Shown here: positions 1-64,000 of the stretch, in pieces | Layout of the letters: each line of letters opens with the position of its first letter | How positions within the stretch are numbered: the stretch's first letter is position 1 | Assembly (NCBI GenBank): GCA_030583825.1 | Contig: CP129477.1 | Span: forward strand, 446,308 to 510,307 | DNA: 64,000 bases | Direction: 5' to 3' | DNA from: Candidatus Dojkabacteria bacterium | GTDB taxonomy: Bacteria; Patescibacteriota; Dojkabacteria; GCA-002793355 | Translations under genes and position numbers: made by a program | Notes under the pieces: generated by a model | The model's database searches: none | Seen by the model: the letters and a program-made list of their open reading frames with translations, nothing else | What the model was told of the DNA's origin: nothing

Positions 1-996
1 TAAGTTCACTTCTTGTTTCAGCTTGAAGAAATCAATAATGCTTGAAAGTAGGTTCTTTTTGGGAGGAGTAGTTTCGTCGTCTTCGTCATCATCGCCAGGA
101 GTTGCCGATGGACGGAGTGTTACATTCACAACGGGAGTTGTAGATGTAGGCGTTGGTGCAGTTGTTTGGGTTATTGTCGGGGTAATTGCAGTATTTGCAA
201 ATAGAGGGAGGTCATCAATATCATTTGTGGCAATATCGAGAGACAAAGAAACAGGCGATTGCGATGATGGCACATCTTTTCGAGCAGCTTTTTCTCCTGT
301 GTCAGCAACAATATGCATTACTTCGGAAACAGTGACTGTTTGGGAGCCTGATAAGTCTTTTTTGTAAAATGACGCGGCATTATGAAACCATGTTAAATCA
401 TCTGTAACAACCGTAATGAGGGGGAATAGCGATGTCGTTCCATTGGCAGGGATAATGTAAACCAAAGAGTCGGTGGTACCACTGACAACTTCTCCAAATA
501 CACTAACAACATTTGGTGTTCCTTGTGCAGGTACAGCAGGAGTTTTAAACGAAAATGGCGTCTCTGCCGGAAAACGCGAAGCTCCCGACACTATTTTATA
601 GTAGTATGTTGTGTCAGGCTGCAAGTTGCGAAGAGTCACAATGTGAGTAAAGCGGCTGGAATTATCTGCTCTATCACGAGCATCAATAGCCACCGTATTT
701 ACATTACTTTGATCAGTTCCCCATACAAGGTAGCCTATTTGTTTTTCGCTTGGAGTAGTCCATGCGACAGTAAATGAGTCAAGAGCAACATTGCCAACAA
801 TAACCCGCTGCGGCTCTTCTAATGTGGCACGCGAACGCAAGTCTGAGTTAATTCTCAGCACAAAGTAGACAATCAATGGAGTCGCTATAACGATTATGAA
901 AAAAAGTACAACGATAACAATACTTTTTGTGGTTCTTTTCCATTCTGAAAGCCTTCTGACAAGATTTTGAATTGCGACACCCAATGGATTTGACAC
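1..996 (-). CDS. 3'-truncated (runs off window start) membrane-anchored protein with FN3 / purple-acid-phosphatase-N-like module; paralog of the N-terminus of 3694..7665
   Basis: Absent from ORF track (no stop in window). Manual minus-strand translation: ...RRLSEWKRTTKSIVIVVLFFIIVIATPLIVYFVL (TM) then PQRVIVGNVALDSFTVAWTT...DTTYYYKIV...PT-rich tail, open to position 1. Aligns with ENIRIANVGSNSFTISWTT...KYFFKIG of the 1323-aa protein. Start GTG at 994-996 or TTG at 982-984 (uncertain); in-frame stop upstream at 1027-1029. Confidence 0.5.
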   Translation of the reverse strand, partial: MSNPLGVAIQNLVRRLSEWKRTTKSIVIVVLFFIIVIATPLIVYFVLRINSDLRSRATLEEPQRVIVGNVALDSFTVAWTTPSEKQIGYLVWGTDQSNVNTVAIDARDRADNSSRFTHIVTLRNLQPDTTYYYKIVSGASRFPAETPFSFKTPAVPAQGTPNVVSVFGEVVSGTTDSLVYIIPANGTTSLFPLITVVTDDLTWFHNAASFYKKDLSGSQTVTVSEVMHIVADTGEKAARKDVPSSQSPVSLSLDIATNDIDDLPLFANTAITPTITQTTAPTPTSTTPVVNVTLRPSATPGDDDEDDETTPPKKNLLSSIIDFFKLKQEVNL

Positions 997-1150
997 TCCA
1001 CAGTAAGAAAAGTTATTAGAAGTAAGTTACAGCAAAATTGAAATAGTTTCCAGCTTTCGAAGGAATGCTATAATCAAAAATATTTCTTTGTCACAAGAAA
1101 TCATTATAAAAAACAATGTAAGCAATAATTAAAGGTATTAAATTGATTTA

Positions 1151-1798
1151 TTGAATGATATGAGCGAAAAAACATCTACCCGCATAGAAGCAGAAACAAA
1201 AAAAACTGAAACACCAGTTGCAACAGGAACACCTGTAACAAAAAAGAAAAGTAATTCTGGGTTGATTATTGCACTTGTCGTCCTTATTCTTGTTGTTGGA
1301 CTTTGCTGTGGCCTGCCATTTCTCTTTTTGAGATTCTTCTCAACTTTTATTTCTGACGAATCTATCCGTTCAAATATTCAAAATTCGATTGAACAGTCAA
1401 TTGAAGAAGAACTTCGTAATCAAGGCATTGATGGTGACCTCGATTTTAACTTTGATTCATCAAAAACACAGCCACTCCCGGCAGATTTTCCTGCAGAAGT
1501 GAAGTCTGTAATTCCTGCATCGTGGAAAGATCCCTACAATGTGAACAAGAATATTAGTGACTCTTCGCAGTATTTTGCGTTGTATTCTGTAAGTGGCACC
1601 GACTACAAAGCATTAGCAGGTGAGTTTGAAAGGAATCTTCGTAATCAAGGATGGAACGTTCAGGTTACATCAAACGACGAAACAAGCTCCACAATTGTTA
1701 CCGGAACAAAAACAATTAATGGAAAAGAGTTTCTTGTAAATATTAGCGCGACTCCGCAGGGTGATACTACTGCGATTACGTTAGTCGTGAATTTCTAG
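1151..1798 (+). CDS. hypothetical single-pass membrane protein
   Basis: 215-aa ORF with one TM (LIIALVVLILVVGLCCGLPFLFL); no family recognised; true start may be ATG at 1160. Confidence 0.45.
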   Translation: MNDMSEKTSTRIEAETKKTETPVATGTPVTKKKSNSGLIIALVVLILVVGLCCGLPFLFLRFFSTFISDESIRSNIQNSIEQSIEEELRNQGIDGDLDFNFDSSKTQPLPADFPAEVKSVIPASWKDPYNVNKNISDSSQYFALYSVSGTDYKALAGEFERNLRNQGWNVQVTSNDETSSTIVTGTKTINGKEFLVNISATPQGDTTAITLVVNF

Positions 1799-1838
1799 TA
1801 TAGACGTCACATAATCATATAAGCAGAGCAAATAAAGT

Positions 1839-3632
1839 ATGAGTCCTTTACGCAAAATTGGAATATTCATCGAGAAAGTTGAAGAACGCGTAGGGACTGC
1901 CTCTCTCCTTTTAATGATTCTAATGCTTATTGGGAAAGCCGCTGGCTTTTTCAAACTTCACTTAATTGCACGCTTTTTCGGTATTAGTACCGAATTAGAC
2001 GTCTTTTGGGCAGCATTTGCTCTTCCGGACTTTATCTTTTCGTTGCTCGTTGTCGGAACAGTCAATGCCGCACTTATCCCCGTTTTTATAAAAATACTGA
2101 AAAAAGAAGAAAAGAAGGTACTTTCCCAAACTCTTACCAGCGTCTTACTAATACTTGTCGCATTGCTGATTTTATTCGGAACTGTCTTTTATTTCTTGAT
2201 TCCATTTGTTGCCCATGCCCTCTTTTCCGGACAGGAAATTTGGGGTGTTATCCGCCTTGATCCGGTACTTTCTGAAGCAAGTACCGAAGAATATATTCAA
2301 TTGTACATAACACTAAGCCGTATGATGCTGGCTTCTCCATTCATTTTGTCGGTCAGCAGCATTTTGGGAGCGTATTTACAATCGCATAAGCGATTTCTAT
2401 ACGCATCTTTGGCACCAGTCGCGTACAATGTGGGAATTCTTGCAGCAATCGGTTTCTTTACCTTCTTTGCACCTCAATTTGGCATTTACTCTTTGGGTTA
2501 CGCAGTTATTTTTGGAAGCTTATGTCATTTGCTCATTCAACTGCCGGGGATTTTCGCGCTCTACACACCAACACCTATTCGACTGACACTCTCTAAACAT
2601 GTGCGAGAAATTTTTAAGCTTTCTATTCCAAGAGTATTAGGTCTCACTGTCGAACAGTTTGCAGTTTTGTTTAATACATTCCTTAGTTTTACCCTTGGAG
2701 CTGGAGCATTAAGTGCTTTCTCGTTTGCAAACTCACTACGTGCGCTGCCTGTTGATCTTCTGTCAGGAAGCTTTCTACAGGCGATGTTCCCTCATTTAAA
2801 TGAAGCAGCTCAAAAAGACGACGACAAAGAGGAATTAAAGGTGCTCTACTTCCGCGCATTGATGCTTATTCTCATTGTTGGCATTCTTCTCATGGTGCTC
2901 GTGCTCATTTTGCGAATGCCGATCGTCCGTATCATCTTTGGAGCAGGACGTTTCTCATGGTCGGCAACAGTGGTAACGTCCTTTGTCCTTGCATTCTTTG
3001 CCCCGACAATCCTCTTTCAGGCAATTGCTTCCCTTAATATTAGAACGTTTTATGCAATCAATAACACGAAAGTGCCCTTTGCGATAAGCGCCGTTGGCGT
3101 CGTTCTTTCTATTCTCTTCAGCGTATTTTTCACGAACTTTTTCTCGCATTATCACGACTTTACAAGGCTGTTTAGCGATTTTACGAGTAACCCTATTGCG
3201 TTTGACTATATTGGCAGCATTATCAGCATGTTTTCATGGTTTATTATCAGAAATCAATCATTTGCAGCAGTTGCAGGGCTCGCATTCGGACTTTCCTGTG
3301 CACTCTTTTTTGAAGTTGTCGTTAGTCTGGCATTGCTGTCGCGACAGATTAAATTCACTCCGTTCATTCGCAAAAATGAATATATCCTAAACGACATTTA
3401 TCTGCTTGTAGCATCCGGACTTGGCTCAATGGGCATTGGATATATCGTTTTTAGGACACTTGATGAATTTGTACTAAACACTGCATATACATTTCAGCTT
3501 ATTGTTTTGACAGTTATCGTCGGAATAGTTATAAGCAGTGTTTACATATTTCTCTCTAAAAATGTATGGCGGAAGTATATAATTATTGAGAAATACAAAA
3601 AATATTTTTCACGTTATTTTCACAGGAAGTAA
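1839..3632 (+). CDS. murJ: lipid II flippase MurJ/MviN family
   Basis: 597 aa, polytopic; N-terminus GKAAGFFKLHLIARFFGISTELDVFWAAFALPDFIFSLLVVGTVNAALIPVF matches the conserved MurJ N-terminal signature. Confidence 0.7.
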   Translation: MSPLRKIGIFIEKVEERVGTASLLLMILMLIGKAAGFFKLHLIARFFGISTELDVFWAAFALPDFIFSLLVVGTVNAALIPVFIKILKKEEKKVLSQTLTSVLLILVALLILFGTVFYFLIPFVAHALFSGQEIWGVIRLDPVLSEASTEEYIQLYITLSRMMLASPFILSVSSILGAYLQSHKRFLYASLAPVAYNVGILAAIGFFTFFAPQFGIYSLGYAVIFGSLCHLLIQLPGIFALYTPTPIRLTLSKHVREIFKLSIPRVLGLTVEQFAVLFNTFLSFTLGAGALSAFSFANSLRALPVDLLSGSFLQAMFPHLNEAAQKDDDKEELKVLYFRALMLILIVGILLMVLVLILRMPIVRIIFGAGRFSWSATVVTSFVLAFFAPTILFQAIASLNIRTFYAINNTKVPFAISAVGVVLSILFSVFFTNFFSHYHDFTRLFSDFTSNPIAFDYIGSIISMFSWFIIRNQSFAAVAGLAFGLSCALFFEVVVSLALLSRQIKFTPFIRKNEYILNDIYLLVASGLGSMGIGYIVFRTLDEFVLNTAYTFQLIVLTVIVGIVISSVYIFLSKNVWRKYIIIEKYKKYFSRYFHRK

Positions 3633-3693
3633 GCTTGCGCTCAGGGTCAAATTGTTCTACTATGATAATTAATTGACCTTTTTGAGCTGAACA

Positions 3694-6600
3694 ATGAACT
3701 TGCCCAAAATTTTCAGCCAGCAACTAAACAAACTTTCACGTTTTAAAGGAGCTTTCCTTTTCGCGTTGCTGACTATTGTCATTCTTACTGTTATCTACTA
3801 CGCAGGATACTTTCTTGGGCCAAAACCCGAAAATATTCGTATTGCGAATGTGGGCAGCAATTCATTTACCATCTCCTGGACGACAAAAACTCCTGACGTT
3901 GGGACTATTTACTACTCTTCAAGCGAATCATTCCTTAATGTTCCAGCACCATTTTCATTGTTTTTCTCTCAAAAAGCATTTGACGACAGAGATGTCGCTC
4001 AGTACGAAATTGAAAAAGTCACGAATGAAAAGGTCTCACTTTCTCAAGGTAAATACTATTCTCACTCTGTAACAGTAAAAGGACTGGAGTTTTCAAGCAA
4101 ATACTTCTTTAAAATCGGAAATAACTTTTTTGCATACGGTGGAAAAAATTTGCTCACTCGAGATGCATTTCTTTCAGAGGCAGCAATTTCTGACGAGCTA
4201 TCGGTAGTAACATTGCCGTTCTCAAATAACCTTCGCGCACCAGACCCGTCATTCGGACTGGTACTGAATCAAGATGGATCCCCGGCGAAAGATAAAATCA
4301 TTACAGTTCATTTTTTGAACGGGCAACAGCTTGATGTTCCTTTGACCAACATGCTCTCTACTATCACAGGCGAAGAAGGCGATTATTACATTGATTTATC
4401 TAACGCGAAAAGCTTTCTTACCGGTGAAGATATATTTCTTGAAGAATCGGGCGAGATTTTACAAATAATCACAATTATTGACGAACGAGGTATTCGCAAC
4501 GAGCAGCAGATTCCAATTACATTAAATGCGCCTGTAGGAGATATTTATCTCTCTGACGAATATACTGACGGTGTGACTTCTCAATTATCAGTGGAACAGG
4601 TTTTTGCGAACTCTGGGCCAAAGGCAAGCTATTCACCAGAAACAGCTGACTATATTTCTGCAATGTTACCAGTTCAAACAGTATATGGCCAAGGAACAAA
4701 CGACTGTACTAATAAAAACTGTGGTGCTGGACAATGTTGGACAGGTGACAATCCAAACGACGGTGGATGGGCCTGCCGATGTAATAATGGAACAATGATT
4801 GGGCCAAATACATCACCAAAAACATGTTTAGATCAGGCTCCATTGCCTCCTCCACCTTCTGGTGGGCCAACTGGCAACGATTGTACAGGAAGAAGTTGTG
4901 GATCTTACGGAACATGTGATCCTTGGACAAATCCAAATGACGGTGGATGGGCTTGTCGTTGTAATAACGGAACCATTATGGGCCCGGACAAAAATATAAA
5001 AACATGTCCTGCACCTGCAGTTGCGCCAGCTCCAACACAAGCACCCGCAAGTTGTCAGTGTAGTGGGGGTACATTTTATGGCGGAGCTGCTATTCCTCCA
5101 TCATCAACAAGATGTGGCTCAACACAGCAATTCTGTGGAGCAGATCGAAACTCATATGCGTGTACAGCCCAAGGATGGGCGTATGTAGGAGCAGGCTGCG
5201 CAAACGCAATAGGAGCGCCTGCACCGACGCAAATTCCACCAGTAAAAACACCAGTACCAACGCCAACACCGACTTCTCAAATAAAAGTCTGTCCAACAGG
5301 AAGAGCTCTTACAGCTCAAGAAGTCCCTTGTACTTGCGCTACTGCAAATATGTCAATTAGTGCAGCAGGAACAGTGTGTCCTGCTATAACAGCAACACCT
5401 GTAGTTCAGACATCTTGCCCTGCAAACACTCCTATAAATAGTGGCCCTATACAATTTGTCAGTAAACCTCAAGCAAGCTGTGTTTCAGCAACCGTTAATG
5501 GAACATCTGTTTGGTGTTGCCCTGCAGCAGTAGTATCTACACCAGTACCAACAGTTATTAACGACTGTACCGGAAAAACATGTGGTAGCTACGGATCGTG
5601 TATTACTGGCCCAAATCCAAATGATGGCGGATGGGGATGTCAGTGTAACAATGGATCAACGATTCAACCGAACACTCATCCATATAAAATCTGTCCCGCA
5701 CCAAACACGAATCTCGGCTGCGATGGGAATGGTGGATGTCTAGGCGGAGCAAACGGAAATACCTGCGTATACAATGGCACAGTGGGAAGCATTCAATATG
5801 CAGGCCAAGCATGCTACCAATGTGTAAATGGCGCATGGGGACTGGCTTCTGACCAAAATAAATGCCGTGTTCCAAACCCAACAAGCTGTCAGCCAAATCA
5901 AACGCTTCATAGTGGTACAAAGCCAAGTGGTTATAGCGCATCTCGTTGTACGGGAGGAGATCAAGGCCATACCGGTATTTCGGAATCGGGACAACAATTT
6001 CAATATTGGTGCTGTAACCCACTTCCAATTGCATGTCCAAATAACTTGCCTAGAAATCTTGGCCCAATAGACAGAGTACCTAATCGTCCTGCTGCAAGCT
6101 GTGTAAGCACCCAATTAAGTGGAGGAACATCATGGTGCTGTCCACCAGTAGTTGCGACTCCGACTCCTACACCAACACCTATTGTGACAGTAGTCGCAAC
6201 GCCAACTCCGGCACCAACTGTTGCAACATGTCGTCACAATGTAGTTCTTGGAAATGCTGAATTACCATGTTTCTGTGATGGAACACCACAAGGACAAATT
6301 ACAACACGCTCTCAAGAAAAAGTCTGCCGTCATTTGCTCGGATCAGGATTTGCAGCATGCGGAAACCGCGATCCTTACGGCGTCCCTATGATGTGTCAGA
6401 TTCGCACCGGAATGAACGCAACGGCAACACATTACAGTGCAACATGGGATGGAGATGGTATTCCAGAAAGAAGACCTCTCAACTCAACATACTGCCCTCC
6501 TTTTGATTACACTGGAAGCAACCCTCTTAACAACGACATTGCTCATGGAGCATCAACATTTAGCTTAACAACAGAGAGATATCGTTGTAATAATGGCACA

Positions 6601-7665
6601 TGGGAACGTATAGAAGGAAAAAGTTTCGAGTTTTATGTTCCGGCAACTCCTGGTAGTGATCATCTTATATTGGCCCTGATCCCTACATCTCGATGTGATC
6701 CTTCTATTGAACAGCGAAGCTCAACAAGTACATCGCCTTCATGTAGAAGCGTTACCCCAAGTGCAGCCGAAGGCCCTGGCAATTATTATTGTTGTCCGAA
6801 AATAAATCCTGATGTTCCGGCACAACCTCAATCAAGCGCGCCAAGCCTTATTGCAACAGCATATGCACAGGCAGAACAAAGCAATAAAGTCGTTGTTATT
6901 AATGACCAAAATGTTGCATTCTTGCAAGATGGAGTCTATCGTTTTACTCTCAATGGCAAAACATACGTGGTTGAGGTTGCAGGAGCGACAAGTGACTCGC
7001 GTATTTACCTCGATGAGAATAAAAATAACCAGAAAGACGCGAATGAAAAATATATTGATGAGATTCAAAAATTATCTGAAATTTCGATAGAATCAGTGAC
7101 TCAAAAATATACATACACCTTTAAGCCTGGATTCAACTTTGTGGCATTTCCATTTGTTATGCAGGAAGATATGACAAAAGCCTCGCAATTGTTGGCACAT
7201 CTTAAAAAATCAGGATCATTCGTATTAGTATCTTCATATGATGGTGGATGGAAAACTATCACTTCAGCAGATGATTCTGCCAATCAAAGCAGTAACTTTG
7301 CCATTCAACCCGGTAGAGGATACGTCATACGTTTACTGGATTCAGAACCGGTATCGGTCAGTTTCACAGGTTTTCCTGTAAGAAACTCTGCAGCGCTCAG
7401 TCTTAGTCGAGGATGGAACCTTATTGGCGTATACAATTCAAATAAAACGTACTTGGCAACAACCCTGATCAGTGACATTATGAAAAAGAACATAGAAGCA
7501 GTAAATGTCACTAGATTTGACGATGCATTGTATTCCGGTATTCAAGTTGAAGGCACACGAAAGTATGGTTTTGACTTCCCTATCGAGCATGATAAAGGCT
7601 ACTTTATCAATATCAGAACGCTTCCTAATACGAACGATAGAGCTCTCAATTGGAGCGCGGAATAA
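3694..7665 (+). CDS. giant membrane-anchored cell-surface protein: N-terminal FN3-like module, EGF-like Cys-rich repeats, Pro/Thr linkers
   Basis: 1323-aa ORF, N-terminal TM. Three ~43-aa six-Cys repeats NDCTxxxCGxxxCxxxxNPNDGGWxCxCNNG...C (nt ~4693-4830, 4876-5010, 5563-5700). Second repeat type ASCVS...WCCP(A/P)VV followed by PT runs (nt ~5470-5560 and ~6090-6230). Confidence 0.7.
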   Translation: MNLPKIFSQQLNKLSRFKGAFLFALLTIVILTVIYYAGYFLGPKPENIRIANVGSNSFTISWTTKTPDVGTIYYSSSESFLNVPAPFSLFFSQKAFDDRDVAQYEIEKVTNEKVSLSQGKYYSHSVTVKGLEFSSKYFFKIGNNFFAYGGKNLLTRDAFLSEAAISDELSVVTLPFSNNLRAPDPSFGLVLNQDGSPAKDKIITVHFLNGQQLDVPLTNMLSTITGEEGDYYIDLSNAKSFLTGEDIFLEESGEILQIITIIDERGIRNEQQIPITLNAPVGDIYLSDEYTDGVTSQLSVEQVFANSGPKASYSPETADYISAMLPVQTVYGQGTNDCTNKNCGAGQCWTGDNPNDGGWACRCNNGTMIGPNTSPKTCLDQAPLPPPPSGGPTGNDCTGRSCGSYGTCDPWTNPNDGGWACRCNNGTIMGPDKNIKTCPAPAVAPAPTQAPASCQCSGGTFYGGAAIPPSSTRCGSTQQFCGADRNSYACTAQGWAYVGAGCANAIGAPAPTQIPPVKTPVPTPTPTSQIKVCPTGRALTAQEVPCTCATANMSISAAGTVCPAITATPVVQTSCPANTPINSGPIQFVSKPQASCVSATVNGTSVWCCPAAVVSTPVPTVINDCTGKTCGSYGSCITGPNPNDGGWGCQCNNGSTIQPNTHPYKICPAPNTNLGCDGNGGCLGGANGNTCVYNGTVGSIQYAGQACYQCVNGAWGLASDQNKCRVPNPTSCQPNQTLHSGTKPSGYSASRCTGGDQGHTGISESGQQFQYWCCNPLPIACPNNLPRNLGPIDRVPNRPAASCVSTQLSGGTSWCCPPVVATPTPTPTPIVTVVATPTPAPTVATCRHNVVLGNAELPCFCDGTPQGQITTRSQEKVCRHLLGSGFAACGNRDPYGVPMMCQIRTGMNATATHYSATWDGDGIPERRPLNSTYCPPFDYTGSNPLNNDIAHGASTFSLTTERYRCNNGTWERIEGKSFEFYVPATPGSDHLILALIPTSRCDPSIEQRSSTSTSPSCRSVTPSAAEGPGNYYCCPKINPDVPAQPQSSAPSLIATAYAQAEQSNKVVVINDQNVAFLQDGVYRFTLNGKTYVVEVAGATSDSRIYLDENKNNQKDANEKYIDEIQKLSEISIESVTQKYTYTFKPGFNFVAFPFVMQEDMTKASQLLAHLKKSGSFVLVSSYDGGWKTITSADDSANQSSNFAIQPGRGYVIRLLDSEPVSVSFTGFPVRNSAALSLSRGWNLIGVYNSNKTYLATTLISDIMKKNIEAVNVTRFDDALYSGIQVEGTRKYGFDFPIEHDKGYFINIRTLPNTNDRALNWSAE

Positions 7666-7754
7666 TTAGTAAGCTTTACATCAATAGGATTGAAAGAGAA
7701 AACTGTTGCTTGCTCAGTTACGTATTAATACGAATACGGATTATGAAAAAGGCG

Positions 7755-10088
7755 TTAAAATTCCTCTCCTGAGCCCTTTTCTCCAAAGACATCTTCAAGG
7801 CCTGAAACGAGTACTTCACGAGGCTTACTGCCACTTCCTGGAGCAACAATTCCCATCTCTGTCATTTGATCAATAAGTCGTGCTGCACGGTTAAATCCAA
7901 TCTTTAAATAGCGCTGTAAAGACGATGCTGAAGCTTTCCCTTGCTGAGTGACTAAAGCAACTGCTTGCCTGAATAATGGATCGTCCATGCCGTCAACGCT
8001 CATAACACCGCCTGTGCCTGCTCCACCAGACTCAGATGCCTGCATTTCTTCCATAAGCCTTGGATCGTACCAATTTTCTTCAGCATTAAGCAATTTAGCT
8101 CGCTGTTTAATAAAGTCGGTAATACGGTTGATTTCTTTTGTTGAGATAAACGCTGCTTGTACACGTCGTGTTTTGCCTGCATTCGGACTTTTTACGAGCA
8201 TATCACCCTTTCCAATAAGGCTTTCTGCTCCAACGTCATCAAGAATAACGCGAGAATCTACCCCACTGGTTACTCCAAGTGCAATACGCGCCGGAATATT
8301 GGCTTTAATTAAGCCTGTAATAACGTTTACGCTTGGACGTTGCGTTGCGAGAATCAGGTGAATTCCAGTTGCACGTGCAAGTTGTGCTAGACGAACAATC
8401 TTCTGCTCAACTTCTGCCTTTTTGGTCAAAATAAGGTCGGCCATTTCATCAATTGCGAGAATCAAATACGGCAGGCGATATGGTGATTGCTCGTTAAATT
8501 CGTCAAGATTTCGGACGCCTTTCTCTTTAAATAGCTTGTAACGCTGGGTCATTTCCCAAATCGCCCAATCAAGCGCACTGACTACTTTATCCATATCTGT
8601 AATAACGGGTGCAACAAGGTACGGAAGGTCGTTATACACCGACATTTCGACCATTTTTGGGTCAACGAGAATCATTTTTAGCTCATCCGGAGTAAACTTC
8701 ATCAAAAAGCCCATTAACAGATCATTGATTGTTACAGATTTACCGGTTCCAGTTGCTCCAGCCACCAATAAGTGAGGCATCTGTTGTAAGTCTTCGACTA
8801 CAATATCGCCACGAACATCCTTTCCAATGGCAAGCGGTAAACGGCGTAAGTCTTTAGACATTTCTTTTGTCTCAAGGACTTCCCGTAAGCGAACCATCTG
8901 CGATTGCTGGCGGGGCACTTCAATACCAACAAGCGATGTTCCACTAATGCTCGCAATACGAATAGATTCCGATGCCGATGCGAGTGCAAGGCCAATATCT
9001 TTGGAAAGGCCTGTAATTTTCGAGACTTTTGTTCCCGGAGCAAGATTTAGCGCATACTGAATAATTGTTGGGCCGACAAAAATCTTTGCCACACGGGCCT
9101 GAATCTTAAACGTTGCCAGTGTCTGCTCTATTTGCTTACCTCTTTCGTACACATCTTCTTCTTTAAACTTGTCAGGACTGGATGGTTCGAGCAAGTCTAA
9201 TGGAGGAAAGACCCAATCTCCGAACTTTGGCGTGTATCGTGTGCGAAATTCTGCGTCGAGATCAGAAGCATCATCTTCGTTGTCATCGCCTGCTCCATCA
9301 CCTGATTTACCTTGCAAATCTGGGCCATACGACACTTTGATTTTCCCTCCTTTGTTGTCATCGTCTACTCCAAGCGCAGGAAGGTCAATTTCTTCGACTT
9401 CTTTTTCCCGGCTTGATATATGAAGGATATTTTCTTCATCGAGCTCATCGCTTTCTTTCTTTTGCCCTGAAATGATTTCTGCAGCATTTTCATCTTTTTT
9501 CTGATGTGCTACCAATTCTGGCTTCGGCATCTTTTCTCCTAATGCTGTAAACATACTAGACAAAATTCTATAGAAAAATGTAAACACCGTGTTCATAATA
9601 TCACCGAATTGTGCAAGCGAGATCCCACTTAAAATAGAGACAGCAACAATAAGTACCGAGAGTAAAATACCCAATTCTGCAGGTCTTCCTACAATATTAA
9701 ACAGCTGCTGGTGGAGAAATAACCCAATAATTCCGCCACCTTCACCTTGAGAGGCACGCAAAGATTGAACGTCCACCGGAATCCAGAAAGTCAGCATTGG
9801 CAGCAAAGTGAGTAATAGCAATGCAAGTCCGGAGATAAAACGCTCAGTTGTAAAAAATAGCTTTACACCAATAAGGCGAAATCCCATGCATACGAAAATT
9901 GCTCCTAACACATATGTTGTTTGACCAAAATTGCGCAAGATAAGTTGAGGAATCGTTCCTGTAAGAGAGTTGTTAACAAAAAGAGAAACACCAATAGCAA
10001 GAAAAATAAAACCCATAAATACCTGAGTTTCCCGGCTTTTTATTGTTATTTCTCCGCTTTTTTTAGGGGGGCGTCCTCGTTTTGCCAT
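7755..10088 (-). CDS. ftsK: DNA translocase FtsK/SpoIIIE
   Basis: N-terminal TMs, Walker A VAGATGTGKS, Walker B LILAIDEMADL, ATQRPSVNVITG motif, C-terminal winged-helix gamma domain (QAVALVTQQGKASASSLQRYLKIGFNRAARLIDQMTEMGIV). Confidence 0.9.
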   Translation of the reverse strand: MAKRGRPPKKSGEITIKSRETQVFMGFIFLAIGVSLFVNNSLTGTIPQLILRNFGQTTYVLGAIFVCMGFRLIGVKLFFTTERFISGLALLLLTLLPMLTFWIPVDVQSLRASQGEGGGIIGLFLHQQLFNIVGRPAELGILLSVLIVAVSILSGISLAQFGDIMNTVFTFFYRILSSMFTALGEKMPKPELVAHQKKDENAAEIISGQKKESDELDEENILHISSREKEVEEIDLPALGVDDDNKGGKIKVSYGPDLQGKSGDGAGDDNEDDASDLDAEFRTRYTPKFGDWVFPPLDLLEPSSPDKFKEEDVYERGKQIEQTLATFKIQARVAKIFVGPTIIQYALNLAPGTKVSKITGLSKDIGLALASASESIRIASISGTSLVGIEVPRQQSQMVRLREVLETKEMSKDLRRLPLAIGKDVRGDIVVEDLQQMPHLLVAGATGTGKSVTINDLLMGFLMKFTPDELKMILVDPKMVEMSVYNDLPYLVAPVITDMDKVVSALDWAIWEMTQRYKLFKEKGVRNLDEFNEQSPYRLPYLILAIDEMADLILTKKAEVEQKIVRLAQLARATGIHLILATQRPSVNVITGLIKANIPARIALGVTSGVDSRVILDDVGAESLIGKGDMLVKSPNAGKTRRVQAAFISTKEINRITDFIKQRAKLLNAEENWYDPRLMEEMQASESGGAGTGGVMSVDGMDDPLFRQAVALVTQQGKASASSLQRYLKIGFNRAARLIDQMTEMGIVAPGSGSKPREVLVSGLEDVFGEKGSGEEF

Positions 10089-10159
10089 GAACCATTATAT
10101 CACGATTTTACCGAGCGGATGGTATCAGAGAATATGAAATACAAAACTGTTTTTATGCT

Positions 10160-10804
10160 TTAGCGACAAGTATTTACAGTCTTAAAATCCGTTCCTGCAA
10201 ACAGAATACCGAGTGAGTTGTCCGCAGCGTTTCGGGCGTTTGTCATAAGTTCATCCTGTGAAGAGACATTCTTAGTTGCTTCTTCTTTAAGCTTGTTAAG
10301 GGCCAGGTTATAGTCGCGAGTTGAGTTTGAATCCAGAATTCTCTTCAAAATACCGCTTTTTGTTTCTGCCTCAATGTCACCTTCTACCTCAACGCTCGTA
10401 ATTTCTGCATTTGGGTAACGGAAACACACAGTCTTTTCTAAAGAGTTTACGATAATATCGTCTTCACGAAGTTTCGCTAGATCAACGCCGACATCTACTT
10501 TTACGTTTGCACGGGCACTTACTTCATGTCCCCACCAGAAATTTGACCATTCTGAACCTTGATCTGCAGCCATTGTTGCTTTTTGATCCACAATAACCGA
10601 CTGTGTCACAAGCATGCCTTTAGCAGAAACCTTTTCCAATACAGTTCGAGAGGTAATAATTTCTTTTTCTTGCGTTTTTGGCGCAAAAAAGAACCATCCA
10701 ACGAGGAGCCCAACAACAACTCCCACTAATAAAAATACAACATTAACCCAACTAAAAATTTGCATAATCATTTTCATACAAGATTGTACCACAGTTTTGG
10801 GCAT
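10160..10804 (-). CDS. hypothetical N-terminally anchored membrane protein (DUF4230-like size/architecture)
   Basis: 214 aa, single N-terminal TM then soluble domain; family assignment is an impression only. Confidence 0.4.
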   Translation of the reverse strand: MPKTVVQSCMKMIMQIFSWVNVVFLLVGVVVGLLVGWFFFAPKTQEKEIITSRTVLEKVSAKGMLVTQSVIVDQKATMAADQGSEWSNFWWGHEVSARANVKVDVGVDLAKLREDDIIVNSLEKTVCFRYPNAEITSVEVEGDIEAETKSGILKRILDSNSTRDYNLALNKLKEEATKNVSSQDELMTNARNAADNSLGILFAGTDFKTVNTCR

Positions 10805-10932
10805 GTGTACCTAAAATTTTCGATCATAATTCCAATGCTATACTGATGGGGGCGTTTCCTTTACAATAGAGTAGAAATCTTACAAATTTCTGACGCGCAA
10901 GTATCCGAATCTAAATTATAAGAGAGTAGGGT

Positions 10933-11484
10933 ATGTCGAGTAGAGGAGTAGAGAAGTTCTTTGAATCAGCAATCATAAACCTGATTTTTATGCCAATTTT
11001 TATCGTGTTACAATTCATTTTTGTATACATCGTCGTATTTTTCGGTATAAACCTCGCGGCAGCAGCCGTCTTTGAGGTCATTTTCATACTTATTAAAAGA
11101 AAGTTTGAGTTTAAGCTAAGTAGAGTATTGGTCACTGCGTTTGGATTGAACCTTGCACAAATTGTTGCAATTATTGCGGTCATTCTTTGGGATCTCTTCG
11201 CAAAGCAACAATCCTACCTTGTATCTATTGCCCGAAACTTCGAATTATTTACATCGAAAGCATTCATTGAGCAGTTTCTGAATTCAAATATAAATCTTAC
11301 GGAAGAGCAGGGTATGCACGTTACTAGGTTACTTGTACAAGCAGGAATTGGTATATTTATCGGTTTCCTGTTTTATGCAAAGATGAGATTGAAAAAGGCC
11401 TCGACAGCGAGTATTTCTGCGCCAGAAAAAGTTGTTGAAACGAAGAAAACTTCCAAAACGAAGGTCAAAAGCAAAAGGCGCTAA
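10933..11484 (+). CDS. hypothetical polytopic membrane protein
   Basis: 183 aa, 4-5 hydrophobic helices, Lys-rich C-tail. Confidence 0.4.
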   Translation: MSSRGVEKFFESAIINLIFMPIFIVLQFIFVYIVVFFGINLAAAAVFEVIFILIKRKFEFKLSRVLVTAFGLNLAQIVAIIAVILWDLFAKQQSYLVSIARNFELFTSKAFIEQFLNSNINLTEEQGMHVTRLLVQAGIGIFIGFLFYAKMRLKKASTASISAPEKVVETKKTSKTKVKSKRR

Positions 11485-11566
11485 TTCTCAGTACTGTCGG
11501 TATTTCTATTGTTTTTATAGTTATCTTATAGTATAATACGATTAGGTTTCTTAGTCTCAGAAAGGA

Positions 11567-11875
11567 TTGAACATCGTGATGTACCTTTATTTATTTGTTG
11601 GCGGTGAGCAGAACGCAAGAGGCTGTGTAGAATTTCATGAAATGAAACGCGCTGATTTCGCACATGCGATGACGAAAGTATTGCATGGTAATGATGACGC
11701 GAAAGAATTCGCAGTTGTCATCACAGATGAAGAGCAAGTTTTCATTCACGAAACCGCAGTGCAGGAACGCTGGAGAATTGAAACATATCCGGGGAATAGC
11801 CTCTTCGAGTCCTACTCCAGATTCTTTGATTTCATCCAGATTTGTCTGCGCCTTCGCTCTGACCCCAGCAATTGA
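11567..11875 (+). CDS. hypothetical small protein
   Basis: 102-aa ORF in otherwise unassigned gap; no motif recognised. Confidence 0.25.
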   Translation: MNIVMYLYLFVGGEQNARGCVEFHEMKRADFAHAMTKVLHGNDDAKEFAVVITDEEQVFIHETAVQERWRIETYPGNSLFESYSRFFDFIQICLRLRSDPSN

Positions 11876-12004
11876 GACCTAACCCCAAAACATGACTCGA
11901 GCCCACCATAGCAAACAACAAAGTAAACGCTCGAGTCATACCCCTCTTTTATACAGCCTTCATCTTGACTTTCGACCTCCAAAACCAGTATAGTTCAAAG
12001 TAAG

Positions 12005-12289
12005 TTGAACGAACCAATATTCAAAACACAACAGAGGCTTGAGACATTACTTAGTCCCGTAAAGCTACGTATTTTGCATTTTTTATACACACATCCCGAC
12101 GAAATTTGCGCATCAGACATTTGTAAAATGCATAACATGCCTAAAAATTTGCTCTCATACCACATAAAAGGTCTATTAAAAAATGGCTTTGTTTCCGAAA
12201 CAAAAAACGGAAAGTTCCGTCACTACGAAATTGCTAAAAAGGAATTTGATCGGGTAGAGCAACTTCTTCAATTATTTGAATATGTTTAA
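12005..12289 (+). CDS. ArsR/SmtB-family winged-HTH transcriptional regulator
   Basis: 94 aa (TTG start); LSPVKLRILHFL...EICASDICKMHNMPKNLLSYHIKGLLKNGFVSETKNGKFRHYEI has the ArsR HTH layout. Immediately upstream of trxB. Confidence 0.65.
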   Translation: MNEPIFKTQQRLETLLSPVKLRILHFLYTHPDEICASDICKMHNMPKNLLSYHIKGLLKNGFVSETKNGKFRHYEIAKKEFDRVEQLLQLFEYV

Positions 12290-12309
12290 TTAACATCACT
12301 GTTTCACTC

Positions 12310-13248
12310 ATGGATAACTCCAATAATAATTCACAATTGTACGACTTGATCATTGTTGGATCAGGATTTGCAGGCTACACAGCAGGTATTTATGCATCAC
12401 GGTATAAAATGAAAAACCTCCTGTTTGGGGAAGTATTTGGCGGCCAGACATCAGAAGCACACATTATTGGTAATTATCCAGGATTCGAAGAAATTAAAGG
12501 GCCAGAGCTTATGAACCGAGTGAGAGAGCAAGCAAAAAAGCTCGGAACAGAAGAAATTCTTGAAAGAGTAGTCAGTCTTTCTCGAGCAGAAGACAATTCT
12601 TATGTTACGGTTACTACAAAAAGTGGCAAAACCTATGACGCAAAATATGTACTTCTCACAATTGGAATGAAGCGACGTAAGCTTAATGTTCCAGGAGAAC
12701 TTGAGCTTGCAGGCAAAGGTATCACATACTGCGCAACATGCGATGGATTCTTTTTCCGCAACAAAAAGGTCGTTGTCGTAGGAGGAGGAGATGCAGCAAC
12801 AACTGCAGCGCTCTTTTTGAGCAATATCGCATCTGAAGTCATTATGCTCGTTCGTGGAAGCCGTCTCAAAGGTGAGCAAATCTGGGTTGACCAGGTACTT
12901 TCACACGAAAAAATTAAGGTGCACTTTAATACGAAAGTTGAATCGTTTGTTGGAGATATCAAGCTTGAAAAAGTTATTACTTCCGGCGATGTATCAGAAG
13001 TCACAGCGGATGGGGTATTTATTGAAATTGGTGCAGAACCTGACGCACAATTTATTTCTGCATTAGGCTTGGAAGCCGATGAGCGTGGCCATATCAATGT
13101 TGATGTAACTCAAGCGACATCACAGGAAAGAATTTATGCTGCGGGAGATGTCACAAGCAACTCAAATCACTTTGAGCAATTACTTACAGCGGGATCGGAA
13201 GCATCTATCGCGGTGAACGCGATTTTCGAGAAAATCCAGACTTCTTAG
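12310..13248 (+). CDS. trxB: thioredoxin-disulfide reductase
   Basis: FAD GxGxxG (IVGSGFAGYTAG), redox-active CATC (YCATCDG), NADPH GGGDAA, C-terminal YAAGDV. Confidence 0.9.
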   Translation: MDNSNNNSQLYDLIIVGSGFAGYTAGIYASRYKMKNLLFGEVFGGQTSEAHIIGNYPGFEEIKGPELMNRVREQAKKLGTEEILERVVSLSRAEDNSYVTVTTKSGKTYDAKYVLLTIGMKRRKLNVPGELELAGKGITYCATCDGFFFRNKKVVVVGGGDAATTAALFLSNIASEVIMLVRGSRLKGEQIWVDQVLSHEKIKVHFNTKVESFVGDIKLEKVITSGDVSEVTADGVFIEIGAEPDAQFISALGLEADERGHINVDVTQATSQERIYAAGDVTSNSNHFEQLLTAGSEASIAVNAIFEKIQTS

Positions 13249-14170
13249 GCCTAAACTTGCCTGAAAAAGATCTCTTTGCAGAGTCTCTTGTTTTTTCTTG
13301 AGGACGATACGTTGTTCGATGACGTTTTTGCAGCGTATCCTGGCGAGACTTTAATACCATCGAGGCTCCTTTAATTTTCTGAGCGGATGCAGGATTCTTC
13401 TCTAGCAGGCGAAATATTGCTTCCCATAGCTCAAATGGCAACTCTCGAATTGTCGCATTCAACGGCACTTTCAAGAGAGAAAGTTCTCGATTAACCAGCG
13501 CTTTTGGCAAAAATGCGTAAAATCCTTCTGCTGCGGTTTTCCACCACCCTCCAAACATAAATGCAAGCAAGTTATCAACTATTCGAGCTTCTTGAATAGA
13601 TAATTGCCACTTTCGAGAAAACTCAACAACAACGACATTTACTCTCGGCTGTGGAATAAAGTCCTCACGCTTACAGCGATGCAAAATATCAGCATTCCAC
13701 TCAAACTTTACTCGAAGCGACTGCATGCTTTCTTTATCGTGTGGCTGACCCAAAAACCGATACGCAGCATCTCTTTGCATGAATAATACGGCACTCTGCA
13801 CATTCGAAGATCCAAATAATACCTTTTTTACAATATCAGCAGTATACGCAAATGGAATATTTCCAATCATCGAGTACTTTTCGTATAGGGGGATTTTCAT
13901 GAATCGCACGTCTCCTTTTACGACATTTACCCGACCTTGAAACTCTTTTTCAAGCATCTCAAAAAGCTGTTTATCAGGCTCAATTGCAACTATCTTTTCA
14001 AACTCTGGTAATAATGTGCGTGTTATCATTCCTTTTCCTGCACCGATATCCACGATAGGAAATTTTCTTGGCAATGATGATTTTTTAAGAATCTTCTCAA
14101 TAAGTTGTGGAGAGCGAATAAAGTTCTGCGATAGCGACAATGGCGTGTGGTATTGTTTTGGCGAATGCAT
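13205..14170 (-). CDS. Erm-type rRNA adenine N6-methyltransferase with Arg/Lys-rich C-terminal extension
   Basis: SQNFIRSPQLIEKI...VDIGAGKGMITRTL...AIEPDKQL...YSMIGNIPFAYTADIVKKVLF...REDFIPQPRVNVVVVEFSRK parallels ErmC block by block (SQNFITS / IGSGKG / AIEID / GNIPYNISTDIIRKIVF). About 75-aa basic tail whose last 44 nt overlap the trxB 3' end. Confidence 0.7.
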   Translation of the reverse strand: MHSPKQYHTPLSLSQNFIRSPQLIEKILKKSSLPRKFPIVDIGAGKGMITRTLLPEFEKIVAIEPDKQLFEMLEKEFQGRVNVVKGDVRFMKIPLYEKYSMIGNIPFAYTADIVKKVLFGSSNVQSAVLFMQRDAAYRFLGQPHDKESMQSLRVKFEWNADILHRCKREDFIPQPRVNVVVVEFSRKWQLSIQEARIVDNLLAFMFGGWWKTAAEGFYAFLPKALVNRELSLLKVPLNATIRELPFELWEAIFRLLEKNPASAQKIKGASMVLKSRQDTLQKRHRTTYRPQEKTRDSAKRSFSGKFRPKKSGFSRKSRSPR

Positions 14171-15612
14171 TATGTCAATACGCCAACAAGGTTAATTCCA
14201 AATAATACGAGGTAGCAACAAATGGCAAAGACTAATATTGTTTTTATGAGTATCCCCGGACGATACGCCTGCGGAATATGTTTAGTATTTGTAATGAGAA
14301 GTAAGATCGCCAGAATTGCCATTGCAAATGCATTAATTACTGCACCAACGATGATTAGCCAGAGAGGCTCAGAAAATCCAATGAGAAAGAGAATAATGCC
14401 AAAACTCATTTGTACAAGCACTGCTTTTGTATAGACATCTCCCAGTGGAACATGACGGAACTTACGAGAAATCCTTGCTGCAAGCGCTGTAAATCTTCCC
14501 ATAATATCAAGCGCTCCAAGTTGTACCGACATTAATGCAAATGCACCGATAATAACAAAGAGAACTCCAAAAATTGCTCCAGTACTGGCCGTGATAACCT
14601 GCGACTCAAAAATAATGAACTCAAAAGATTCCGGAATATCTGCCATTCCTTGTAACAATACGCGAGAGAGATAAGAAAGAATAAAGATCATCAAAAAGCC
14701 AAGAAGCCAGAAGACAATCGCGCTTTCCCGCAATTGAAAACCACGGGCTTTTTTAAAGTTAGCAATACTCTCTGGGTCATCGCTAATAACAATATTCTCT
14801 TTAATAGAGTCAACATGTTTTGGTGCTGGAGTATGCAATGACAACTTTTCTGCATACTTTGCGTTACCCGTTTCTTCTTCAATGACATAAAAACTCTGAC
14901 CAAGCAAAAAGTTTCCTCCAGTCCCTGCATATGCAAATGCTCCTAAGAAAACAGCAAAATCAAGCCCTTGTGGGAGTCCAAAATATCCATTTCCAATACC
15001 AACAAGACCTCTTGCAGCTTCTGCGATGCTATCAAGAGAAAAATACCTAATAAAAAGAAAGACGAGAAGCACAAAGCTAAATGGAACAACTATTTTCTGA
15101 ATTAACTCCACTTTCGAGTAGACATTTTTGCCTGCCAACAACAGAACCGCACAAAAAACAAGGATTCCAATAGCAACAAAACGTGAATATTCCGCAGGAA
15201 TACCAAAAAGATGAGAGAGTAATGCTGCAGCTGTTGCAGCAAATCCTGGCCAGCCAAATCCAATGAGTGTCGAGAAAATAAGCCAAAACGGTAAATACTT
15301 ATGGATACGGGCAAATCCATGCACAATGCTTTCCCCTTTCACCATTGTGTAGCGAGCAATCTCTGAAATAAGAACAAACTGTAATGTAATACCAAGAAGA
15401 GCTCCCCACAAGATTCCAAATCCATATTGAGAAGTCATGTACGGCCAAAGGACATACTCACCACTACCAATACCAAGTCCCAGTGTCACAAGGCTTGGGC
15501 CGATTGTTTGCCAAAAGCTTTTTGTAAAAGGTGGAAACTTCCTTACTTCTGCTGTCATATTGAATAAGAGTAGCATATTTTTCACAGTTTTGAAGAACCT
15601 TCTTTGTTCCAC
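14170..15612 (-). CDS. NRAMP-related divalent-cation transporter-like membrane protein
   Basis: 480 aa, ~11 TMs. N-terminal GPSLVTLGLGIGSGEYVLWPYMTSQYGFGILWGALLGITLQ resembles the MntH GP..a.iDPGN...G..FGY.LLW block but lacks DPGN. Confidence 0.45.
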   Translation of the reverse strand: MEQRRFFKTVKNMLLLFNMTAEVRKFPPFTKSFWQTIGPSLVTLGLGIGSGEYVLWPYMTSQYGFGILWGALLGITLQFVLISEIARYTMVKGESIVHGFARIHKYLPFWLIFSTLIGFGWPGFAATAAALLSHLFGIPAEYSRFVAIGILVFCAVLLLAGKNVYSKVELIQKIVVPFSFVLLVFLFIRYFSLDSIAEAARGLVGIGNGYFGLPQGLDFAVFLGAFAYAGTGGNFLLGQSFYVIEEETGNAKYAEKLSLHTPAPKHVDSIKENIVISDDPESIANFKKARGFQLRESAIVFWLLGFLMIFILSYLSRVLLQGMADIPESFEFIIFESQVITASTGAIFGVLFVIIGAFALMSVQLGALDIMGRFTALAARISRKFRHVPLGDVYTKAVLVQMSFGIILFLIGFSEPLWLIIVGAVINAFAMAILAILLLITNTKHIPQAYRPGILIKTILVFAICCYLVLFGINLVGVLT

Positions 15613-15813
15613 TTTGTTTCCACGGATTTAATTGATTTGTGGATAAATAGATATAGAGCAAAACGTTTCATTGTTGTTCCACGTTTTCTATAAATATGTT
15701 GATAACTCGCCCTAACATTCTACACGCTTGTTTCACTTGGGACTTTATTAGTAAAAAAAATACTACAAATAAAAAGGCGCTTAAATGCCAATTGTCTTAG
15801 TAGAAGAGAGAAT

Positions 15814-17154
15814 TTACGCTGTGAGAAGCGTTTTCAGAGCAAAAAGAAGGTCTTTTGGAACTCGCTTAGCATACGTTTTATTTGTAAATGCTCGGTATAG
15901 CCATACCAAACGCATTCTTTCTACAATTTTAGGCTCTTTTTTCTGATATCCGGAAATAAGGTCAAATGTACGTCCAAGACCAAATCCAAGACCGAATTGC
16001 ACACCTTCTTTTTTAAGACGATGAATAAACTTTTCCTGAGTTGGAGCAGCGAGACATGCAAAAATAAGATCAGGATTCTTCTTGGCAATATCCGCTTTTA
16101 CCGCAGAGTACACTTCGTCATTTTTCATAAATCCCACAGGTGGAGAGCTTATTCCAACAATGTTTTGGGCCATATGTGGATATGCACTCACAAAATGATC
16201 TCTCACTTTCTGCGCTGTTTGACCAAATCCACCAACAAAATAAATCGTAAAAGGCAACGAATCCTGGCCAATTTTGTTCATAAGCGAGACAAATACATCT
16301 ACACCGCTGACTTGCTCGATCGTTTGGTATCCAAGCGATTGTTTTGCGTATTTCACAAGAGGAGGATAGCCGTCTGCTGTCTGCAAAAATGCCTGTGCGT
16401 AGACTTCCTGAAACTCTTTATCGTCTTCTTCGATAAGCATGCGAAAATGATCCAAATTTGGAGTTACAACTGCCATTGGTTGAATAGTTTTACCCGATCG
16501 TTGCTCCTGAAATCGCTTTTCCAGTCGGCTAATGATCATTTGTATTGCTTCGGCTCGTGTTCCCGGAAAAACATTAACATATTTCTGCCGAAATAATGGA
16601 TACTTATGCTTCCAGGAGAACATAAAACTTTCTTCTATCTCCTTCCATTCTTTTATAAATTGCTGTGCTGAGTCGTTTTCAACAAGAATTTCCGGCATTG
16701 CCGAGGTCAATCGCAATCTTCCCGTTCCATTTGTGGAAGTTTTGTATCCTTCTACAATATCGAAGATCTCGCTGTTTTTATCGTGCTTAAATGTAATAAG
16801 TGGCCGGCCAAGCGTGCTAACAAATGATTGCTCTGTATCAGAATGAGGAAGGCGAATCGTAACCGTATCTTGGAATAAATCTTGAGTAAAGTACTGTACG
16901 CTTTTTGCAAGAATAACGACTTCAAGAGGAGAAATCCACATATGTGAAAGGACTGCCTGCTGTTTTTTTGTAATTGTTCCAAATCTAAAAATATCACCCA
17001 CAGAAGGGAGCATTACAGCAATGTCAGACTGTTGTTTTACAAATTCATTTACTGCTTGTGATTGGAGTGCTTCAGGAAAAATTCCCAAAAAGGATTCCCC
17101 CGCACGCTCGATAAGAAATGCGGTAGGAGACTGATCAGCTGCTGTTACTTTCAT
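15814..17154 (-). CDS. WecB/TagA/CpsF-family glycosyltransferase domain fused to an unknown ~210-aa N-terminal domain
   Basis: C-terminal half (YFVGGFGQTAQKVRDHF...NPDLIFACLAAPTQEKFI...GLGFGLGRTFDLISGYQKKEPKIVERMRLVWLYRAF) matches the WecG/TagA core; N-terminal domain unassigned. Confidence 0.55.
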   Translation of the reverse strand: MKVTAADQSPTAFLIERAGESFLGIFPEALQSQAVNEFVKQQSDIAVMLPSVGDIFRFGTITKKQQAVLSHMWISPLEVVILAKSVQYFTQDLFQDTVTIRLPHSDTEQSFVSTLGRPLITFKHDKNSEIFDIVEGYKTSTNGTGRLRLTSAMPEILVENDSAQQFIKEWKEIEESFMFSWKHKYPLFRQKYVNVFPGTRAEAIQMIISRLEKRFQEQRSGKTIQPMAVVTPNLDHFRMLIEEDDKEFQEVYAQAFLQTADGYPPLVKYAKQSLGYQTIEQVSGVDVFVSLMNKIGQDSLPFTIYFVGGFGQTAQKVRDHFVSAYPHMAQNIVGISSPPVGFMKNDEVYSAVKADIAKKNPDLIFACLAAPTQEKFIHRLKKEGVQFGLGFGLGRTFDLISGYQKKEPKIVERMRLVWLYRAFTNKTYAKRVPKDLLFALKTLLTA

Positions 17155-17165
17155 GCTTGATTATA

Positions 17166-19007
17166 CTATCTTTGCTCAAGTTTCCGTAGTCTCGAGTAAT
17201 ATTTCTGTAATTCTTTGCCAAGGATGTCCGTTTCCTCAGCATTTTCATCTTCGTCTATCGCTCCCAGTTTATCGCGAAGTTCCTGAATCCTTAGTGTGAT
17301 CACTCCTTTTTTCAGCCTGCTTGTGGCATTTTGAAAATCTTTCACAACTTCGTCCGTAATTTCAAGGCTCATTGTTGCCTCAAGAGTACCGAGTTTTTGG
17401 ATAGTTGCTGCAATTTCAGTATCTTCTTGTATATTCTGTATATAGGCAGAATATGTATTTCCAATTGCTGTGTAAAATTCTGTTGCAATGCTATTCCAGT
17501 TTTTCTGCGTTCCATCGGGAAGAGTCGAAGATTTTAAAAAATCTTTATACGCAAGTGCAAACGAATACAGGGACAGATATAACTTTTTTTGAACATCTGA
17601 CAGGAAGTATTTTTCACCTCCTGGTTTTTTAGTGATAAATAACGCAAATAAGGGAAATTGCAGCATCAAACTTAATAAATATTCTGCTGTTGTCACTGCA
17701 CCTTGTCTCTGCTGAATTCCTTGCTGCAACTGCTCTGGCACTGTCCTTCGCTGCACAGAAGAGAGGAGTACTGACTCTTCAATATGAAGTCTTTGCGAAA
17801 ATTCTTTAATCAGCAGAGCTTTTTTCAGATCCGGCGCATGAGAGATGACTTCCAACAACTGTTGTAATTTCTTTTCAAAAAGAGAAAAATCCTTTTTCAT
17901 AACGGTTTCTAGTCCTTTGAGTGCTTCGTCGAAGAACTCCTTGGGTTTTTCAGCAGTTTGCTGCCAAAGTTCAGGGTTTTCCTTTACCAACTCATCAATA
18001 TCCTTAAATTGCGATGGAATAGAGAGAATATACGGTGTCATACCGATTGAAAGTGCCATTTCCACGCCACGGAGTAAAGACTTTTTGCCTGCAGTATCGT
18101 TATCAAATGCAAAGGCAATATTTGGAGTGATTCTTTTAACCAAAAGTAATTGAGTATCAGTTAGTCCCGTTCCCAATGGTGCAATAATGTTTTCTACACC
18201 TGCCTGTGCCGAGCTAATCACGTCGAGTTGACCTTCACACATAATTGCCATATCTTTTTGGCCAATTTGCTGCTTTGCCTGCGAAAATCCAAATAAAATA
18301 AGGCGTTTTTTAAATATTAGTGTCTCCGGAGAGTTCAAATACTTCGGCCGTTCATCTTCCGCGCGAATGACTCGACCGCTAAACCCAACCACTCTGCCTG
18401 AATTATCACTAATTCCGAACATAAGTCTATCTGTAAACTTGTCACGCTGTTTTTCGTTGAGTAATCCTGCTGCATACATTTCTTTTTGAGAATATCCTCG
18501 CTTTGTAAGAAACTGAATAAGGTCGTTTCCAGATCGTGGAGCGTACCCAATATGAAATTTTTCAATACTTTCTGCAGTAAGTCCTCTTTTTTCGAGTGCA
18601 TATTTCTTTGCATATTCCCCAACTTTGTGAGACATCAGCAAATGCTGAAAAAATTTATCTACAAGCTCATGCATTTTTCGCTGCTTCTGAATCTCTTTTG
18701 TTTGTGCGTCGTCACGTGACCGAGAAAGCGTTACTCCCGCTTGTTGTGCAAGTTTTTCTAATGCTTCCGGAAACTCAATATGCTCATATTCCTGCACAAA
18801 AGTAAAAATATCGCCGGTCTTTCCACAGCCAAAACACTTATAAATACCTAGTTGAGGATTTACATGAAAAGATGGAGTTCTTTCATTGTGAAACGGACAA
18901 TTTCCCATCCACGTTTTGCCCGCACGACGGAGCTCTACGTACTGAGAAACAACTGTGACTATGTCCAATCGTGATTTTATTTCGATAATATCGTCTTTTC
19001 CTGCCAT
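17166..19007 (-). CDS. dnaG: DNA primase
   Basis: CHC2 zinc finger (CPFHNERTPSFHVNPQLGIYKCFGCG), TOPRIM (MCEGQLDVIS...DND), 613 aa. Confidence 0.9.
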   Translation of the reverse strand: MAGKDDIIEIKSRLDIVTVVSQYVELRRAGKTWMGNCPFHNERTPSFHVNPQLGIYKCFGCGKTGDIFTFVQEYEHIEFPEALEKLAQQAGVTLSRSRDDAQTKEIQKQRKMHELVDKFFQHLLMSHKVGEYAKKYALEKRGLTAESIEKFHIGYAPRSGNDLIQFLTKRGYSQKEMYAAGLLNEKQRDKFTDRLMFGISDNSGRVVGFSGRVIRAEDERPKYLNSPETLIFKKRLILFGFSQAKQQIGQKDMAIMCEGQLDVISSAQAGVENIIAPLGTGLTDTQLLLVKRITPNIAFAFDNDTAGKKSLLRGVEMALSIGMTPYILSIPSQFKDIDELVKENPELWQQTAEKPKEFFDEALKGLETVMKKDFSLFEKKLQQLLEVISHAPDLKKALLIKEFSQRLHIEESVLLSSVQRRTVPEQLQQGIQQRQGAVTTAEYLLSLMLQFPLFALFITKKPGGEKYFLSDVQKKLYLSLYSFALAYKDFLKSSTLPDGTQKNWNSIATEFYTAIGNTYSAYIQNIQEDTEIAATIQKLGTLEATMSLEITDEVVKDFQNATSRLKKGVITLRIQELRDKLGAIDEDENAEETDILGKELQKYYSRLRKLEQR

Positions 19008-19009
19008 AT

Positions 19010-19561
19010 TTATGGTGAGATACTGCTATAGATAAGAAGGGCAGTACCATCAATCTCCAGCCTGTCGAAGTTTCGGCTGACATTTGCATTAGTTTGGAAG
19101 TATTCATCAAAAGCCTGTTTTAAAGCAATGTTTGTTTGTAACTCAAAGAGTCCTGGAATAGTAATGTTGTTCCAATGAACACGCGAGATTCGAATATATG
19201 GCTCATTTTCATTTGGCACAATGTCTGCTTGCACCCATACGTACGGATTTCTTTCAATAAAAAGCTGCATCTTGTTATTTTCCATTTTGACGCAAGAATG
19301 GAGTCCATCTTGCTCAAGAATATTATTGAGAATTGACTGAACCTCTCCCGCTTCAAGACGAAGCACTAAGTATGGCTCAGCGCTGGTATTTGCGACTTCT
19401 ACGCGGTCTTGTAGAGAAACAATGTCAATATCGGTACTTTCGATTGTACAGTTTTCCTGACGTCCGACTTCATACGAGATTCTTACAATAACGAAAAGGC
19501 CGGCAAGTAATACTACGAAGAAAATACCGATTGTGATGAAAATTTTACCAAGTCTTTGCAT
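19010..19561 (-). CDS. hypothetical N-terminally anchored protein
   Basis: 183 aa, one TM (IFITIGIFFVVLLAGLFVIV); 3-nt gap to dnaG suggests co-transcription. Confidence 0.4.
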   Translation of the reverse strand: MQRLGKIFITIGIFFVVLLAGLFVIVRISYEVGRQENCTIESTDIDIVSLQDRVEVANTSAEPYLVLRLEAGEVQSILNNILEQDGLHSCVKMENNKMQLFIERNPYVWVQADIVPNENEPYIRISRVHWNNITIPGLFELQTNIALKQAFDEYFQTNANVSRNFDRLEIDGTALLIYSSISP

Positions 19562-19575
19562 GCTTCCACATTATA

Positions 19576-19950
19576 TCATTCTCCCGTGGCTTTTCCCAAA
19601 GCGTAAAGGCCAATAAGTACGCACATCTTTCTTTTGCTATCTGCGGCAACTCCCGTGAGGTTAAGGACATCTTCTTCAGGAATATCTAGTTCCGAGATCT
19701 CTTTGCCCAGGATTTTTTCCGAGAGAAGCGACATAGAAGCAATACACAGTGAGCATCCGCTTCCTTCGAAACCGATCTCTTTCACTTTTTCCTGCGAAAT
19801 ATGTAAATATACAGTAATTTCGTCGCCACATGAGGGGTTAGAGAAGTGACCCTTGTGAGTGTACTTAGAAAGCTTTCCAAAATGGCGAGGATTCATGTAA
19901 TGGTCAACAATGCGCTCGTTATTAAAGACTGGATTTCCCGACATGTGCAA
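19576..19950 (-). CDS. IscU/SufU-like Fe-S cluster assembly scaffold
   Basis: NPSCGDEITVYL...GSGCSLCIASMSLLSE has the three scaffold cysteines in the NifU-N/SufU pattern. Confidence 0.7.
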   Translation of the reverse strand: MHMSGNPVFNNERIVDHYMNPRHFGKLSKYTHKGHFSNPSCGDEITVYLHISQEKVKEIGFEGSGCSLCIASMSLLSEKILGKEISELDIPEEDVLNLTGVAADSKRKMCVLIGLYALGKATGE

Positions 19951-19977
19951 TTATACTACGGTATGCTATCATAATGT

Positions 19978-20556
19978 ATGAAGTATTTAGGATTTCTTTT
20001 CAATATTTTAAATGGTTCTTTCTCCGTAATGGGCTTTTTCAAGCAAGTTATGATCGAAAGAAACATGATTTCCCACGCAAACAAAATTACCTCGGTAAAT
20101 ATCACGGCAATGAAGGTCTGGCTCGCTTGGGCAGCAGGAAACATTGTTCTTGGGGGAGTTCTTATCTTTTTTAGCAGCGGTATTCTGTTGGCATTTGCAG
20201 AGCTTATGGTTATTTGGAATATTGTCTCTGCAGTCTTAGCATTTCTGGGACTTCAGGTTGCAAAAAGTACAGCCGTAAAGCTTCTCGCTAACTTAAGCCC
20301 ATTGTCACTTATCCGTTATCTTCATTCTTTGGAGAAACTATTCGTATTTGGCGCAGGATTAGATATTGCATATTCGATTTTGGGAGTATATCTCATCGAA
20401 AAAGGAACAACCATTGAGAGCACAATGTGGGCAGGATTTGGAGCAGCAGTCATTGTCCAGGCAATGTTTTTACTCGGACTTGATAGCGTTCTCTATTTTC
20501 TTAACAGAAAGGCATCACGACAGGTATTCGCAGAGTTGGAAGAACCTGAAAACTAA
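19978..20556 (+). CDS. hypothetical polytopic membrane protein
   Basis: 192 aa, 4-5 TMs; start uncertain. Confidence 0.35.
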   Translation: MKYLGFLFNILNGSFSVMGFFKQVMIERNMISHANKITSVNITAMKVWLAWAAGNIVLGGVLIFFSSGILLAFAELMVIWNIVSAVLAFLGLQVAKSTAVKLLANLSPLSLIRYLHSLEKLFVFGAGLDIAYSILGVYLIEKGTTIESTMWAGFGAAVIVQAMFLLGLDSVLYFLNRKASRQVFAELEEPEN

Positions 20557-20597
20557 AGTTCTCTTACTAAATATTCACTAGGAATTTATCATCTCTC

Positions 20598-22022
20598 TTA
20601 TTGAAGAACAGCAAATGCACCAACTTTTGTGTTTATGATTGTTGTTGTTTCTCCGTTCACAACAGAAACCGAGACCAAGCCTTTGTTTTCAAGGGGGTAT
20701 TTTTGAGTTGCTTCCCGATCAGTAATATACGCGACGACGTTTGTTGCAGACGAAAAAAGTCCTCCATGAGCCAAGTCTGTTATCTTTTTAGATGAGTCTG
20801 CAGTTGCATAGTGAAGTGCTGTTTGTTTTGTTGTGGTATTAACGGTTGCGTAGATGTAGCCTATGTCAAAAACATTGTGAGCGAGATGAATTCGAACATC
20901 ATTATTAGCAATTTCTCTCGACTGTCTCAATGGAATATCAACTTGCATTACTTTTTTATCAGCAGTGTAAATATAGGCCTCGTCCGAAACAAAGGAACCT
21001 TCCAGTGCAGGGTAGGTATGTTTTGCAGTTTTGGAGCCAGCATCATCAAATATTGCAACAGTTTCATGGTTTGTAAGATCGTCGGCAAATGTTGTCACGT
21101 ACATTACGTATTTTCCTGATTTTGTGTATGAAAGCGTAAATCTATCCGTGAAAGTTTCTTCTCGTGGGGAAGTACTTGGATAAGTCATAAGCACTGTTTT
21201 CTGGCCATCAAAGGCAAAGTATCCTGCCACTGTTTCTCCAAATACGTCTAAAGCAAGAAATCCCATTCTTTCTCCATTTGGAGACCAATCGAGAGCAAGT
21301 TTTTGAACAAGCGGCAACGTATATTCCTGCCCGGTCGTTCTTTTTATCATGTTAAAGGTTCTTATTTTGCATTCCGACTCGCAGAAAGCATAGGTAATTT
21401 CCTCAGTATTTCTCCATGCAACTGCATGAATTTTCGAATATGCATCTAGCATTGGAACAACTTTTGCTTCTGCTGTGCCAGTTACAGAATTAGCATAGAT
21501 TCCATCTTCTTTAACATAAAGCACCGCAAGAGGTATTGTCCCGGAGGTATCTGTATTGTTTCCTGACGGAGCGGGAGTAGGAGTTACCGACGTCTCCTGG
21601 TTTACAGCACGCGAAAACATTCCCAGTTGAGTAATATCTACGCCAAGCTGCTTGAGGACGAATTGAACAAGGAAATATGCCGAAATAGCCACGATAAGAC
21701 CGATGATAACATTCATGATTGCGGATTGAGCTTCTTTTGTTTTGCCGGCATCGCCGCCACTTGTTATATACTTTAACCCTGCAAGAACGAGGTAAAACAC
21801 GGAAGCAATCACAACAATAATAAGAAGAAGGTCAAGAAAACTGCTAATGATTTCAAAAAACTCAATATTTTGCAGGTATTTGGTATTTTTTATGTCCGGG
21901 ATACTGAAATTTAACCCCGATTGTGCGTACATCATTAAGACATTGTAAGGGTTTTTGGGGATGGATGCAAAAAGGATAAAAAGAGAAAGTATTTGTTTCA
22001 GAAATACACCTTCTAGTTTCAC
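20598..22022 (-). CDS. TrbC/VirB2-like pilin module fused to PT linker and ~330-aa extracellular domain
   Basis: Residues ~60-130 (LLIIVVIASVFYLVLAGLKYITSGGDAGKTKEAQSAIMNVIIGLIVAISAYFLVQFVLKQLG) are near-identical in pattern to the pilin-like protein at 30137..30517; then TPTPAPSGNNTDTSGT linker and a large beta-rich domain. Confidence 0.55.
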   Translation of the reverse strand: MKLEGVFLKQILSLFILFASIPKNPYNVLMMYAQSGLNFSIPDIKNTKYLQNIEFFEIISSFLDLLLIIVVIASVFYLVLAGLKYITSGGDAGKTKEAQSAIMNVIIGLIVAISAYFLVQFVLKQLGVDITQLGMFSRAVNQETSVTPTPAPSGNNTDTSGTIPLAVLYVKEDGIYANSVTGTAEAKVVPMLDAYSKIHAVAWRNTEEITYAFCESECKIRTFNMIKRTTGQEYTLPLVQKLALDWSPNGERMGFLALDVFGETVAGYFAFDGQKTVLMTYPSTSPREETFTDRFTLSYTKSGKYVMYVTTFADDLTNHETVAIFDDAGSKTAKHTYPALEGSFVSDEAYIYTADKKVMQVDIPLRQSREIANNDVRIHLAHNVFDIGYIYATVNTTTKQTALHYATADSSKKITDLAHGGLFSSATNVVAYITDREATQKYPLENKGLVSVSVVNGETTTIINTKVGAFAVLQ

Positions 22023-22168
22023 TCATAAAAAGGTAGAGAGGGATGGCACTCCGTTACTGTCGCTTTTTATTGAAATTCCTATTGTAAAGCTCCAGAGCGA
22101 ACCTTTTCTTTTAGAAAGGTTACACTCCTAATATCTTTCCGCGCTAATCACCTTTCAGGTGACCACCA

Positions 22169-22258
22169 CGGAAAGAGAGGGATTCGAACCCTCGATACCC
22201 AAAATTTAGGTATAACGGTTTAGCAAACCGTCGCCTTCAGCCACTCGGCCACCTTTCC
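22169..22258 (-). tRNA. tRNA-Ser(GCU)
   Basis: Minus-strand cloverleaf: acceptor GGAAAGG/TCTTTCC, anticodon arm ACGGT-TTGCTAA-ACCGT (anticodon GCT), long variable arm, T-arm GAGGG-TTCGAAT-CCCTC, discriminator G. CCA not encoded. Confidence 0.85.
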
Positions 22259-22297
22259 AAGGGCAAGAAGCCCTTTCGGGCTTCTTAAAAAAACTTG

Positions 22298-22651
22298 TTA
22301 CTTCTTTGAAGCACTTTCAACCTGCTGTTCTGCCCAGTCTCCAATTACTGGAAGTTTCCACATTTCTCCCTGGAATGCTTTAATGACTCCAAGAATCCAA
22401 ACAACGAATACTGCCAATGGAACAATGCATGTCCATGACAACACTGCGTTTGCAATGAATGCTACGATTCCAAATGCCAATGACTGCCATGCATGAAACT
22501 GGATAAACTTGTCCTTTTTATAGTTATCCAAAACGATCAACACGATTGAGCTGATTGGGGCCAACAACCATGCGACAGCTGCAATGAGCTTTGTGTTCGA
22601 ATCGGAGGTTGCTACAACAGTTGCTTCTGTTGTTTTTGTTGTCTCATCCAT
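22298..22651 (-). CDS. small two/three-TM membrane protein (DUF4870-like)
   Basis: 117 aa; hydrophobic core with KDKFIQFHAWQSLAFGIVAFI motif. Confidence 0.4.
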   Translation of the reverse strand: MDETTKTTEATVVATSDSNTKLIAAVAWLLAPISSIVLIVLDNYKKDKFIQFHAWQSLAFGIVAFIANAVLSWTCIVPLAVFVVWILGVIKAFQGEMWKLPVIGDWAEQQVESASKK

Positions 22652-22799
22652 GATTAATGAAATAATAAAGTTATACTCGTTGCATTATATCATTAAAGAA
22701 TGAAATTGACGACAACATCGTGACGTACACAAAGACTTCCTGCATCACAAAACAAGAGAAATATAGAAAATTTCCTTCAGATGTTCGAAGAAGAGAAGA

Positions 22800-23150
22800 C
22801 TAGGTCGTTGGCAACGTGCCTGGCAAGTCTACATCGAAGACTCCAAGAATGAACCCCGCAATCGCGAATGCAGCAAGGACAACGATAAGTCCAATAATTG
22901 CGTTAATTATAAGTTGTTGTGCTGATTGAAGTTCACGAGGATCACCGCGAGACATGATAAATTTGTATCCACCGTAAATAATCATTCCTACGCCGACAAC
23001 GATAATAAGAGAAATTGCTGCAGTAAAAAGTCCTCGAACTGCTGCATCGCCACCACTAGGGCTAAGAAAACCTGCAGTTGGGCCAACTGTTCCAATAACA
23101 TCTACTGTATAACCAAAGGCTCGTGTAAGGATACTTCCCATCATGTTCAA
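22800..23150 (-). CDS. TrbC/VirB2-like pilin-family protein (tandem copy 3)
   Basis: Two hydrophobic helices flanking IYGGYKFIMSRGDPRELQSAQQLIINAIIGLIVV; same module as 23157, 23484, 30137, 30647 and 20598. Confidence 0.6.
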   Translation of the reverse strand: MNMMGSILTRAFGYTVDVIGTVGPTAGFLSPSGGDAAVRGLFTAAISLIIVVGVGMIIYGGYKFIMSRGDPRELQSAQQLIINAIIGLIVVLAAFAIAGFILGVFDVDLPGTLPTT

Positions 23151-23156
23151 CTCTTC

Positions 23157-23462
23157 TTATGTTATGGCATTTATAATAATCGCACGAATAACAAACGCAA
23201 ACAGTACTATTGCAATACCAATAACGGCATTAACGATAATACCTCGAGCTTGTTCTACTTTCTTTGGATCGCCCTGGCTCATCATGTAAGTATATCCGCC
23301 ATAAACAATCAATCCAACAAAAAGAATCGAAAGCAAAGGAAGAACAACGCCAAGAGCGTTGGTTACAAGATCACCGATTGTTCCTGGTGCTCCAGGAGCT
23401 GGAGTAATTTGGCTCAAATCTATAGTTGCGCCTGCGTTTAAACTTGGAAGACGATTTGTCAT
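23157..23462 (-). CDS. TrbC/VirB2-like pilin-family protein (tandem copy 2)
   Basis: LIVYGGYTYMMSQGDPKKVEQARGIIVNAVIGIAIVLFAF; 6-nt gap to next copy. Confidence 0.6.
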   Translation of the reverse strand: MTNRLPSLNAGATIDLSQITPAPGAPGTIGDLVTNALGVVLPLLSILFVGLIVYGGYTYMMSQGDPKKVEQARGIIVNAVIGIAIVLFAFVIRAIIINAIT

Positions 23463-23483
23463 GACCTATTATACAGAAAAGTC

Positions 23484-23909
23484 CTAGCTAATGCCAAGTG
23501 TGCTGAAAACCATGGAAATAATTGCTGTTGCGGTTAAAATCAGTCCAAAACCGAGTAAAGCATTCATTATTTGTTCTTTACCATCTTGAATCTTTTTTGA
23601 TTCTCCGCCACTCATCATAACTTTGTATGCACCAATAACAACAAGTACTAATGCAACGAGGGCACCAACAACGCCAGCTGCGGCTGCAATTTGTGTAACA
23701 AATCCAACACCACCGGTACTTGTATCAAAACAAATTCCAAAGTCGAATTCAATACCGCTACATCCACCGGCGGAAACTGTATATTGAGGAAGAGTCCGGC
23801 CTGTAATAGTTGAAACTAAGCCCGGAAGTGCCTGAGAAACCACTCTCCCCACTGTAGTAAATGATTCTGGCATACTTTGTATTATACCATTTGCTATCCC
23901 TATTTTCAT
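23484..23909 (-). CDS. TrbC/VirB2-like pilin-family protein (tandem copy 1, longer N-region)
   Basis: VIGAYKVMMSGGESKKIQDGKEQIMNALLGFGLILTATAI; 2-nt gap to upstream methyltransferase. Confidence 0.55.
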   Translation of the reverse strand: MKIGIANGIIQSMPESFTTVGRVVSQALPGLVSTITGRTLPQYTVSAGGCSGIEFDFGICFDTSTGGVGFVTQIAAAAGVVGALVALVLVVIGAYKVMMSGGESKKIQDGKEQIMNALLGFGLILTATAIISMVFSTLGIS

Positions 23910-23911
23910 TT

Positions 23912-24958
23912 CTAGAATGTTACTTCTTCTGGTTTAGGATCTCTCAAGTCGAAAATATCTTCTCTTACAAGAAATGTTTCCTTGCATTTTTCACACTGCA
24001 ATACATCCGGTTGAGAGTAAGTCATTCTCGCAGAACAATGCGGACATTGCAAGGTATCGTTAATAGCAAAAGATGCACCTGAAGCAGAAAGAATTCCCGG
24101 TTTTTCAAAGACAAACAGCAAGCTTGGAGTGATTCTTGTCCATGATAAAAGTGCTTGCGCAACTTTCTCTAAGCCGAGTAACAGTGATGTTGGAAATAAC
24201 TTTTTAACCATCGGCAGCCTAAAAAATGAGCAGGCAACGACTTCTTTAAGAGAAAATCCCGTACTTTTAGCAACTTCCACAATATGATCAGCTGTAAAAG
24301 AAAACATTATAGATTCTTGCCCCTCTTTAATTCCTTGCGATTCTGACGGATTATGCGCAACTCTGTGAGGATCATTTGCAAAGAATTCCGAAAGCTTTCC
24401 TTGGAACAATGCTTTGAAAAAGCCGAGTATGTGCTGCTTATGAGCAGCCTCAAGGATAAAAATGCCTCCGGGCTTTAGGATTCGGTACATTTCTTCCATC
24501 ATAATCTCCGGAGAGGCAATATGGTGGATTAAACGAACACTCATAAGCGTGTCAAAAGTATCATTTTGAAACGGTACTTTGTAGACATTCATGGCAACAA
24601 GATTCATTTTTTCTTTATACTTTTCTAAATCTTTTGCTGCATGTCGCAACTCAATCGTTGAATAATCTGAAATAACAAAGTGTTTAAATGTATCCCTATA
24701 GAGTGGAGAAAGTCGGCCGTATGCACCACCAACATCCATAATCACTTTATTTTCTTGATTTGGAGCATATTTTTGCAATAAGCGAGAAATACAATGAATT
24801 TCAGCAAGGTGCTCGTACTCTCGACCGGCCCAAAATGCATCGTAGGTGTAATCATTAAGTTCGTAGTTTGCAATAAAGTGTTTTATATTTCCACTCCCGA
24901 ATGAAGCAGAACTCTCTTGCTCAGGAGGATTTCCGTCGTTATTATTAGCGTTTGTCAT
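23912..24958 (-). CDS. class I SAM-dependent methyltransferase with C-terminal Cys4 zinc ribbon
   Basis: Motif I IMDVGGAYGRL, motif post-I/II consistent with MTase type 11; C-terminus CPHCSARM...CEKCKETF zinc-ribbon (Trm112-like). Overlaps upstream gene by 14 nt. Confidence 0.6.
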   Translation of the reverse strand: MTNANNNDGNPPEQESSASFGSGNIKHFIANYELNDYTYDAFWAGREYEHLAEIHCISRLLQKYAPNQENKVIMDVGGAYGRLSPLYRDTFKHFVISDYSTIELRHAAKDLEKYKEKMNLVAMNVYKVPFQNDTFDTLMSVRLIHHIASPEIMMEEMYRILKPGGIFILEAAHKQHILGFFKALFQGKLSEFFANDPHRVAHNPSESQGIKEGQESIMFSFTADHIVEVAKSTGFSLKEVVACSFFRLPMVKKLFPTSLLLGLEKVAQALLSWTRITPSLLFVFEKPGILSASGASFAINDTLQCPHCSARMTYSQPDVLQCEKCKETFLVREDIFDLRDPKPEEVTF

Positions 24959-26123
24959 TAGTTTTTAGCGTCACATATAAAATAATCAAAAAGACGAGTG
25001 CCCAGGCAATCACAACAAAGACAGTTTTCTGCGTTCCCTGAAGAAAAATAGCTAAACAGCCAAGCACTGCAGTGATAGTATATTCAAAAATAGCGATTTG
25101 AGGTTCATTTAGGCCCAATTTCATAAGCTTGTGATGGAAATGAGATCTATCACTGATAAGCATTAGCTGAAAGAGTGATTTTGGCTTGTAGTCAATAACG
25201 CGCTTAACCAAAACCCAGAACATATCAATAAGCGGAATAGCGAACACAATTAAGCTGATGGCAAATTTCGCATTACTGATAATTGCCAAAGTCGCAACAA
25301 TAAATCCAACGACCGTTTTTCCTGCAGACGCAGACATTATCTTTGCAGGGTAGAAGTTATACACAATGAACCCAAGCAACGATCCTGCCAGAGTAATGGA
25401 GAAGAGTGCCGATGCCGGTTGAGTAAACATAAAACTCACGACAAAGATGATAATAAGTGCGATAAATACATTCCCTTCCATAAGTGCGTCTGTTCCTCCC
25501 TGCCACTTAATCGCATTGATAAGCACAAGAATCCATAAGAATAAAAAGATGTCTCCCGGCAAACTGATACTGAGTAAAACGCCTCCAAATTGAGCAGTAA
25601 ACTCGCTCGCACGAATGATTAACGGCATTCCCGTAAATGGGTTTGTTAAAAAGTCCAAGTCAATTGGCGACAAAACAAAGAGAAACGCAGCAAGCATCTG
25701 AAACATAATCTGCGTTTTACCCGTAAGTTCGTATTTATCGTCAATGACACCCATTGCAAACAAAATAATGATGCCGAAAAACCAGAAAATGTAATTGTTT
25801 ACCTCTTCGGGAGAAATATTTATTGTCTTCGAGAGTAAAAGAGTGCTAATACTAATAACGATAAATGGGGTAATATATGCAATTCCTCCCCAATTTGCCA
25901 TCGGGTGCTTTTCTAAACGACGTCTTGCTGCGATAATTTTTGCCTCTAACGTTGTCGCACTGACTTTTTTGCTCGGCATCGTCTCAGGCAAACGCTTTAA
26001 ATGCTCAGAAGGAGGATACTGAATAACATCAAACATATTGGCAAGCTTTCCAACCCATGGAGTAAATAATACAGTTGCAATAAAAGAGAGTACAAAGATT
26101 GGGAGAAATGTTAGTAAATCCAT
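24945..26123 (-). CDS. MraY/WecA-family polyprenyl-phosphate sugar-1-phosphate transferase (WecA-like)
   Basis: ~10 TMs, GVIDDKYELTG (DDxxD), SDRSHFHHKLMKLG (WecA-type DRxHxHHxLM). The NxxNxxDGxDG and VFMGDxGS blocks look divergent (NAIKWQGGTDAL; IMSASAGKT). Confidence 0.6.
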   Translation of the reverse strand: MDLLTFLPIFVLSFIATVLFTPWVGKLANMFDVIQYPPSEHLKRLPETMPSKKVSATTLEAKIIAARRRLEKHPMANWGGIAYITPFIVISISTLLLSKTINISPEEVNNYIFWFFGIIILFAMGVIDDKYELTGKTQIMFQMLAAFLFVLSPIDLDFLTNPFTGMPLIIRASEFTAQFGGVLLSISLPGDIFLFLWILVLINAIKWQGGTDALMEGNVFIALIIIFVVSFMFTQPASALFSITLAGSLLGFIVYNFYPAKIMSASAGKTVVGFIVATLAIISNAKFAISLIVFAIPLIDMFWVLVKRVIDYKPKSLFQLMLISDRSHFHHKLMKLGLNEPQIAIFEYTITAVLGCLAIFLQGTQKTVFVVIAWALVFLIILYVTLKTNDKR

Positions 26124-26138
26124 AGTATTTCCGTCATA

Positions 26139-26621
26139 TTAAAGGCTCCATATCCAAACGCCTTGGATCATTATCTTCAAAACCAGAATATTTATCAAAA
26201 ACAAAATAAATAGTACGGCATCAACGATTTTTGTGCGCTGTAACGAAGAAATTTGGTAACAGATAAGTAAAAACACAAGGTTTACAGTAACGATCCCAAG
26301 AAGCATATATTGCATGACTTCCGCACCACCTGTGGCTAACTCGGTAAAACCGGCATAAAAAAATCCGGGAAACAAAAATATTTCTGGAACATGCTCTTGA
26401 ATTGAAAAGAATCCCCAAAACCTAACAACAATATACAACACCATACCAATGTTTATCCAAAGTGGGAGCTTTCCAAACAGAATCGCAAATGGAGAAAAGC
26501 GCATTTCAGATAAAGATTTTTTGAGTCGGATAACAAATTGAGACCACGGAGAAATAGAAACGCCTAATGACAATTGCTCTTCAGCTTCCGAACGGATCGT
26601 ATTGGGTGAATTTACCCCCAT
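26139..26621 (-). CDS. hypothetical membrane protein
   Basis: 160 aa, 3-4 TMs; 3-nt gap after dnaN stop. Confidence 0.4.
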   Translation of the reverse strand: MGVNSPNTIRSEAEEQLSLGVSISPWSQFVIRLKKSLSEMRFSPFAILFGKLPLWINIGMVLYIVVRFWGFFSIQEHVPEIFLFPGFFYAGFTELATGGAEVMQYMLLGIVTVNLVFLLICYQISSLQRTKIVDAVLFILFLINILVLKIMIQGVWIWSL

Positions 26622-26624
26622 GTT

Positions 26625-27758
26625 TTAATCGTCTAACTTAAGAGGCATCATCAAGTGCAGAAATGTTTCCATAGTTGGCTGATAAAACACACCCGCTGCA
26701 TTTTTATTTATTGCCTTCAAGATGACTGTATCATCTTCAATGTGAGAAAGAATATCCAATAAGAATTTCAACTGGAAAGCGATTCGTAATGGTTCTCCAT
26801 CCATTTTGACTGGCATTACTTCTTTTACTTCTCCTACTTCTGGAACATTTGCTTCCATTGTGAGTTGGCCTTTTTCAAATCCCATAATGACTCGCTGGCT
26901 GATTGCTGACTGTGCGAACACACCAACTCTTTTTAGAGAATCAATAAGCTTTTGTTTTTCGAGTGAAATTTCAATTTGATGGGCTGCTGGAATTGCCTGC
27001 TTATACTCTGGAAAATCTCCTTCGATAAGACGGGCATAAACCTGAACATCTCCATATTCAATGACACAGTAATTGCCGGTTGCAGAAAGCTTAATAATCA
27101 CATCTTCATTCTCTGCAGTAGAGGAGACAAATGCATCTTTCATAATTCTGCTTGCATGATCCAATGCTTCTGAGCTAATAACAATCTGCTTTCGCTGTGA
27201 TGCTGTTTTAATCGGTACAGAAATCTTTGACAATCGGAATGTATCGAGCGCAACCATAGTCACAAATCCTGCATCAACTTCAATATTTACACCTGTAAGA
27301 ATTGGACGAATATCGTCTTTTGCACAGGCGAAAATTGTTTTATCCACCATTGTGATGAATGTTTCTCGAGGAATATCACACAAAACTTCGAGATCATTGG
27401 TTTCAAAAAGAGGAAACTCTTCTGCATCGCGGGTAGAAAAAGACGCACTTCCTGACTGAGATGTAACAAACAGCGTGTTTTTATCTAAAAGAACCTCAAT
27501 AGATTCTTCTTTTGGAACTGTATTTATATACTGAGAAAAAAGTTTTGCATTAATTGTGACTTTACCTTCATCGTCTGCTGAAAGTGCCGTTGCTGCCGAA
27601 ATCTGAACATCGAGATCTGTTCCAATAACAGTTACTTTGTTCTTTTCGACATCAAGAAGAATATTGCTGAGAACCGGGAGGTTCGCCTTTGAACTTACTA
27701 CTTTACTAACAAGGTTAATGTAACTTGCGAATATTTCCGCATTGATTCTAAAGCGCAT
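26625..27758 (-). CDS. dnaN: DNA polymerase III beta sliding clamp
   Basis: 377 aa; MRFRINAEIFASYINLVSKVVSSKANLPVLSNILLDVEKNKVTVIGTDLDVQI is the classic DnaN N-terminus; three-domain length. Confidence 0.88.
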   Translation of the reverse strand: MRFRINAEIFASYINLVSKVVSSKANLPVLSNILLDVEKNKVTVIGTDLDVQISAATALSADDEGKVTINAKLFSQYINTVPKEESIEVLLDKNTLFVTSQSGSASFSTRDAEEFPLFETNDLEVLCDIPRETFITMVDKTIFACAKDDIRPILTGVNIEVDAGFVTMVALDTFRLSKISVPIKTASQRKQIVISSEALDHASRIMKDAFVSSTAENEDVIIKLSATGNYCVIEYGDVQVYARLIEGDFPEYKQAIPAAHQIEISLEKQKLIDSLKRVGVFAQSAISQRVIMGFEKGQLTMEANVPEVGEVKEVMPVKMDGEPLRIAFQLKFLLDILSHIEDDTVILKAINKNAAGVFYQPTMETFLHLMMPLKLDD

Positions 27759-28366
27759 ATTCTCATCCTTAATCTAAATTACTATTGAGTAATTGTATCA
27801 CACTTATCCCTTTCTTTTGTTCTTAAGTTATTCATTATTTAATTGTTTCTTTTTTTAAGATGAAAGATAAATGAGCTACCCACATCTTAGTGTTATATAT
27901 CTATTTATAAAAATAGAAGTATTAATAGAGAGTGTGGGTAAGTGGAAGAGAGTAAAGAAAAAGTCCAGATCGCTGAATTAAAATAAACTATTTTTTCTGT
28001 CGGTAATTTGTGGATAAGTGTGGAGGAGCACTTTTAGTATTGTGGGGTTTGCTCTGAATGGTTCTTTGGAATTTTGTAAAAGATTGCTCTCTCTACCGGA
28101 ATTCCCGCAATAAACATAAAAAGTATGCTTATCAACAAGTTGTGAATACTTTACCAATAGGTTTCCATATCACTGCTTGTGTTATACACATGTTATCCAC
28201 AAAATGTAAAAGAGTCCCCAAGTTATGAAGAAAACATTCAACTTTTCTTTTTGCGCAAATTTGTACTATAGGAAAAGCATTTTATATATGCCACTAAATC
28301 TGAAGTATTTTTTCTGATACGTAAGGAAAAATTTTTGCGTGAAATCTTTTTTGCAATAGAGAAAGT
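27759..28366. promoter_or_regulatory. candidate chromosomal origin (oriC): DnaA-box cluster plus AT-rich unwinding tract upstream of dnaN
   Basis: 608-bp non-coding, very AT-rich (27781-27930). DnaA-box-like 9-mers: TGTGGGTAA 27933-27941, TGTGGATAA 28009-28017 (perfect), TTATCAACA 28127-28135, TTATACACA 28182-28190, TTATCCACA 28193-28201 (perfect), in both orientations. Confidence 0.5.
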
Positions 28367-30034
28367 CTACTTTTCCTCTGACTCTACCTTTTTCACAAGG
28401 GGTGTCACCTCTTTTAATGTGACACTTTTTGGTAATCCTGACCAATTCCATGCTACTTCATTTTGCTCACCAAATGTAATAGAAAGCTTTTCTGTTACTG
28501 AAGGAATAAATGGCCCTATCAAAGTGCGAAGAGCATACACAACCGCGACGGCTTGAGATACTTTATCTTTTGCCTCTGCATTATCTGTAATTTTCCATGG
28601 CTCATGCTCGTTTAAGTACTGGTTTCCAAATTGCGCAAGAGCCATAACCTCCTGAATCGCGCTTGCAAAGGAAACGTTTTCAAGTAGTGTCCCTACTTTC
28701 TCAAATGTTCGGACTATTTTTTGCTCGACAGCTGGATCAATAGCCGTAAATTCAAAGCTATCGCCAAATCTCTTTTGAGCATACGAAAGAACTCGGTAAA
28801 CAAAGTTTCCGAACGTTGCGACAAGCTCATTGTTATTAAGAGTAATAAGGTCTTTCCACTCAAAGTCTATGTCGTGGTTTTCAGGCGCGTAGCGAACAAA
28901 GAAGTAGCGTACAAGCTCAGGCGAGAATGTGTCTATTAATTCCTGTGCTGTAATGAATGTTCCTTTGCTTTTAGACATTTTTTCTCCGCGGATATTCAGA
29001 AACATGTTTGCGACAACATTGTAAGGAAGCTTTAATTCACGGTTTGTTTCTTCTCCTGGCAAAGGAGATTGCAATTCACTACCTGTATATTTCGAGTTAT
29101 ATGCAATAAGCTGTGCTGGCCAAAATAATGAATGAAATGGAATATTATCTTTTGCAATAAAGTAGTAGTGTTCGGCAGTGTCATCTTTCCAAAAGCTTTC
29201 CCATGCGCTTGGTGTTCCATTATTCTTTGCCCATTCAATTGCTGCTGATAAATATCCAATAACGGCTTCAAACCACACGTAGACAACTTTGTTTGTAAAT
29301 CCTTCAATTGGTACAGGAACTCCCCAGTCAATATCTCGTGACATTGCTCGAGGTTCAAGTCCTTCTTTTAGCCATGCTTTGCTGAATTCAAGGGTATTCT
29401 TTCTCCAATATGTTTTATCTTTGATATATGACTCTAGCGGTTTCTGTAATTTTGAGAGGTCAAAAAATAAATGTTCTGATTTTCTCATAACAGGCGTTGT
29501 ACCCGTAAGTTTGCTAACTGGATCAATAAGCTCTTCTGGAGTGAGAACGTGACCACATGAATCGCATTGGTCTCCTCTTGCTGGAATGTATCCACAGTAT
29601 GGACATTTACCTTCGATGTAACGGTCAACCAAGAATCTTTGGGCTTTTTCGTCATAAAACTGTTCAGTCTCTTTGCGGAGCAAGTAGCCTTTTTCGTCGA
29701 GGATTCGAATAAAATTTTGAGTGACTTCTTTGTGGTTTTCTGTGTGGGTATCAGTAAAGAGATCAAATGATACTTGTAACGTTTTAAAAATCTCCAGAAA
29801 GTTTTTGTGATTTTCTCTCCAAAACTCTTCGATAGGAATGCCTTTTTCTTCAGCCTTAACTGTAATTGGAGTTCCATGAGTATCGCTTCCAGAAACCATA
29901 AGAACATCATTTCCTTTCATTCTGTGAAATCGTGCAAACACATCGCATACAATATTTTGGCCGGCAAGATGGCCTATGTGCATTGGCCCGTTACTGTATG
30001 GCCACGACACTCCGATAAGAATTTTCTTTTTCAT
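28367..30034 (-). CDS. metG: methionine--tRNA ligase
   Basis: HIGH (PMHIGHLAG), KMSKS (KMSKSKG), Zn knuckle CPYCGY...CDSCG; 555 aa. Confidence 0.92.
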   Translation of the reverse strand: MKKKILIGVSWPYSNGPMHIGHLAGQNIVCDVFARFHRMKGNDVLMVSGSDTHGTPITVKAEEKGIPIEEFWRENHKNFLEIFKTLQVSFDLFTDTHTENHKEVTQNFIRILDEKGYLLRKETEQFYDEKAQRFLVDRYIEGKCPYCGYIPARGDQCDSCGHVLTPEELIDPVSKLTGTTPVMRKSEHLFFDLSKLQKPLESYIKDKTYWRKNTLEFSKAWLKEGLEPRAMSRDIDWGVPVPIEGFTNKVVYVWFEAVIGYLSAAIEWAKNNGTPSAWESFWKDDTAEHYYFIAKDNIPFHSLFWPAQLIAYNSKYTGSELQSPLPGEETNRELKLPYNVVANMFLNIRGEKMSKSKGTFITAQELIDTFSPELVRYFFVRYAPENHDIDFEWKDLITLNNNELVATFGNFVYRVLSYAQKRFGDSFEFTAIDPAVEQKIVRTFEKVGTLLENVSFASAIQEVMALAQFGNQYLNEHEPWKITDNAEAKDKVSQAVAVVYALRTLIGPFIPSVTEKLSITFGEQNEVAWNWSGLPKSVTLKEVTPLVKKVESEEK

Positions 30035-30136
30035 AGTTCTTGGTATTTTACCACCGGATTGGACAACCCGGCAATTGACCGTCTTACTCTAATCATATAT
30101 AATCAAATTAAGATAATTTATCTTTGTCATTTGATT

Positions 30137-30517
30137 ATGAAAAAATTTCTCGCAACAGTAGGAACAGCAATTGCCTATGTCAGCATGATCCCATCTACTT
30201 ATGCTGCGACAAACTGGGCACCAACGCAAATTGGAGACGCAAGTGTTGGCGAAATTATTCAAAATGTTTTGAACATTCTTTTGATTATTGTTGTTATTGC
30301 AGCAGTTATCTATATTACTCTTGCAGGTTTGAAATATGTAACCAGCCAGGGTGATGCAGGAAAAGCAAAAGAAGCACAAGCAGCAATCACTAACGCAATT
30401 ATTGGTTTAGTTGTTGCATTCGCAGCATACTTTGTTGTTACTTTCGTCCTTGCACAGCTCGGATTGAATGTAGAAGACTTCGATGTCGAATCAGTAGCTC
30501 GCGCACTGATTGCATAG
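30137..30517 (+). CDS. TrbC/VirB2-like pilin-family protein with signal peptide
   Basis: ATG at 30137 (MKKFLATVGTAIAYVSMIPSTYA|ATN). IAAVIYITLAGLKYVTSQGDAGKAKEAQAAITNAIIGLVVAFAAYF. The ORF-track 29807 start is an antisense extension into metG. Confidence 0.65.
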   Translation: MKKFLATVGTAIAYVSMIPSTYAATNWAPTQIGDASVGEIIQNVLNILLIIVVIAAVIYITLAGLKYVTSQGDAGKAKEAQAAITNAIIGLVVAFAAYFVVTFVLAQLGLNVEDFDVESVARALIA

Positions 30518-30544
30518 AATTCTTTAATTAGATTAGCATTTATT

Positions 30545-30576
30545 AAGAGGCTTTCTTCGGAGAGCCTCTTTTTTTA
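30545..30576 (+). terminator. rho-independent terminator
   Basis: AAGAGGCT-ttcttcggag-AGCCTCTT followed by TTTTTTT directly after the pilin-like gene. Confidence 0.6.
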
Positions 30577-30646
30577 TAAATTTTTCACCGCGATTGTATT
30601 GTGCGGCGATAATGTGTAATAAAAAAAGACGTGCTATAATTTCGCT

Positions 30647-30982
30647 ATGATAAATGCAATTGCCAAGAATCTTCCAACACTTCTCGCAATTAATGCGGGC
30701 CAAGTTATGCAGGGTACCCAAGAACCTCCATCACTTGCAGGCATAATTGCTTTGTTTATTACCCTTTTTAATACATTTGCTTTTACACTTGCACCGATTG
30801 TTATCATCGTTATGATTGTGTATTCAGGAGCCCAGCGAATGATGGGTGGCGATAATCCTGGCAAAGTAGCAGAAGCAAATGCTCGTCTTATGTGGACAGT
30901 CATTGGTGCAGTGTTGCTTTACTTAAGCGTGCTGCTTGTAAACCTTGTTGCCAGCACAGTTGGTGTCGCAACTCCTTTTTAG
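30647..30982 (+). CDS. TrbC/VirB2-like pilin-family protein
   Basis: IVMIVYSGAQRMMGGDNPGKVAEANARLMWTVIGAVLLYLSVLLV; same two-helix module. Confidence 0.55.
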   Translation: MINAIAKNLPTLLAINAGQVMQGTQEPPSLAGIIALFITLFNTFAFTLAPIVIIVMIVYSGAQRMMGGDNPGKVAEANARLMWTVIGAVLLYLSVLLVNLVASTVGVATPF

Positions 30983-31261
30983 TTTAGTAACAAAGGACTC
31001 ATAAAAAGGAATGCTCGGTTTCTTACGCTGAGCTTTTAACGGCACCCCTTGCCGAAAATATGAAATTGTTCATATTTTCCGCTACGGTTCCACTTTTTCA
31101 TCAAAATTCTTGCTGAATGCAAAAGCTCGCTGAAACCTGCGTGCTTTTTACTCATACTTTATTACTAAATGAGACTCTCGTATTTTTATTCTTCAGCGAA
31201 TAAACGGAATTTTACCGCTAATTATTCAGGTTACTATATCCTATATATGCTATAATAGAGT

Positions 31262-33517
31262 ATGAATGTATTGACTGCCCGTCGTACAACATTGTCTTTT
31301 CTCCTGAGCATTATTATATCCGGTATCATTATTGCTTCTATTCTTGTATTACACGGAGCATTTTCTAATACTGCATTTGCGCAAACTGAAGCAGAGATCC
31401 AGGCAGAGAAAAATCAAAAACAGAAAGAACTAAATGGTGTCATTGCAGAAATTAACTCGATTGTTGCATCACGTAACTCTCTTAGCACGAAAATTAAAGA
31501 GCTTCAGGCAGAAAAAACAAAGCTTGAAAACCTTGTGGCTGAAATGAATAAAGACCTCGCAGAAGCAGCAGAACAACTAAAACAGCAGGAAAAAGATCTT
31601 GAAACACTTTCTCAACAGTATGCTCTAAACCACGCTCTCTACTATTTGGAAACTAAGAAAAATGCGGGTGTAGTATTGTTTGAATCACGTGATTTGCGTG
31701 ATTTTCTCGACAGAATGCTATATTTTTCGGTACAAGACAAAGTGATTGCCACTCAAAAAGAATATATCGTTGCAAAGCAGGATGGACTCAAAAACCAAAA
31801 AGGAAATATTGAAGAAGAACAAAAAAAGCTTCAGGAAACAATCGAAGATGTAAATCTGAAACTTTCACAGCTATATTCTGAGCAGGAAGCATTGAATGCA
31901 AAATATAGTCAGTCATTGTCGGCAAGAAGAATGCTAACAAGCGATCTTTCAAATCTCTCCAAAAAAGAGCAGGAAATTCTTAACCAAAAAGCGCAGTCAA
32001 CTGCACCTTCGGGGAACTCAGGCTCATCGGGATCTTCCGGGTCATCGAGTGGGAGTGGAACAACAACAAATCCCGGCACAGTTATTACAACAAGAGGAAT
32101 TGATATTTTTGTCGGCAGCGAGCGAATTGCCAGCACAGATGCTGAAGTAAAAGTTCGAGCAAAAAATAACGGAAGTGTCCTTCTTAACAAAAGCTGTGGA
32201 GGATGTATGGCTCCGGAAATTGCTTACCAGGGATTTCTTGTATTTGATAAATCAAAGCGCCGCACATTCACTGGGGTAGAAGGAACAAAAACGGTAAACG
32301 TAATTAATGACATTAGCGTTGAACAGTATCTTCGAGGACTTGGAGAAATGCCTGCATACTGGGGAAGAAATGAAAAAGGTGGAATCGAAGCACTAAAAGC
32401 TCAGGTGGTTGCAGCACGAACATATGCCTATCGGAAAATGGAGAACTATAAAGGCATTGGCTTTGATTTATATGACACGACTGACGATCAAAACTATGTT
32501 GGTGTGAATAAAGTCGCAACCGGCGATGGTCAGCATTGGGATAGAGCAATCAATGAAACAATTAATATGGCAATCGTTGCAGGAGGAGTTCCTATTTCAG
32601 CATTTTATTCATCTAGTGCAGGTGGACACACAATTGCAACTGAAGAATCTTCAAGCTTTGGTAGTGTTACTTCTTACGCAAAAGCTGTTCCGGACAGATA
32701 CCAAACAAGCGAAGGAAACTGGAGAGACTATGGAGAAAATGTTCCAGATGAGCCAGGAACAGCAGAAACCTCATACTGGCTTCCTTCAGGCAACCGTGCG
32801 CTGAGTCCTGCAGAAGTTACTGAACTTTTGAATGTCGCTATTTTTCTTGATCCAGAAGCAGATGGAACACTTATTTCTGCTAGTCAGCGATACCGTGTGA
32901 CAGACCCTTCAAGCTCAGGATATCTGAATGCTCAGGCTCTTGCTGACCATCTTGGGCCAAATTCAGTACAAAGCAAAGTAGGAACATTAACGTCGGTAAA
33001 ACATGTCTATAATACTGGTGACCAGACTATTCAGCAGGGAACTAAAAATACTCGTTATTTGGAACTAACTGGAGATAAAGGGACAATGCGAATTAGCGGT
33101 CAGGCGTTTAGAACAGGGTACAACTTCCGATCTCCGGGAACAAATGTTATTTGGTCGTCTGCGAATTTACCGCTGTACGATGTCGTTCAGAAAGCAAATT
33201 GTAATGTCGGAGGGACTAATCATTCTCCATGTTGGGAATTTTGGTCACGCGGATATGGACACCGAGTAGGAATGAGCCAGTATGGCGCATATGGAAGAGC
33301 TCGCGCAGGACAGGACTACAGAACAATCCTGAAAGCTTACTATACTAACGTAGATATAGTACAATACTCAATCGGAAGGAATGTAAAAGTTGCAATTACG
33401 AAAGGTGGAAGCACTCAGTCATATATGAAATCTTCTCAGGAGATTGAAATTTATGAAGGAGGAAACCTTATCAGAACAGTTCCTGCCAATACGACAATTA
33501 AAATTGCTTACAACTAA
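31262..33517 (+). CDS. SpoIID/LytB-domain protein with N-terminal TM and coiled coil
   Basis: VEQYLRGLGEMPAYWGRNEKGGIEALKAQVVAARTYAYRKM...DLYDTTDDQNYVG and SRGYGHRVGMSQYGAYGRA match SpoIID/LytB motifs; residues 40-240 heptad-rich; Ser/Gly linker. Confidence 0.65.
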   Translation: MNVLTARRTTLSFLLSIIISGIIIASILVLHGAFSNTAFAQTEAEIQAEKNQKQKELNGVIAEINSIVASRNSLSTKIKELQAEKTKLENLVAEMNKDLAEAAEQLKQQEKDLETLSQQYALNHALYYLETKKNAGVVLFESRDLRDFLDRMLYFSVQDKVIATQKEYIVAKQDGLKNQKGNIEEEQKKLQETIEDVNLKLSQLYSEQEALNAKYSQSLSARRMLTSDLSNLSKKEQEILNQKAQSTAPSGNSGSSGSSGSSSGSGTTTNPGTVITTRGIDIFVGSERIASTDAEVKVRAKNNGSVLLNKSCGGCMAPEIAYQGFLVFDKSKRRTFTGVEGTKTVNVINDISVEQYLRGLGEMPAYWGRNEKGGIEALKAQVVAARTYAYRKMENYKGIGFDLYDTTDDQNYVGVNKVATGDGQHWDRAINETINMAIVAGGVPISAFYSSSAGGHTIATEESSSFGSVTSYAKAVPDRYQTSEGNWRDYGENVPDEPGTAETSYWLPSGNRALSPAEVTELLNVAIFLDPEADGTLISASQRYRVTDPSSSGYLNAQALADHLGPNSVQSKVGTLTSVKHVYNTGDQTIQQGTKNTRYLELTGDKGTMRISGQAFRTGYNFRSPGTNVIWSSANLPLYDVVQKANCNVGGTNHSPCWEFWSRGYGHRVGMSQYGAYGRARAGQDYRTILKAYYTNVDIVQYSIGRNVKVAITKGGSTQSYMKSSQEIEIYEGGNLIRTVPANTTIKIAYN

Positions 33518-34132
33518 GTGCCGGATATCAAACAGGGACAATCGTCCTTCGAGAAGCTTAAAAGACTTTCTCAAATCAGCCTTTTTCGGTCTATTAAAGT
33601 TTATCCAAAAGTCGCGCGCTTTGATGGCCAAGATACTCACGAAACAATTATTCTCTTTCTTAGACAACATCCTGTTGTTCTTGTTCCCGCAGTCTTTCGC
33701 TCGTTAATGATTTTCGCAATCGGATTGATTATATCTCTTGGAATTGGCGCAATCGCCGATAGCTCAGGCCTAAAAATGGGAGCATCAATTTTTGTTTTGA
33801 TGACTTTTGTTGTTGTCGTTGCGGTCACCAATATGTTTTTCTCATTTTTGCAGTGGTACTATACAGTCTTTATTATTACGACAACTCGATTGATTGACAT
33901 TGATTTCCTCACACTTTTTGATGCAAGCATGAGCAGTACTCTTTTGGAAGTCATTCAAGACGTATCGAAATCCTCACCGGGATTTTTCTCAACACTGTTT
34001 GATATGGGCTCGATTATGATTCAGACAGCGGGTGAAAATAACAAGTTTGAAATTTCAAATGTTCCTCGACCACGTGATGTTCTCGATATTCTCATGGACT
34101 TAATTGAAAACCTTAAGAAAAATGATTCCTAG
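33518..34132 (+). CDS. membrane protein with bacterial PH (bPH_2/DUF304-like) architecture
   Basis: 204 aa; two TMs (LMIFAIGLIISLGIGAI; IFVLMTFVVVVAVTNMFF) then soluble beta-rich domain; family call tentative. Confidence 0.4.
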   Translation: MPDIKQGQSSFEKLKRLSQISLFRSIKVYPKVARFDGQDTHETIILFLRQHPVVLVPAVFRSLMIFAIGLIISLGIGAIADSSGLKMGASIFVLMTFVVVVAVTNMFFSFLQWYYTVFIITTTRLIDIDFLTLFDASMSSTLLEVIQDVSKSSPGFFSTLFDMGSIMIQTAGENNKFEISNVPRPRDVLDILMDLIENLKKNDS

Positions 34133-34380
34133 TAACGGTTTAGGATTTCCTCAAATTGCATTTGATATGTCTTCAGTTTCGGCGACGGCATTGAAAGCGC
34201 TGATATTTATCTTTCTGATAATGTATGTCTTTTTCTGCCTGTTTCTATATTTGCGTGTGAGGATTTTGTCACTGACAATGCAGACTGAAAATTCTCCTGT
34301 CACCAGCGTACTTGCTTTGCTCAACTTTGTTTTTGCTGTGGGGTATGTTTTTCTAATGTCATTACTGCTACTATTGTAGT

Positions 34381-37269
34381 ATGAATGTGCCCTTTCTTGT
34401 TAAACAATATTTGTCGGAAGACTTAGAACAAGGATCGTTTTCAAAAATCTTTTGGTATTTCCCGTTAAAGCGTGATATGGCGGCCCTTGGCGGCATTGGT
34501 ATGTTTTTTGAGGTGCTCTATGGCGATGTAGATTACGAAGTATACGAACAGATTTCAAAACGTTTTTGGGATACTTTTAGCGAAAATTTCTATACGTTCG
34601 AGTTTGAGCAGGCACTACGAAAATCAATCCAGGCCTTTACGCAATTATTGCGTGGTTTCGGTGTAGAAGAAGGTCTCGATGTAAATATCGTACTTTTTAA
34701 TGCTCGCAAAGAAGACAACTCTTACATATTGAGAATTGTGTCCTTTGGTGAGTCTGATATGTACGTTGTTCGCGGAGGAAAGCTTGCAGACATTTCAAAA
34801 TCAGTGCCGCAAAACAAAACACTCCGTGATATTAAATTTTTGGAAGTTGACCTTGAAGAGAGTGATATTCTTCTTTTGGGAAACAAAACATTGCTGCACA
34901 ATGCATTTGAGTCAGATATTATTGCGCTAGACTCAATGGATGCAGTGCTTCAATCAATGAGCCAATTCAAGGATAATCTTTTTGGAAACAAAAAAGTGTT
35001 TCTTGTCGCAGCGTTAGATAGTGATTCGGCAAAAGAAAAGGAATCTGTAGACGAAGAAGATTCGGCCACATCGCCATTAGCAGGTGTATTGGGTGGAGTT
35101 TCAGCATTTTTTGGTAAGACGGCAACTTCTGTCAAAGATCTGACAAGTAAGTTCCAGACAAGGTTTGGTAAGAAAGATTCTGTTGAGATGGATGCGTTAG
35201 AGCAACTGACAGAAGCAACTCAAAAGCTTCCTGAAGGCATGCCTCTTGCGACAGAGATGAGTCAGCCACAGTTGCCAAAGCGCGATGGCCAACAGTTACG
35301 ACAAGATGATTCTGTCCCGCTTATTAAACCTCCTGCAGATGTGGAAAATGAGAGTGTTGACGATGAATTACCTGTAGGCTCTGCTTCGAAGCAAGAAAAC
35401 GAGTCTATTTTAGAGCCTGTTGCACCGGTTACTTCTCAGCCAAAAGAAGCAGAAGAAATTACCAAGCCAATCGGCAAAGGAATGCCAATGATGCCACCTG
35501 AAGTGCAAGATCGTCCTGAATTGATTATTGCCTCGGAGCAGCAAACTGAAGAAAAAATTGCCGAAATTACATCACCTCAAGAGCCAAAAGGTGTGGAAGA
35601 GAGTTCTCCTGAGACCGAAACAAAAGAAGTTCCAATTATTATGCCGACACCTCCTCAGAAGGAAGATGATGGTATCGAAGCATTGCCAAGTTATCCTTCT
35701 GACATAGATATTGAGCCAGAATTAGAAGTTCCTGCAGCAACTATTTCAGAGAAAAAACCATTAATTCAAACACCAAGTATCCCTGAAGTAGACGATGAAC
35801 CTCCAACGATGAATACGCCGCGTGCTGATGAATTTCGTCCGTATTCAACAACCGTTATTCCCCAAAAGCCTGCAGGAAGTGCAGCCGCAGATTTTCGTAA
35901 CAGACGGTCTCCAACATACAAGCTGGCGGGTGGATTACTTGCAAAAGTTATGCCATTTTTGTCCGGTGCAAAGCAAAAGGTGAGTGAACTGCTTTCGAAA
36001 GTCACAGGAGGGCGATTTAAAGTAGGCAAAATTTTTGTTGGTCAGTCACCAAAAGATAAAAAGGTCATGTATATTGGTATTGGGATTTTTATTCTCGTTG
36101 TGTTCGGGCTTGTATTGTATATTCGGGGACAGTTTGTTCAAGCAGGAAAAGAACGCGATGCACTTGCACAATACGATGCTGCAGTAAATCCATTGCAATC
36201 ATTTTATGATACAAATATCGCGAGTATTACGGTGGAAGATCCAGGTAGGTATTTAGACAAATGTTTCTTAGAGATTTCAACAGCAGAGTCGAAGATTCAG
36301 CAAATTCCTGACGTTATCAAGTCAGAAGACAGTAAGATAAAGCGTGAAGAAAAGGCTGGAAAGTTAGCACAAATAAAAGAGAACTGTACGACAAAGTATG
36401 ACAAGATCAATGGCATTGTTCGCGTTAAAACGGCAAATTTGATTACCGACTTTAGAGTATCTCTTGGCAGTGATGCAGACCCTATAGATATGGCAATTAA
36501 GGGTGGATCGCTTGTTGTTGCAGATAAAGGAAGAAAAGCGATTTATCAGGTGAATCCTGCAAATTCCAGTATTATGAAACTTGAAGATCCTTCAGGACTT
36601 ATTACTGATCCTGTAAGTGTTGGAACCGGCGAAGACATTGTGTTTGCCTGTGATAAAAACAGCGGAGTGGTGTATACAGATACGCAGGAAGGTTTCCGCA
36701 GAATTGTAGGATTGGAGCCTGGAGCCGTGGGAGAATGTTCAATTGTGAAAGGATTCGGTAAGAATGTCTACGTTATCCCAAGCACAAAAGACAGAGTGTT
36801 GCGTTCATTGTACCAAAGCAATGCGTATCAACAACCAACTCGATATATTGACGGCCTTGCAGACGTTCGCGATGTGGTTATTGATGGAAATATCTATATA
36901 GTGTCGGGTGGCGTAGAAAAAGCTGAGGTCTGGAAATTCTTTTCGGGCCGACGAGATACATTTTCACTCGAAGACTCTATCGAAATAGGAAATGCCACAA
37001 GTGCCTACACAAATCCTTCTGATACATACAATATTTATGTGTATGACAAAACAAAGAATCAGGTTATTGGAGTAGAAAAAGCAACTGCGCGTCGTCATCC
37101 GGGAATTGGAACTCAGGCAAGAACGTTTATTTTCGAAAATGCACAGATGTTCAATGATGTCCGAGACATCGTTGTTGACCTCCGTGACGCTCGGGAAGTA
37201 TATATGTATGTGTTAAATGGCTCAACCATTTGGCAGGTTTCGGTTCCTCGTGTAGAGACGGGAGAATAA
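34381..37269 (+). CDS. large bitopic protein: degenerate PP2C-like N-domain, acidic disordered region, TM, extracellular C-domain
   Basis: 962 aa. N-domain has PP2C-like blocks (MAALGGIGMFF; FGESDMYVVRGGKL; DILLLGNKTLLHNA) without the metal-binding Asp residues. E/P/D-rich ~300 aa. TM IGIGIFILVVFGLVLYI. Then ~400 aa beta-rich. Confidence 0.5.
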   Translation: MNVPFLVKQYLSEDLEQGSFSKIFWYFPLKRDMAALGGIGMFFEVLYGDVDYEVYEQISKRFWDTFSENFYTFEFEQALRKSIQAFTQLLRGFGVEEGLDVNIVLFNARKEDNSYILRIVSFGESDMYVVRGGKLADISKSVPQNKTLRDIKFLEVDLEESDILLLGNKTLLHNAFESDIIALDSMDAVLQSMSQFKDNLFGNKKVFLVAALDSDSAKEKESVDEEDSATSPLAGVLGGVSAFFGKTATSVKDLTSKFQTRFGKKDSVEMDALEQLTEATQKLPEGMPLATEMSQPQLPKRDGQQLRQDDSVPLIKPPADVENESVDDELPVGSASKQENESILEPVAPVTSQPKEAEEITKPIGKGMPMMPPEVQDRPELIIASEQQTEEKIAEITSPQEPKGVEESSPETETKEVPIIMPTPPQKEDDGIEALPSYPSDIDIEPELEVPAATISEKKPLIQTPSIPEVDDEPPTMNTPRADEFRPYSTTVIPQKPAGSAAADFRNRRSPTYKLAGGLLAKVMPFLSGAKQKVSELLSKVTGGRFKVGKIFVGQSPKDKKVMYIGIGIFILVVFGLVLYIRGQFVQAGKERDALAQYDAAVNPLQSFYDTNIASITVEDPGRYLDKCFLEISTAESKIQQIPDVIKSEDSKIKREEKAGKLAQIKENCTTKYDKINGIVRVKTANLITDFRVSLGSDADPIDMAIKGGSLVVADKGRKAIYQVNPANSSIMKLEDPSGLITDPVSVGTGEDIVFACDKNSGVVYTDTQEGFRRIVGLEPGAVGECSIVKGFGKNVYVIPSTKDRVLRSLYQSNAYQQPTRYIDGLADVRDVVIDGNIYIVSGGVEKAEVWKFFSGRRDTFSLEDSIEIGNATSAYTNPSDTYNIYVYDKTKNQVIGVEKATARRHPGIGTQARTFIFENAQMFNDVRDIVVDLRDAREVYMYVLNGSTIWQVSVPRVETGE

Positions 37270-37437
37270 TATTTCACTAAGCACTGAGTCATTTGAACGA
37301 GCCCACCATTTTTCGTCGCAGATATACCATTGATAATTCAATAATGATTTGCGTAACGATAAATGCGTGCTGTGAGTGAAAATTACATAGTGCTTATATT
37401 TCCCGAATATCGCGCTTGTTGTAGTATAATCAATACA

Positions 37438-37902
37438 ATGAAAGTTATTTCCAAAAACAAAAAGGCGTTTTTTGACTACGAAATCATAGAAAAGTTTGTT
37501 GCCGGAGTTGTATTGCAGGGACACGAGGTAAAGTCTATAAAAGCCGGACATGTCAGCCTTGATGGAGCATATGTATTTGTAAAGCCAGGCGAAGCAATTT
37601 TGCGAAACGCAATTGTTCCTCCATGGACTCATGCTAACAGAACCAGTCTTGCAGGATACGAACCAGCCCGCGATCGAGGACTTCTTTTAACAAAGAAACA
37701 AATTAATCTCATTGTGGGGAAAAGAAAAGAAATCCGCGCAATTGTTGTGCCACTCGCAATCGGAACAGAGAAAAATCTCGTAAAGCTTGAGATTGGACTT
37801 GCTCGTCCACTCCGAAAATACGACAAAAAGAATCGTCGCAAAGAGCGAGATGAAAAGTTGGCAGTGCAACGAAAAAAGAAAACTGTCGAAACTCGGTGGT
37901 AA
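37438..37902 (+). CDS. smpB: SsrA-binding protein
   Basis: MKVISKNKKAFFDYEIIEKFVAGVVLQGHEVKSIKAG... canonical SmpB N-terminus; ATG 37438 preferred over ORF-track 37363; basic C-tail. Confidence 0.85.
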   Translation: MKVISKNKKAFFDYEIIEKFVAGVVLQGHEVKSIKAGHVSLDGAYVFVKPGEAILRNAIVPPWTHANRTSLAGYEPARDRGLLLTKKQINLIVGKRKEIRAIVVPLAIGTEKNLVKLEIGLARPLRKYDKKNRRKERDEKLAVQRKKKTVETRW

Positions 37903-37950
37903 AGTTCATTTCACTTTCTCCCCTAATAAAACGCGTGTATAATCGCGAAT

Positions 37951-38919
37951 ATGATTTTTGCGAAGGATCTCACTAAAGAATTTCCTATTTTCAAAAGAGG
38001 TAAAGGGTTTCCCGGTGTGTTTTTTATCAAAGAGAGAAGTAAGTTTACTGCAGTTAAATCACTTGACCTCTCAATAGAAAAAGGCGAGTTTGTTGCATTC
38101 CTTGGCCCAAACGGCGCAGGAAAAACAACAACTCTAAAAATGCTCAGTGGCGTACTTCATCCCACAGAGGGAGAAATTTCCGTAAATGGATTTGTTCCTT
38201 ATGAGCGAAAAAAGCAATTCAAACGTGATATCAGCTTTGTCATGGCACAGAAGACCCAGCTTTTCCTGGAGCTTCCTGTTAAAGATACATTCACCTTTAT
38301 TGGAGAAATCTACGATGTTCCTAAATCAGAATATGACAAGAGAATCTCACACATGATTGAGCGTTTTGATCTTGGAGATAAGCTTGAAACTCTTGGCAGA
38401 AAGCTAAGCCTCGGACAAAGAATGAAATGTGAACTAGTATGTGCACTTATTTATCAGCCAAAGGTTTTATTTCTTGACGAGCCAACTATTGGGCTGGATA
38501 TTAACAGCGCAAAAGAGGTTCGAAATTTTCTTACAGAAATTAATAAAGAATTCGGCGTTACGATACTTTTGACTACTCACAATATGTCCGATGTTGAGGA
38601 ACTTTGCAATCGCACAATTGTGATTAATAAAGGAGAGAAAGTCTTTGATGGAAGTACCTCGGAGCTTAAAAAACTTTTTGGAACTAAGCGTGAAATAGAA
38701 TTTGTAGTAGAGAATCCGAAGCAATTAATTGCTCAACTTCAAAGCAATAAAGATATTGTGATAATGAATTCAACAGAGAGCTCGGTGAGAATTTCCTGCG
38801 AGAGATCTGGCGCTTCAAAAATAATTGCAGAAATTATGAATCAGGTTGAGGTTTTGGATATAAATTTCTACGATGCAGATCTTGCTGACATTGTAGGAAA
38901 ACTATACAGACAAGTGTAA
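37951..38919 (+). CDS. ABC transporter ATP-binding protein (ABC-2 type)
   Basis: Walker A GPNGAGKTT, signature LSLGQRMK, Walker B LFLDEPT, H-loop TTHNM. Confidence 0.85.
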   Translation: MIFAKDLTKEFPIFKRGKGFPGVFFIKERSKFTAVKSLDLSIEKGEFVAFLGPNGAGKTTTLKMLSGVLHPTEGEISVNGFVPYERKKQFKRDISFVMAQKTQLFLELPVKDTFTFIGEIYDVPKSEYDKRISHMIERFDLGDKLETLGRKLSLGQRMKCELVCALIYQPKVLFLDEPTIGLDINSAKEVRNFLTEINKEFGVTILLTTHNMSDVEELCNRTIVINKGEKVFDGSTSELKKLFGTKREIEFVVENPKQLIAQLQSNKDIVIMNSTESSVRISCERSGASKIIAEIMNQVEVLDINFYDADLADIVGKLYRQV

Positions 38920-38928
38920 TTCAGGCTT

Positions 38929-39702
38929 ATGAAAGGACTACAATCTTTTGTTATTGCGCATTTCAAGTACGCAGTCCGCGTTCCGTGGGGTGCTGTGACG
39001 TCGTTTTCTGTGTCGGTTGGTTACAGTGTTGTAATGACTCTCCAAATATTCTTTACGTATAAAATTACACAAACACCATTTCCCGATCTTCCATTTGAGT
39101 TATTTCTCCTGTGTTTTTTTATGAATCAGGTTATATTTTTCATAGGACTTGCCTGTGGAGTTGGAAATATAGGCAGATTTTGCCGTACTCTTATCAACGG
39201 CGGAATTGATATGATGTTGCTTCGTCCTGTTCCTATGGCCTTTTACATGTTTGCGCAAAGAATCCGAGTAGATCATATCACTATGCTGGGCATTTATGTC
39301 ATTTTATTTCTCTATCAATCTATTGCAATTGGCCTCGATTTCCCTCGTATCCTAATGCTTTCTCTGTATTGCTTTATTAGCGGGATTCTTTATTTTCTTC
39401 TTGTTGTTTTTTATAACGGAATAGGGTGCTTACTGAGAAATGTTGATAATATAAGAAGAGTTGCGACAAGCGCAGACGAATTGCTCCAAAACCGTCCACC
39501 CGAGATATTTCCTAGGCCTGTACAGTTCTTTTTTACGTTTGTTTTTCCTATGATGTTTGCCGGAAGCTATATTTTCGACCTTGTCCGCAATCGAGAGTCA
39601 CTGTTTATTTGGGTTATTCTTATATTTTGGCTAGCCGTTATATCCTTCCTGAATTGGGGATTGTGGCACCATATATTTAAAAACTACGAGAGTATAGGCT
39701 AA
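38929..39702 (+). CDS. ABC-2 family permease
   Basis: 257 aa, 6 TMs, directly downstream of ATPase. Confidence 0.5.
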   Translation: MKGLQSFVIAHFKYAVRVPWGAVTSFSVSVGYSVVMTLQIFFTYKITQTPFPDLPFELFLLCFFMNQVIFFIGLACGVGNIGRFCRTLINGGIDMMLLRPVPMAFYMFAQRIRVDHITMLGIYVILFLYQSIAIGLDFPRILMLSLYCFISGILYFLLVVFYNGIGCLLRNVDNIRRVATSADELLQNRPPEIFPRPVQFFFTFVFPMMFAGSYIFDLVRNRESLFIWVILIFWLAVISFLNWGLWHHIFKNYESIG

Positions 39703-40460
39703 TGAAGGCATATTGGTTTATTGTAAAAAACAGTTTTAAGTCATCTTCTCAATTTTTTATTGACCTTGTGTTTGCGGTGGCTAATCCCATCTTGCAGGTA
39801 CTTGGTTTGTTACTATTCTATTCTTTTGTTTTAAACCAGCAGACGGGACTCGATAGCTCTGTTGTTTTGTATTTTCTCTTTGTTATGATGACTTCCGGTG
39901 TAGAGCTGTTTCGTTTTGCAACAGATATTGGTCAGGATATAGAAAGTGACTACTACCTCACAATTGATAAATTGCCAATAAATCCGTTTGTTTATTACAT
40001 GCTCCAAAACTTAGGGAAAAATCTTGCTCCAATCACATTCTTGGGCATAGGTGTCTTGCCGATACTTATCTTTTACAAAGTTTCTGCCGCAATTATCATT
40101 CTCTTTTATATTGCAACTCTTCTCGCTCTTGTTATTTCTTATCTCATTTTCTTTATAGTAGGAGCTGCAAGGTTTTTTACCAGTGCACTTGAGCCGTGGC
40201 TTTTTGGAATAATTTTCCAATTTCTGAGTGGAAAATTGATCCCCATAACGTTTCTTCCGAGTCAATATTTCTCGTTGTTTTTAAGTTTTATGCCTTTCAT
40301 TTACGCTTCTGGTGCGTATGCAACGTACATTAGTGAGGGAAATCTCACAGGTTTGCTATTTGGAATGGGAATCGGAACATTGTGGTGCGGGATTCTCTTT
40401 GTGTTTGCTACCTTTTTATGGAACAAAGGAGTTTCTCGATATCAGGAATTAGGAGAGTAA
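39702..40460 (+). CDS. ABC-2 family permease (second subunit)
   Basis: 252 aa, 6 TMs, start overlaps previous stop. Confidence 0.5.
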   Translation: MKAYWFIVKNSFKSSSQFFIDLVFAVANPILQVLGLLLFYSFVLNQQTGLDSSVVLYFLFVMMTSGVELFRFATDIGQDIESDYYLTIDKLPINPFVYYMLQNLGKNLAPITFLGIGVLPILIFYKVSAAIIILFYIATLLALVISYLIFFIVGAARFFTSALEPWLFGIIFQFLSGKLIPITFLPSQYFSLFLSFMPFIYASGAYATYISEGNLTGLLFGMGIGTLWCGILFVFATFLWNKGVSRYQELGE

Positions 40461-40581
40461 GGTTTCTTGTCATAAAGTGAGTGGAAGAACGCCGAACTTA
40501 TTACCAAATATACGTGGATTATTGACGTGAATGCCTAGTTAGCTGACTGTATTTACAACACGCTTTCCTTTATAATGAAAT

Positions 40582-41460
40582 ATGACGATGAATCCAAATG
40601 GGGGATCAACTCCAGAACAACAGGGATATTCCACACAGCCGGGAATTGAGCCGGGTGCATTAGAATATTCCGGTCGGGATGCTCCTACTTTACAAGAAGA
40701 AGCGCCGGCACTTGGCGCTGAATTTCAGGCACCACCACAGGAAATGCCTCCTCAAGGCCAAGAAATGCCGTATTTACCCCCGGAAGCAGAGCAGCCGCAG
40801 TATGAGAGCACTCCGATGCAAACTGAATATCCAGGGCAGCCTACAGAAGCGCCTATGCCCAACATAGAAGGCACTTATGGGCCTCAGGAAGGCGCCACAG
40901 AGCCACAGAATGACCCAGAGGGCTATACAGAAACACCACAGACATTTGAACAGCCAGAAACCTATACGGTAACGCCAGATGGGCAAGAAGTCGTTACTCC
41001 AGAAAGTGCGCCAGTCCCTCAGCAGATGTATCATTTTCCTCAACAGGAAATGCAGCCACAGCAAACACCTCAGGTTGAAGCTCGACCTCAACAAATCCCA
41101 CAGCAGGAGTTATATACTCAGCAGGCAGAACGATTCGTTGAAACAAGCAGAACTCCGGAATTTCAAACACAGTTACGTGCAAGAAAGAGCAAAGAGGGGG
41201 AATTAGTCTATGTAAATCCGAATCTTGATCCATCTCTTGGACAGCAGGGAAGCTCTTCATCACAGGGACAGGTGACAACACAGCAAGTTACTTCACAAAT
41301 TGGGGGATATCCGGTAAGTCACACAGTTTCGGGTAATCCGCAGGCAGCACTTATTCAGCAAATTGTGCAAAGCGGAGATCCACACTCTGCAAATACATGG
41401 CATGCGGTCATTGTAAACAAGCTAGTAAAAGTATTGCTTCGGATGTTGCCGGGAAGCTAA
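40582..41460 (+). CDS. Pro/Gln/Glu-rich low-complexity protein
   Basis: 292 aa dominated by PQ(E) repeats; no TM; upstream of the coupling-protein gene, same strand. Confidence 0.4.
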   Translation: MTMNPNGGSTPEQQGYSTQPGIEPGALEYSGRDAPTLQEEAPALGAEFQAPPQEMPPQGQEMPYLPPEAEQPQYESTPMQTEYPGQPTEAPMPNIEGTYGPQEGATEPQNDPEGYTETPQTFEQPETYTVTPDGQEVVTPESAPVPQQMYHFPQQEMQPQQTPQVEARPQQIPQQELYTQQAERFVETSRTPEFQTQLRARKSKEGELVYVNPNLDPSLGQQGSSSSQGQVTTQQVTSQIGGYPVSHTVSGNPQAALIQQIVQSGDPHSANTWHAVIVNKLVKVLLRMLPGS

Positions 41461-41524
41461 CGTTTACTTCACCTCGCGGAGCATATTCAAAAGTTACAAA
41501 AGATAAAGGATTGTCGGGGGAAAT

Positions 41525-43984
41525 ATGATATACTTTGAGCAGATGACTGCCTCTTATTTAGTCGCACAACTGGGAACAAACGTATCACGATCGGCTGGGA
41601 CTTCAGGCAATTCCGACATATTTGTCACAATCATTTTTGTTATTATTTTCGTTTTAGCACTGCTTATTGCTGGTTTATTAACCTATTTATTGGCAAAAAA
41701 CGTACAAAACAAAGATCGTGAGGAAAAATCCTTACACTACACCATTTTTATTGTCAGAATGGCTCATGGAAATGAATCGCAGATTAAAGCAGCAGAGCAA
41801 ATGTTCAGCAGTTTGTATGGAATTTACGAAAAGAAGGGCATTATTGATCAAATGACGAAGGCCGACGAGGGGCTTTCTTTTGAAATTATTGCGTATCCAG
41901 AGCATATTGGCTTTTACGTATATGTCCCAGAAAGATTTGCACAACTTGCAGAAAAACAAATTCTTGGAGCATATCAAGATGCCGAAGTATTGCAGGTTCC
42001 AGAGCCAAACTTTTTTAAGGAGGGAGCGTCAGTTGTGAGTGGAACATTCGAAATTACCGACGAGCAATATCTTCCTGTAAAAACATATGCAGACTATGAA
42101 GAAAAAGCCGATCCTCTGACTTCAATCACAGGAGCATTCGCAAATATGATTGACGGTGAAGGTGGAGCATTGCAAGTGTTAATAACTCCGGCAGGTTCAG
42201 ACTGGTCATCGAGTGGGCAGAAATATATTCAAAAGATTAATGAGCATAATAACGATCCTGAAAAAAAGAATAAAATCACTGTTCCACAGGAGAAAATCCA
42301 GGCAATTCAGAAAAAGACAGCAAAAGTAGGATTCAAAGTAAATATTCGTGCCGTAATGTGTGCAGATACTCAAGACATGGCAATGGCACGATTAAATACA
42401 CTTGCAGGGTCAATTTCACAGCTTGCAAATCCGGGTCTAAACGGGTTCAAGTTCAAAAAGGTCGAAGGAAACGGGCTTCGTGAGTTTATGAACGACTTTG
42501 TCTATCGCCGAGTGTCTCCAACCAAAACGGTTTTGAATGTTGAAGAGCTTGCGACGATTTATCACTTTCCAAACCAGAATACGCAAACACCGAATATTGA
42601 ATGGCTTATTGCACGAAAAGCTGCTCCTCCTCCAAACTTACCGAAAGCTGGGTTGTGGGTTGGTGCATCTGCATACCGAGGCATTAATCGTGATGTATTT
42701 ATGGGTGATGACGACCGTCGCCGTCACACATACATTATTGGACAAACCGGTACAGGTAAATCATGGTTCTTAGCAAATATGATTTTGCAAGACATTTATA
42801 TGGGCAAAGGACTTGCATTGCTTGATCCTCACGGTGCAACAGTTGAGCAAGTTCTTGAGCGCATTCCTCCTGAAAGAGCCGAAGATGTCATTTATTTTAA
42901 CCCTGCAGATGTACAACGTCCGTTTGGAATGAACTATATAGAATTCCGCAACGAATACGAAAAGCACGAAATTGTGAACGGATTTCTTGGCTTGATGAAA
43001 AAGATGTTCGATCCGCACGATCAGGGTATTGTAGGCCCGCGATTTGAGCGTGCTGTACGAAATGCCATGCTTACGGTTATGGCAGAGCAGGGAAATACAT
43101 TGGTTGAAGTGTTGCGGTGTATCGCAGACGAGCAATTTGCTTTGTCATTCATGGATAAAATTGATGACGACGAAGTCCGAAACTATTGGCTGAAAGAAAT
43201 GGCCTCGACCGAGAAAAAAGATAAATCTGAAATTCTTGGATGGCTTACGTCAAAGTTTGACCGTTTTGTTACAAATATTTTAATTCGCCACATTATTGGG
43301 CAGAGTGAGTCATCGTTTAACTTCCGCCAGGTGATGGATAATAAGAAAATTTTGCTCGTAAACTTGTCGAAAGGTTTGATCGGCGAAGAAAACGCTCAAT
43401 TCTTGGGCTTGCTAGTTATTCCAAAGATTTTACGCGCAGCGCTCAGCCGCGAAGATATTCATGAATCCGAGCGTCAAGACTTTTACTTGTACGTTGACGA
43501 GTTTCAAAACTTTGCGACAGAAGACTTTGCGCAGATTTTGTCTGAAGCACGTAAATACCGCCTGAATCTTATAGTCGCGAACCAGTATATTCAGCAGATG
43601 TCTGAAAAGATCCGCAATGCGGTCTTTGGTAACGTTGGTACATTGGTCAGTTTCCGCGTTGGCGCAGGTGATGCAGAGTATCTTTCCAAAGAATTCGCCC
43701 CGGTATTTGAGGATCAGGACTTGATTAAGCTCGAAAACGCAAATGTGTACATAAAAACATTGATTAATGGTGTTGCAATGCCGCCATTCTCGATGAGCAC
43801 ATTTTATAACATTAATGAGCGCTATCCAAAGCACGAAAGAGTAGGCGATTTGATTAAGCAGTTGTCACGAACAAGATATGGCCGTGATGAGCAATATGTA
43901 AAAGAAGCTATCAAAATGAGGGCAGCCCGACCGGAAGTAGCAAAGCCTGCCCAACCGGCAATGAAACCTCCGCTTGTTTTCTAA
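41525..43984 (+). CDS. VirD4/TrwB/TraD-like type IV coupling protein (membrane-anchored FtsK-HerA-superfamily ATPase)
   Basis: N-terminal TM; HTYIIGQTGTGKSWFLANMILQDIYMGKGLALLDPHGATVEQ...VIYFNPADVQRPFGMNYIEFRNEYE parallels TrwB GATGTGKS...IVDPNGD...ILNPYDQRT...FFNEIRNDYD; Walker B YLYVDEFQNF; RKYRLNLIVANQYIQQ (RK...Q sensor). SD GGGGGAAAT before ATG. Confidence 0.6.
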   Translation: MIYFEQMTASYLVAQLGTNVSRSAGTSGNSDIFVTIIFVIIFVLALLIAGLLTYLLAKNVQNKDREEKSLHYTIFIVRMAHGNESQIKAAEQMFSSLYGIYEKKGIIDQMTKADEGLSFEIIAYPEHIGFYVYVPERFAQLAEKQILGAYQDAEVLQVPEPNFFKEGASVVSGTFEITDEQYLPVKTYADYEEKADPLTSITGAFANMIDGEGGALQVLITPAGSDWSSSGQKYIQKINEHNNDPEKKNKITVPQEKIQAIQKKTAKVGFKVNIRAVMCADTQDMAMARLNTLAGSISQLANPGLNGFKFKKVEGNGLREFMNDFVYRRVSPTKTVLNVEELATIYHFPNQNTQTPNIEWLIARKAAPPPNLPKAGLWVGASAYRGINRDVFMGDDDRRRHTYIIGQTGTGKSWFLANMILQDIYMGKGLALLDPHGATVEQVLERIPPERAEDVIYFNPADVQRPFGMNYIEFRNEYEKHEIVNGFLGLMKKMFDPHDQGIVGPRFERAVRNAMLTVMAEQGNTLVEVLRCIADEQFALSFMDKIDDDEVRNYWLKEMASTEKKDKSEILGWLTSKFDRFVTNILIRHIIGQSESSFNFRQVMDNKKILLVNLSKGLIGEENAQFLGLLVIPKILRAALSREDIHESERQDFYLYVDEFQNFATEDFAQILSEARKYRLNLIVANQYIQQMSEKIRNAVFGNVGTLVSFRVGAGDAEYLSKEFAPVFEDQDLIKLENANVYIKTLINGVAMPPFSMSTFYNINERYPKHERVGDLIKQLSRTRYGRDEQYVKEAIKMRAARPEVAKPAQPAMKPPLVF

Positions 43985-44120
43985 AAACATCGCTCGATTT
44001 CGCCTCGAATCCGCAAATATTGCTTAACGCTGCTTTGCAGCTACAAAATCTGCGGGATCTCGCCTCAATCTCGCTCTGTTTTGATGTACGTGTTTTCGGA
44101 ACAAATTGCGGGATAAGGGA

Positions 44121-44149
44121 TTGAATAAAATCCTATAGTATGATATAAT
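44121..44149 (+). promoter_or_regulatory. sigma70-type promoter
   Basis: TTGAAT - 17 bp - TATAAT upstream of CDS 44189. Confidence 0.4.
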
Positions 44150-44188
44150 ATTGCATCATTCTTTTTGTTCCACAAGGAGTTCCGGCAC

Positions 44189-44542
44189 ATGCAAATCCCA
44201 CAAGAAGTTCTCGATATACGCGATGTTCTCGTAGGTGAAAGTGACTATGGTATGTCAGATATTCCAGAAGATTTTAGTCTTGCGACTCATGTGCAAGATG
44301 AAATGCAAGGGATGTTTGAGCATATTGCTTTTACCCAAGAAGACGTTGCTTTGTTTCGTGAATTTCGGGAACACTTTCCTCAGGTTAGTGACATGATTCG
44401 AGTTATCGGCTGGAGAGTATTTCTCGAAGACAAGTCTTACGTAATATTCATTGACCAACGCACCAACAATTACGTGGGCTATGCCTATCTTCTAAACACC
44501 GATACCTTTGAGTGGATTCTCTCAGAATTCAAAAACCTCTAA
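44189..44542 (+). CDS. hypothetical acidic cytoplasmic protein
   Basis: Start chosen at ATG 44189, preceded by AAGGAG SD 8 nt upstream (ORF track begins at 44165); no motif recognised. Confidence 0.45.
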   Translation: MQIPQEVLDIRDVLVGESDYGMSDIPEDFSLATHVQDEMQGMFEHIAFTQEDVALFREFREHFPQVSDMIRVIGWRVFLEDKSYVIFIDQRTNNYVGYAYLLNTDTFEWILSEFKNL

Positions 44543-44560
44543 ACTCCCCTCGGAACCCAC

Positions 44561-44634
44561 TGCAGACTGCGCGGATTATTCCGTTCTTATCCTTATTCGC
44601 AGCCTGCAGTTCCCCTCTTTTTAAAATTCTGTCT
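44561..44634 (+). terminator. possible terminator (long-loop hairpin + T-run)
   Basis: ACTGCAGACTGCG...CGCAGCCTGCAGT inverted repeat (1 mismatch, ~36-nt loop) then TCCCCTCTTTTT. Confidence 0.3.
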
Positions 44635-44754
44635 ATCTTTTTTTCCTACTTCGTCGAAATTACCTTTGTATTTCTTATAATGTAGTACTGTCGGTAAAAG
44701 CTTAGTCATTGTATAATACCGTTGATAGTGGGCAACTGTTTACCAGAACGTAAA

Positions 44755-44826
44755 GGGCGTATAGCTCAGTGGTAGAGCACTGTTCTTATAAAGCAGCGGT
44801 CCATGGTTCGATCCCATGTACGCCCA
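44755..44826 (+). tRNA. tRNA with anticodon UAU (nominally Ile, decodes AUA)
   Basis: Acceptor GGGCGTA/TACGCCC, D-arm GCTC-AGTGGTA-GAGC, anticodon arm CTGTT-CTTATAA-AGCAG (TAT at 44787-44789), T-arm CATGG-TTCGATC-CCATG, discriminator A. Confidence 0.8.
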
Positions 44827-44865
44827 CTATCTTGTGTTTTTATCGAATTTAGGACTATAATTGTC

Positions 44866-45282
44866 ATGCAAGTCAGTAACGGTTTTCAAACTACCCAACA
44901 AATGCCTCAGCGTCCAGATATGCCGCCTCAAACTGGCGGTAATACTGCAACTTCTGCTGTATACGGCGTGGAATCACGAAAGTGGAACAGAATGGCACTT
45001 ATCAGCCTGGGAACGGCAGTTCTTTCTCTTTTTATTGGCATGTGTGGAGGACTATTTGCTATTCCGTTTGTTGTCGTATCGGGATTATCTGCATTTGCGG
45101 GCTTTTACCAGTTAAGAAAAGACAAAAAGCGTGGCCGCGAGCTAATTATCGCTGCTGTGATTATTGATGTTATTGCTGTAATTATTATCCTTTCAACGAC
45201 GTCACTTTTCCTTTTATTTGCGCCAACAACCCCACGAGAAGAAAGAGATACACCAAATGTTATCCAAAGTATTGATTATTAA
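44866..45282 (+). CDS. small Pro-rich N-tail / two-TM membrane protein (DUF4190-like)
   Basis: Start moved to ATG 44866 because the ORF-track start overlaps the tRNA; GMCGGLFAIPFVVVSGLSAFAGF and IIAAVIIDVIAVIIILS helices. Confidence 0.45.
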   Translation: MQVSNGFQTTQQMPQRPDMPPQTGGNTATSAVYGVESRKWNRMALISLGTAVLSLFIGMCGGLFAIPFVVVSGLSAFAGFYQLRKDKKRGRELIIAAVIIDVIAVIIILSTTSLFLLFAPTTPREERDTPNVIQSIDY

Positions 45283-45400
45283 TCCTCATCGCTCCTTCAG
45301 ACGTAAGTTCTCGGTTGATATACAGCTTACAAGTTCGCTGCAACCTGCGAGACGTCTTCAGTCACTTTTCGGATTATCATTTTTAGAGACTACTTACAAT

Positions 45401-46450
45401 CTATGATTGGGGATTCCTAAGAGGTTTGAGTGCTTCCAGCACTTTTTGTAATGCTTTTTCACTGTCGTCGGCGGAAATTCGTACTGCTGAGGCTTTGTCG
45501 TGACCGCCACCTCCAAGTTGTTCTGCTGCCAAACGCGCACTAAATTCATCTGTTTTTGAACGGAAAGATACTGTGTATTTGCCAACTTCATTCAAGTATG
45601 GGTACATAACAAATCCCCACTTTGAAGAGTCAATTGCAAGCATAATATGACTCATAACAAACTTTGCAGCAACGGAAATTGCTGGTTTTTTCAGCTCATG
45701 GCGGATTACGTCGTGGTCGTGAATGACTGCGTATGTTAAACCATCTTCGTCGCAGACCATGTTCGAAAGAAAGACCTCAAGAGACTTTACCCCGTATGCT
45801 GGGTATGTTGTCATGATTTCAGTCAAGTCCTGAATAGTGAACGTTGCACTCGTAAGCAGTTTCGGCATCGTGGAGAATGTATATTCCAGTGAGGGATGGT
45901 GATACTTAAATCGTTCAGTGTCACTCAAAATGCCGGCAAGAAGACAGTTCGCAATGTCTGCGGTAAGTGGGAGGTCTAGTTCATCGTGGAAAACTCTAAA
46001 TAATGTTTGTGCTGTAGAGCTATCTTCGCGGTTAATGAACAATGTAGACTCAATATTCTTGATTTCGACAGGATGATGGTCAATGACAATGGTAGGAATT
46101 TGATATTCGAATGCTGACTGCTTAATTTGTTCCGAAAATCGTGGAGAAACCATATGCCACATGTTAAAGTCGAGGAAAATCAATGCGTCTGGACGCTCGT
46201 GCATGAGTGTTTTGAATAGTCCATGCGTGTTAACACTACTAATTCCGGGCAAAAAAGAGAGCATTGCTGACATAGATTCGGCAAAGATACGAACATCTTT
46301 CACTTTGTAATGTGTCAGTAATATCTGGCGCAATGCAAGCAAAGATCCCATCGCGTCAACATCTGGGCTGGAGTGACAGGCAATAAAAATGCTGTTACTC
46401 TCTTTAATGATCTGGTCAAGTTGTTGTGTGGTCGTTGTGATATTCCCCAT
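45401..46450 (-). CDS. DHH-family phosphoesterase, NrnA-like (DHH + DHHA1)
   Basis: DHH motifs ACHSSPDVDAMGS, VIDHHP; DHHA1 GGGH near C-terminus. Confidence 0.7.
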   Translation of the reverse strand: MGNITTTTQQLDQIIKESNSIFIACHSSPDVDAMGSLLALRQILLTHYKVKDVRIFAESMSAMLSFLPGISSVNTHGLFKTLMHERPDALIFLDFNMWHMVSPRFSEQIKQSAFEYQIPTIVIDHHPVEIKNIESTLFINREDSSTAQTLFRVFHDELDLPLTADIANCLLAGILSDTERFKYHHPSLEYTFSTMPKLLTSATFTIQDLTEIMTTYPAYGVKSLEVFLSNMVCDEDGLTYAVIHDHDVIRHELKKPAISVAAKFVMSHIMLAIDSSKWGFVMYPYLNEVGKYTVSFRSKTDEFSARLAAEQLGGGGHDKASAVRISADDSEKALQKVLEALKPLRNPQS

Positions 46451-46471
46451 CTTGGTATAGTATTATATGCA

Positions 46472-47599
46472 ATGGCAGAAGTAAACACGGGAAAAACGAT
46501 AATAGTTCATCCGTTCCTGAAATACTACGGTGGAGCGGAGGCGATGCTCTCGGTACTTGCTCATAGTGTCTTTCCTGAATCTGACATTTTCACATTTGCA
46601 TATGACAAAGCAGTTCTCGACCAGCTAGGAATCGTTGAATCGAGGGTAAAATCCCCATTTAGGGACACTATGTGGTCAAAGTATTACCGCGAAATGTCAC
46701 TCTTTTATCCATCACTTATTGAGTCTGAGCTTTGGGAAGGGTACGACAACATTATTTCTCTCTCCTATGCATATGTTCATGGGCTTATTTCGCAGCCGGA
46801 TCAGTTTCACACGTCTTTTATTTTGACTCCAATGCGCTTACTTTGGCTTGGGGAGGAAGATCGTTTCTGGGCAAATAAATATCCAGTAATGCGGCATTTC
46901 TATCAAAAAGTTCTTTCACAGCAGCGATTGTGGGATGCAGCTGCGGCTAATCGTCCTGACCAGTTGGTGGCAATTTCGGAAGAAGTACAGTCACGAATAA
47001 AAAGTTTCTGGGGAAGAGATTCACAAGTAATTTATCCTCCAGTAGATGTGGAGTTTTTCCGTCCAAAAGAGCAAGTCAAAAAGAAGGACTATTTTATTAC
47101 TCATGCACGGCTTGTTCGGCATAAACGAATTGATTTGATGATTCAGGCATGTATTGCCCTTAAAAAGAAGCTTATTATTATTGGAGAAGGGCCGCTTTTT
47201 CCCGAATTGCAGGAACTTGCCGGCAAAAGTGAATATATTACGTTTTCTGGCTTTCTTACTGATCCTGACAAACGTTTTCTTATCCAGCAGGCCAAGGGAT
47301 ACTTATTCGCATCAAACGAAGATTTCGGTATTAGCCCTGTGGAAGCAATCTCTGCAGGTACTCCGGTACTTGCGTATCGCAAAGGTGGAGCATTGGAAAC
47401 TGTGCAGGCTGGAGTGAGCGGAATGTTTTTTGACAACCAAACGATTGAAAGTATTACCGAAGGAATTGTCCGCTTTGAAAAAGCCATAGACGCTGGTAAA
47501 TTCTCTTCAAAGATGTCGGAGACAACAGAGAAATTCAGCTCAAAACATTTTATAGCAAGCGTTCAAAAGCTTTTCACCTCAACCTCTAAAGGTTTATAA
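46472..47599 (+). CDS. GT-B fold glycosyltransferase (GT4/GT1-like)
   Basis: ATG 46472 (ORF-track GTG 46373 would overlap divergent gene). C-terminal EDFGISPVEAISAGTPVLAYRKGGALETVQAGVSGMFF is the canonical E-x7-E GT1 motif. Confidence 0.7.
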   Translation: MAEVNTGKTIIVHPFLKYYGGAEAMLSVLAHSVFPESDIFTFAYDKAVLDQLGIVESRVKSPFRDTMWSKYYREMSLFYPSLIESELWEGYDNIISLSYAYVHGLISQPDQFHTSFILTPMRLLWLGEEDRFWANKYPVMRHFYQKVLSQQRLWDAAAANRPDQLVAISEEVQSRIKSFWGRDSQVIYPPVDVEFFRPKEQVKKKDYFITHARLVRHKRIDLMIQACIALKKKLIIIGEGPLFPELQELAGKSEYITFSGFLTDPDKRFLIQQAKGYLFASNEDFGISPVEAISAGTPVLAYRKGGALETVQAGVSGMFFDNQTIESITEGIVRFEKAIDAGKFSSKMSETTEKFSSKHFIASVQKLFTSTSKGL

Positions 47600-47603
47600 G
47601 CTC

Positions 47604-48710
47604 TTACTCTGTGAGTACGATCCCTTCAAGAATTTTTGCAACGTCTCGCACGCGGTCTTCCGAAATATACTCGTTATTTCGCGGCTCACTTAATGTTGCT
47701 CCTTCTACACGCAGGTTGTAAAGCTGGCCTTTGTGAATAAAGAGGTAGTGGAAGTCTTCGCCGGCTGTATCTGCTCCGCCTTCAATTTTTGAGCTAAGCT
47801 TTTTAGCGCGAGTATTTGCAATCATTGTTGATCCTAAGTCTGTAACAGTGACACTCATTCCATCACCTGTGTGGTTTTTCTTGTAGAGGTCTGCTGCATG
47901 TTGTGCGTAACTTTCGAGGGTGTATTCCTCGTGAGCTTCTTTTGTGCAGTATGCCGATACTCCAACCCCAAGTGTTCCCCAACCTGCACCGATTCCTGCT
48001 GGTTCACCTGGAATATTATCTTCTGACGCATTGTATCGAACCTCAAGGACAGAAAGATTGTCTGAAACTTCTGCAACAAGAAGCTGCATTCCCATTGGCG
48101 AGTGACTGTCGGTTCTAAGCCACCATTTCATGTATGAGCCGAGTGGGCCAGCAATAATATTTTGAGTGACATCGGGAACCGGAATTTTTATATGACATGC
48201 AGGGTTTTCTGCATATCTCCACCCTGCAGGAAGCTCAATGCCCTGAGTTGGCGTTGCTGTTGGAACTGCTACGTTATTAGAGTCATCATCGCCGGAATTG
48301 TTTCCTGTTGTGTTTCCGCTCTGAGACTGATTATTCTGTGAATTCTGATTTGACTGTTGCGGGTAAATAAATACGAAGTAGGCTCCAACAAGAAGTGCAA
48401 CAATAATAATGCCACCAACGATAATGAGCGGTAATGATGATCCTTTTGCGCTTGCTGGAGATGAAGCAGGAGGAGCCGGATTTTCCGGTGGCTGTGGAGG
48501 AACAGGTGCTGGTGGCATAGTTGTTGATGCTGTGGGAAAGGTTGAAGCCGTCGGTGTTGCCGGCATTGCGGATGGCGCGACAGGCATTCCTGTTGGGTTC
48601 GTTGGAGAAGCTGTTGGCTCGGCAAGTGGGGCGCTTGGCATTGTGGGCTCAGGAAAATTGGTTGCTTGTGACCCCGAAAAAGGTGATGGCTGTGATGATA
48701 CTGGATCCAT
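47604..48710 (-). CDS. bitopic protein with Pro-rich N-terminal region and extracellular domain
   Basis: 368 aa; PT/PA-rich first 95 aa, TM LPLIIVGGIIIVALLVGAYFVFI, N/Q/S-rich linker, ~220-aa globular domain; unknown family. Confidence 0.45.
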   Translation of the reverse strand: MDPVSSQPSPFSGSQATNFPEPTMPSAPLAEPTASPTNPTGMPVAPSAMPATPTASTFPTASTTMPPAPVPPQPPENPAPPASSPASAKGSSLPLIIVGGIIIVALLVGAYFVFIYPQQSNQNSQNNQSQSGNTTGNNSGDDDSNNVAVPTATPTQGIELPAGWRYAENPACHIKIPVPDVTQNIIAGPLGSYMKWWLRTDSHSPMGMQLLVAEVSDNLSVLEVRYNASEDNIPGEPAGIGAGWGTLGVGVSAYCTKEAHEEYTLESYAQHAADLYKKNHTGDGMSVTVTDLGSTMIANTRAKKLSSKIEGGADTAGEDFHYLFIHKGQLYNLRVEGATLSEPRNNEYISEDRVRDVAKILEGIVLTE

Positions 48711-48822
48711 GTTTCACTGGAATGAATTTAGATGCGGTGTTACATAGAGACTAGAAAGATATGATTATAATGGCATTGATGGTACATATTGTCAATTAAC
48801 GGCGTGAAATATTGACTTCCAC

Positions 48823-49584
48823 GTGCTAAATCGCCATAATGGAGTAGATAATTTTTTGTACTGCCTCTCTATGAAAAATCAATCCGAAAATGCGAAATTT
48901 GAGCAGATTTCTCCAGTTTTAGAGCTTATTTACTTGATGGTCACAAATATGCAGAAATATCTTCGTGTATATGCAGAAGATACTCAGGCAGAGAATTTGA
49001 AAGAATATAAAGAAACCCACGAAGCATTGCAGAATTTACGCCGTGTACTCGATAGAATCTATGGCATTGAAGAAGCCCCTCAGGCGCGCCAGAATGCCCA
49101 AAAACAGGCTCCACAACAGCAAGTGCCACATAACGCTGCAGAAACCCGACGTGAGGTCGAGAGTGCCTTCCAGGGCTTTACAGACCCATCTCCATCGGTA
49201 TTTAGTGAGCCTACACGAATTCCACAAGGGATGAATCAGCCTCAGGTACCACCTATGCCGCAGAACCAGCCACAAGCACCGCAAATGTTTTCGCAGCAGA
49301 ATTCTGTACAATCACAGCCGCAGGCATTTGGCCCGCAAACGAGTGTTCCAAACCCAGAAATGGATGAATTCGTTCTTCCGGCAGGAAATAGTCAGCAATC
49401 CCAGCAGTTTGGTGCACCGCAACAACCTCAGCAACCTATGAATAACGAGCCAGCTCCGCAAATGAGCCAAGCTCCGGCACAACCTCAACAGCAGCAAACA
49501 CAGCCACAGGCATCTCAGGCAAGTGAAATTGATTCAATTCTTGCCGAATTGAGAAAGCTACAGGCGAATAACAGAGATCAATAA
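48823..49584 (+). CDS. Gln/Pro-rich low-complexity protein
   Basis: N-terminal ~90 aa ordered, remainder Q/P repeats (QPQ, PQQ); start may be ATG 48874. Confidence 0.35.
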   Translation: MLNRHNGVDNFLYCLSMKNQSENAKFEQISPVLELIYLMVTNMQKYLRVYAEDTQAENLKEYKETHEALQNLRRVLDRIYGIEEAPQARQNAQKQAPQQQVPHNAAETRREVESAFQGFTDPSPSVFSEPTRIPQGMNQPQVPPMPQNQPQAPQMFSQQNSVQSQPQAFGPQTSVPNPEMDEFVLPAGNSQQSQQFGAPQQPQQPMNNEPAPQMSQAPAQPQQQQTQPQASQASEIDSILAELRKLQANNRDQ

Positions 49585-49662
49585 ATGGTATAATACTCTG
49601 TTTGGCATTGCTTTCGTTTCCCATATTTAGGGCAATACTGACAATAACTTCGCAACATATAT

Positions 49663-50754
49663 ATGTCCTCTCATATTGAGATACCGGATCATATAACTGC
49701 TCGCACAATTACCCCTCCATTCGAGGCTTCGTATCCTTCTTACCCTGAACAGTCGCTGGATAAAGGTAAAAACCCATTTGGAACTTTCTATGGTGAAGCA
49801 AAACAGCTTGCCGCAACTGGCGATTACGAAGGAGCTCGACAGCTTTGTGCAGAAAAAACTACCGAAGTTGCAATAGAAACAATTTCTCATTTTGAACAAG
49901 CTCACACTGTTGAAGAAGGTTTACGTTTTTATTCATACGCACTAACCCTCGCAAATAAGGGGATTACTATGCAATGGATGAAGAATGTCGTTCCGGGCGG
50001 AAGAGAAGGCCAGGACTATGACCAAAGTGTTCCAGGGCAACCCAATCGCGGAGAGGAAATACTCTGGCGCACATCGGAATATATGCTTCTTCGGTTACAC
50101 GAAAAGTTCGGATATTCTTTGCAAATGGCACTGCAAATTCCCAATGGAGTACCAGACAATACAATGACAATTCCGTTGTATAACCCTGTTTCGGTTGACT
50201 ATGACAAGCTTGCCGAAGCCTTTCCTTCGCAAGAAAATGAAATAAATCCAGTTGAGCGTTTTTCCCAAGGATTGGCACACGATCGCTCCGGTGGATATCA
50301 CTATAGAATTGAGACAGTGTCTCCAAGTCATAAAGATGACAACGGAATTAACCGTTATTGTATTGATATCGTTGTTCCCGAACAAACTCTATTACAGGCT
50401 CCGTTTAATGGGAAAGTTGTTCACTTAGTAACTCACAATACAGAACACGGTATTGGCCAACAATATGGAGATAAAGATAATCGAATACTTGTAGAATATG
50501 CACGTGCCAATGGTATAAGTATCACTGCGGCACTTCGCCACCTCGCTCTGCATTCTTCAGTTTCAGGTAGTAATGCCTTGCCAAGACTGCAAGTAGGTAC
50601 AAAAGTAGAGGCAGGAGATGCATTAGGGCATATTGGCATGACGGGATGGACAACAACATCACATCTACATCTGGAGATTGGGGCATATCGTGAAGTCTCT
50701 CCTGGTCAGTTTGTACTATTGCAAACCTATCCGATTGTCATGCTTGCATCGTAA
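49663..50754 (+). CDS. protein with C-terminal M23/LytM-like domain (possibly degenerate)
   Basis: GDALGHIGMTGWTTTSHLHLEIG (HxH block) and CIDIVVPEQTLLQAPFNGKVVHL; expected HxxxD appears as RYCID; no signal peptide/TM detected. Confidence 0.5.
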   Translation: MSSHIEIPDHITARTITPPFEASYPSYPEQSLDKGKNPFGTFYGEAKQLAATGDYEGARQLCAEKTTEVAIETISHFEQAHTVEEGLRFYSYALTLANKGITMQWMKNVVPGGREGQDYDQSVPGQPNRGEEILWRTSEYMLLRLHEKFGYSLQMALQIPNGVPDNTMTIPLYNPVSVDYDKLAEAFPSQENEINPVERFSQGLAHDRSGGYHYRIETVSPSHKDDNGINRYCIDIVVPEQTLLQAPFNGKVVHLVTHNTEHGIGQQYGDKDNRILVEYARANGISITAALRHLALHSSVSGSNALPRLQVGTKVEAGDALGHIGMTGWTTTSHLHLEIGAYREVSPGQFVLLQTYPIVMLAS

Positions 50755-50793
50755 GTATATGAGAAACCTCTGACATGCTATACTTTTCTTACC

Positions 50794-51384
50794 ATGCCGA
50801 AAGTATATTTGTTTAGACATGCCCAAACAGACGATAACGCGAACCACATATTTTCCGGTACGCGTGATGTAACACTCAACGAAACGGGAATAAAGCAGGC
50901 ATACGACTTACAAAAACTGCTTGCCGAAGTGCAAGTAGATGTTGCCTTTTCTTCTCCAATGCGCCGAACTGTTGAAACTATTTCAATTGCGCTAAAACGC
51001 CATACAGAAGTAAAAGTCTGCCTTGATCCTAGAATTCGCGAGCGCTCCTACGGCGAACTCCAAGGGAAAAATAAAGATGACATTGCCCGGGAATCTTTGC
51101 CACTTTTTAAGTTGTACCACCGAAGTTATTACACAGCTCCGCCGAAAGGAGAGAGTTTGTATTCTGTTGATATGCGTGTTCGACCGTTTATTCGCGACCT
51201 TGTTAAAAATCTTAATGAATTTAATTATTCTGCCGCAATTTGCGCTCATAGCAATTCGATGCGGGGAATGCGAATCTTTTTTGAACAGCTCCCTCAGTCG
51301 GCATTTAATAAGATAGAGACATCGGTTGGGCAGCTTTTTGTCTACGATATTGAAGGGTTTTCTCCTTCAGACGTAACGTTCTAG
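50794..51384 (+). CDS. histidine phosphatase family protein (phosphoglycerate-mutase-like)
   Basis: N-terminal LFRHAQTDDN (RHG-type catalytic motif), 196 aa, second His near C-terminus (CAHSNSM). Confidence 0.65.
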   Translation: MPKVYLFRHAQTDDNANHIFSGTRDVTLNETGIKQAYDLQKLLAEVQVDVAFSSPMRRTVETISIALKRHTEVKVCLDPRIRERSYGELQGKNKDDIARESLPLFKLYHRSYYTAPPKGESLYSVDMRVRPFIRDLVKNLNEFNYSAAICAHSNSMRGMRIFFEQLPQSAFNKIETSVGQLFVYDIEGFSPSDVTF

Positions 51385-52634
51385 TGTATTTGCTCAGCGC
51401 GCTTTATCAGTGATTCTATATGTTCAATAAGACGTATGCGTAGCAAAAACGTAACTAGTGGCCATATTGCGAGCATAATCATAATAACTTGTGCAATAAT
51501 CATGTAGTTTTGTCCGGTCGCATCGTAGGCAGCAAGAAAAATAATCGTTGCAAATGCTCTTGCAACAAAAAATGCTGCTTCCCTCAATAGTAATAACTCA
51601 AGCCCTACACTTTTTGACTTACCGATAACTGCGTGGATTGCAGTATACTCATCTGCATCGCTTTGTGGAATATAAAAGATTTCGCCAATAGGGAGTAGAA
51701 TCGAGCGAATGATGAGCGCAAGTGGTGTCCAAATAATACCAAAACCCAAGTTTACGATAGTGATAAAAATTCCCCCAAGGATGGAATACTTCGTTGTAAT
51801 GTGTCGTTGTGCATTTCGGAATATCCATGTGACAATGCCGCTTGAAAGAGCAATCCCGCTGAGCAATAGTCCAATATTGACCTCGCTTTTTAGTAAAAAG
51901 AAGAATGGGATAAGCAAAAAGGCTAGGTTCCGGACTTCGTTCATAGCTGCGGCAACAAATACAAAGAGCAGATATTTCGGCATGTACGGATTATTCATGA
52001 TTTGCTGAAATTCCTTGATTGAAAATGTGTCCGGCGCCTTGAGTTTTAGTTGAAGCGGCACAGCCGCTGCTAACATATAAATGATGCCAACTGCTGCAAA
52101 CACAAGTTCGTATCCACCATATAATATGGCAACACCCGCAACTATCGGAAGAATCGTTGCCATAATTCGGGAAACCCCGAATACCGAAAAAATAAGTGAT
52201 TGTCTGTCCTCAATAGTGTTAATGAGTGTTGTTTGAAATTGGTGCTGGCTAATAAAGTAAAGACCTACCGGAAATCCATACAAGAATATCAAAAACGGGA
52301 TAAATTGAGGCGCAAAGTAAATACTTGCAGCAATTGCTATAAAAATAACTCCTGTGAGAAAGAAGCTACTTTGAACAGTTGTAAGAAAGTTTGCTCGTTT
52401 AGAAAGTAATGCCGCAATAATTGTTCCGATAAAAAGCCCAAACAAGTATAAAAGCATGCAAAATACGGTTGCGATAATACTTTGTGTCGTGCGAAAAATA
52501 AAGATAATTAAGAAGCTGCCAATAACGAGATCGGAGATCGCCTTTGTAAAGAATATCCGGGCGTATACCTGAAATATTTTGTCACTTTGAATTGATCGGG
52601 CAGCTTTTTTCATCGTATTTAGTGCATAAAACAA
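51381..52634 (-). CDS. MFS-like polytopic transporter
   Basis: 417 aa, ~12 TMs in 6+6 arrangement. Confidence 0.4.
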   Translation of the reverse strand: MFYALNTMKKAARSIQSDKIFQVYARIFFTKAISDLVIGSFLIIFIFRTTQSIIATVFCMLLYLFGLFIGTIIAALLSKRANFLTTVQSSFFLTGVIFIAIAASIYFAPQFIPFLIFLYGFPVGLYFISQHQFQTTLINTIEDRQSLIFSVFGVSRIMATILPIVAGVAILYGGYELVFAAVGIIYMLAAAVPLQLKLKAPDTFSIKEFQQIMNNPYMPKYLLFVFVAAAMNEVRNLAFLLIPFFFLLKSEVNIGLLLSGIALSSGIVTWIFRNAQRHITTKYSILGGIFITIVNLGFGIIWTPLALIIRSILLPIGEIFYIPQSDADEYTAIHAVIGKSKSVGLELLLLREAAFFVARAFATIIFLAAYDATGQNYMIIAQVIMIMLAIWPLVTFLLRIRLIEHIESLIKRAEQIH

Positions 52635-53669
52635 TTACTGTATTATTTGCAGTAGTTCTGATGCCTTCTTTTGCAAGTGAGCGTGTTCGGCAAGTGTCTG
52701 TTCCTGCATAATCTCCGAAATAAGTCCTTTTGCGGTGACTGTATCATGTTGTGCAAGCGCAATTTGCGCTGAAAGATAGAGCGCATCTCCCATTTGCTCG
52801 GCAATACCAAGCGAGTGCGCACGCTCAAGCGCATTGTCTGAAAGCTTTTTCGCGAGAGTAAGGTGATCCTGCTTTAATGCTACTGCAGACTGCAAAATAA
52901 TGCCGCGAACGTAGTCGCGCCCGAACTTTTGGTTATCGGCGAGCGCAAGTGCTCTATCTGCGTGATGTGCTGCTTTTTCAACTGCTGTGTGAGTGTCCAT
53001 ATCTGTGCGCTCAATATATAAGCGTGCCAAAAATGCGTGAATCATGCCTTCTGGCTGATAGTCTACTTTCTTAGAATAGTCTTGCCAAAAAGAGAGGGTT
53101 TTCGTTAAGTGCTCTTCGGCCTGCGTAAAGTTACCACTGAGTGTTTCAATATGTCCTAATAGTCGTAACACGATATTTTGCCAATATGCGGAGGTTTCCG
53201 CTGGAGTAATTGCTTCTGCGGCAGAATATGCTTCTTCTGCCAGTTGTTGAGCCTTTTCAAGTTCTCCTGCAATGCGTAGAGGGCTAATAATGTCACAGAC
53301 TGTTTCAACGTATTCGAGCGGTTTTACACCTTTAAACACCTCGAGTGCACGGCCTAAATAGGTGATTGCTTTTTGTAATTGTCCTTTGTCTTTGAGTGCA
53401 AGCCCGTACAGTACGTAAAAATCTCCAGATTTTCCTTCGCTAACGAGCGGTTTGTCTGACTCATCGCAGAGCAAATCGAGTAAAAGCATGACTTCTGCGG
53501 CTTTGCTGTCTTTCCAAAGTAGGATTTTCCCATGTGCCGGAAATGCTGTTAATACTTCAAGTGCCGCATTATAGTCCTGTTGCTCAACTTTTGACAAAAA
53601 AAGCGGAAGGATTGTCTCAATATCGCCTGAAAAGTTTCCTTTTGATTGCAATATTTCTTGTAGTGTCAT
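52635..53669 (-). CDS. TPR-repeat protein
   Basis: 344 aa, repeated A/L/Y-rich 34-residue helical pairs (e.g. AITYLGRALEVF, AEEAYSAAEAI, LARLYIER). Confidence 0.45.
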   Translation of the reverse strand: MTLQEILQSKGNFSGDIETILPLFLSKVEQQDYNAALEVLTAFPAHGKILLWKDSKAAEVMLLLDLLCDESDKPLVSEGKSGDFYVLYGLALKDKGQLQKAITYLGRALEVFKGVKPLEYVETVCDIISPLRIAGELEKAQQLAEEAYSAAEAITPAETSAYWQNIVLRLLGHIETLSGNFTQAEEHLTKTLSFWQDYSKKVDYQPEGMIHAFLARLYIERTDMDTHTAVEKAAHHADRALALADNQKFGRDYVRGIILQSAVALKQDHLTLAKKLSDNALERAHSLGIAEQMGDALYLSAQIALAQHDTVTAKGLISEIMQEQTLAEHAHLQKKASELLQIIQ

Positions 53670-53733
53670 CGTAAGTAAGTTTTAAGTTAGTTATTGTAAA
53701 TATTCTTACGGTTTTATGCGCAGCTTCATATAT

Positions 53734-55299
53734 TTACCGCTGCTTTACCGCAACAGAAAGGGAGAGTAACGTAATTAATGACCATACGGCAAGCAATATA
53801 AGGGAAATCTCTCGTCCGGTGGCGGCGTATGTGTATATGTTTCCTAACACTAATATTCCCGCAATAGCTGCGAGAGTAAGTGCCACAAAGAACCATAATT
53901 TGGTTGCTGTGCGTATTATTGAGAGGTTTGCAGGGCTACCATCGTACGATGTTATATGCGATGATGAGCCGGAAATAACGTAGTTTGCTTGAACAACTTT
54001 CGCGAGGTACGTTCCTTTTCTCAGCTTTCCTTTAAGTTCTCCCTTGTTTAAAGTGAAACTTTGCAGTACTTTTTCTCCTTGTGCAGTAAATAATGCCATT
54101 TCTACGCCGTCTACACCTTCATTTCCGGTGGTAACGGTTAAAATAACATCTGAGGAGCCTTTTGTCAGTTGAGCCCATAAATACCGCAGTAGAGTACGCA
54201 AAGAGGCTAATCCTAGGATGGCCATGAGAGCCGCCAAAATGCCCAAAATTGCCATTGAAAGTGTATCTACAAGAGAAACGGCGGCACCGTTGTAAAGTAT
54301 CGAAAAAAGGGCAGAATCTTTTCTTTCAGAGAGGTTTTTGACGATAGCTTGCGTACATGGAGTCCAAATACCGTTGGTATCTTGGGTATTTTCAGCAGGG
54401 CAGGTAGGAGTTATCGTTTGCCCTAGGTTAAAGCTAATTGTATGAGTGCGCGTATTTCCGGCAAAGTCGCTAATCTGCACAGAAATACTTGATGGCTCGT
54501 CTTCCGGAAACGGTGTTGTTGGCATGACTGTCACAATGTAACTACCGCTATCTCCGACTATACTCACTGCTGGGTGGGTTTCTGTATATTGTACGCCATT
54601 AATTGTGATTACTAATGAGTCAATATCTACCCCAGATCCCGGGTCTGTGATTGTAAAAGTGACAGCACTATTTGATGGAACGTTCTGCGCCATATGCTGC
54701 GGTGTTTGAAAGTTTACCGTTGGTGGAGTGGTATCTTGTGCACATGCTCCTGATCCAAATGTAATGGTTGTGTTCTGCACCGCACTGAGTACGTCATTGC
54801 TTGTTGCCGCATCTGCGATATTGCTGTCGGTCGTATTCATTGGACTTGCGCCAAAGAATACAAAATTAAGTGGAGTGTTGCCGGTACCTGTTTTTGCTTT
54901 TACTGAAATTTCGGCAAATACAGCCTTTTGTCCGAGAGTTGAGCCAAATCCTGTTAATCTGATTGTTCCAGTTGATGGATTGACGACGTTTCCGGCGTAA
55001 ACTGGAAAAGCTTGCCCATGAGCGATTTGTGTTCCAGGCTGTGTCGAAATGGAATCAAGGATCTCAATTTTAGAGGAATCATAATTCAAGAAAATTTCTG
55101 CTGCGTTTGATGCGTATCCACCGGGGTCAATCATGATTTGGACTGTCCCAATACATGCATTATTCAGATCATAATTGGTCTGCGAAAATGTGAATGACGG
55201 TGTCGCTGCGTGTGCTGGTGGGGTAGCCCAAAAGAGAAGGCTTATTACGAGAAAAAGAAAAGTATAAAGCTTGAACAGGGCAGTTCTGTTACTCATCAC
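53734..55299 (-). CDS. secreted Ig-like/Big-domain surface protein with C-terminal TM anchors
   Basis: Signal peptide (…LFWATPPAHA|ATP), beta-rich T/S/N-rich domains, two C-terminal TMs. Confidence 0.45.
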   Translation of the reverse strand: MMSNRTALFKLYTFLFLVISLLFWATPPAHAATPSFTFSQTNYDLNNACIGTVQIMIDPGGYASNAAEIFLNYDSSKIEILDSISTQPGTQIAHGQAFPVYAGNVVNPSTGTIRLTGFGSTLGQKAVFAEISVKAKTGTGNTPLNFVFFGASPMNTTDSNIADAATSNDVLSAVQNTTITFGSGACAQDTTPPTVNFQTPQHMAQNVPSNSAVTFTITDPGSGVDIDSLVITINGVQYTETHPAVSIVGDSGSYIVTVMPTTPFPEDEPSSISVQISDFAGNTRTHTISFNLGQTITPTCPAENTQDTNGIWTPCTQAIVKNLSERKDSALFSILYNGAAVSLVDTLSMAILGILAALMAILGLASLRTLLRYLWAQLTKGSSDVILTVTTGNEGVDGVEMALFTAQGEKVLQSFTLNKGELKGKLRKGTYLAKVVQANYVISGSSSHITSYDGSPANLSIIRTATKLWFFVALTLAAIAGILVLGNIYTYAATGREISLILLAVWSLITLLSLSVAVKQR

Positions 55300-55921
55300 C
55301 GGCTACATATAAATTAGATGTCGTTATTGATAAATCAAGAGAATTCACTATGCCGTCGCGGTTTTGATCTCCGCGCAAGTTATCATTATAAAGATACAAA
55401 AGAATATAAGAGATATCCATGGAGTTTATGAAGTTGTCATTTGATGGATGTGCATCTCCTGCGATAAGCCGAGGGAATACGAGGTCAAACATCTCTGTTG
55501 TTTTTGTGCCAATGAATATATTTGGGTAGTTTCTACGTAAATGAGAAAGACCTTTCACGCTGATTGTGTAATTTCCATTTGGAATTTTCCCTCCGGAGAG
55601 ACCGGGAAAGTCAACGAAGCCTTGATTATTTGTTGTACCGGTAATAGTAAACGGCGCTGCAAAATTTGTTTCCGGTCTAAAAGTAATGCTTATTTCTAAA
55701 GAGTCGTTTCCAGTTGCAGGAAGGCGATTTGCCGGCTTAAAGTAAAAGCTTAAATTTCGGGGGATTCTCGCTCCAACAGTGACATTTTCTCCAAGGACAG
55801 AAGTTTCTTCGTGAGGTGCGTAATATTCCGGTTGGGTAAAGTAGCCTGTTTGATAAATAACGATAGCTCCAAACATTAGAGATGCGATAATTCCTGTGGC
55901 ATAAAAAACAGCACGATTCAT
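55289..55921 (-). CDS. membrane-anchored protein with dockerin-like Ca-binding repeat pair
   Basis: C-terminus GDQNRDGIVNSLDLSI fits DxNxDGxVNxxD exactly; preceding HPSNDNFINSMDISYIL is a degenerate first repeat; 11-nt overlap with downstream gene. Confidence 0.4.
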   Translation of the reverse strand: MNRAVFYATGIIASLMFGAIVIYQTGYFTQPEYYAPHEETSVLGENVTVGARIPRNLSFYFKPANRLPATGNDSLEISITFRPETNFAAPFTITGTTNNQGFVDFPGLSGGKIPNGNYTISVKGLSHLRRNYPNIFIGTKTTEMFDLVFPRLIAGDAHPSNDNFINSMDISYILLYLYNDNLRGDQNRDGIVNSLDLSITTSNLYVAGDE

Positions 55922-56283
55922 ATAGACATATTACGGAATTTGCACATGATTTGCAATGTCCGAGGAGGTGGAAATGCATTCAAATATTGTTTGAAGTATA
56001 GCTATTGTGACCAATATTATCTGCAGTAATGTCTATAGCGTGTAATCTTCCTTATTGCCAATAGATTTTGTAGGAGGGGGAAGTATATCTTTGGTGGACG
56101 GATTTATTTACCAATGCTGCGAAGTAAATTTGTGCATGCTCTCTAAGTGTAAAAAGAATGGAGCACAGTTATTATTTTTCTTGATATTGCCTTATAGACT
56201 GCGAGAGAGCCCCGGAGTTAGCCAAGATGCGAGTAAATATAGTAAACTAATCTCACAATATTTATGGCTCACTTCTACGCTAA

Positions 56284-59200
56284 ATGAAACTCATTAAGAG
56301 CGTATTGCTCACTATTGTTGTTTTCTCGCTTTTTTTGGTTATACCGCTTGTCTCGGTTAAACTTTGGGAAGCATCGCAGAAATATGATAATACCGGTGGA
56401 GGAGAAGTACTAGGATTAGGAACGATTAACTCTCCTTCATTAGAGCAGTTACGATGGATTTATGCGAATGGATACTTTGAGGATATAGCCGTTGCTCCCG
56501 ATGGAAGCTACTATCTGTTTGGAATTTATCACGACACGATGGATGCTGACATGACGGCCGGCGAAGACATTATAGAAGAAATTAATATCAGTGGAATAGA
56601 TGCTACTTCGTTTGTTTCCCGATATAACGCAGATGGTTCTTATGCATGGACATACGTCGTTGCAAATAGTCAGCAAGGAATCTCTCTCAAAGACATTGAT
56701 ACAACTCCTTCCGGAGAATTGGTACTATTCGGAGATTTTGAAGTTAATACTTTTGATTTTGATCTCACAGATGGTGAAGATATACGAACTAGAGTCGGCA
56801 ATAGCAACGGATTTATCACAGTTATAAACAGCAATGGAACATATAACAATACGTACCTTATTGGGCAAACAGTTGGGGCACAGATGGATATTGTCACGGG
56901 AAAAATAGATCAAATTACAGGAGATATATACATTTCTATACATAAAGGAACGGGTACGTCTATAGATTTTGATCCAGGTGCGGGAACATCTCTTAGTGGA
57001 ATTGGAGCCGGTTCATATCTTGTGAAATTAAACTCATCGTTTGCCTTTTCATGGTCAAGGTATATTACCAGTGGGTATACTCACGACATAGTCATTGATT
57101 CTCAAAACCAGAACATATACATGTATGGAAGGTTCACAGGAACTTTTAATTTCAACAACTCCGGCAGTGGAAGTCCGGATAGTCGTACAGCAACAGGCTC
57201 AGATCCTGATCGAAGCTTAACAAAGTATAAAACTGATGGCTCATATGAATGGACAGGCGTCGTCGAAGATGAGAGCGTTATGTGGTTTATTCCCGCGTTT
57301 ACAAAATCTATGATGGCGGTATCACCTGACACGGGAAATGTATATGTATTACATCGCCAATTTAACGACACTATTGATGTAGATTTTGGAGCAGGAGTAC
57401 ACAATGTGAACAAGGTAAATACAACTGTTCGAGGATATGATCCATCTCCATATAACCCTGTTCTTCTACAATATACTCCTGATGCGGAATTGGTGAGCGC
57501 AACTCCTCTTGTTACGGGACAATATAGGCTGGATCCCACAAATTTGGGGTTTAATTCAGAGGGAGATATGTATCTTGCGGCCATGATCACATTTGCAGAT
57601 GGCACTCCTGTAGATTTAGATTGGTCGCCGTCTGGAAGCCACCCATTTACACCAACATTTTTCTCAAACTATTACTATTCGTTCCTATCAAAAACTAATG
57701 AAAATGGTGTTCCTCAGTGGATATATCCGATTCTTGGCGGGCCGTATGCTGCATTTGTAGGACTTGATTTACATAATGATAATGTCTACGTTTCGGGGCG
57801 ATATGGCGCTGGCAATATGGCTGATTATGACCCTGCACCTGGTGCGCCAGTCTCTCCTCCTACGGGCTTAACGCATATTCCTGTATTTGGAATTTATTCC
57901 GAAACAGTCATGACGTATATAGCCAATTTGAGCGGGTCTCTTAATGTTATTGATGTTGCTTCATCATTGGATGCCACAGTTGCGTCGGAAGTATTTACAT
58001 CCCCGGCAATTCGAACAGTGCGCCTTCTTGATGACAGTACCGGACTTGCTCTTTCAGATATATTTACTAACCTACAGGAAATTCGTGATTGGACAGCAGT
58101 CCAAGGGCAAACCTCTCTCGCAGAAGAGAAAGTATATCTTGGTTCAATTCAAGGAAATGATGGTGTCAGCAATATGAATGCCTGGATTCCCATTGACGAT
58201 GTTAATGACAATTCTGTTGTGCATTGTCCGAATGCTATCTCGATTGCCGAAGTCTCAGTATCGTGCCCTAATGCTACTAAAATTCCTGGGAATGATTCCT
58301 CGCTTTTGAAGATGGAAATCTCTGGACAAGATTATTGGAGAGTGAGTGATAGCCAAAATGGTGGATATGTTTCAAGCAGTGAAGTTATTACTCCTCCTAC
58401 ACCTACCCCAACACCGACTGTAAGTCCTTCACCTACAGCTTCTTTAAGTCCCACTTCGAGTCCTACTACTACGACCTCGCCAACGCCTTCTGGATCTGCA
58501 ACACCAACTCCTACACCGACAACTACCGATACACTATTTCCTACCTTTTCGCCGTCGCCTACACCATCGGACGGTTTTGTTCTTGTTCCAACGCCGACTC
58601 AGTCATTTACTTCCGGGGATACTACACAATCATGCCCAACCATCGTTACCTTTGCGGCAAACAAAACAGTTATTACTCCCGGGACAGAGATTATTCTTAG
58701 TTGGAGTGTTGCAAATGCAACACATGTAGATATTGTCCCGTTTGCAAGTAATGCTCCATTCTCCGGTAATAGAACCGAAACGATTAGCACTAATCAGCAA
58801 ATTACCCTCATTGCCACAAATGGAACTTGTGTAAGAGAAAAAGTGCTGACAGTTACGGTTCAGCCGATTGCGCCGGAAACTATTACTTCAAGTTTGGTAC
58901 TTGGATTCGCAGCTATCGAAGTTGCGACTATCGCGGCATCGTCTGTTGCTCCGGTTGTCTCGTCAAGCCACAATATGTTTTCCTTTGGATTTGCAATGGT
59001 AGATAGGCTTCGCAGACGCTACCCGTGGGGAGTTGTGTATGACTCAAAAACGAAAAAGCCGCTTGGTCGGGCTATTGTGAGAGCTATCAATACAGAAACG
59101 AAGCAGATTGTTACTAGTGTAACCGATGCCCTTGGAGTATTCCGTATCTTTTTAAAGCAGGGAACGTACACGATTACCGTTACTAAACAGGGGTACGAAT

Positions 59201-59802
59201 TTCCATCAAAGCTTATTACTACAAATGACGATAAACAGTTTATGAATGTCTATCACGGAGAAGAATTTACTATTCAAACAGACGGTGAGCTTGTTCTAAA
59301 GAGTTTTCCAATGGATCCAGCAGGAGAAACAGCATTATCGTCACTTTCGAACCTTTGGATACGAGTAAGCCCATACTTAGAGTACATTAATTCTACCATT
59401 TTGTTGTTAGGTATTGGGACAAGCCTGTACACAGTTATTGTTAATCCTACGTTGCCAAACTTCCTGCTGATTGCATTTTATTTGGGACTTGCGGTTACGA
59501 AGTTACTTTTGTTCCAAATTCCAACGTCTGGAACGGTAAAAGATGAAAAAGGAGAAAAGGTTGCGGGCATGGAAATTGGTCTCTTCGACGGAGAGTTCAA
59601 AAACTTGGTTACAACAACGTTTACGGATGATAAAGGCCAGTTTTCATTCTACGCTAAAAACGACGAATATACGATAAAAGTGCTGGATTCTCACTATGAA
59701 TTAATAACGGATAGCGTTATGGATGGTGTGAGAGTTCCAAAAGAAGGAGGAAATAACGGAGGAAGAGTCATTATGACTGATTTGAAGGTAAGAAAGACGT
59801 AA
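56284..59802 (+). CDS. large surface protein: propeller-like N-domain, PT linker, TM segments, two carboxypeptidase-regulatory-like (transthyretin-fold) domains
   Basis: 1172 aa; N-terminal TM; TPPTPTPTPTVSPSPT...TPTPTPTTT linker; C-terminal hydrophobic helices interleaved with GVVYDSKTKKPLGRAIVRAINTETKQIV...YTITVTKQGYEF and SGTVKDEKGEKVAGMEIGLFDGEF...YTIKVLDSHYE. Confidence 0.5.
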   Translation: MKLIKSVLLTIVVFSLFLVIPLVSVKLWEASQKYDNTGGGEVLGLGTINSPSLEQLRWIYANGYFEDIAVAPDGSYYLFGIYHDTMDADMTAGEDIIEEINISGIDATSFVSRYNADGSYAWTYVVANSQQGISLKDIDTTPSGELVLFGDFEVNTFDFDLTDGEDIRTRVGNSNGFITVINSNGTYNNTYLIGQTVGAQMDIVTGKIDQITGDIYISIHKGTGTSIDFDPGAGTSLSGIGAGSYLVKLNSSFAFSWSRYITSGYTHDIVIDSQNQNIYMYGRFTGTFNFNNSGSGSPDSRTATGSDPDRSLTKYKTDGSYEWTGVVEDESVMWFIPAFTKSMMAVSPDTGNVYVLHRQFNDTIDVDFGAGVHNVNKVNTTVRGYDPSPYNPVLLQYTPDAELVSATPLVTGQYRLDPTNLGFNSEGDMYLAAMITFADGTPVDLDWSPSGSHPFTPTFFSNYYYSFLSKTNENGVPQWIYPILGGPYAAFVGLDLHNDNVYVSGRYGAGNMADYDPAPGAPVSPPTGLTHIPVFGIYSETVMTYIANLSGSLNVIDVASSLDATVASEVFTSPAIRTVRLLDDSTGLALSDIFTNLQEIRDWTAVQGQTSLAEEKVYLGSIQGNDGVSNMNAWIPIDDVNDNSVVHCPNAISIAEVSVSCPNATKIPGNDSSLLKMEISGQDYWRVSDSQNGGYVSSSEVITPPTPTPTPTVSPSPTASLSPTSSPTTTTSPTPSGSATPTPTPTTTDTLFPTFSPSPTPSDGFVLVPTPTQSFTSGDTTQSCPTIVTFAANKTVITPGTEIILSWSVANATHVDIVPFASNAPFSGNRTETISTNQQITLIATNGTCVREKVLTVTVQPIAPETITSSLVLGFAAIEVATIAASSVAPVVSSSHNMFSFGFAMVDRLRRRYPWGVVYDSKTKKPLGRAIVRAINTETKQIVTSVTDALGVFRIFLKQGTYTITVTKQGYEFPSKLITTNDDKQFMNVYHGEEFTIQTDGELVLKSFPMDPAGETALSSLSNLWIRVSPYLEYINSTILLLGIGTSLYTVIVNPTLPNFLLIAFYLGLAVTKLLLFQIPTSGTVKDEKGEKVAGMEIGLFDGEFKNLVTTTFTDDKGQFSFYAKNDEYTIKVLDSHYELITDSVMDGVRVPKEGGNNGGRVIMTDLKVRKT

Positions 59803-59816
59803 TTATAGGGGAATAA

Positions 59817-62800
59817 TTATTGCTCAATACTGGCTTTTGATTCTTCGAGAAGTCGCTGAATTGCAAAGAATATTTCTGGATGTACCTGCGGATCATTTAA
59901 TCCAATACCATTTCCTTGCCGAAGGCGGAGGAGGGTTGCCTCATTTGTTATTTGATCTAATTGCTTTTCAATTTTGCGAAGCTCTTCATAAAATTCGCCG
60001 GAAGATATTGCGCCCGAAGAAAAACGGCTGGTTGCAGACATTATCCTTTGCAAAGGTGTTCCCGGCTGCGTAGATTGTCTCCATAGTACATCGAGCTTAA
60101 CCTGCGAATGAGTACTTGGCTGTCGGCGAGATAGATATCCTCCTAATTTCTCATCGAGCACTTCAAAAAAGGTGTTTCTTGATACCTGGATTCTCTCAAT
60201 TGCTTCTCGATTCATTTGGCGTTGAACTTCGTTAAAATCAATAACAGAAGGAGTTTCTTCTCTTTGTTCAACTTCCCGAATAGCTTCATTGTTATCCCAC
60301 ACTGTTCTTTCTGGAGGCAGAATGACCATATCCTGCACTTCAATTGATTCCTCTTCTGCCAACCTTCTGTCGAATTCTTCTCCATAGACTTGCTCTCGTA
60401 CGTGAGATGGAAGGTAAAAATTCATAGCACGAGATCCTTGCGCAAGAAAGTGAGGAACACCATCAAGATAAACACTTTTCCCGTGTTTTATAACTTTTAC
60501 AATAGCGTGTGATTGTGCCTTGCTCACCGCATATAAATCGCCCTGCTTTTCGGACATACTTACAGAGTGTCCACTTGCAACGTAAATACCTACATCAGGG
60601 TCGTGAGCGAGTACTTGCCCCACTATATGTGCAACAATTTGATTCGAGAGATTACACTGAACTTTTAACATTCCATTCCGTGGATCAATAAGTGACGGAA
60701 GGTCAGGGACAGGATCGTCGAGGCTAACAATATTTCTTGTTCCATCTACGCTATACCGAGAACTATTTGCGACTGCTCGTGCAAGCATATACAGTGGAAT
60801 CATTTCTGCTCCGTCTGACTTTCTTATTACTATCGCGTTTTCCAATTCTTTGGCAAGTGTTTCTAAATTAGGATCGGTGTCACGGAGTTTTTGAATAAAG
60901 TCTCGCAATGCTTTAATACCTCGTGGATCGGTTATATTTGTTTCTTCTTCCGACAGCATTTCTTGCGCAGATTCCATTGTCACAGCGTAAGAAACATTAG
61001 CTCTGTTTTTCATTTGTTCTGTAACAGGCGCGTAATATGTTCCATCTTCAGCTCGCTTGATCTGCTCTCGAGGAATACGGATACGTTCTGGAGGCTCTCC
61101 CTCTATGGTAATAATAACCTCGACCGGAACCGCCATATGTCCATGGACAATACCAATATAGCTTTGACCTGTTGTGGTAATTGGAGAAGCAGAGTAGACC
61201 GTGTATCTATTCATTCCATTGAGTTGAGGCTCAGGATTGTCCGGCTTGCGGGGCTTTTTATGGACACGTGTGTGGGACTCAATAAAATGTGGCGGCCACC
61301 CTTCATGTACTTTCACGGCGAGGTGGGGAACTTGTGACATTCTTTCAAAAAACTCAGGGGGAAGATTTGAAGCTTCTATTTGGTTATTTGTCAGGTATGC
61401 AATTTCACCCGGCTCATTACCAAAAGGAATACCTATTTCTCCCTGTGCCGGAATTTCGCCTAGCTTTCTTCTTATAGGGTTAAATCGGTCATCGTAGCCA
61501 GGGTAATCATTAGCGCCTCTTCGTACCAATTCGAGATAGCCCGCCATATATGCGACTTCATCTATGTTGTCTGGAGTAATCTCTGTTTCTATAAGGTAGG
61601 GTTCATAAAGATGTTTCAGATTCTTTCTATATGGAGCAACTATTTTTACTGCTCGCTGAAGCGCTATATGTGTTCGGTTTTGCTCTTTTTTAGGGATAGT
61701 TGTAAGAACTCTGTGAACATTCTGAATAGTGTCTGCCATTTTTTGTGCGAGTGTGATCTGTACTCCGACTTTTTCGAATTCATAATCAAATTGCATATCT
61801 CTTGCTGCGGACATGTGAGCCATTCTCAACACGTTAAAAATATTCTTTTCATGAGGGATTCCTGGAAGAAAAGACAAAAATATCTGTTCGCCATCTTCAT
61901 TAAAAAGCTCTATTCTCCCGTTTTCCCGATTTATTTTGACGCTTAGTCCGTTAATTTGTTTTGCAATGGCGAAATCTCTTCCAAATGTATCGAACTGAGG
62001 AGAATCAGTATCCCGCAGTCCAACAATATTGCATTGTGGGCCGATTTGATGAAGAATATCTTTTACTAAATATTCCATTGTTTCTTCACAGGCCTGGATG
62101 AGAACTTCTCGTGGATCTGCCGATTCTACGCCTTGAATTGGTATTTCAACAAAATTTTCGAGCCTGAGCATTGCTGTTCCAATCTCTTTTTCGTACTCGT
62201 GCGGTTCTTTTTCCCGAAATTCTTGAGGTTCTTCTTGTGTGTTTGGGTCAAATTGAGGGCTAGCCTCATCTTCTGGATTACCTGAGCCTTCAGGCTTTTT
62301 CTTCGCTACAGGCCGATATTTCGAGACTTTTGATTCTGCGGCAGACCGTAAAAAGTATTCCGGAGGTGTTCCAAGTACCATAGTTCTTTTTTCTGCTGCA
62401 CTTAAGAGGTGAACAACTCGGAAAAGCTTTTCTACTCTGGGAGCAACAGTCATCTCATCGAGTACTTCTTGATAGAGCCTTTCTTGAAAGTCTTTGCAGA
62501 TTTGCAATCGTTCTTCGTACGCTTCTGTGAGTATCTCGCAGGTCTCAGGTTTAATGGCTTTTCTTCGTCTTTCGAGTGCCTTTTCAAACTTTTCTATGTT
62601 TTGCTCTCGAATGATTTTATTCATTCGTCGCTCGCGATCTGGGATATCGCGTAAGCTTTCTTGTGCCTCTTCTTCTCGGAGCCCTTCGATTTCTGCCTGA
62701 GGAAATGGCGTGTATTGTTTTACTGGGATACCTTTTACATACTTTTTCGCGTATGTTGGCTCAGCCTCTGCATCGTTAACTCCAAGTAATAATTTTGGCG

Positions 62801-63068
62801 AACTAAGTACAGGTGCAGCGGCCTGATAGGGTTCAATGACAATAATTGCTGGCCCTTCGAATGCGTGAACAACGGCATGAGGGAGGAACGCGTCTCCATA
62901 GATATCTTGACCAGGACGGCGATACTCACGGTCAACGTGTTCCATAGCATCTTTTGTAGTCACTTTTTGTGGCTCAGTTTCTTGGCTTGGTTGTGGGTTT
63001 TCGTCGTAATCTGGATTGGGCATATTGCAGTGTAGCATCCCATTCGCTTTTGGCAAACATCGTGACAT
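59817..63068 (-). CDS. large (1083 aa) soluble, charged protein of unknown function
   Basis: Single uninterrupted ORF, no TM, no P-loop, no motif I can assign; E/R/K-rich; codon usage consistent with neighbours. Confidence 0.5.
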   Translation of the reverse strand: MSRCLPKANGMLHCNMPNPDYDENPQPSQETEPQKVTTKDAMEHVDREYRRPGQDIYGDAFLPHAVVHAFEGPAIIVIEPYQAAAPVLSSPKLLLGVNDAEAEPTYAKKYVKGIPVKQYTPFPQAEIEGLREEEAQESLRDIPDRERRMNKIIREQNIEKFEKALERRRKAIKPETCEILTEAYEERLQICKDFQERLYQEVLDEMTVAPRVEKLFRVVHLLSAAEKRTMVLGTPPEYFLRSAAESKVSKYRPVAKKKPEGSGNPEDEASPQFDPNTQEEPQEFREKEPHEYEKEIGTAMLRLENFVEIPIQGVESADPREVLIQACEETMEYLVKDILHQIGPQCNIVGLRDTDSPQFDTFGRDFAIAKQINGLSVKINRENGRIELFNEDGEQIFLSFLPGIPHEKNIFNVLRMAHMSAARDMQFDYEFEKVGVQITLAQKMADTIQNVHRVLTTIPKKEQNRTHIALQRAVKIVAPYRKNLKHLYEPYLIETEITPDNIDEVAYMAGYLELVRRGANDYPGYDDRFNPIRRKLGEIPAQGEIGIPFGNEPGEIAYLTNNQIEASNLPPEFFERMSQVPHLAVKVHEGWPPHFIESHTRVHKKPRKPDNPEPQLNGMNRYTVYSASPITTTGQSYIGIVHGHMAVPVEVIITIEGEPPERIRIPREQIKRAEDGTYYAPVTEQMKNRANVSYAVTMESAQEMLSEEETNITDPRGIKALRDFIQKLRDTDPNLETLAKELENAIVIRKSDGAEMIPLYMLARAVANSSRYSVDGTRNIVSLDDPVPDLPSLIDPRNGMLKVQCNLSNQIVAHIVGQVLAHDPDVGIYVASGHSVSMSEKQGDLYAVSKAQSHAIVKVIKHGKSVYLDGVPHFLAQGSRAMNFYLPSHVREQVYGEEFDRRLAEEESIEVQDMVILPPERTVWDNNEAIREVEQREETPSVIDFNEVQRQMNREAIERIQVSRNTFFEVLDEKLGGYLSRRQPSTHSQVKLDVLWRQSTQPGTPLQRIMSATSRFSSGAISSGEFYEELRKIEKQLDQITNEATLLRLRQGNGIGLNDPQVHPEIFFAIQRLLEESKASIEQ

Positions 63069-63083
63069 ATATTACACTCGTAA

Positions 63084-63926
63084 ATGAATATCACAATACT
63101 TGGAAATGTCTGTATAGACGAGAATCAGTCCGAGAATATTTCTTACCATGGAGTTGGTGGGCCACCGTCATTTATGCATAAAATTCTCTCTCAATTTCCT
63201 TCGGTAGAGCTTTCTATTATTGCTCCGTACGGCGCGGATTTTTTACCGTACAAAAAAGATCTTCCCTTGGTTAATCACGCTACAGAGTTGGAAACATTGA
63301 AATATAAAAATATTACCCAGGCAGGAAAAAGGTCACAGTACGCGTTTAATAGAGAATACGCCATGTTTGAAGACCTTATTCATAGCTATAGAGCAAAGAA
63401 TACCGATGCGGTTGTTATTGCTCCATTGCACGCAGAGCTGAATGCACAGCAGATACGATCATTTCTTGGAGATTCAAATGTTCCGGTTTTTCTTTTGCCG
63501 CAGGGATATTTTCGGGCGTTCGAAGCTGATAATAGGGTTACTCCTCGCGAGTTTGAAGAATATTCTGAAGTATTGAGCCTTGTTAACTTTGTGATTATGT
63601 CAGATCAGGATCACCCCCAATGGATGGAACTTGCAAAGCAATGGTCAAATAATTCCGGTGTAACAGTGATTGTTACCCGAGGGCCTGATGGTGCAACGAT
63701 TTTTAAATATGAGGATGTCATTGATGTTCCTACTGTGCCGGTAAATGAACATGATATTGTTGATTCTGTTGGATCAGGAGATATTTTCAGTATTTCTTTT
63801 GCGTACTGGTTTATTAAAAGCCGAGATATTGTAAAGTCTGTTACGTTCGCAAATGCCATTGCAAGGCAATGTCTTTTTTATGCCGCGGAGAATTTGAAAG
63901 TAGATGTAGGGGAAGCTGGGGTTTGA
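63084..63926 (+). CDS. PfkB-family carbohydrate kinase (ribokinase-like)
   Basis: C-terminal VTRGPDGA and DIVDSVGSGDIFSISFAYW (DTxGAGDxF-type anion hole/catalytic base motif). Confidence 0.6.
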   Translation: MNITILGNVCIDENQSENISYHGVGGPPSFMHKILSQFPSVELSIIAPYGADFLPYKKDLPLVNHATELETLKYKNITQAGKRSQYAFNREYAMFEDLIHSYRAKNTDAVVIAPLHAELNAQQIRSFLGDSNVPVFLLPQGYFRAFEADNRVTPREFEEYSEVLSLVNFVIMSDQDHPQWMELAKQWSNNSGVTVIVTRGPDGATIFKYEDVIDVPTVPVNEHDIVDSVGSGDIFSISFAYWFIKSRDIVKSVTFANAIARQCLFYAAENLKVDVGEAGV

Positions 63927-64000
63927 TCTCAAGAAGTTTTATATTGCGGGACACTGGATGATGCCCTCCTTTCGTCGAGAGCGAACCTCCTCGACAATGT

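Follow-up and report, generated by a model that had tools for sequence, protein, structure and literature searches.

What kind of protein is encoded by the long, cysteine-laden reading frame at the beginning of this 64-kb window (the whole stretch of DNA that was analysed), and what might it do at the cell surface? A first-pass annotation had described its product as a molecule built of cysteine repeats. The frame begins with ATG and runs for 1323 codons without internal stops, and the identical NCBI entry is annotated as 'MAG: fibronectin type III domain-containing protein [Candidatus Dojkabacteria bacterium]'. The ORF differs from that of the sister strain L002 at 52 nt, of which 48 are synonymous and 4 non-synonymous, without a change in length. 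The possibility of a pseudogene had been named as a ground for discarding the original reading; the small share of non-synonymous changes (4/52) indicates that the ORF is no pseudogene, and the gene is real, intact and under selection.

The gene sits between murJ and ftsK, and a paralogous TM+fn3 protein is encoded 2.7 kb away on the opposite strand. The flanking genes vary by locus, being murJ and ftsK in the window, tgt and queA in L003, and an ABC transporter in L004; because they differ, the gene has no operon partner. At the L003 locus, additional fn3 proteins are encoded downstream, one with a sortase-like signal. The features of the protein, which is most likely a stalked surface adhesin, are collected in Table 1.

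Table 1. Features of the gene and its product, with nucleotide positions in the window
Feature	Residues (aa)	Position (nt)	Strand	Basis or remark
Complete gene	1323 aa	3694..7665	+	Identical to NCBI WKZ30569.1
Single N-terminal transmembrane helix	~19-42	3748..3819	+	Kyte-Doolittle hydrophobicity
fn3-type domain (Pur_ac_phosph_N)	45-143	3826..4122	+	Pfam PF16656
Second conserved N-terminal segment	~175-290	4216..4563	+	Homologue alignment
EGF-like six-Cys unit 1	336-378	4699..4827	+	Pvs28 EGF, E 3.9e-4
EGF-like six-Cys unit 2	395-438	4876..5007	+	Pvs28 EGF, E 0.38
Six-Cys module CxCxGG...CG...CGxD...YxC...GW...C	452-503	5047..5202	+	Single copy here
Pro/Thr linker	508-527			Sequence; ahead of CxC module copy 1
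Four-Cys C...CxC...C module, copy 1	533-562	5290..5379	+	
[WY]CC four-Cys module 1 (WCCP)	575-610	5416..5523	+	
EGF-like six-Cys unit 3	623-667	5560..5694	+	Pvs28 EGF, E 7.8e-5
Six-Cys module GCDGNGGC...CYQCVNGAWG...C	676-724	5719..5865	+	
[WY]CC modules 2 and 3	732-775 and 781-817	5887..6144	+	
Long Pro/Thr linker	820-844	6151..6225	+	
Four-Cys CxC module copy 2, then further four-Cys segment	846-878, then 889-965	6229..6588	+	
[WY]CC module 4 (YCCP)	1001-1035	6694..6798	+	Holds the last Cys of the protein
Conserved Cys-free C-terminal domain	1053-1323	6850..7662	+	Read as distal 'head'
Acidic Asp/Asn-Gly loop DENKNNQKDANE	1107-1118	7012-7047	+	Within C-terminal domain

Conserved base and C-terminal domain

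Across the whole protein, the Kyte-Doolittle average in 19-residue windows exceeds 1.6 at aa 14-43 only, and the helix located there is preceded by a K/R-rich stretch (K5, K13, R16, and K18), suggesting a signal-anchor that is presumably uncleaved and leaves the rest of the chain outside. A sortase sorting signal, comprising a C-terminal LPXTG, a hydrophobic segment and a positive tail, was not found: the protein ends ...RTLPNTNDRALNWSAE, and no hydrophobic tail follows the 'LPNTN' at aa 1310-1314. Beyond the helix, the fn3-type domain matches PF16656 (Pur_ac_phosph_N) at E 3e-9 with 37.8 bits, above the gathering cut-off of 30 in the Pfam scan, and an fn3 match at E 1.9e-4 was also recorded there. 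This domain carries the family motif KAFDDRD and is kept in 7/7 full-length relatives; all relatives match PF16656. The second N-terminal segment, which is alignable in all relatives and 51 % identical to that of the relative P0002, matched no Pfam family.

The C-terminal domain (~270 aa) is 53 % identical to its counterpart in P0002, and 13 further homologues were found. Its AlphaFold model (pLDDT 83.9, pTM 0.77) is mostly beta, and searches of Pfam, NCBIfam, PDB sequences, PDB folds and the viral folds of BFVD returned no relatives. Gly, Pro and aromatic residues predominate among the positions invariant in 14 sequences, and one Asp is the only polar residue among them; this pattern suggests a structural or binding role more than a catalytic one. 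The motif of the acidic loop suggests that it may bind Ca.

Seven full-length relatives were identified in Dojkabacteria, Microgenomates, Nomurabacteria and metagenomes. A sludge digester is the source of at least one related MAG. L003, L004, L005, P0002, P0016, and P0031 all have the N-terminal base together with the C-terminal domain, and the central regions of these proteins range from 451 to 938 aa with 0.7-8.0 % Cys; in each of the seven full-length relatives, the number of central Cys residues is even. P0002, which is 54 % identical overall, keeps 28/28 Cys in the alignment of aa 562-866. L004 has extra hydrophobic helices mid-protein, so its topology would differ, and the stalk of L005 is nearly Cys-free, implying that disulfides are not essential to the function of the family. 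As judged from these alignments, the family is one of a conserved base and a conserved putative tip, with the Cys-rich part as a variable, fast-evolving stalk. The description of the protein as a Cys-repeat molecule had overlooked both this base-and-tip family and its host, an ultra-small bacterium of the candidate phyla radiation (CPR, Patescibacteria), a group with known large Cys-rich extracellular proteins.

Modules of the cysteine-rich stalk

All 58 Cys residues (about 70 according to the first-pass annotation, an overcount) lie within aa 338-1034; they make up 4.4 % of the whole protein and 8.1 % of aa 331-1010, against 0-1.9 % in the other credible ORFs of the window. The stalk of ~700 aa comprises three EGF-like, four [WY]CC, two CxC and three other modules, with Pro/Thr linkers between Cys modules; each of its 12 blocks, as delimited by the authors, contains 6 or 4 Cys, always an even number. 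Kinship of the two CxC repeats (aa 533-562 and aa 846-878) was judged by eye. The motif (P/R)xASCVSxxxxGTSxWCCP is indeed present in two copies (aa 592-613 and 799-819), both of which are part of the four-Cys [WY]CC module, itself present four times; the Pro/Thr linkers said to follow each copy amount to a 25-aa linker after the second, and to the 7-aa STPVPTV only after the first.

The aa 452-503 module was the part most often matched in an exhaustive homology search, occurring as tandem repeats in secreted proteins with glycoside-hydrolase or M23+SH3 domains; no relative of it was found in Pfam or the PDB, and likewise none of the [WY]CC module in the PDB. The aa 676-724 module keeps all of its Cys in P0002. 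Membership of a known bacterial Cys-repeat family had been named as another ground for rejecting the original reading, and in NCBIfam, which includes such families as the Myxococcus cysteine-rich repeat, a search with the whole protein, up to E 10, matched 0 families.

The first-pass positions of the three EGF-like units are accurate to a few bases, and the units share 60-65 % mutual identity. Of their proposed likeness to EGF and laminin modules, that to EGF was borne out, as a resemblance. PF06247 (Pvs28 EGF) is the sole Pfam family matched by all three (E-values in Table 1), at 23.1, 20.9 and 11.3 bits for units 3, 1 and 2, respectively, below the gathering cut-off of 26. Pfam models EGF, hEGF, EGF_CA, EGF_2 and TNFR_c6 were absent at E up to 10, and Laminin-EGF gave a weak match (E 0.03, below cut-off) to the aa 675-726 module and not to the EGF-like units. 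The comparison of Cys spacing and HMMs proposed in the first-pass annotation thus returned an EGF-type order and Pvs28 EGF, no TNFR match, and a laminin signal located elsewhere.

The unit occurred in only five protein clusters at the search sensitivity applied, and 9/9 units from five proteins have the six-Cys order with C-x-C, spaced 4, 4-5, 12, 1 and 14-15 (one 23; units 1-3 show no exception), compared to 4-7, 4-5, 8-10, 1 and 8-10 in canonical EGF controls. In the PDB, the unit profile best matched Pfs28 (E 0.0057) with Cys 1 to 5 in register, and 11/14 sequence matches were EGF-containing proteins, namely Pfs28, Pfs25/P25, the LDL receptor and fibrillin. By hhalign, the unit alignment (A4) scored 81.5 % against six canonical EGFs, at E 1.1e-5 and with C1-C5 in register, whereas two other Cys modules of the protein (A6 and A7), used as negative controls, scored 2.2 % and 0.2 %.

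A somewhat improbable alternative is that the units do not adopt the EGF fold at all, being instead an unrelated disulfide knot with EGF-mimicking spacing or a structure resembling the C-terminal loop of type IV pilins. The sub-threshold Pfam scores fit this alternative, as do the C3-C4 and C5-C6 loops, which exceed those of the tested canonical EGFs in length, and the EGF_1 (C-x-C-x5-G-x2-C) and EGF_2 (C-x-C-x2-[GP]-[FYW]-x4,8-C) signatures, neither of which matches any of the nine units; of the canonical controls, 3/4 match both of these PROSITE-type patterns and the fourth EGF_2 only. In addition, Foldseek with the AlphaFold model of unit 3 (pLDDT 84.7) reached a best E of 2.3 against the PDB, with no EGF domain matched, although its power is probably low, in the authors' judgement, on a 48-residue, mostly irregular domain. 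Two chains named 'fimbrial protein' (8v7p and 6bbk) also came up in the PDB search, as a weak profile match of E 0.012 across ~40 residues, and the units have DG-x-W-x-C and a closing CP in common with this pilin disulfide loop; however, only 2/6 Cys align and the pilin N-terminal helix is absent, and the similarity was treated as chance resemblance. The Pfs28 register, the predominance of EGF-containing PDB matches and the hhalign contrast with the other Cys modules argue against a non-EGF fold. At the level of sequence, the likeness of the units to EGF is specific, while membership of the EGF family is not supported; among the stalk modules, they are the likeliest to adopt an EGF-type disulfide fold, which in EGF domains comprises two small beta-hairpins with 1-3, 2-4, 5-6 connectivity.

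A probable stalked adhesin and competing readings

The protein is, with moderate probability, a membrane-anchored, Cys-rich cell-surface fibril of a CPR bacterium, in which a stalk would display a ligand-binding tip serving attachment. The uncleaved N-terminal helix would anchor the protein to the cytoplasmic membrane, leaving the remainder outside, and beyond it the fn3-type domain, then the second conserved segment, form the base. The stalk consists of small modules separated by Pro/Thr linkers; it would fold module by module, is presumably disulfide-bonded, rigid and protease-resistant, and would present the Cys-free, beta-rich C-terminal domain at its distal end. The position and conservation of that domain point to a ligand-binding tip, whose ligand would most plausibly be on a host cell or surface. 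During evolution of the family, base and tip have been retained while the stalk was rebuilt through module gain, loss and duplication. The earlier view of an extracellular, disulfide-bonded, adhesin-like molecule draws inferential support from the single helix, the fn3 match above the Pfam cut-off, the Pro/Thr linkers and the even-Cys modules. Counting against this explanation, the 64-kb window yielded none of the disulfide-forming enzymes DsbA, DsbB and VKOR. Sludge digesters are presumably anoxic habitats, and oxidative folding there is not a given.

It is unlikely, though worth weighing, that the protein is instead a structural envelope component, S-layer-like or a wall-spanning scaffold, in which the C-terminal domain self-assembles or binds the wall and the Cys part cross-links the envelope. 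The position between murJ and ftsK, genes of the envelope and of division, is in line with such a role, as are the nearby TM+fn3 paralogue and the fn3 proteins at L003 with their one sortase-like signal. M23/SH3 and glycoside-hydrolase proteins presumably act on cell-wall or other glycans, and the presence of the aa 452-503 module in them would fit glycan or wall binding. However, Pfam and NCBIfam gave no SLH, S-layer or LysM-type match, the murJ/ftsK neighbourhood is not kept in relatives, and the middle region varies so extremely that it suits a stalk that is exposed and diversifying better than a lattice-forming protein.

A secreted enzyme, such as a phosphoesterase with the C-terminal domain as a divergent catalytic module, is very improbable. 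Domains of the Pur_ac_phosph_N type are normally followed by a metallophosphatase catalytic domain, and the match to this family is above cut-off; nevertheless, no part of the protein matched Metallophos or any other catalytic family up to E 10, no PDB relative of the C-terminal domain was found, and its sole invariant polar residue among 14 sequences is a single Asp. The probability that the repeats are DGR template/variable pairs, or that the gene is a decaying pseudogene, is negligible, given the intact ORF with its excess of synonymous changes, no reverse transcriptase in those window ORFs that went through the Pfam scan, and copies that differ in DNA by 32-35 % among the EGF-like units and by 43 % between the two WCCP units (and not by roughly 15 %, as first estimated), with mismatches spread over all base pairs and no adenine-specific bias. 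DGR pairs were ruled out on these grounds, and the original proposal of ancient protein repeats holds.

Relation to known systems

For the stalked adhesin favoured here, three systems offer comparisons. The closest relation of its six-Cys units would be to the EGF-like superfamily, nearest to the EGF domains of the Plasmodium ookinete-surface proteins P25/P28 (PF06247; PDB 8e1z, Pfs28). Shared features are six Cys including a C4-x-C5 doublet, an aromatic residue at the second position ahead of C4 (GGW-x-C-x-C), a Gly following C2, N-x-G-T following C5, tandem modules in a presumably extracellular setting, and five Cys in register with Pfs28. In contrast to canonical EGFs, the units lack an aromatic residue after the Gly, their C5-C6 loop has 14-15 residues rather than 8-10, and their C3-C4 loop has 12 residues, including a DGG that is invariant and in most copies part of NPNDGGW; unlike P25/P28, they belong to a CPR bacterium.

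Stalk-and-tip adhesins of Gram-positive bacteria combine a repetitive or Pro/Thr-rich stalk with a ligand-binding end domain. The protein resembles them in its wall-proximal anchor, long modular spacer with Pro/Thr linkers and conserved distal globular domain, and differs in having an N-terminal TM anchor instead of a C-terminal LPXTG signal, presumed disulfides instead of Ig-like repeats or isopeptide bonds, and a tip domain without a known relative.

Large, very Cys-rich extracellular proteins with a proposed attachment role, including a 14-gene cluster, have been reported in CPR bacteria of the Peribacteria (Anantharaman et al. 2016, PMC4736985). The Dojkabacteria protein shares with them a CPR host, a length above 1000 aa (here 1323 aa), ~7-8 % Cys in the rich region (4.4 % overall), an export or anchor signal (here a TM anchor), the want of a functional annotation, the proposed attachment role, and variability between strains and lineages; it thereby falls into what is a descriptive class and not a homology family. 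It differs in lineage, in being a single gene, and in its defined architecture, in which an fn3 base and a Cys-free C-terminal domain are conserved and all Cys fall within a variable stalk. The protein is thus probably an attachment protein, of a kind that had already been outlined for CPR bacteria.

Base, stalk and tip of the target protein and its relatives

The target gene encodes a protein with an N-terminal base, a cysteine-rich stalk and a C-terminal tip domain, the limits of which are given in the table. Cysteine accounts for 4.4% of the target overall and 8.1% of aa 331-1010, compared with 0-1.9% in the other credible ORFs of the window; the actual count is 58, rather than the ~70 of the first-pass annotation. 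The cysteine blocks, whose borders were delimited by us from cysteine positions, contain in order 6, 6, 6, 4, 4, 6, 6, 4, 4, 4, 4 and 4 Cys, and many are separated by Pro/Thr/Ala-rich linkers. They comprise three copies of an EGF-like module (mutual identity 60-65%), four of a [WY]CC four-Cys module, two of a C...CxC...C four-Cys module, single copies of the CxCxGG...GW and GCDGNGGC... six-Cys modules, and one additional four-Cys segment. A Zn_ribbon_NUD match at aa 412-424 (E 0.0056) was dismissed as a Cys-pattern artefact, and 'LPNTN' near the C-terminus was weighed as a sortase motif and rejected.

Features of the target protein and of the surrounding window
Feature	Window position (strand)	Residues	Remark
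Target ORF	3694-7665 (+)	1323 aa	intact
Hydrophobic segment		~19-42	only one in target; preceded by four Lys/Arg
Pur_ac_phosph_N/fn3 domain		45-143	above Pfam cut-off
Conserved segment		~175-290	kept in relatives; without Pfam family
Cys-rich region		338-1034	all Cys of target; twelve blocks of 6 or 4 Cys
EGF-like unit, first	4699-4827	336-378	six Cys
EGF-like unit, second	4876-5007	395-438	six Cys
CxCxGG...GW module	5047-5202	452-503	CxCxGG..G..I.P..TYCG..VCGxD...YxC...GW...G..C
EGF-like unit, third	5560-5694	623-667	six Cys
C-terminal domain		1053-1323	Cys-free
Second Pur_ac_phosph_N/fn3 protein	1-996 (-)		continues past left edge; N-terminal transmembrane helix; domain E 5.7e-13
T4SS_pilin (PF18895) protein	20598-22022 (-)	474 aa
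T4SS_pilin, small	22800-23150 (-)
T4SS_pilin, small	23157-23462 (-)
T4SS_pilin, small	23484-23909 (-)
Large protein	34381-37269 (+)	962 aa	without any Pfam match
VirD4/TraG-like coupling ATPase	41525-43984 (+)		18 kb from T4SS_pilin genes
tRNA-Ile, anticodon TAT	44755-44827 (+)		ARAGORN
Large protein	56284-59802 (+)	1172 aa	hydrophobic N-terminus resembling export signal; CarboxypepD_reg domains
Large protein	59817-63068 (-)	1083 aa	without any Pfam match

Three relatives came from scanning GTDB with one genome for each species: two are in Dojkabacteria MAGs and one is in a Microgenomates MAG. Three more, P0002, P0016 and P0031, emerged from protein searches, P0031 being annotated as Candidatus Nomurabacteria, and a search with the C-terminal domain recovered 13 more proteins, mostly fragments. 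All seven full-length members have the transmembrane helix, fn3 base and C-terminal domain in common, at 23-58% identity. The middle region is 451-938 aa long and contains 0.7-8.0% Cys, with module types that vary between members and a Cys count that is even in every one; the stalk of one member is almost Cys-free, and another has additional internal hydrophobic helices. Thus, the Cys-rich part is a stalk that varies between members, set between a base and a tip that are both conserved. Comparison of the members shows, at the level of sequence, that this stalk evolves through module duplication and swapping. No conserved gene neighbourhood was found among the loci, the adjoining genes changing from one to the next, so the target has no operon partner.

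Two of the related loci have features of their own. In the Ca. Dojkabacteria contig JBHAMS010000030.1 (L004, 3870-7976), the extra hydrophobic helices are in mid-protein (about aa 366-447), after the conserved base and before the variable region; either this member has a different topology or its gene arose by fusion of two. In JAGPFQ010000001.1 (L003, also Ca. Dojkabacteria), the gene directly downstream of the homologue (14555-16552) has a 665-aa product in which two fn3/Pur_ac_phosph_N domains precede a C-terminal sortase-like sorting signal ('PKTG', a hydrophobic stretch and KKKGKG); another fn3 protein follows (16591-17505), and the arrangement looks like a small surface-protein cluster.

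The AlphaFold model of the tip domain (14-sequence alignment) is confident and mostly beta (pLDDT 83.9, pTM 0.77). Pfam, NCBIfam and the sequences of the PDB yielded no relative of the domain, and Foldseek, with fold comparison covering the PDB and viral (BFVD) libraries, returned none from either. Among its invariant residues, Gly, Pro and aromatic residues predominate. Judged from its motif, one loop, DENKNNQKDANE (YxDENxNGxxDE as the family consensus), resembles Asp/Asn-Gly loops that bind Ca.

Integrity and genomic setting of the gene

The target sequence is exactly that of NCBI WKZ30569.1 ('MAG: fibronectin type III domain-containing protein [Candidatus Dojkabacteria bacterium]'), located on a 1,090,595-bp contig, which makes its source a member of the CPR/Patescibacteria. 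A sister-strain contig from another sample (L002) has 97% DNA identity to the window and differs from the target ORF at 52 positions (48 synonymous and 4 non-synonymous), with no change in length. In the 1465-aa orthologue P0002 (overall identity 54%), all 28 of the 28 Cys in target aa 562-866 are kept. The intact frame, the excess of synonymous changes and the kept cysteines exclude a pseudogene. L002-window divergence is highest in the 500-bp bin 7500-7999 (57 mismatches, versus 4-29 in the others), which spans the 3′ ends of the target and ftsK together with the spacer between them.

The three six-Cys units lie where the first-pass annotation had placed them, and the ASCVS...WCCP motif is present twice, as it had also reported. 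Its estimate of ~15% DNA difference between copies was too low: copies of the EGF-like unit differ at 32-35% of sites and those of the WCCP unit at 43%. With this figure and the Cys count corrected, its observations were largely right. The repeat mismatches show no preference for adenines, and a scan of window ORFs revealed no reverse transcriptase; therefore, its rejection of a diversity-generating retroelement (DGR) target stands. A phosphatase or enzyme reading of the target was likewise rejected.

The window is chromosomal, with ~40% G+C and housekeeping genes that include murJ, ftsK, trxB-like, ksgA, dnaG, dnaN, metG and smpB. The protein at its left edge, in divergent orientation 2.7 kb upstream, is distantly paralogous to the base of the target (24% identity across 99 aa). 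The T4SS_pilin proteins and the VirD4/TraG-like ATPase are chromosomal type IV secretion-like components. The three large proteins in the table are Cys-poor (0.3-0.6%), and the Cys-rich ORFs 22926-23441 (+) and 15997-16596 (+) are spurious, being antisense to real genes. Most bacteria read AUA via a lysidine-modified CAT tRNA, and a tRNA-Ile with a UAU anticodon, as ARAGORN calls here, is uncommon.

The cysteine modules and the EGF fold

Taken singly, the EGF-like units matched one Pfam family only, the Pvs28 EGF domain (E 7.8e-5, 3.9e-4 and 0.38), with scores (best 23.1 bits) that lie below the gathering cut-off of 26 bits. When nine units, taken from five proteins, were combined into a profile and compared to the PDB, Pfs28 ranked top (E 0.0057, Cys 1-5 in register), followed by Pfs25, LDL-receptor and fibrillin EGFs. 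Alignment of the unit profile by hhalign with six canonical EGFs gave 81.5%, and two other Cys-module profiles of the target, used as controls, gave 2.2% and 0.2%; therefore, the EGF signal is not a general artefact of Cys-richness. Neither of two EGF signatures was matched by the units, whose C3-C4 (12 residues) and C5-C6 (14-15) loops exceed in length those of the canonical EGFs tested. Taken together, the units probably adopt an EGF-type fold; they form a divergent subfamily and are candidate members of the EGF superfamily. As only two Cys could be aligned, a resemblance to pilin (E 0.012) was attributed to chance.

When 1.84 billion representative proteins were searched exhaustively by HMMER with aa 331-1050, only four others carried the unit: P0002, P0016, P0031 and P0033. 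A JGI metagenome scan with the pattern [GW][PDT][NK][PA][NY]DGG[WY] returned 82 stretches, none of which was confirmed, and a word-indexed search with the unit profile gave 141 candidates, none scoring; as already-known members were missed as well, the latter was uninformative. P0033 (L006 6001-7404, ENA ERZ25074695) is a 467-aa protein of quite different architecture, with one copy of the unit, a hydrophobic N-terminus, several further Cys-rich stretches and a hydrophobic C-terminal segment, flanked by genes without a Pfam match. The presence of the unit in such an unlike protein therefore indicates mobility between architectures. In the literature, nothing specific was found for Patescibacteria or Dojkabacteria on either EGF-like domains or surface proteins.

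The CxCxGG...GW module, present once in the target, also occurs in tandem, in up to about five or six copies, in secreted proteins (P0017-P0030 and P0032) that look, from their sequences, as if they come from high-GC bacteria. Among these carriers, P0017 has a glycoside-hydrolase domain (P0023 is similar by appearance) and P0022 has M23 peptidase and SH3 domains (P0021 is similar by appearance). It may represent a module for binding glycans or the wall that has yet to be described. The C-terminal domain and the EGF-like, [WY]CC and CxCxGG...GW units each lack an entry of their own in Pfam or NCBIfam, and all except the EGF-like unit lack a PDB sequence match; these are still-unnamed domain families.

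Proposed role and relation to known surface proteins

A life attached to other cells is generally assumed for CPR (candidate phyla radiation) bacteria. To our knowledge, few of their attachment proteins are known outside Saccharibacteria, and Dojkabacteria have no cultured representative. The conserved base and tip, together with the fast-rebuilt stalk, define a surface-fibril candidate in Dojkabacteria, Microgenomates and Nomurabacteria. The N-terminal helix would hold the protein in the membrane with the remainder outside, and the fn3 base would span the wall zone. The stalk is built of small modules and linkers; disulfide locking of the modules and stiffness of the Pro/Thr linkers would make it rigid and hold the C-terminal domain away from the cell, where the tip would bind a ligand, the likeliest carrier of which is a host cell or a surface. 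For a cell whose genome is ~1.1 Mb, the gene implies ~29 extracytoplasmic disulfides in one protein; the 64-kb window showed no disulfide-forming enzyme.

The main rival to attachment is a structural role for the target in the cell envelope. It is doubtful that the attachment reading holds in its fullest form, namely, that the units are true EGF-fold domains (disulfides 1-3, 2-4, 5-6) of a subfamily restricted to CPR bacteria and nearest in sequence to apicomplexan P25/P28 surface EGFs, and that the protein is the main host-attachment fibril of Dojkabacteria with an undescribed Ca-dependent tip domain. If all of this were correct, the protein would be a concrete candidate for how a CPR lineage grips its host, and the units would provide a bacterial branch of the superfamily for placing in its evolution.

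The first-pass interpretation, an extracellular adhesin-like molecule, was reasonable yet incomplete. The phenomenon as such has been described before and calls for no unusual mechanism; the finding is useful rather than surprising. The mechanism proposed here agrees with earlier suggestions for the large extracellular, Cys-rich proteins found in Peribacteria (PMC4736985). Among known CPR surface proteins, the target is a new, lineage-restricted variant composed partly of Cys modules that had not been described, including a specifically EGF-like one.

Follow-up and report, generated by a model that had tools for sequence, protein, structure and literature searches.

Six divergent T4SS-family pilins, one fused to a predicted beta-propeller, encoded on both sides of a probable replication origin in a Dojkabacteria genome

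Published work shows arrays of VirB2-like pilin genes to be widespread in Patescibacteria. A recent survey of such arrays (Quinonero-Coronel et al. 2025, Microb Genom, PMC12102498) comprises 441 VirB2 arrays, each with 2-11 genes, whose identity averages 25% and reaches at most 54%; Patescibacterial T4SS genes are reported there to lie near dnaN/dnaA, mostly without a relaxase, and at least two of five Dojkabacteria rows in its Table S1 are marked VirB4-positive. In Southlakia epibionticum ML1, the T4SS cluster SEML1_0006-0019 includes six divergent VirB2-like pilins, which are essential (Wang et al. 2023, Cell, PMC10633639; review PMC12857230). Two further families are relevant. The Mbov_0395 family (NF045849) of Mycoplasma ICEs, a "pilin-like" conjugal transfer protein with 80 profile positions, belongs to the T4SS of a wall-less monoderm, and the TrbC/VirB2 proteins (PF04956), such as A. 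tumefaciens VirB2 and RP4 TrbC, are small and have a leader, two hydrophobic helices and a short charged loop.

The locus described here, in a 64-kb stretch of a metagenome-assembled Candidatus Dojkabacteria genome (the window), holds a pilin set that is mostly ordinary by comparison with the Patescibacterial arrays described in 2023-2025. The same Pfam model, PF18895, detects both; there are six genes here, with a mean identity of 25% and a maximum of 56%, and like the surveyed arrays they are tandem or nearly so, chromosomal, near dnaN and the origin, and without a relaxase in the window. The class Dojkabacteria is itself part of the survey dataset. Unlike the surveyed arrays, however, the genes here form three groups (1 + 3 + 2) on either side of a probable oriC, among housekeeping genes, and no virB4 is recognised within the 64-kb window. 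Each paralog is also traced to its own orthologue in other genomes, one to one, and one member carries a beta-propeller fusion, which the survey does not mention. As in S. epibionticum, the pilins number six, are structurally conserved but divergent in sequence, and belong to a monoderm ultrasmall epibiont whose system is presumed to be non-conjugative. S. epibionticum belongs to the Saccharimonadia, however, and its pilins lie inside a T4SS cluster with VirB4 and VirB6 and have experimentally established essentiality, whereas the Dojkabacteria set is described from sequence, with no VirB4 or VirB6 recognised in the window. The bracketing of the probable oriC, the one-to-one orthology, the restriction of a Sec signal peptide to a single copy (p5) and the propeller fusion (p1) are the new elements.

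The preliminary description held that six ORFs share one TrbC/VirB2-like module, and the family searches bear this out. All six pass the gathering cut-off (26.6 bits) of PF18895 (T4SS_pilin), with alignments that span 59-70 of the 71 model positions and include the polar loop motif; they are real members of the T4SS-pilin family. An HMM made from the six modules and run unfiltered against every ORF of 40 aa or more in the six frames of the window recovers exactly these six copies (E 1e-28 to 1e-34), far beyond chance, and no seventh; the next match has E = 0.056, and the window thus contains six copies in all. NF045849 aligns near end to end with all six proteins (E 4.5e-10 to 9e-5), spanning nearly the whole 80-position model, but at 22-39 bits, under its 40-bit equivalog cut-off, and the Mbov_0395 family resides on a mobile conjugative element whereas the present locus is chromosomal and immobile. 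NCBI gives p1 and p5 the product name "pilin". None of the six matches PF04956 at E <= 1, but approximately 15-20% of the database homologues of the module carry a precomputed PF04956 match. Other differences from the TrbC/VirB2 systems are a monoderm host that lacks VirB5, B7, B9 and B10, and a signal peptide on p5 only.

It is hardly credible that these are unrelated two-TM membrane proteins, holin-like or of another DUF, that match the pilin model through hydrophobic composition alone. Short hydrophobic proteins do yield spurious HMM matches, many sub-threshold membrane-protein matches occur in the Pfam search, and a Foldseek comparison of the module is uninformative. However, all six proteins pass a curated cut-off, an independent NCBIfam pilin-like model also matches them, and their most conserved part is the loop rather than the hydrophobic helices. 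Searches of Pfam, PHROGs and BFVD give no significant match to a holin or an unrelated DUF, the assignments named in the preliminary description as contrary to its view.

Each protein consists of two hydrophobic helices of about 30 residues with a polar K/R/D/E loop between them. Module identity between paralogs is 17-35%, apart from the p1-p5 pair (55.6%), the highest value in the pairwise matrix. The inter-helix loop is the most conserved region, at 39% among paralogs and 67% among orthologues, and conservation is lowest in the two terminal tails, N and C, at 12-18% among paralogs and 39-46% among orthologues. The motif first proposed for the module is fair as a loose consensus of this loop, but the only strictly invariant residue in 21 aligned homologues is the G of "..IIG". 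In p5 the N-terminus is a Sec signal peptide of the classical kind (MKK...TYA|A), kept in its homologues; none is recognisable in the other five.

Four genes lie on the minus strand. The first, p1 (20598..21935; PF18895 40.5 bits), encodes a pilin module and a C-terminal beta-propeller in 445 aa; the ORF of 20598-22022 given previously does exist as the longest frame, but its GTG start at 22022 is probably not used, and the ATG at 21935 (the NCBI call) is the more probable start because the 29-codon upstream extension is unconserved in the orthologue. The paralogs p2 (22800..23150; 116 aa, or 114 aa from the start two codons later in NCBI and Logan; 35.8 bits), p3 (23157..23462; 101 aa; 35.0 bits, and 39.1 bits to NF045849) and p4 (23484..23909; 141 aa with a 65-aa N-terminal extension; 33.9 bits) follow. 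On the plus strand, p5 (30137..30517; 126 aa; 48.9 bits) is the best-conserved copy, with 83% identity to its L006 orthologue, and its AF2 model is a hairpin of helices 37-68 and 74-107 with block-mean pLDDT of 86-96 over residues 41-100. The most divergent copy is p6 (30647..30982; 111 aa; 38.1 bits), with 56% identity to its L006 orthologue and further counterparts in L007 and L009, where the p5-p6 gap is only 9-19 nt. A promoter-like site (TTGACC-17-TATAAT, 30075-30103, plus strand) and a terminator-like hairpin (30545-30570, plus strand) at p5 are the best-scoring of their kinds in a 14.5-kb scan; total counts of such sites in the scan equal chance, and the p5 signals are unconserved in relatives.

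The flanking genes named in the preliminary description are all present, namely dnaN (26625-27758, minus strand), metG (28367-30034) and tRNA-Ser (22168-22259), which adjoins p1. The dnaN-metG spacer (27759..28366) is probably oriC, to judge from five DnaA-box-like sites at 27933-28201, two of them perfect TTATCCACA. The orthologous L006 and L007 spacers contain the same cluster; cumulative GC skew reaches its minimum at approximately 30-32 kb, and the coding strand changes at 30035-30136. Upstream of p4-p3-p2, on the minus strand, is a block (23912..27758) that Pfam assigns to dnaN, a 160-aa membrane protein, a GT4 (WecA/MraY family) and a methyltransferase, in the same order in L006, L007 and L009; because the gaps are only -14 to 21 nt, this block and p4-p3-p2 are probably one operon. 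A DUF4870-like small membrane protein (22298..22651, minus strand; PF09685 E = 2.9e-4, below cut-off) is always beside p2, a position kept in L001, L006, L007 and L009; it is a conserved neighbor, not a pilin. Following p5-p6 on the plus strand is a block (31262..37269) whose order is kept in L001, L006, L007/L008 and L009/L010. Its products are a SpoIID/LytB protein that includes a PcsB-like coiled coil (31262-33517), a two-TM protein resembling bPH (33518-34132), a DUF5657 protein (34104-34379) and a 962-aa TM protein (34381-37269). Conserved linkage suggests that this block may share a role with the pilins.

All six paralogs have one-to-one positional orthologues in L006, p2-p6 also in L007/L008 and L009/L010, and p1 in L012 as well. 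Orthologues are 56-83% identical, far above the 17-35% between paralogs; dN is 0.11-0.37 with dS saturated, and dN/dS is at most approximately 0.25, which indicates purifying selection. The pilin copies share no DNA cassettes or long repeats, and no invertible segments are found. The set is thus old, stable and specialised, and represents neither antigenic variation nor a mobile island. The earlier suggestion of functional diversification fits these stable orthologues, but that of antigenic diversification does not, and the low dN/dS counts against it. An antigenic or phase-variation repertoire, in which the copies would stand in for one another as versions of a single surface subunit, diversified to evade host or phage recognition, has been proposed for the VirB2 arrays of Bartonella and Anaplasma, and PMC12102498 raises the idea. 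The high divergence of the paralogs, the concentration of variability in the termini that would be exposed and the faster evolution of the p1 propeller than of its neighbors are in keeping with it. However, this reading is very improbable and largely refuted, given orthologues at the same positions in up to four other lineages, the low dN/dS, the lack of repeated DNA and the different architectures of the paralogs (signal peptide, N-terminal extension, propeller fusion).

A T4CP-like ATPase of the VirD4/TraD family (41525..43984, plus strand) is encoded 10.5 kb downstream of p6, at a conserved position. It has an N-terminal region of approximately 390 aa with a TM helix and matches PF02534 (1.4e-10), PF10412 and PF12696; NCBIfam favors TraD (50 bits) and CD1115 VirD4-like (4e-9) over VirB4 (14 bits), and a PDB search matches DotL and TrwB. 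PF26449 (DUF8128) is present in relatives. VirB4, VirB6, PrgI/VirB3 and TrsD are not recognised in the 64-kb window or the 10 kb upstream. It is extremely unlikely that the locus is the remnant of a conjugative element (an ICE or plasmid) integrated near the origin. Such a remnant could account for T4SS-type pilins beside a coupling ATPase, and a tRNA-Ser gene does adjoin p1, but no relaxase, integrase or VirB4 is recognised in the window, its G+C is uniform (0.36-0.45), no direct repeats flank the pilin region, and the pilin genes lie intermixed with dnaN, metG, dnaG and smpB in an arrangement that five related, diverged metagenomic genomes share. The view that this is not a conjugative island, already expressed in the preliminary description, is upheld.

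We favor the reading, with a probability of roughly 0.6, that the six genes are the pilin set of a chromosomal, non-conjugative T4SS-like apparatus typical of Patescibacteria. Each pilin would form a two-helix membrane hairpin, with the conserved loop facing the cytoplasm while in the membrane and the lumen once in a filament, and the variable tails would face outward. The set is ancient and non-redundant, each paralog keeping its own orthologue and position around oriC; p4-p3-p2 appear to be co-transcribed with dnaN, and p5-p6 stand at the head of a conserved envelope-gene block. Because p5 alone carries a Sec signal peptide and is the best-conserved copy, it is taken as a candidate for the major subunit, tentatively and from sequence features; p2, p3, p4 and p6 may be minor or specialised subunits. 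A VirB4-type ATPase encoded outside the window would pull the hairpins out of the membrane and build them into a pilus, or a short conduit directed at a host cell, in an apparatus that may serve an epibiotic lifestyle and not DNA transfer.

It may instead be that these T4SS-pilin homologues stay unpolymerised in the cytoplasmic membrane, as hairpin subunits of a translocon or wall-spanning channel, or as anchors, p1 being one for a surface beta-propeller. As a rule, T4SSs of the Gram-positive type (MPF-FATA) have no pili, and a pilus has yet to be observed for any Patescibacterial T4SS (PMC12857230). Five of the six proteins lack a cleavable signal peptide, and none of the solved conjugative pilins (VirB2, TraA, TrbC) matches the module significantly by sequence, profile or fold; hhalign against A. 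tumefaciens VirB2 gives a non-significant probability of 1.6%. On the other hand, the conserved loop and variable termini fit a VirB2-type filament, although they are also compatible with a membrane complex, the retention of six distinct paralogs in a genome of approximately 1.09 Mb argues for more than anchoring, and the family is classed as pilins in a curated database and in the literature, and is essential in S. epibionticum. The non-polymerising arrangement is possible but rather unlikely.

The propeller-fused copy is the exception in this otherwise mostly ordinary set. In p1, a disordered linker connects a pilin module, probably derived from p5, with a seven-bladed beta-propeller that is TolB-like and evolves fast. 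The AF2 model places the hairpin (helices 15-58 and 63-96) at approximately 21648-21893, the Thr/Pro-rich linker (residues 98-134, pLDDT < 50) at approximately 21534-21644 and the propeller, an all-beta domain (138-445, pLDDT ~90), at approximately 20601-21524, all on the minus strand. Foldseek matches this predicted domain to TolB, the prolyl-endopeptidase propeller and tricorn in the PDB (E ~1e-10), and we count its modelled fold as demonstrated. The pilin-propeller architecture is rare: no N-terminal pilin module is detected in 22 of the 25 detectable p1-propeller relatives, which also favors the non-polymerising alternative, and most of those listed among the 22 have an N-terminal hydrophobic stretch resembling a single TM anchor. 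By analogy with this usual plain anchor, the p1 hairpin might be only an anchor. In the favored pilin-set reading, p1 would be a p5 duplicate whose propeller is a binding domain, displayed either on the structure or at its tip. The type IV pilus tip adhesins PilY1/PilC, which are implicated in adhesion, likewise place a beta-propeller on a filament system. The filament superfamily differs and the likeness is one of analogy, with no sequence relationship claimed; minor pilins keep PilY1, which is not itself a pilin, in place, and p1 differs in being a covalent fusion of pilin and propeller.

The pilin-family genes of the window are p1 (20598-22022, the longest ORF), p2 (22800-23150), p3 (23157-23462) and p4 (23484-23909) on the minus strand, and p5 (30137-30517) and p6 (30647-30982) on the plus strand. 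NCBI names the products of p1 and p5 'pilin' and those of p2 and p3 'hypothetical protein QY314_02300/02305'. Against PF18895 (Type IV secretion system pilin), whose curated gathering cut-off is 26.6 bits, all six score 33.9-48.9 bits, and the alignments start at position 3-14 of the 71-position model and end at 67-71. A profile built from the six modules and run unfiltered against all six-frame ORFs of the window returned the same six (E 1e-28 to 1e-34) and no seventh copy, the next match having only E = 0.056. The six ORFs with one shared pilin module in the preliminary description are thus confirmed, and the count is complete for the window. Their coordinates are correct, but the start codons of p1 and p2 need trimming. 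The most likely start of p1 is ATG 21935 (445 aa), since the orthologue on L006, a JGI metagenome contig, does not share the 29 additional codons upstream; a longer GTG start supplying a signal peptide was rejected on the same ground. The start of p2 lies two codons further in according to NCBI and Logan calls. Pairwise identity of the modules is 17-35% (mean 25%), with the exception of p1 and p5 at 55.6%.

The designation as TrbC/VirB2-like stands in so far as all six belong to the T4SS-pilin family PF18895, but no direct match to PF04956 (TrbC/VirB2) was obtained for any of them at E <= 1; the link is indirect, via homologues that carry both PF18895 and PF04956 matches. All six also align nearly end to end with NCBIfam NF045849 (22.0-39.1 bits, E 4.5e-10 to 9.3e-5; equivalog cut-off 40 bits). 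Judged by these profile scores, they are significantly related to this family, the Mbov_0395 pilin-like conjugal transfer protein, but are not equivalogs. NF045849 is the closest curated non-CPR relative of all six pilins. The Mycoplasma ICE pilin-like protein belongs to an MPF-FATA-type system, and the kinship bears on the published question of whether Patescibacterial pilins arrived with a FATA-type T4SS or were taken over from diderm systems. The class III leader of type IV (PilA-like) pilins, G|F/M-T/S-L-I/L/V-E, is absent from p1-p5 (by regular expression) and p6 (by eye), none of the six matches the pilin/N_methyl Pfam families, and p5 had no tblastn match among PLSDB plasmids. Assignment to an unrelated holin or DUF family was not obtained either: the best non-pilin Pfam matches of the six proteins all fall below their cut-offs, the sole PHROGs match (E = 0.0057) is of unknown function, and BFVD gave none at E <= 0.001. 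With all six above the PF18895 cut-off, a spurious hydrophobic match or a holin is scarcely credible.

Hydropathy profiles of p1-p6 each show two hydrophobic helices of about 30 residues with a polar K/R/D/E loop between them, and the hairpin is also present in the AF2 models of p5 and p1. In p5, a long hairpin (helices 37-68 and 74-107), with pLDDT of 86-96 across most of its length, comes after an N-terminal signal-peptide helix. The p5 protein and its orthologues and homologues have the sequence features of a classical n-h-c signal peptide, MKK...A-x-A. In p1-p4 and p6, the N-terminal tails, 22-65 residues long, are hydrophilic and lack an h-region. Conservation was assessed on 21 pilins from four genomes, that is, 22 extracted proteins minus a non-pilin protein of 356 aa at the p1 position of the genome L007. 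Conservation is highest in the loop between the helices and in its flanks (..G.KY..S.GD..K...A...I.NA.IG..), with 39% identity between paralogs and 67% between orthologues, and lowest in the N- and C-terminal tails, with 12-18% between paralogs and 39-46% between orthologues. Solved pili of the VirB2/TraA type have this loop on the lumen side and the termini on the outside. The pattern is compatible with such an arrangement.

Relatives of the locus were reached by exact-protein look-ups; a scan of the contigs of GTDB representatives with DnaN produced no confirmed relative. L006 is perfectly collinear with the window and has a 1:1 positional orthologue for each pilin, with identities of 60% (p1), 76% (p2), 74% (p3), 72% (p4), 83% (p5) and 56% (p6), and its neighbouring genes are 64-94% identical. 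In the more distant genomes L007/L008 and L009/L010 (p5 57-61% identical), p2-p6 are in the same places and the block from SpoIID to the coupling protein (T4CP)-like ATPase is also kept. Orthologue identity far exceeds paralog identity in every segment. Nei-Gojobori dN is 0.11-0.37 for the pilins and 0.04-0.33 for their neighbours; as synonymous sites are saturated (pS 0.5-0.8), these values can be read only as dN far below dS, a sign of purifying selection without hypervariability. Nor do the pilin copies have any repeats, cassettes or inverted repeats of DNA in common. Together, orthology, selection and the lack of shared repeats imply that the paralogs are ancient, individually maintained and architecturally distinct, which speaks against antigenic or phase variation and a mobile island and for specialised subunits. 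Of the two kinds of diversification proposed in the preliminary description, the functional kind therefore holds, the paralogs being positionally fixed as well. The antigenic kind fails on the same 1:1 orthologues, low dN and missing repeats, and a repertoire of antigenic variants is improbable.

An 819-aa ATPase is encoded downstream of p6 (41525-43984, plus strand) and is kept two genes from smpB in L007 and L009. Its best matches are coupling proteins: PF02534 (1.4e-10), TraD (50 bits), the VirD4-like CD1115 family (4e-9) and DotL/TrwB in the PDB, with only 14 bits for VirB4. The T4CP assignment rests on Pfam and NCBIfam; hhalign against Atu VirD4 and VirB4, run on shallow alignments, was uninformative. 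The protein has an unusually long N-terminal region (~390 aa) with a TM helix, in which relatives match PF26449 (DUF8128). Pfam and NCBIfam recognised no VirB4, VirB6, PrgI/VirB3 or TrsD in any large ORF of the window or the 10 kb upstream, and no relaxase or integrase in the same span. No repeats flank the pilin region. An ICE remnant, which would make these genes the residue of a mobile element, is very improbable given the missing relaxase, integrase and VirB4 matches, the missing flanking repeats and the conserved housekeeping synteny, and the earlier view that this is not a conjugative island holds for the same reasons.

The p1 protein is composed of three parts in its AF2 model: the hairpin, a disordered Thr/Pro-rich linker (98-134, pLDDT <50) and an all-beta domain (138-445, pLDDT ~90, ~28 strands). 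Foldseek against the PDB relates the latter to TolB, a prolyl-oligopeptidase propeller and tricorn (E ~1e-10, probability 1.00), and as modelled it is a seven-bladed TolB-like/PD40-type beta-propeller. There is no Pfam match to the propeller in p1, and its relatives have only weak DPPIV_N matches. Only 25 relatives of this domain turned up when 1.84 billion representatives were searched exhaustively with HMMER. A pilin module went undetected in 22 of them, most of those listed showing an apparent plain N-terminal TM anchor, and was present only in p1's own cluster (P0002) and in P0019. None of the best 120 pilin homologues listed is longer than 261 aa. The pilin-propeller fusion is therefore rare. 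It probably arose from a duplicate of p5, to which the p1 module is closest (56%). Between the nearer relative and the more distant genome L012 (DnaG 51% identical), identity of the propeller falls from 57% to 21%, more steeply than that of the p1 pilin module (78% to 54%) or DnaG (79% to 51%). Such fast divergence is as would be expected of an exposed binding domain, although DUF6992 diverges similarly fast. L012 keeps the fusion in the same p1-DUF6992-NifU-DnaG-WecG context. In L007, an unrelated, soluble-looking protein of 356 aa (647-1717, minus strand) occupies the DUF4870-adjacent slot that is p1's in the window, L006 and L012, and the fusion is thus lineage-restricted.

The reading that we favour, with a probability of roughly 0.6, is that the six proteins are the pilin set of a chromosomal, non-conjugative T4SS-like apparatus assembled for host interaction. 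It adds inferred polymerisation, subunit roles and host contact to the family membership, topology, orthology, selection, genomic position and propeller fold found here, and the surface filament of the preliminary description is in this sense a putative one. The proteins would be inserted as membrane hairpins, and a VirB4-type ATPase encoded elsewhere would extract them and build a pilus or short conduit for host interaction, with p5 as the likely major subunit, p2, p3, p4 and p6 as specialised subunits and p1 as carrier of a binding domain. The pilin homologues may instead stay in the membrane throughout, as components of a translocon or as anchors. This main alternative, which we consider somewhat unlikely, agrees with the fact that no pilus of a Patescibacterial T4SS has been observed, with the anchor-like role implied by the family of the p1 propeller and with a hairpin that neither Foldseek, nor PDB profile searches, nor hhalign ties to solved pilins: profile searches with the Dojkabacteria alignment and with the PF18895 plus PF04956 double-hit alignment returned only SecY and MacB noise, and an hhalign comparison between the family alignment and VirB2 of A. 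tumefaciens (pTiC58 sequence) gave a probability of 1.6% (E = 0.032). Under the favoured pilin reading, p1 could be a new kind of T4SS-pilus adhesin, with the fast-evolving propeller joined covalently by the flexible Thr/Pro-rich linker to a VirB2-type hairpin at the tip of, or sparsely along, a heteropolymeric filament of p5 and four dedicated minor pilins, a proposal that is tentative and in itself unlikely. If true, a monoderm epibiont would gain a device for host-specific grappling or contact whose function resembles that of PilY1 on type IV pili, and Patescibacterial pilin 'arrays' would be fixed major/minor/adhesin systems and not variant repertoires.

The window lies on a MAG contig of 1,090,595 bp from Candidatus Dojkabacteria and is ordinary CPR chromosome, encoding MurJ, FtsK, KsgA, an Nramp transporter, a TagA/WecG-family glycosyltransferase, DnaG and NifU as well as DnaN, MetG, SmpB, an ABC-2 transporter, enzymes of peptidoglycan and several giant putative surface proteins. 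The genes p4-p3-p2 and p5-p6 are in tandem, and p1 is separated from p2 by one CDS and one tRNA gene. The six form an array in a Patescibacteria chromosome as defined in PMC12102498 (two or more PF18895/VirB2-like genes that are in tandem or have one non-pilin gene between them). Five DnaA-box-like sites, of which two are perfect, lie in a 270-bp stretch of the 608-bp dnaN-metG spacer (27759-28366), and the cluster is retained in the orthologous spacers of L006 (3753-4020) and L007 (7891, 8083). The dnaA gene is not adjacent to dnaN in the window. Cumulative GC skew has its minimum at ~30-32 kb, and from metG to p5 the orientation of the genes is flipped. The boxes, skew and flip thus place the pilin genes on both sides of a probable oriC.

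On the minus-strand side, dnaN is followed by a 160-aa membrane protein, a GT4 (WecA/MraY family), a methyltransferase, p4, p3 and p2, with gaps of -14 to 21 nt, and then by a DUF4870-like gene, tRNA-Ser and p1. From dnaN to p2 these genes appear to be co-transcribed, and their order is conserved in four genomes. The methyltransferase of this dnaN-pilin group (23912-27758, minus strand) ends in a C-terminal zinc ribbon, and the TagA/WecG-family glycosyltransferase lies nearby (15814-17154, minus strand). That glycan synthesis is tied to the pilins is only a guess. On the other side, p5-p6 head a block (31262-37269, plus strand) of SpoIID/LytB with a PcsB-like coiled-coil N-terminus, a bPH-like two-TM protein, DUF5657 and a 962-aa membrane protein. 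The block is conserved, always behind p5-p6, and might, going by its linkage, comprise envelope or T4SS-accessory genes. The centre of the 962-aa protein is acidic and of low complexity, a single TM helix is apparent from the sequence, and the C-terminal part has a weak ScyE-like match. In a 14.5-kb scan, the best sigma-70-like match (30075-30103, TTGACC-17-TATAAT) and the best terminator-like hairpin (30545-30570, plus strand, 11-bp stem and T-run) flank p5. The pair fits a putative highly expressed, monocistronic major pilin, although such sites are no more numerous than expected by chance and just 9-19 nt separate p5 from p6 in the more distant relatives.

What the T4SS-like system does is among the open questions about Patescibacteria: in the one species examined for this it is essential, but it lacks a relaxase and has shown no pilus. 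Wang et al. (2023; PMC10633639) described a series of predicted pilins inside an essential T4SS-like cluster of Southlakia epibionticum, in which relaxase and coupling proteins are missing, and observed that Gram-positive T4SSs are normally without pili; a 2025 review calls its six pilins 'structurally conserved but sequence-divergent' and the pilus still hypothetical (PMC12857230). Quinonero-Coronel et al. (2025; PMC12102498) searched 3,035 Patescibacteria genomes with PF18895 and PF04956 and found VirB2-like pilins in 1,948 VirB4-positive assemblies and 441 arrays of 2-11 pilin genes, with a mean identity of 25% and a maximum of 54%. A genome with such an array is expected to encode the hallmark VirB4 ATPase, often with TrsD, PrgI and VirB6, frequently near the pilins. 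T4SS genes are frequently close to dnaN, dnaA and ksgA, relaxases are nearly absent, and about two VirD4-like T4CP homologues occur per genome, mostly far from virB4. Dojkabacteria are in that dataset, with at least two of five rows in its Table S1 VirB4-positive. The window is alike, with six genes, a 25% mean, a 56% maximum and a position adjoining dnaN/oriC. The kind of locus is already described, and the present numbers fall squarely within the published arrays; no description was found for two elements, the fusion of a pilin to a beta-propeller and the stable 1:1 orthology that each paralog around oriC shows. The locus is no new kind of system, but it offers three useful constraints. Individually conserved paralogs fixed around oriC argue for specialised subunits over antigenic variants, a conserved loop with variable termini is as expected for a VirB2-type tube, and the fusion in one lineage is a concrete candidate host-recognition component.

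Several other features of the window are worth recording. Between smpB and the T4CP-like gene are an ABC ATPase and two ABC-2 permease genes (37951-40460, plus strand), which are missing there in L007/L008 and L009/L010 and are thus a lineage-specific insertion. A 1083-aa protein (59817-63068, minus strand) has no family match. The other very large proteins, of 1323 aa (3694-7665, plus strand) and 1172 aa (56284-59802, plus strand), carry fn3/purple-acid-phosphatase-N or CarboxypepD_reg domains and, because of predicted hydrophobic N-terminal stretches, may be surface proteins or adhesins of an epibiont. Rfam found only two tRNAs in the window. One is a tRNA-Ile with anticodon UAU (44755-44827, plus strand; ARAGORN, Rfam tRNA 70.6 bits), an anticodon uncommon in bacteria, in which AUA is usually decoded by a lysidine-modified CAU tRNA.

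Follow-up and report, generated by a model that had tools for sequence, protein, structure and literature searches.

The window, meaning the whole 64-kb stretch of DNA that was analysed, comes from a tiny-genome Dojkabacteria (Patescibacteria) bacterium (1.09 Mb) and carries a gene in which a T4SS pilin module is fused to a predicted beta-propeller (Table 1). An open reading frame extending from a GTG codon over 20598..22022 (-) is present, as an earlier interpretation made without database searches (the sequence-only reading) had stated, but the 474-aa protein which that reading derived from it has to be corrected to 445 aa, with translation almost certainly starting at the ATG at 21935. The NCBI and JGI gene calls begin at this codon, and all orthologues begin at the same position. 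The 29-aa upstream extension is hydrophobic and resembles a signal peptide only in the genome of the window; we rejected the GTG start because this extension is unconserved in locus L001 and is blocked in locus L054 by an in-frame TAA 9 nt upstream of the ATG. The N-terminus of the 445-aa protein, MMYAQS, is without a hydrophobic leader and without a signal peptide.

A -10 hexamer (TACAAT or TATAAT) lies 5-6 nt ahead of the ATG in all three loci (the window, L001 and L054), the sequence at this position being TGTTACAAT-GCCTT-ATG in L001 and TGTATAAT-GTCTT-ATG in L054. As the hexamer in the window ends 6 nt before the start codon, the fusion mRNA is apparently leaderless, judging from the position of this promoter-like site. 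The idea that a leaderless start marks low expression relative to the major pilin was dropped, as the short paralog at 30647 is arranged likewise. Rfam gave no credible family for the element conserved upstream of the fusion gene.

Short pilin paralogs are found elsewhere in the window, and the sequence-only reading was right to name 30137..30517 as the closest of them: BLASTP aligned it to the fusion with 63% identity over 83 aa (E 1.8e-32), reaching 70% in the 67-aa core, and the other four paralogs are 21-35% identical. This gene probably encodes the major pilin, on the basis of a core that is 99% identical between the window and L001, a near-consensus promoter (TTGACC-17-TATAAT) and a terminator of its own. 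The tandem pilin array is also syntenic in L001. The VirD4-like gene, 20 kb from the fusion, is the sole T4SS machinery gene recognised in the window; VirB4 (sought among the large ORFs), VirB3 and VirB6 were not recognised within these 64 kb.

Table 1. Features of the pilin-propeller locus and of other T4SS-related genes in the window
Feature	Coordinates	Strand	Details
Whole pilin-propeller fusion gene	20598..21935	-	445 aa; stop codon 20598-20600
In-frame upstream extension, 29 codons from GTG	21936..22022	-	Probably untranslated
Promoter-like site, TTTGCA-18 nt-TACAAT	21942..21971	-	-10 hexamer ends 6 nt before ATG
N-terminal tail, aa 1-33	21837..21935	-	Low conservation; without signal peptide; predicted to lie outside
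Pilin core, aa 34-100 (helix, SGGD loop, helix hairpin; PF18895)	21636..21836	-	Pfam and AF2
Pilin C-terminal tail and disordered Thr/Pro/Ser linker, aa 101-136	21528..21635	-	pLDDT 30-38
Predicted 7-bladed beta-propeller, aa 137-445	20601..21527	-	AF2, Foldseek, 17 distant relatives
CxxxC, Cys185 and Cys189 (445-aa numbering)	21369..21383	-	Codons read directly
DUF6992 membrane protein	19978..20556	+	PF22503 at 75.5 bits; convergent neighbour, kept beside the fusion in 3/3 genomes
Three short pilin paralogs in tandem (22800-23150, 23157-23462, 23484-23909)	22800..23909	-	PF18895, 33.9-35.8 bits each
Closest short pilin paralog, candidate major pilin	30137..30517	+	126 aa with signal peptide; core 70% identical to fusion
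Short pilin paralog	30647..30982	+	111 aa; PF18895, 38.1 bits
VirD4-like type IV coupling protein	41525..43984	+	PF02534 at 41.1 bits, plus TrwB_AAD_bind and TraG-D_C

Domain architecture and topology of the fusion

The complete pilin-like module that had been read from the N-terminal part of the protein was recovered by Pfam as a match to T4SS_pilin (PF18895) over residues 55-122 of the 474-aa ORF, with a score of 40.5 bits (E 2.9e-10) against a gathering cut-off of 26.6 bits. The AF2 model of the fusion has two predicted helices (24-58 and 63-96) joined by an SGGD turn, at a pLDDT of about 80, and thus has the two-helix hairpin with a short polar loop that characterizes this family; the loop motif SGGDxxK(T/S)xEA is kept in the fusion hairpins. 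At 445 aa, the fusion falls outside the size of the small, single-module members (about 90-180 aa). Pfam gave no match of the fusion to PF04956 (TrbC) at E values up to 0.1, and a profile of 13 pilin modules matched no solved PDB pilin by sequence. The N-terminal tail shares 45% and 7% identity with the two orthologues (pLDDT 30-52). Beyond the core, the segment QLGVDITQLGMFSR can be aligned to the tail that ends the short pilin 30137, and the Thr/Pro linker described in the sequence-only reading is present (TPTPAPSGNNTDTSGT; roughly 35 residues), its sequence being poorly conserved (44% and 25% identity to the orthologues).

The C-terminal domain of ~310 aa, which had been described as large and beta-rich, is predicted by AF2 to be all-beta with 28 strands (pLDDT 76, pTM 0.77), which implies seven blades. 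The predicted strands form a circular array of four-stranded antiparallel blades, and Foldseek matched the domain to prolyl-endopeptidase and TolB propellers and to WD40 domains at E values of about 1e-9, a beta-propeller being one of the two folds suggested beforehand (the other was a lectin). The best fold matches (2bkl, 3iun, 1c5k and 1crz) had E values of about 3e-9, TM-scores of 0.53-0.64 and sequence identities of 8-13%, and more than 1300 propeller matches to the predicted model were obtained at E <= 0.001. These matches are generic, with a WD40 G-beta scoring equally well, and so no ligand can be named from the model. Pfam found no significant propeller-family match in the fusion propeller, which contains a PD40-like 'WSPNG' motif; two sequence relatives of the domain pass the DPPIV_N gathering score (30.0 and 27.0 bits vs 22).

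An exhaustive phmmer search detected 17 distant relatives of the propeller, whereas only P0001, P0002, P0006 and P0019 had been matched by word-indexed searches, for which the queries were the whole protein, the C-domain and a 15-sequence profile. In most of these relatives (14/17) the same domain is preceded by a cytoplasmic tail at the N-terminus, a single TM helix and a linker that is acidic or of low complexity, and their anchors cannot be aligned among themselves. The CxxxC motif is invariant in the propeller family (15-sequence alignment) and its two cysteines probably form a hairpin disulfide. The F-pilus structure shows both pilin termini facing outward (PMC5018250), and a C-terminal domain would therefore be displayed outward. 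The orientation of these termini, the pilin-family topology, the single-TM-anchored relatives, the invariant CxxxC and the Thr/Pro linker together place the propeller outside the cytoplasm. A cytoplasmic enzyme fold, which the sequence-only reading had named as a result that would count against its proposal, is unlikely given that there is no catalytic domain, that the Cys pair is invariant and that the relatives are anchored with the N-terminus in and the domain out. The likely effect of the fusion is the display of a binding domain on the cell surface or on a pilus.

Conservation of the fusion and extended pilins in other Patescibacteria

A search of related genomes for the same fusion, as had been advised, located orthologues at syntenic loci. 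Both P0002 (60% identity) and P0003 (28%; PF18895 at 36.2 bits) are 445 aa in length with the same architecture, and the gene order fusion, DUF6992, NifU, hypothetical gene, DnaG and WecG is shared by the three genomes. The core is 85% and 66% identical to those of the orthologues, and the propeller 57% and 23%. In the comparison with L054, where the core has 66% and the propeller 23% identity, the neighbouring DnaG and WecG are each 51% identical; the hairpin is the most conserved segment of the locus, and the propeller evolves faster than any other segment in the neighbourhood, a pace to be expected of a domain at the surface or in contact with a host. The fusion cores cluster together (66% identity between fusions vs 55% to 30137), and the module has thus persisted as a separate lineage from a time before the three genomes split. 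We conclude that the pilin-propeller fusion is both real and old. A single contig scan of GTDB species representatives with the three fusions as queries matched only pilin modules and yielded no additional propeller fusion.

Pilin modules with other large domains were detected among 52 other Patescibacteria loci, in which pilin-module ORFs have a median length of 135 aa (n=247) and about 5% of them (13/247) carry extensions of at least 150 aa. One of these extended proteins is at least 2229 aa in length with TIG, Big_5 and DUF4215 domains, and others include proteins with a signal peptide in which the pilin module is C-terminal. The proposal of an unusual pilin fusion is thus upheld as regards the covalent linkage of a pilin and a beta-rich domain in a single gene, but the architecture is less singular than the proposal suggested, since large domains occur at either terminus elsewhere. 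A literature search on modular pilins and VirB2 returned no description of modular VirB2-type pilins, and we are not aware of any VirB2-type pilin to which a folded domain is fused.

A candidate minor or tip pilin and its rivals

Our preferred reading, to which we give a probability of roughly 45%, is that the fusion is a minor or tip pilin displaying a binding domain on a T4SS pilus. The 445-aa protein would insert into the cytoplasmic membrane by its VirB2-like helical hairpin with the short Lys-rich SGGD loop toward the cytoplasm and both termini outward, an arrangement that would leave the 7-bladed propeller outside the cell on a flexible linker of roughly 35 residues. The T4SS could then take up the fusion hairpin as it would that of any other pilin and build it into a common assembly with the short pilins, which is possible because this hairpin is conserved and closely paralogous to the probable major pilin; interfaces shared with 30137, as suggested by the identity of their cores, make such co-assembly plausible. 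If incorporated sparsely or as the first (tip) layer, the fusion would carry its propeller on the outer surface of the filament, where it may serve as an adhesin, binding a ligand of the host cell or of an envelope. T4SS uptake, pilus incorporation, the tip or minor position and ligand binding are steps that we infer. A homopolymer of the fusion is unlikely because the propeller, at about 45-50 A across, is too wide to be accommodated by all subunits of an F-like lattice, in which the outer surface available per subunit is an estimated 700 A2 or so if the layer rise is, as we take it to be, about 12.5 A. The diameter in this estimate is 87 A (PMC5018250).

Surveys of Patescibacteria have reported VirB2-like pilin arrays and no PrgB-type adhesin, with VirB5 in one genome only, which carries a Gram-negative-type system, and no adhesin has been linked to the Patescibacteria T4SS (PMC12102498). 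These findings leave the adhesin or tip role unfilled. Several observations count against placing the fusion in a pilus: a T4SS pilus has yet to be seen in any member of the Patescibacteria (PMC12857230), the T4SS machinery recognised in the window amounts to the distant VirD4-like gene, the fusion is without the signal peptide of its closest paralog, and the propeller gives generic fold matches only.

The main rival, which is quite possible, holds that the pilin hairpin has been recruited to anchor the protein in the membrane by its two helices and that the propeller is a resident cell-surface protein, performing the same envelope or binding job as its single-pass relatives and never entering a filament. 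The propeller does not need a pilus, because 14 of its 17 relatives are carried on a plain single-pass anchor and no pilin gene lies close to P0006, the one relative whose locus was examined; in addition, a bulky domain on every subunit would be sterically awkward and no T4SS machinery gene is adjacent to the fusion. However, plain anchors evolve freely, as the unalignable anchors of the relatives attest, whereas the fusion hairpin is more conserved than DnaG and far more so than the propeller, a degree of conservation far in excess of the needs of an anchor. The hairpin also retains the cytoplasmic loop motif of the family, and a role as anchor leaves unexplained the repeated occurrence of large domains at either end of the module in other lineages.

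It is improbable that the pilin module is a handle for export or extraction, with the propeller being released or handed to the host as cargo once the hairpin has been pulled out of the membrane by the T4SS, as pilins are, or once the linker has been cut by a protease. This linker is long and disordered, and TrbC and VirB2 pilins undergo C-terminal processing in Gram-negative systems. The Patescibacteria T4SS, furthermore, mostly lack relaxases and are suspected of transporting proteins (PMC10633639; PMC12102498). Against this, no cleavage motif was identified in the linker, the sequence of which is poorly conserved, no precedent is known for T4SS cargo fused to a pilin, and nothing in the data singles out such a carrier. 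Scarcely credible is an artefact in which a pilin gene and a secreted propeller gene were joined by frameshift, sequencing error or mis-assembly, a concern that the sequence-only reading had also raised as regards frameshift and sequencing error and that arises only as the source is a metagenome-assembled genome: nothing was found in its favour, and it is effectively refuted by the three concordant orthologues, with an uninterrupted 445-codon frame in three independent, divergent and syntenic assemblies, and by a junction whose alignment to the whole C-terminal tail of the short pilin is free of gaps.

The T4SS and its pilin array are essential in the sole genetically tractable Patescibacterium, and both the role of the Patescibacteria T4SS and its capacity for building pili have been described as completely unknown (PMC11665869; PMC12857230). 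The host-contacting part has a concrete candidate in a pilin paralog whose extracellular domain is folded and evolves fast, and the propeller could be used as an epitope or purification tag for asking whether pilins leave the membrane and form a filament. A broader and rather unlikely extension of the tip-pilin reading is that Patescibacteria T4SS pilins form a modular display platform, in which host-binding domains are borne on either outward-facing terminus by major-pilin paralogs that become part of the essential filament by co-assembly. If this were true, the fused domains (the propeller here; TIG/Big_5/Cys-rich arrays and others elsewhere) would supply the tip or adhesin function performed by VirB5 or PrgB in other systems, and would help to set which host each epibiont attaches to or feeds from.

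Relation to known pilins, propellers and adhesins

The N-terminal 100 residues of the fusion make it a bona fide member of the Patescibacteria VirB2-like pilins (PF18895) and, as has been described for such pilins in the phylum (PMC12102498), its gene is found next to arrays of short, divergent paralogs in the vicinity of the replication origin; Southlakia epibionticum ML1 has an essential array of VirB2-like pilins. It differs from the described, small PF18895 pilins in its length, in the globular domain that follows the module and in having no signal peptide. The two-helix hydrophobic hairpin with its short basic loop is shared with the VirB2/TraA/TrbC pilins (PF04956) of Gram-negative T4SS. 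Unlike these pilins, the fusion has neither a PF04956 or solved-pilin match nor a cleavable N-terminal leader (paralog 30137 has a leader), and it belongs to a monoderm organism, as Patescibacteria are (PMC12857230). TrbC scores among some relatives of the module range from weak (P0003, 13.6 bits) to good (L045, 55.9 bits).

For the C-domain, the best fold matches are TolB and the N-terminal propellers of DPP-IV / prolyl oligopeptidase. The fusion is without the N-terminal alpha/beta domain of TolB, its propeller following a pilin hairpin instead, and the seven blades implied by the model compare with six in TolB; orthology to TolB was rejected on domain content and envelope type, TolB being the partner of Pal in diderms. 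Unlike DPP-IV and prolyl oligopeptidase, the fusion ends at the propeller (residue 445) and has no alpha/beta-hydrolase domain.

A likeness to modular T4P pilins can be drawn in concept only, as an analogy. PilB and PilC of Streptococcus sanguinis are reportedly T4P pilins with an extra binding domain on the exposed end, and modular T4P pilins enter as minor subunits, turning the filament into an adhesin. The pilin fold and assembly machine of the fusion are unrelated to those of T4P pilins, which combine a class III signal peptide with a single N-terminal helix, whereas the fusion has a two-helix hairpin and no prepilin-peptidase motif. The fusion is likewise unrelated in sequence and fold to VirB5, a helical and separate subunit, and to PrgB, a cell-wall-anchored adhesin, yet its proposed role would be similar to that of VirB5 and PrgB-type adhesins, namely contact with the target cell at a T4SS surface structure (PMC12624023).

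The fused protein and the pilin paralogs of the window

Pfam placed T4SS_pilin (PF18895) at residues 55-122 of the 474-aa ORF (40.5 bits against a cut-off of 26.6) and also found it in five short ORFs of the window (table). The fused module is closest to the 30137 pilin, as a sequence-only reading of this DNA had proposed: the two are 63% identical over 83 aa (BLASTP, E 1.8e-32) and 70% identical over the 67-aa hairpin core, as against 21-35% for the remaining paralogs. Their alignment extends to the last residues of the short pilin, and the junction therefore follows a complete pilin, again as that reading had it, with the C-terminal tail included. The core of 30137 shows 99% identity from the window to L001 (the locus of an orthologue of the fusion), the gene has a TTGACC-17-TATAAT promoter and a strong terminator of its own, and the fusion cores cluster together (66% to one another vs 55% to 30137). 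We take 30137 for the major pilin, from which the fusion would be an old derivative, kept up separately.

The continuous frame of 474 aa, counted from GTG, is present as first described, but its start is not upheld. An internal ATG (window 21935) is the start in all database versions and in both orthologues; an identical NCBI protein, 'MAG: pilin [Candidatus Dojkabacteria bacterium]', lies on a 1.09-Mb contig of a Candidatus Dojkabacteria (Patescibacteria/CPR) metagenome-assembled genome. The 29-codon upstream extension, signal-peptide-like in the window genome, has no counterpart in L001 and is impossible in L054 (a locus of the second orthologue), where a TAA lies 9 nt upstream of the ATG. 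In each of the three loci, a -10 hexamer precedes the ATG by 5-6 nt. From these sequence comparisons we conclude that the protein has 445 aa and lacks a signal peptide, and that its mRNA is probably leaderless. The 30137 paralog, unlike the fusion, has a signal peptide (MKKFLATVGTAIAYVSMIPSTYA/ATN). Pilin 30647 also has an extended -10 element 6 nt before its ATG (compare 21935-21947 for the fusion), so leaderless starts may be common in this genome.

Residues are numbered hereafter on the 445-aa protein. In a full-length AF2 model (9-row alignment; mean pLDDT 74.8), helices 24-58 and 63-96 form a hairpin either side of an SGGD turn (pLDDT about 80), residues 102-134 are disordered (pLDDT 30-38) and residues 137-445 form an all-beta domain, in keeping with the large beta-rich domain first noticed. 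Modelled by itself (pLDDT 76, pTM 0.77), this domain has 28 strands and therefore seven four-stranded blades of a predicted beta-propeller. A Foldseek search of the PDB returned propellers only (prolyl endopeptidase propellers 2bkl and 3iun; TolB 1c5k and 1crz; WD40 G-beta), with E about 3e-9, TM-scores of 0.5-0.64 and 8-13% identity. The modelled similarity is to the propeller fold class and to no specific family, and no catalytic domain follows the propeller in the fusion.

Features of the window and of the comparison loci
Feature	Position	Strand	Detail
Fusion ORF	20598..22022	-	PF18895
Fusion promoter-like site, window			TTTGCA-18-TACAAT
Fusion promoter-like site, L001			TGTTACAAT
Fusion promoter-like site, L054			TGTATAAT
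Short pilin ORF	22800-23150		PF18895
Short pilin ORF	23157-23462		PF18895
Short pilin ORF	23484-23909		PF18895
Short pilin ORF (30137)	30137-30517	+	PF18895
Short pilin ORF (30647)	30647-30982		PF18895
Extended -10 of 30647	30620-30649		TGCTATAAT
DUF6992 membrane protein	19978-20556	+	
Conserved element, ~130 nt	22036-22167	-	L001:9640-9775
tRNA-Ser(GCU)	22168-22259		
dnaN-metG spacer	27759-28366		
DnaA-box-like sites	27933-28201		five
Coiled-coil and SpoIID-domain protein	31262-33517		751 aa
ORF with long low-complexity region	34381-37269	+	962 aa
VirD4-like coupling protein	41525-43984		
tRNA-Ile(UAU)	44755-44827	+	ARAGORN
N-terminal module	L036:9544-16230		at least 2229 aa
Adjoining ORF	L036:7572-9251		559 aa
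C-terminal module	L039:1923-4613		896 aa
C-terminal module	L042:2123-4597		824 aa
C-terminal module	L044:5902-7431		509 aa
C-terminal module	L018:6312-7505		
C-terminal module	L038:5948-6835		
Tandem modules	L045:1480-2745		421 aa

Several neighbouring features were also recorded. The ~130-nt element directly downstream of tRNA-Ser and before the fusion is conserved between the window and L001, with a multi-hairpin consensus (-35 kcal/mol) in which two-sided changes preserve 5 of 35 pairs; Rfam offers no credible family for it, the 278 bp upstream of the fusion in L054 lack it, and it could be a small RNA not described before. Two of the three perfect TTATCCACA matches in the whole window lie among the five DnaA-box-like sites, and because this cluster adjoins dnaN near the cumulative GC-skew minimum (about 30-32 kb), oriC is probably in or near the dnaN-metG spacer. 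None of the six pilin-module genes is more than about 8 kb from this putative origin, in agreement with published origin-proximal Patescibacteria T4SS genes. Nothing in Pfam matches the 962-aa ORF, whose N-terminal part is globular and whose C-terminal part seems beta-rich as judged by eye; it also has a single TM helix and a long low-complexity region rich in acidic residues and Pro. The SpoIID-domain protein just upstream of it is beside the pilin pair in L001 too. The tRNA-Ile with anticodon UAU is of a kind uncommon in bacteria, AUA usually being read by a lysidine-modified CAU tRNA.

Orthologues, propeller relatives and unequal conservation

The fusion recurs in related genomes. P0002 (60% identity; JGI metagenome 3300037311) lies in L001, which is fully syntenic with the window (three-pilin array, DUF4870 gene, fusion, DUF6992, NifU, DnaG and more), and P0003 (28% overall identity; loci L054 and L055) retains the order fusion, DUF6992, NifU, hypothetical gene, DnaG, WecG. 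As the three proteins have the same length of 445 aa, a single architecture and conserved gene order, the joining of two genes by frameshift or mis-assembly, which would have undone the sequence-only reading, is ruled out and retains a negligible probability. In the three genomes alike, DUF6992 and the fusion are convergent genes, with a 4-nt overlap at the 3' end of the fusion in L001 and L054.

The most informative result is the unequal conservation of hairpin and propeller. Identity of the fusion to P0002 and P0003, respectively, is 45% and 7% in the N-tail, 85% and 66% in the pilin core, 44% and 25% in the linker, and 57% and 23% in the propeller. Neighbours at the P0003 distance all fall below the pilin core (DnaG 51%, WecG 51%, NifU 42%, DUF6992 31%); in this comparison the hairpin is thus the best-conserved and the propeller the worst-conserved segment of the locus.

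Searched exhaustively with phmmer, 1.84 billion representatives yielded 17 proteins, comprising the two pilin-fused orthologues, a larger, unrelated repeat protein (P0013) and 14 relatives, mostly of about 400-470 aa (P0017 is a 269-aa fragment), in which a cytoplasmic N-tail, single TM helix and acidic/low-complexity linker precede the fusion's propeller domain. Two relatives exceed the DPPIV_N gathering score and others match WD40-type propeller models weakly. All rows of the 15-sequence propeller alignment share a CxxxC pair (Cys185, Cys189) and the Trp of a 'WSP' motif. Taken together, the N-in, C-out anchoring of its relatives, the invariant cysteines, the Thr/Pro linker and VirB2/TraA topology locate the propeller outside the cytoplasm, where disulfides are plausible in CPR because MdbA-like disulfide oxidoreductases are reported to be enriched in their genomes (PMC6744442). 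The locus of the single-pass relative P0006 holds no pilin gene, indicating that the propeller family is not intrinsically tied to T4SS.

A possible pilus subunit or surface anchor

In the F pilus, whose filament is 87 Å wide, both subunit termini face outward (PMC5018250). The C-terminus of a VirB2-like hairpin would therefore carry an attached domain on the outer side, whether the protein is in the membrane-embedded pool or in a filament. The propeller is about 45-50 Å across. Its estimated footprint is far above the roughly 700 Å2 of outer surface per subunit of an F-like lattice (our own estimate, using a layer rise of about 12.5 Å), and a homopolymer of the fusion is therefore unlikely. 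The propeller would fit as a single pentameric tip layer or sparsely incorporated among short pilins, helped by the 35-residue flexible linker. Surveys of Patescibacteria record VirB2-like arrays, no PrgB-type adhesin, and VirB5 in one genome only, which carries a Gram-negative-type system (PMC12102498). In classical T4SS, VirB5 is the tip and main adhesin (PMC12624023). Our preferred reading, held tentatively at a probability of about 0.45, is that the fusion is a minor or tip pilin displaying a binding propeller.

The main rival, that the hairpin merely anchors a cell-surface propeller, is a serious if somewhat less probable possibility: the propeller relatives use single-pass anchors, a T4SS pilus has never been observed in Patescibacteria (PMC12857230), and VirB4 and VirB6 were not found in the 64-kb window, where the VirD4-like coupling protein is the only such machinery. 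That hairpin and loop are so strongly conserved weakens this anchor-only reading. A carrier or cleavage reading is improbable.

Other fusions of the pilin module

An ad-hoc HMM of the module, scanned against 52 Patescibacteria loci from GTDB species representatives, detected it in 247 ORFs (median 135 aa), with extensions of at least 150 aa at the C-terminus in three and at the N-terminus in ten; Pfam confirmed the module in several extended ORFs. In one Patescibacteria MAG (H43-bin239_1), an ORF that leaves the locus encodes a signal peptide, an N-terminal pilin module and then TIG, Big_5 and DUF4215 repeats, and the adjoining ORF contains TrbC-like and Big_5 domains. Each of the two resembles an adhesin constructed on a pilin module. 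A reverse subfamily (five members in the table, and others) has a signal peptide, an N-terminal region of 200-800 aa without a match among the families scanned, and the module at the extreme C-terminus, ending in a conserved VIGVDIL.(L/I)PGF motif. The clear signal peptides of the N-terminally extended proteins are consistent with an outward-facing N-terminus. A further ORF, in a Candidatus Paceibacterota MAG (JAYWGL010000056.1), carries four tandem PF18895 modules behind a signal peptide (120 bits, 4 stretches) and is a predicted covalent 'poly-pilin'.

The propeller fusion forms three 50%-identity clusters among the 1.84 billion representatives and, given that 13 of the 247 ORFs are extended, is a lineage-restricted instance of a rarer, wider habit in which extracytoplasmic domains are attached to either end of the pilin module. 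Pilin-domain fusions were undescribed in the Patescibacteria T4SS literature searched, as was 'modular pilin' with VirB2, although incomplete journal coverage means that this is not proof of novelty. The sequence-only reading is confirmed in what it observed, apart from the start, and partly supported in its interpretation as a possible tip or adhesin subunit, a function that we infer. The architecture is solid and offers a practical way into the role of the essential T4SS of Patescibacteria and of its pilins. Judged by its sequence, the fusion is a VirB2-like T4SS pilin to which a globular domain is fused; its nearest parallel is with the modular pilins of type IV pili, whose machine is unrelated to T4SS.
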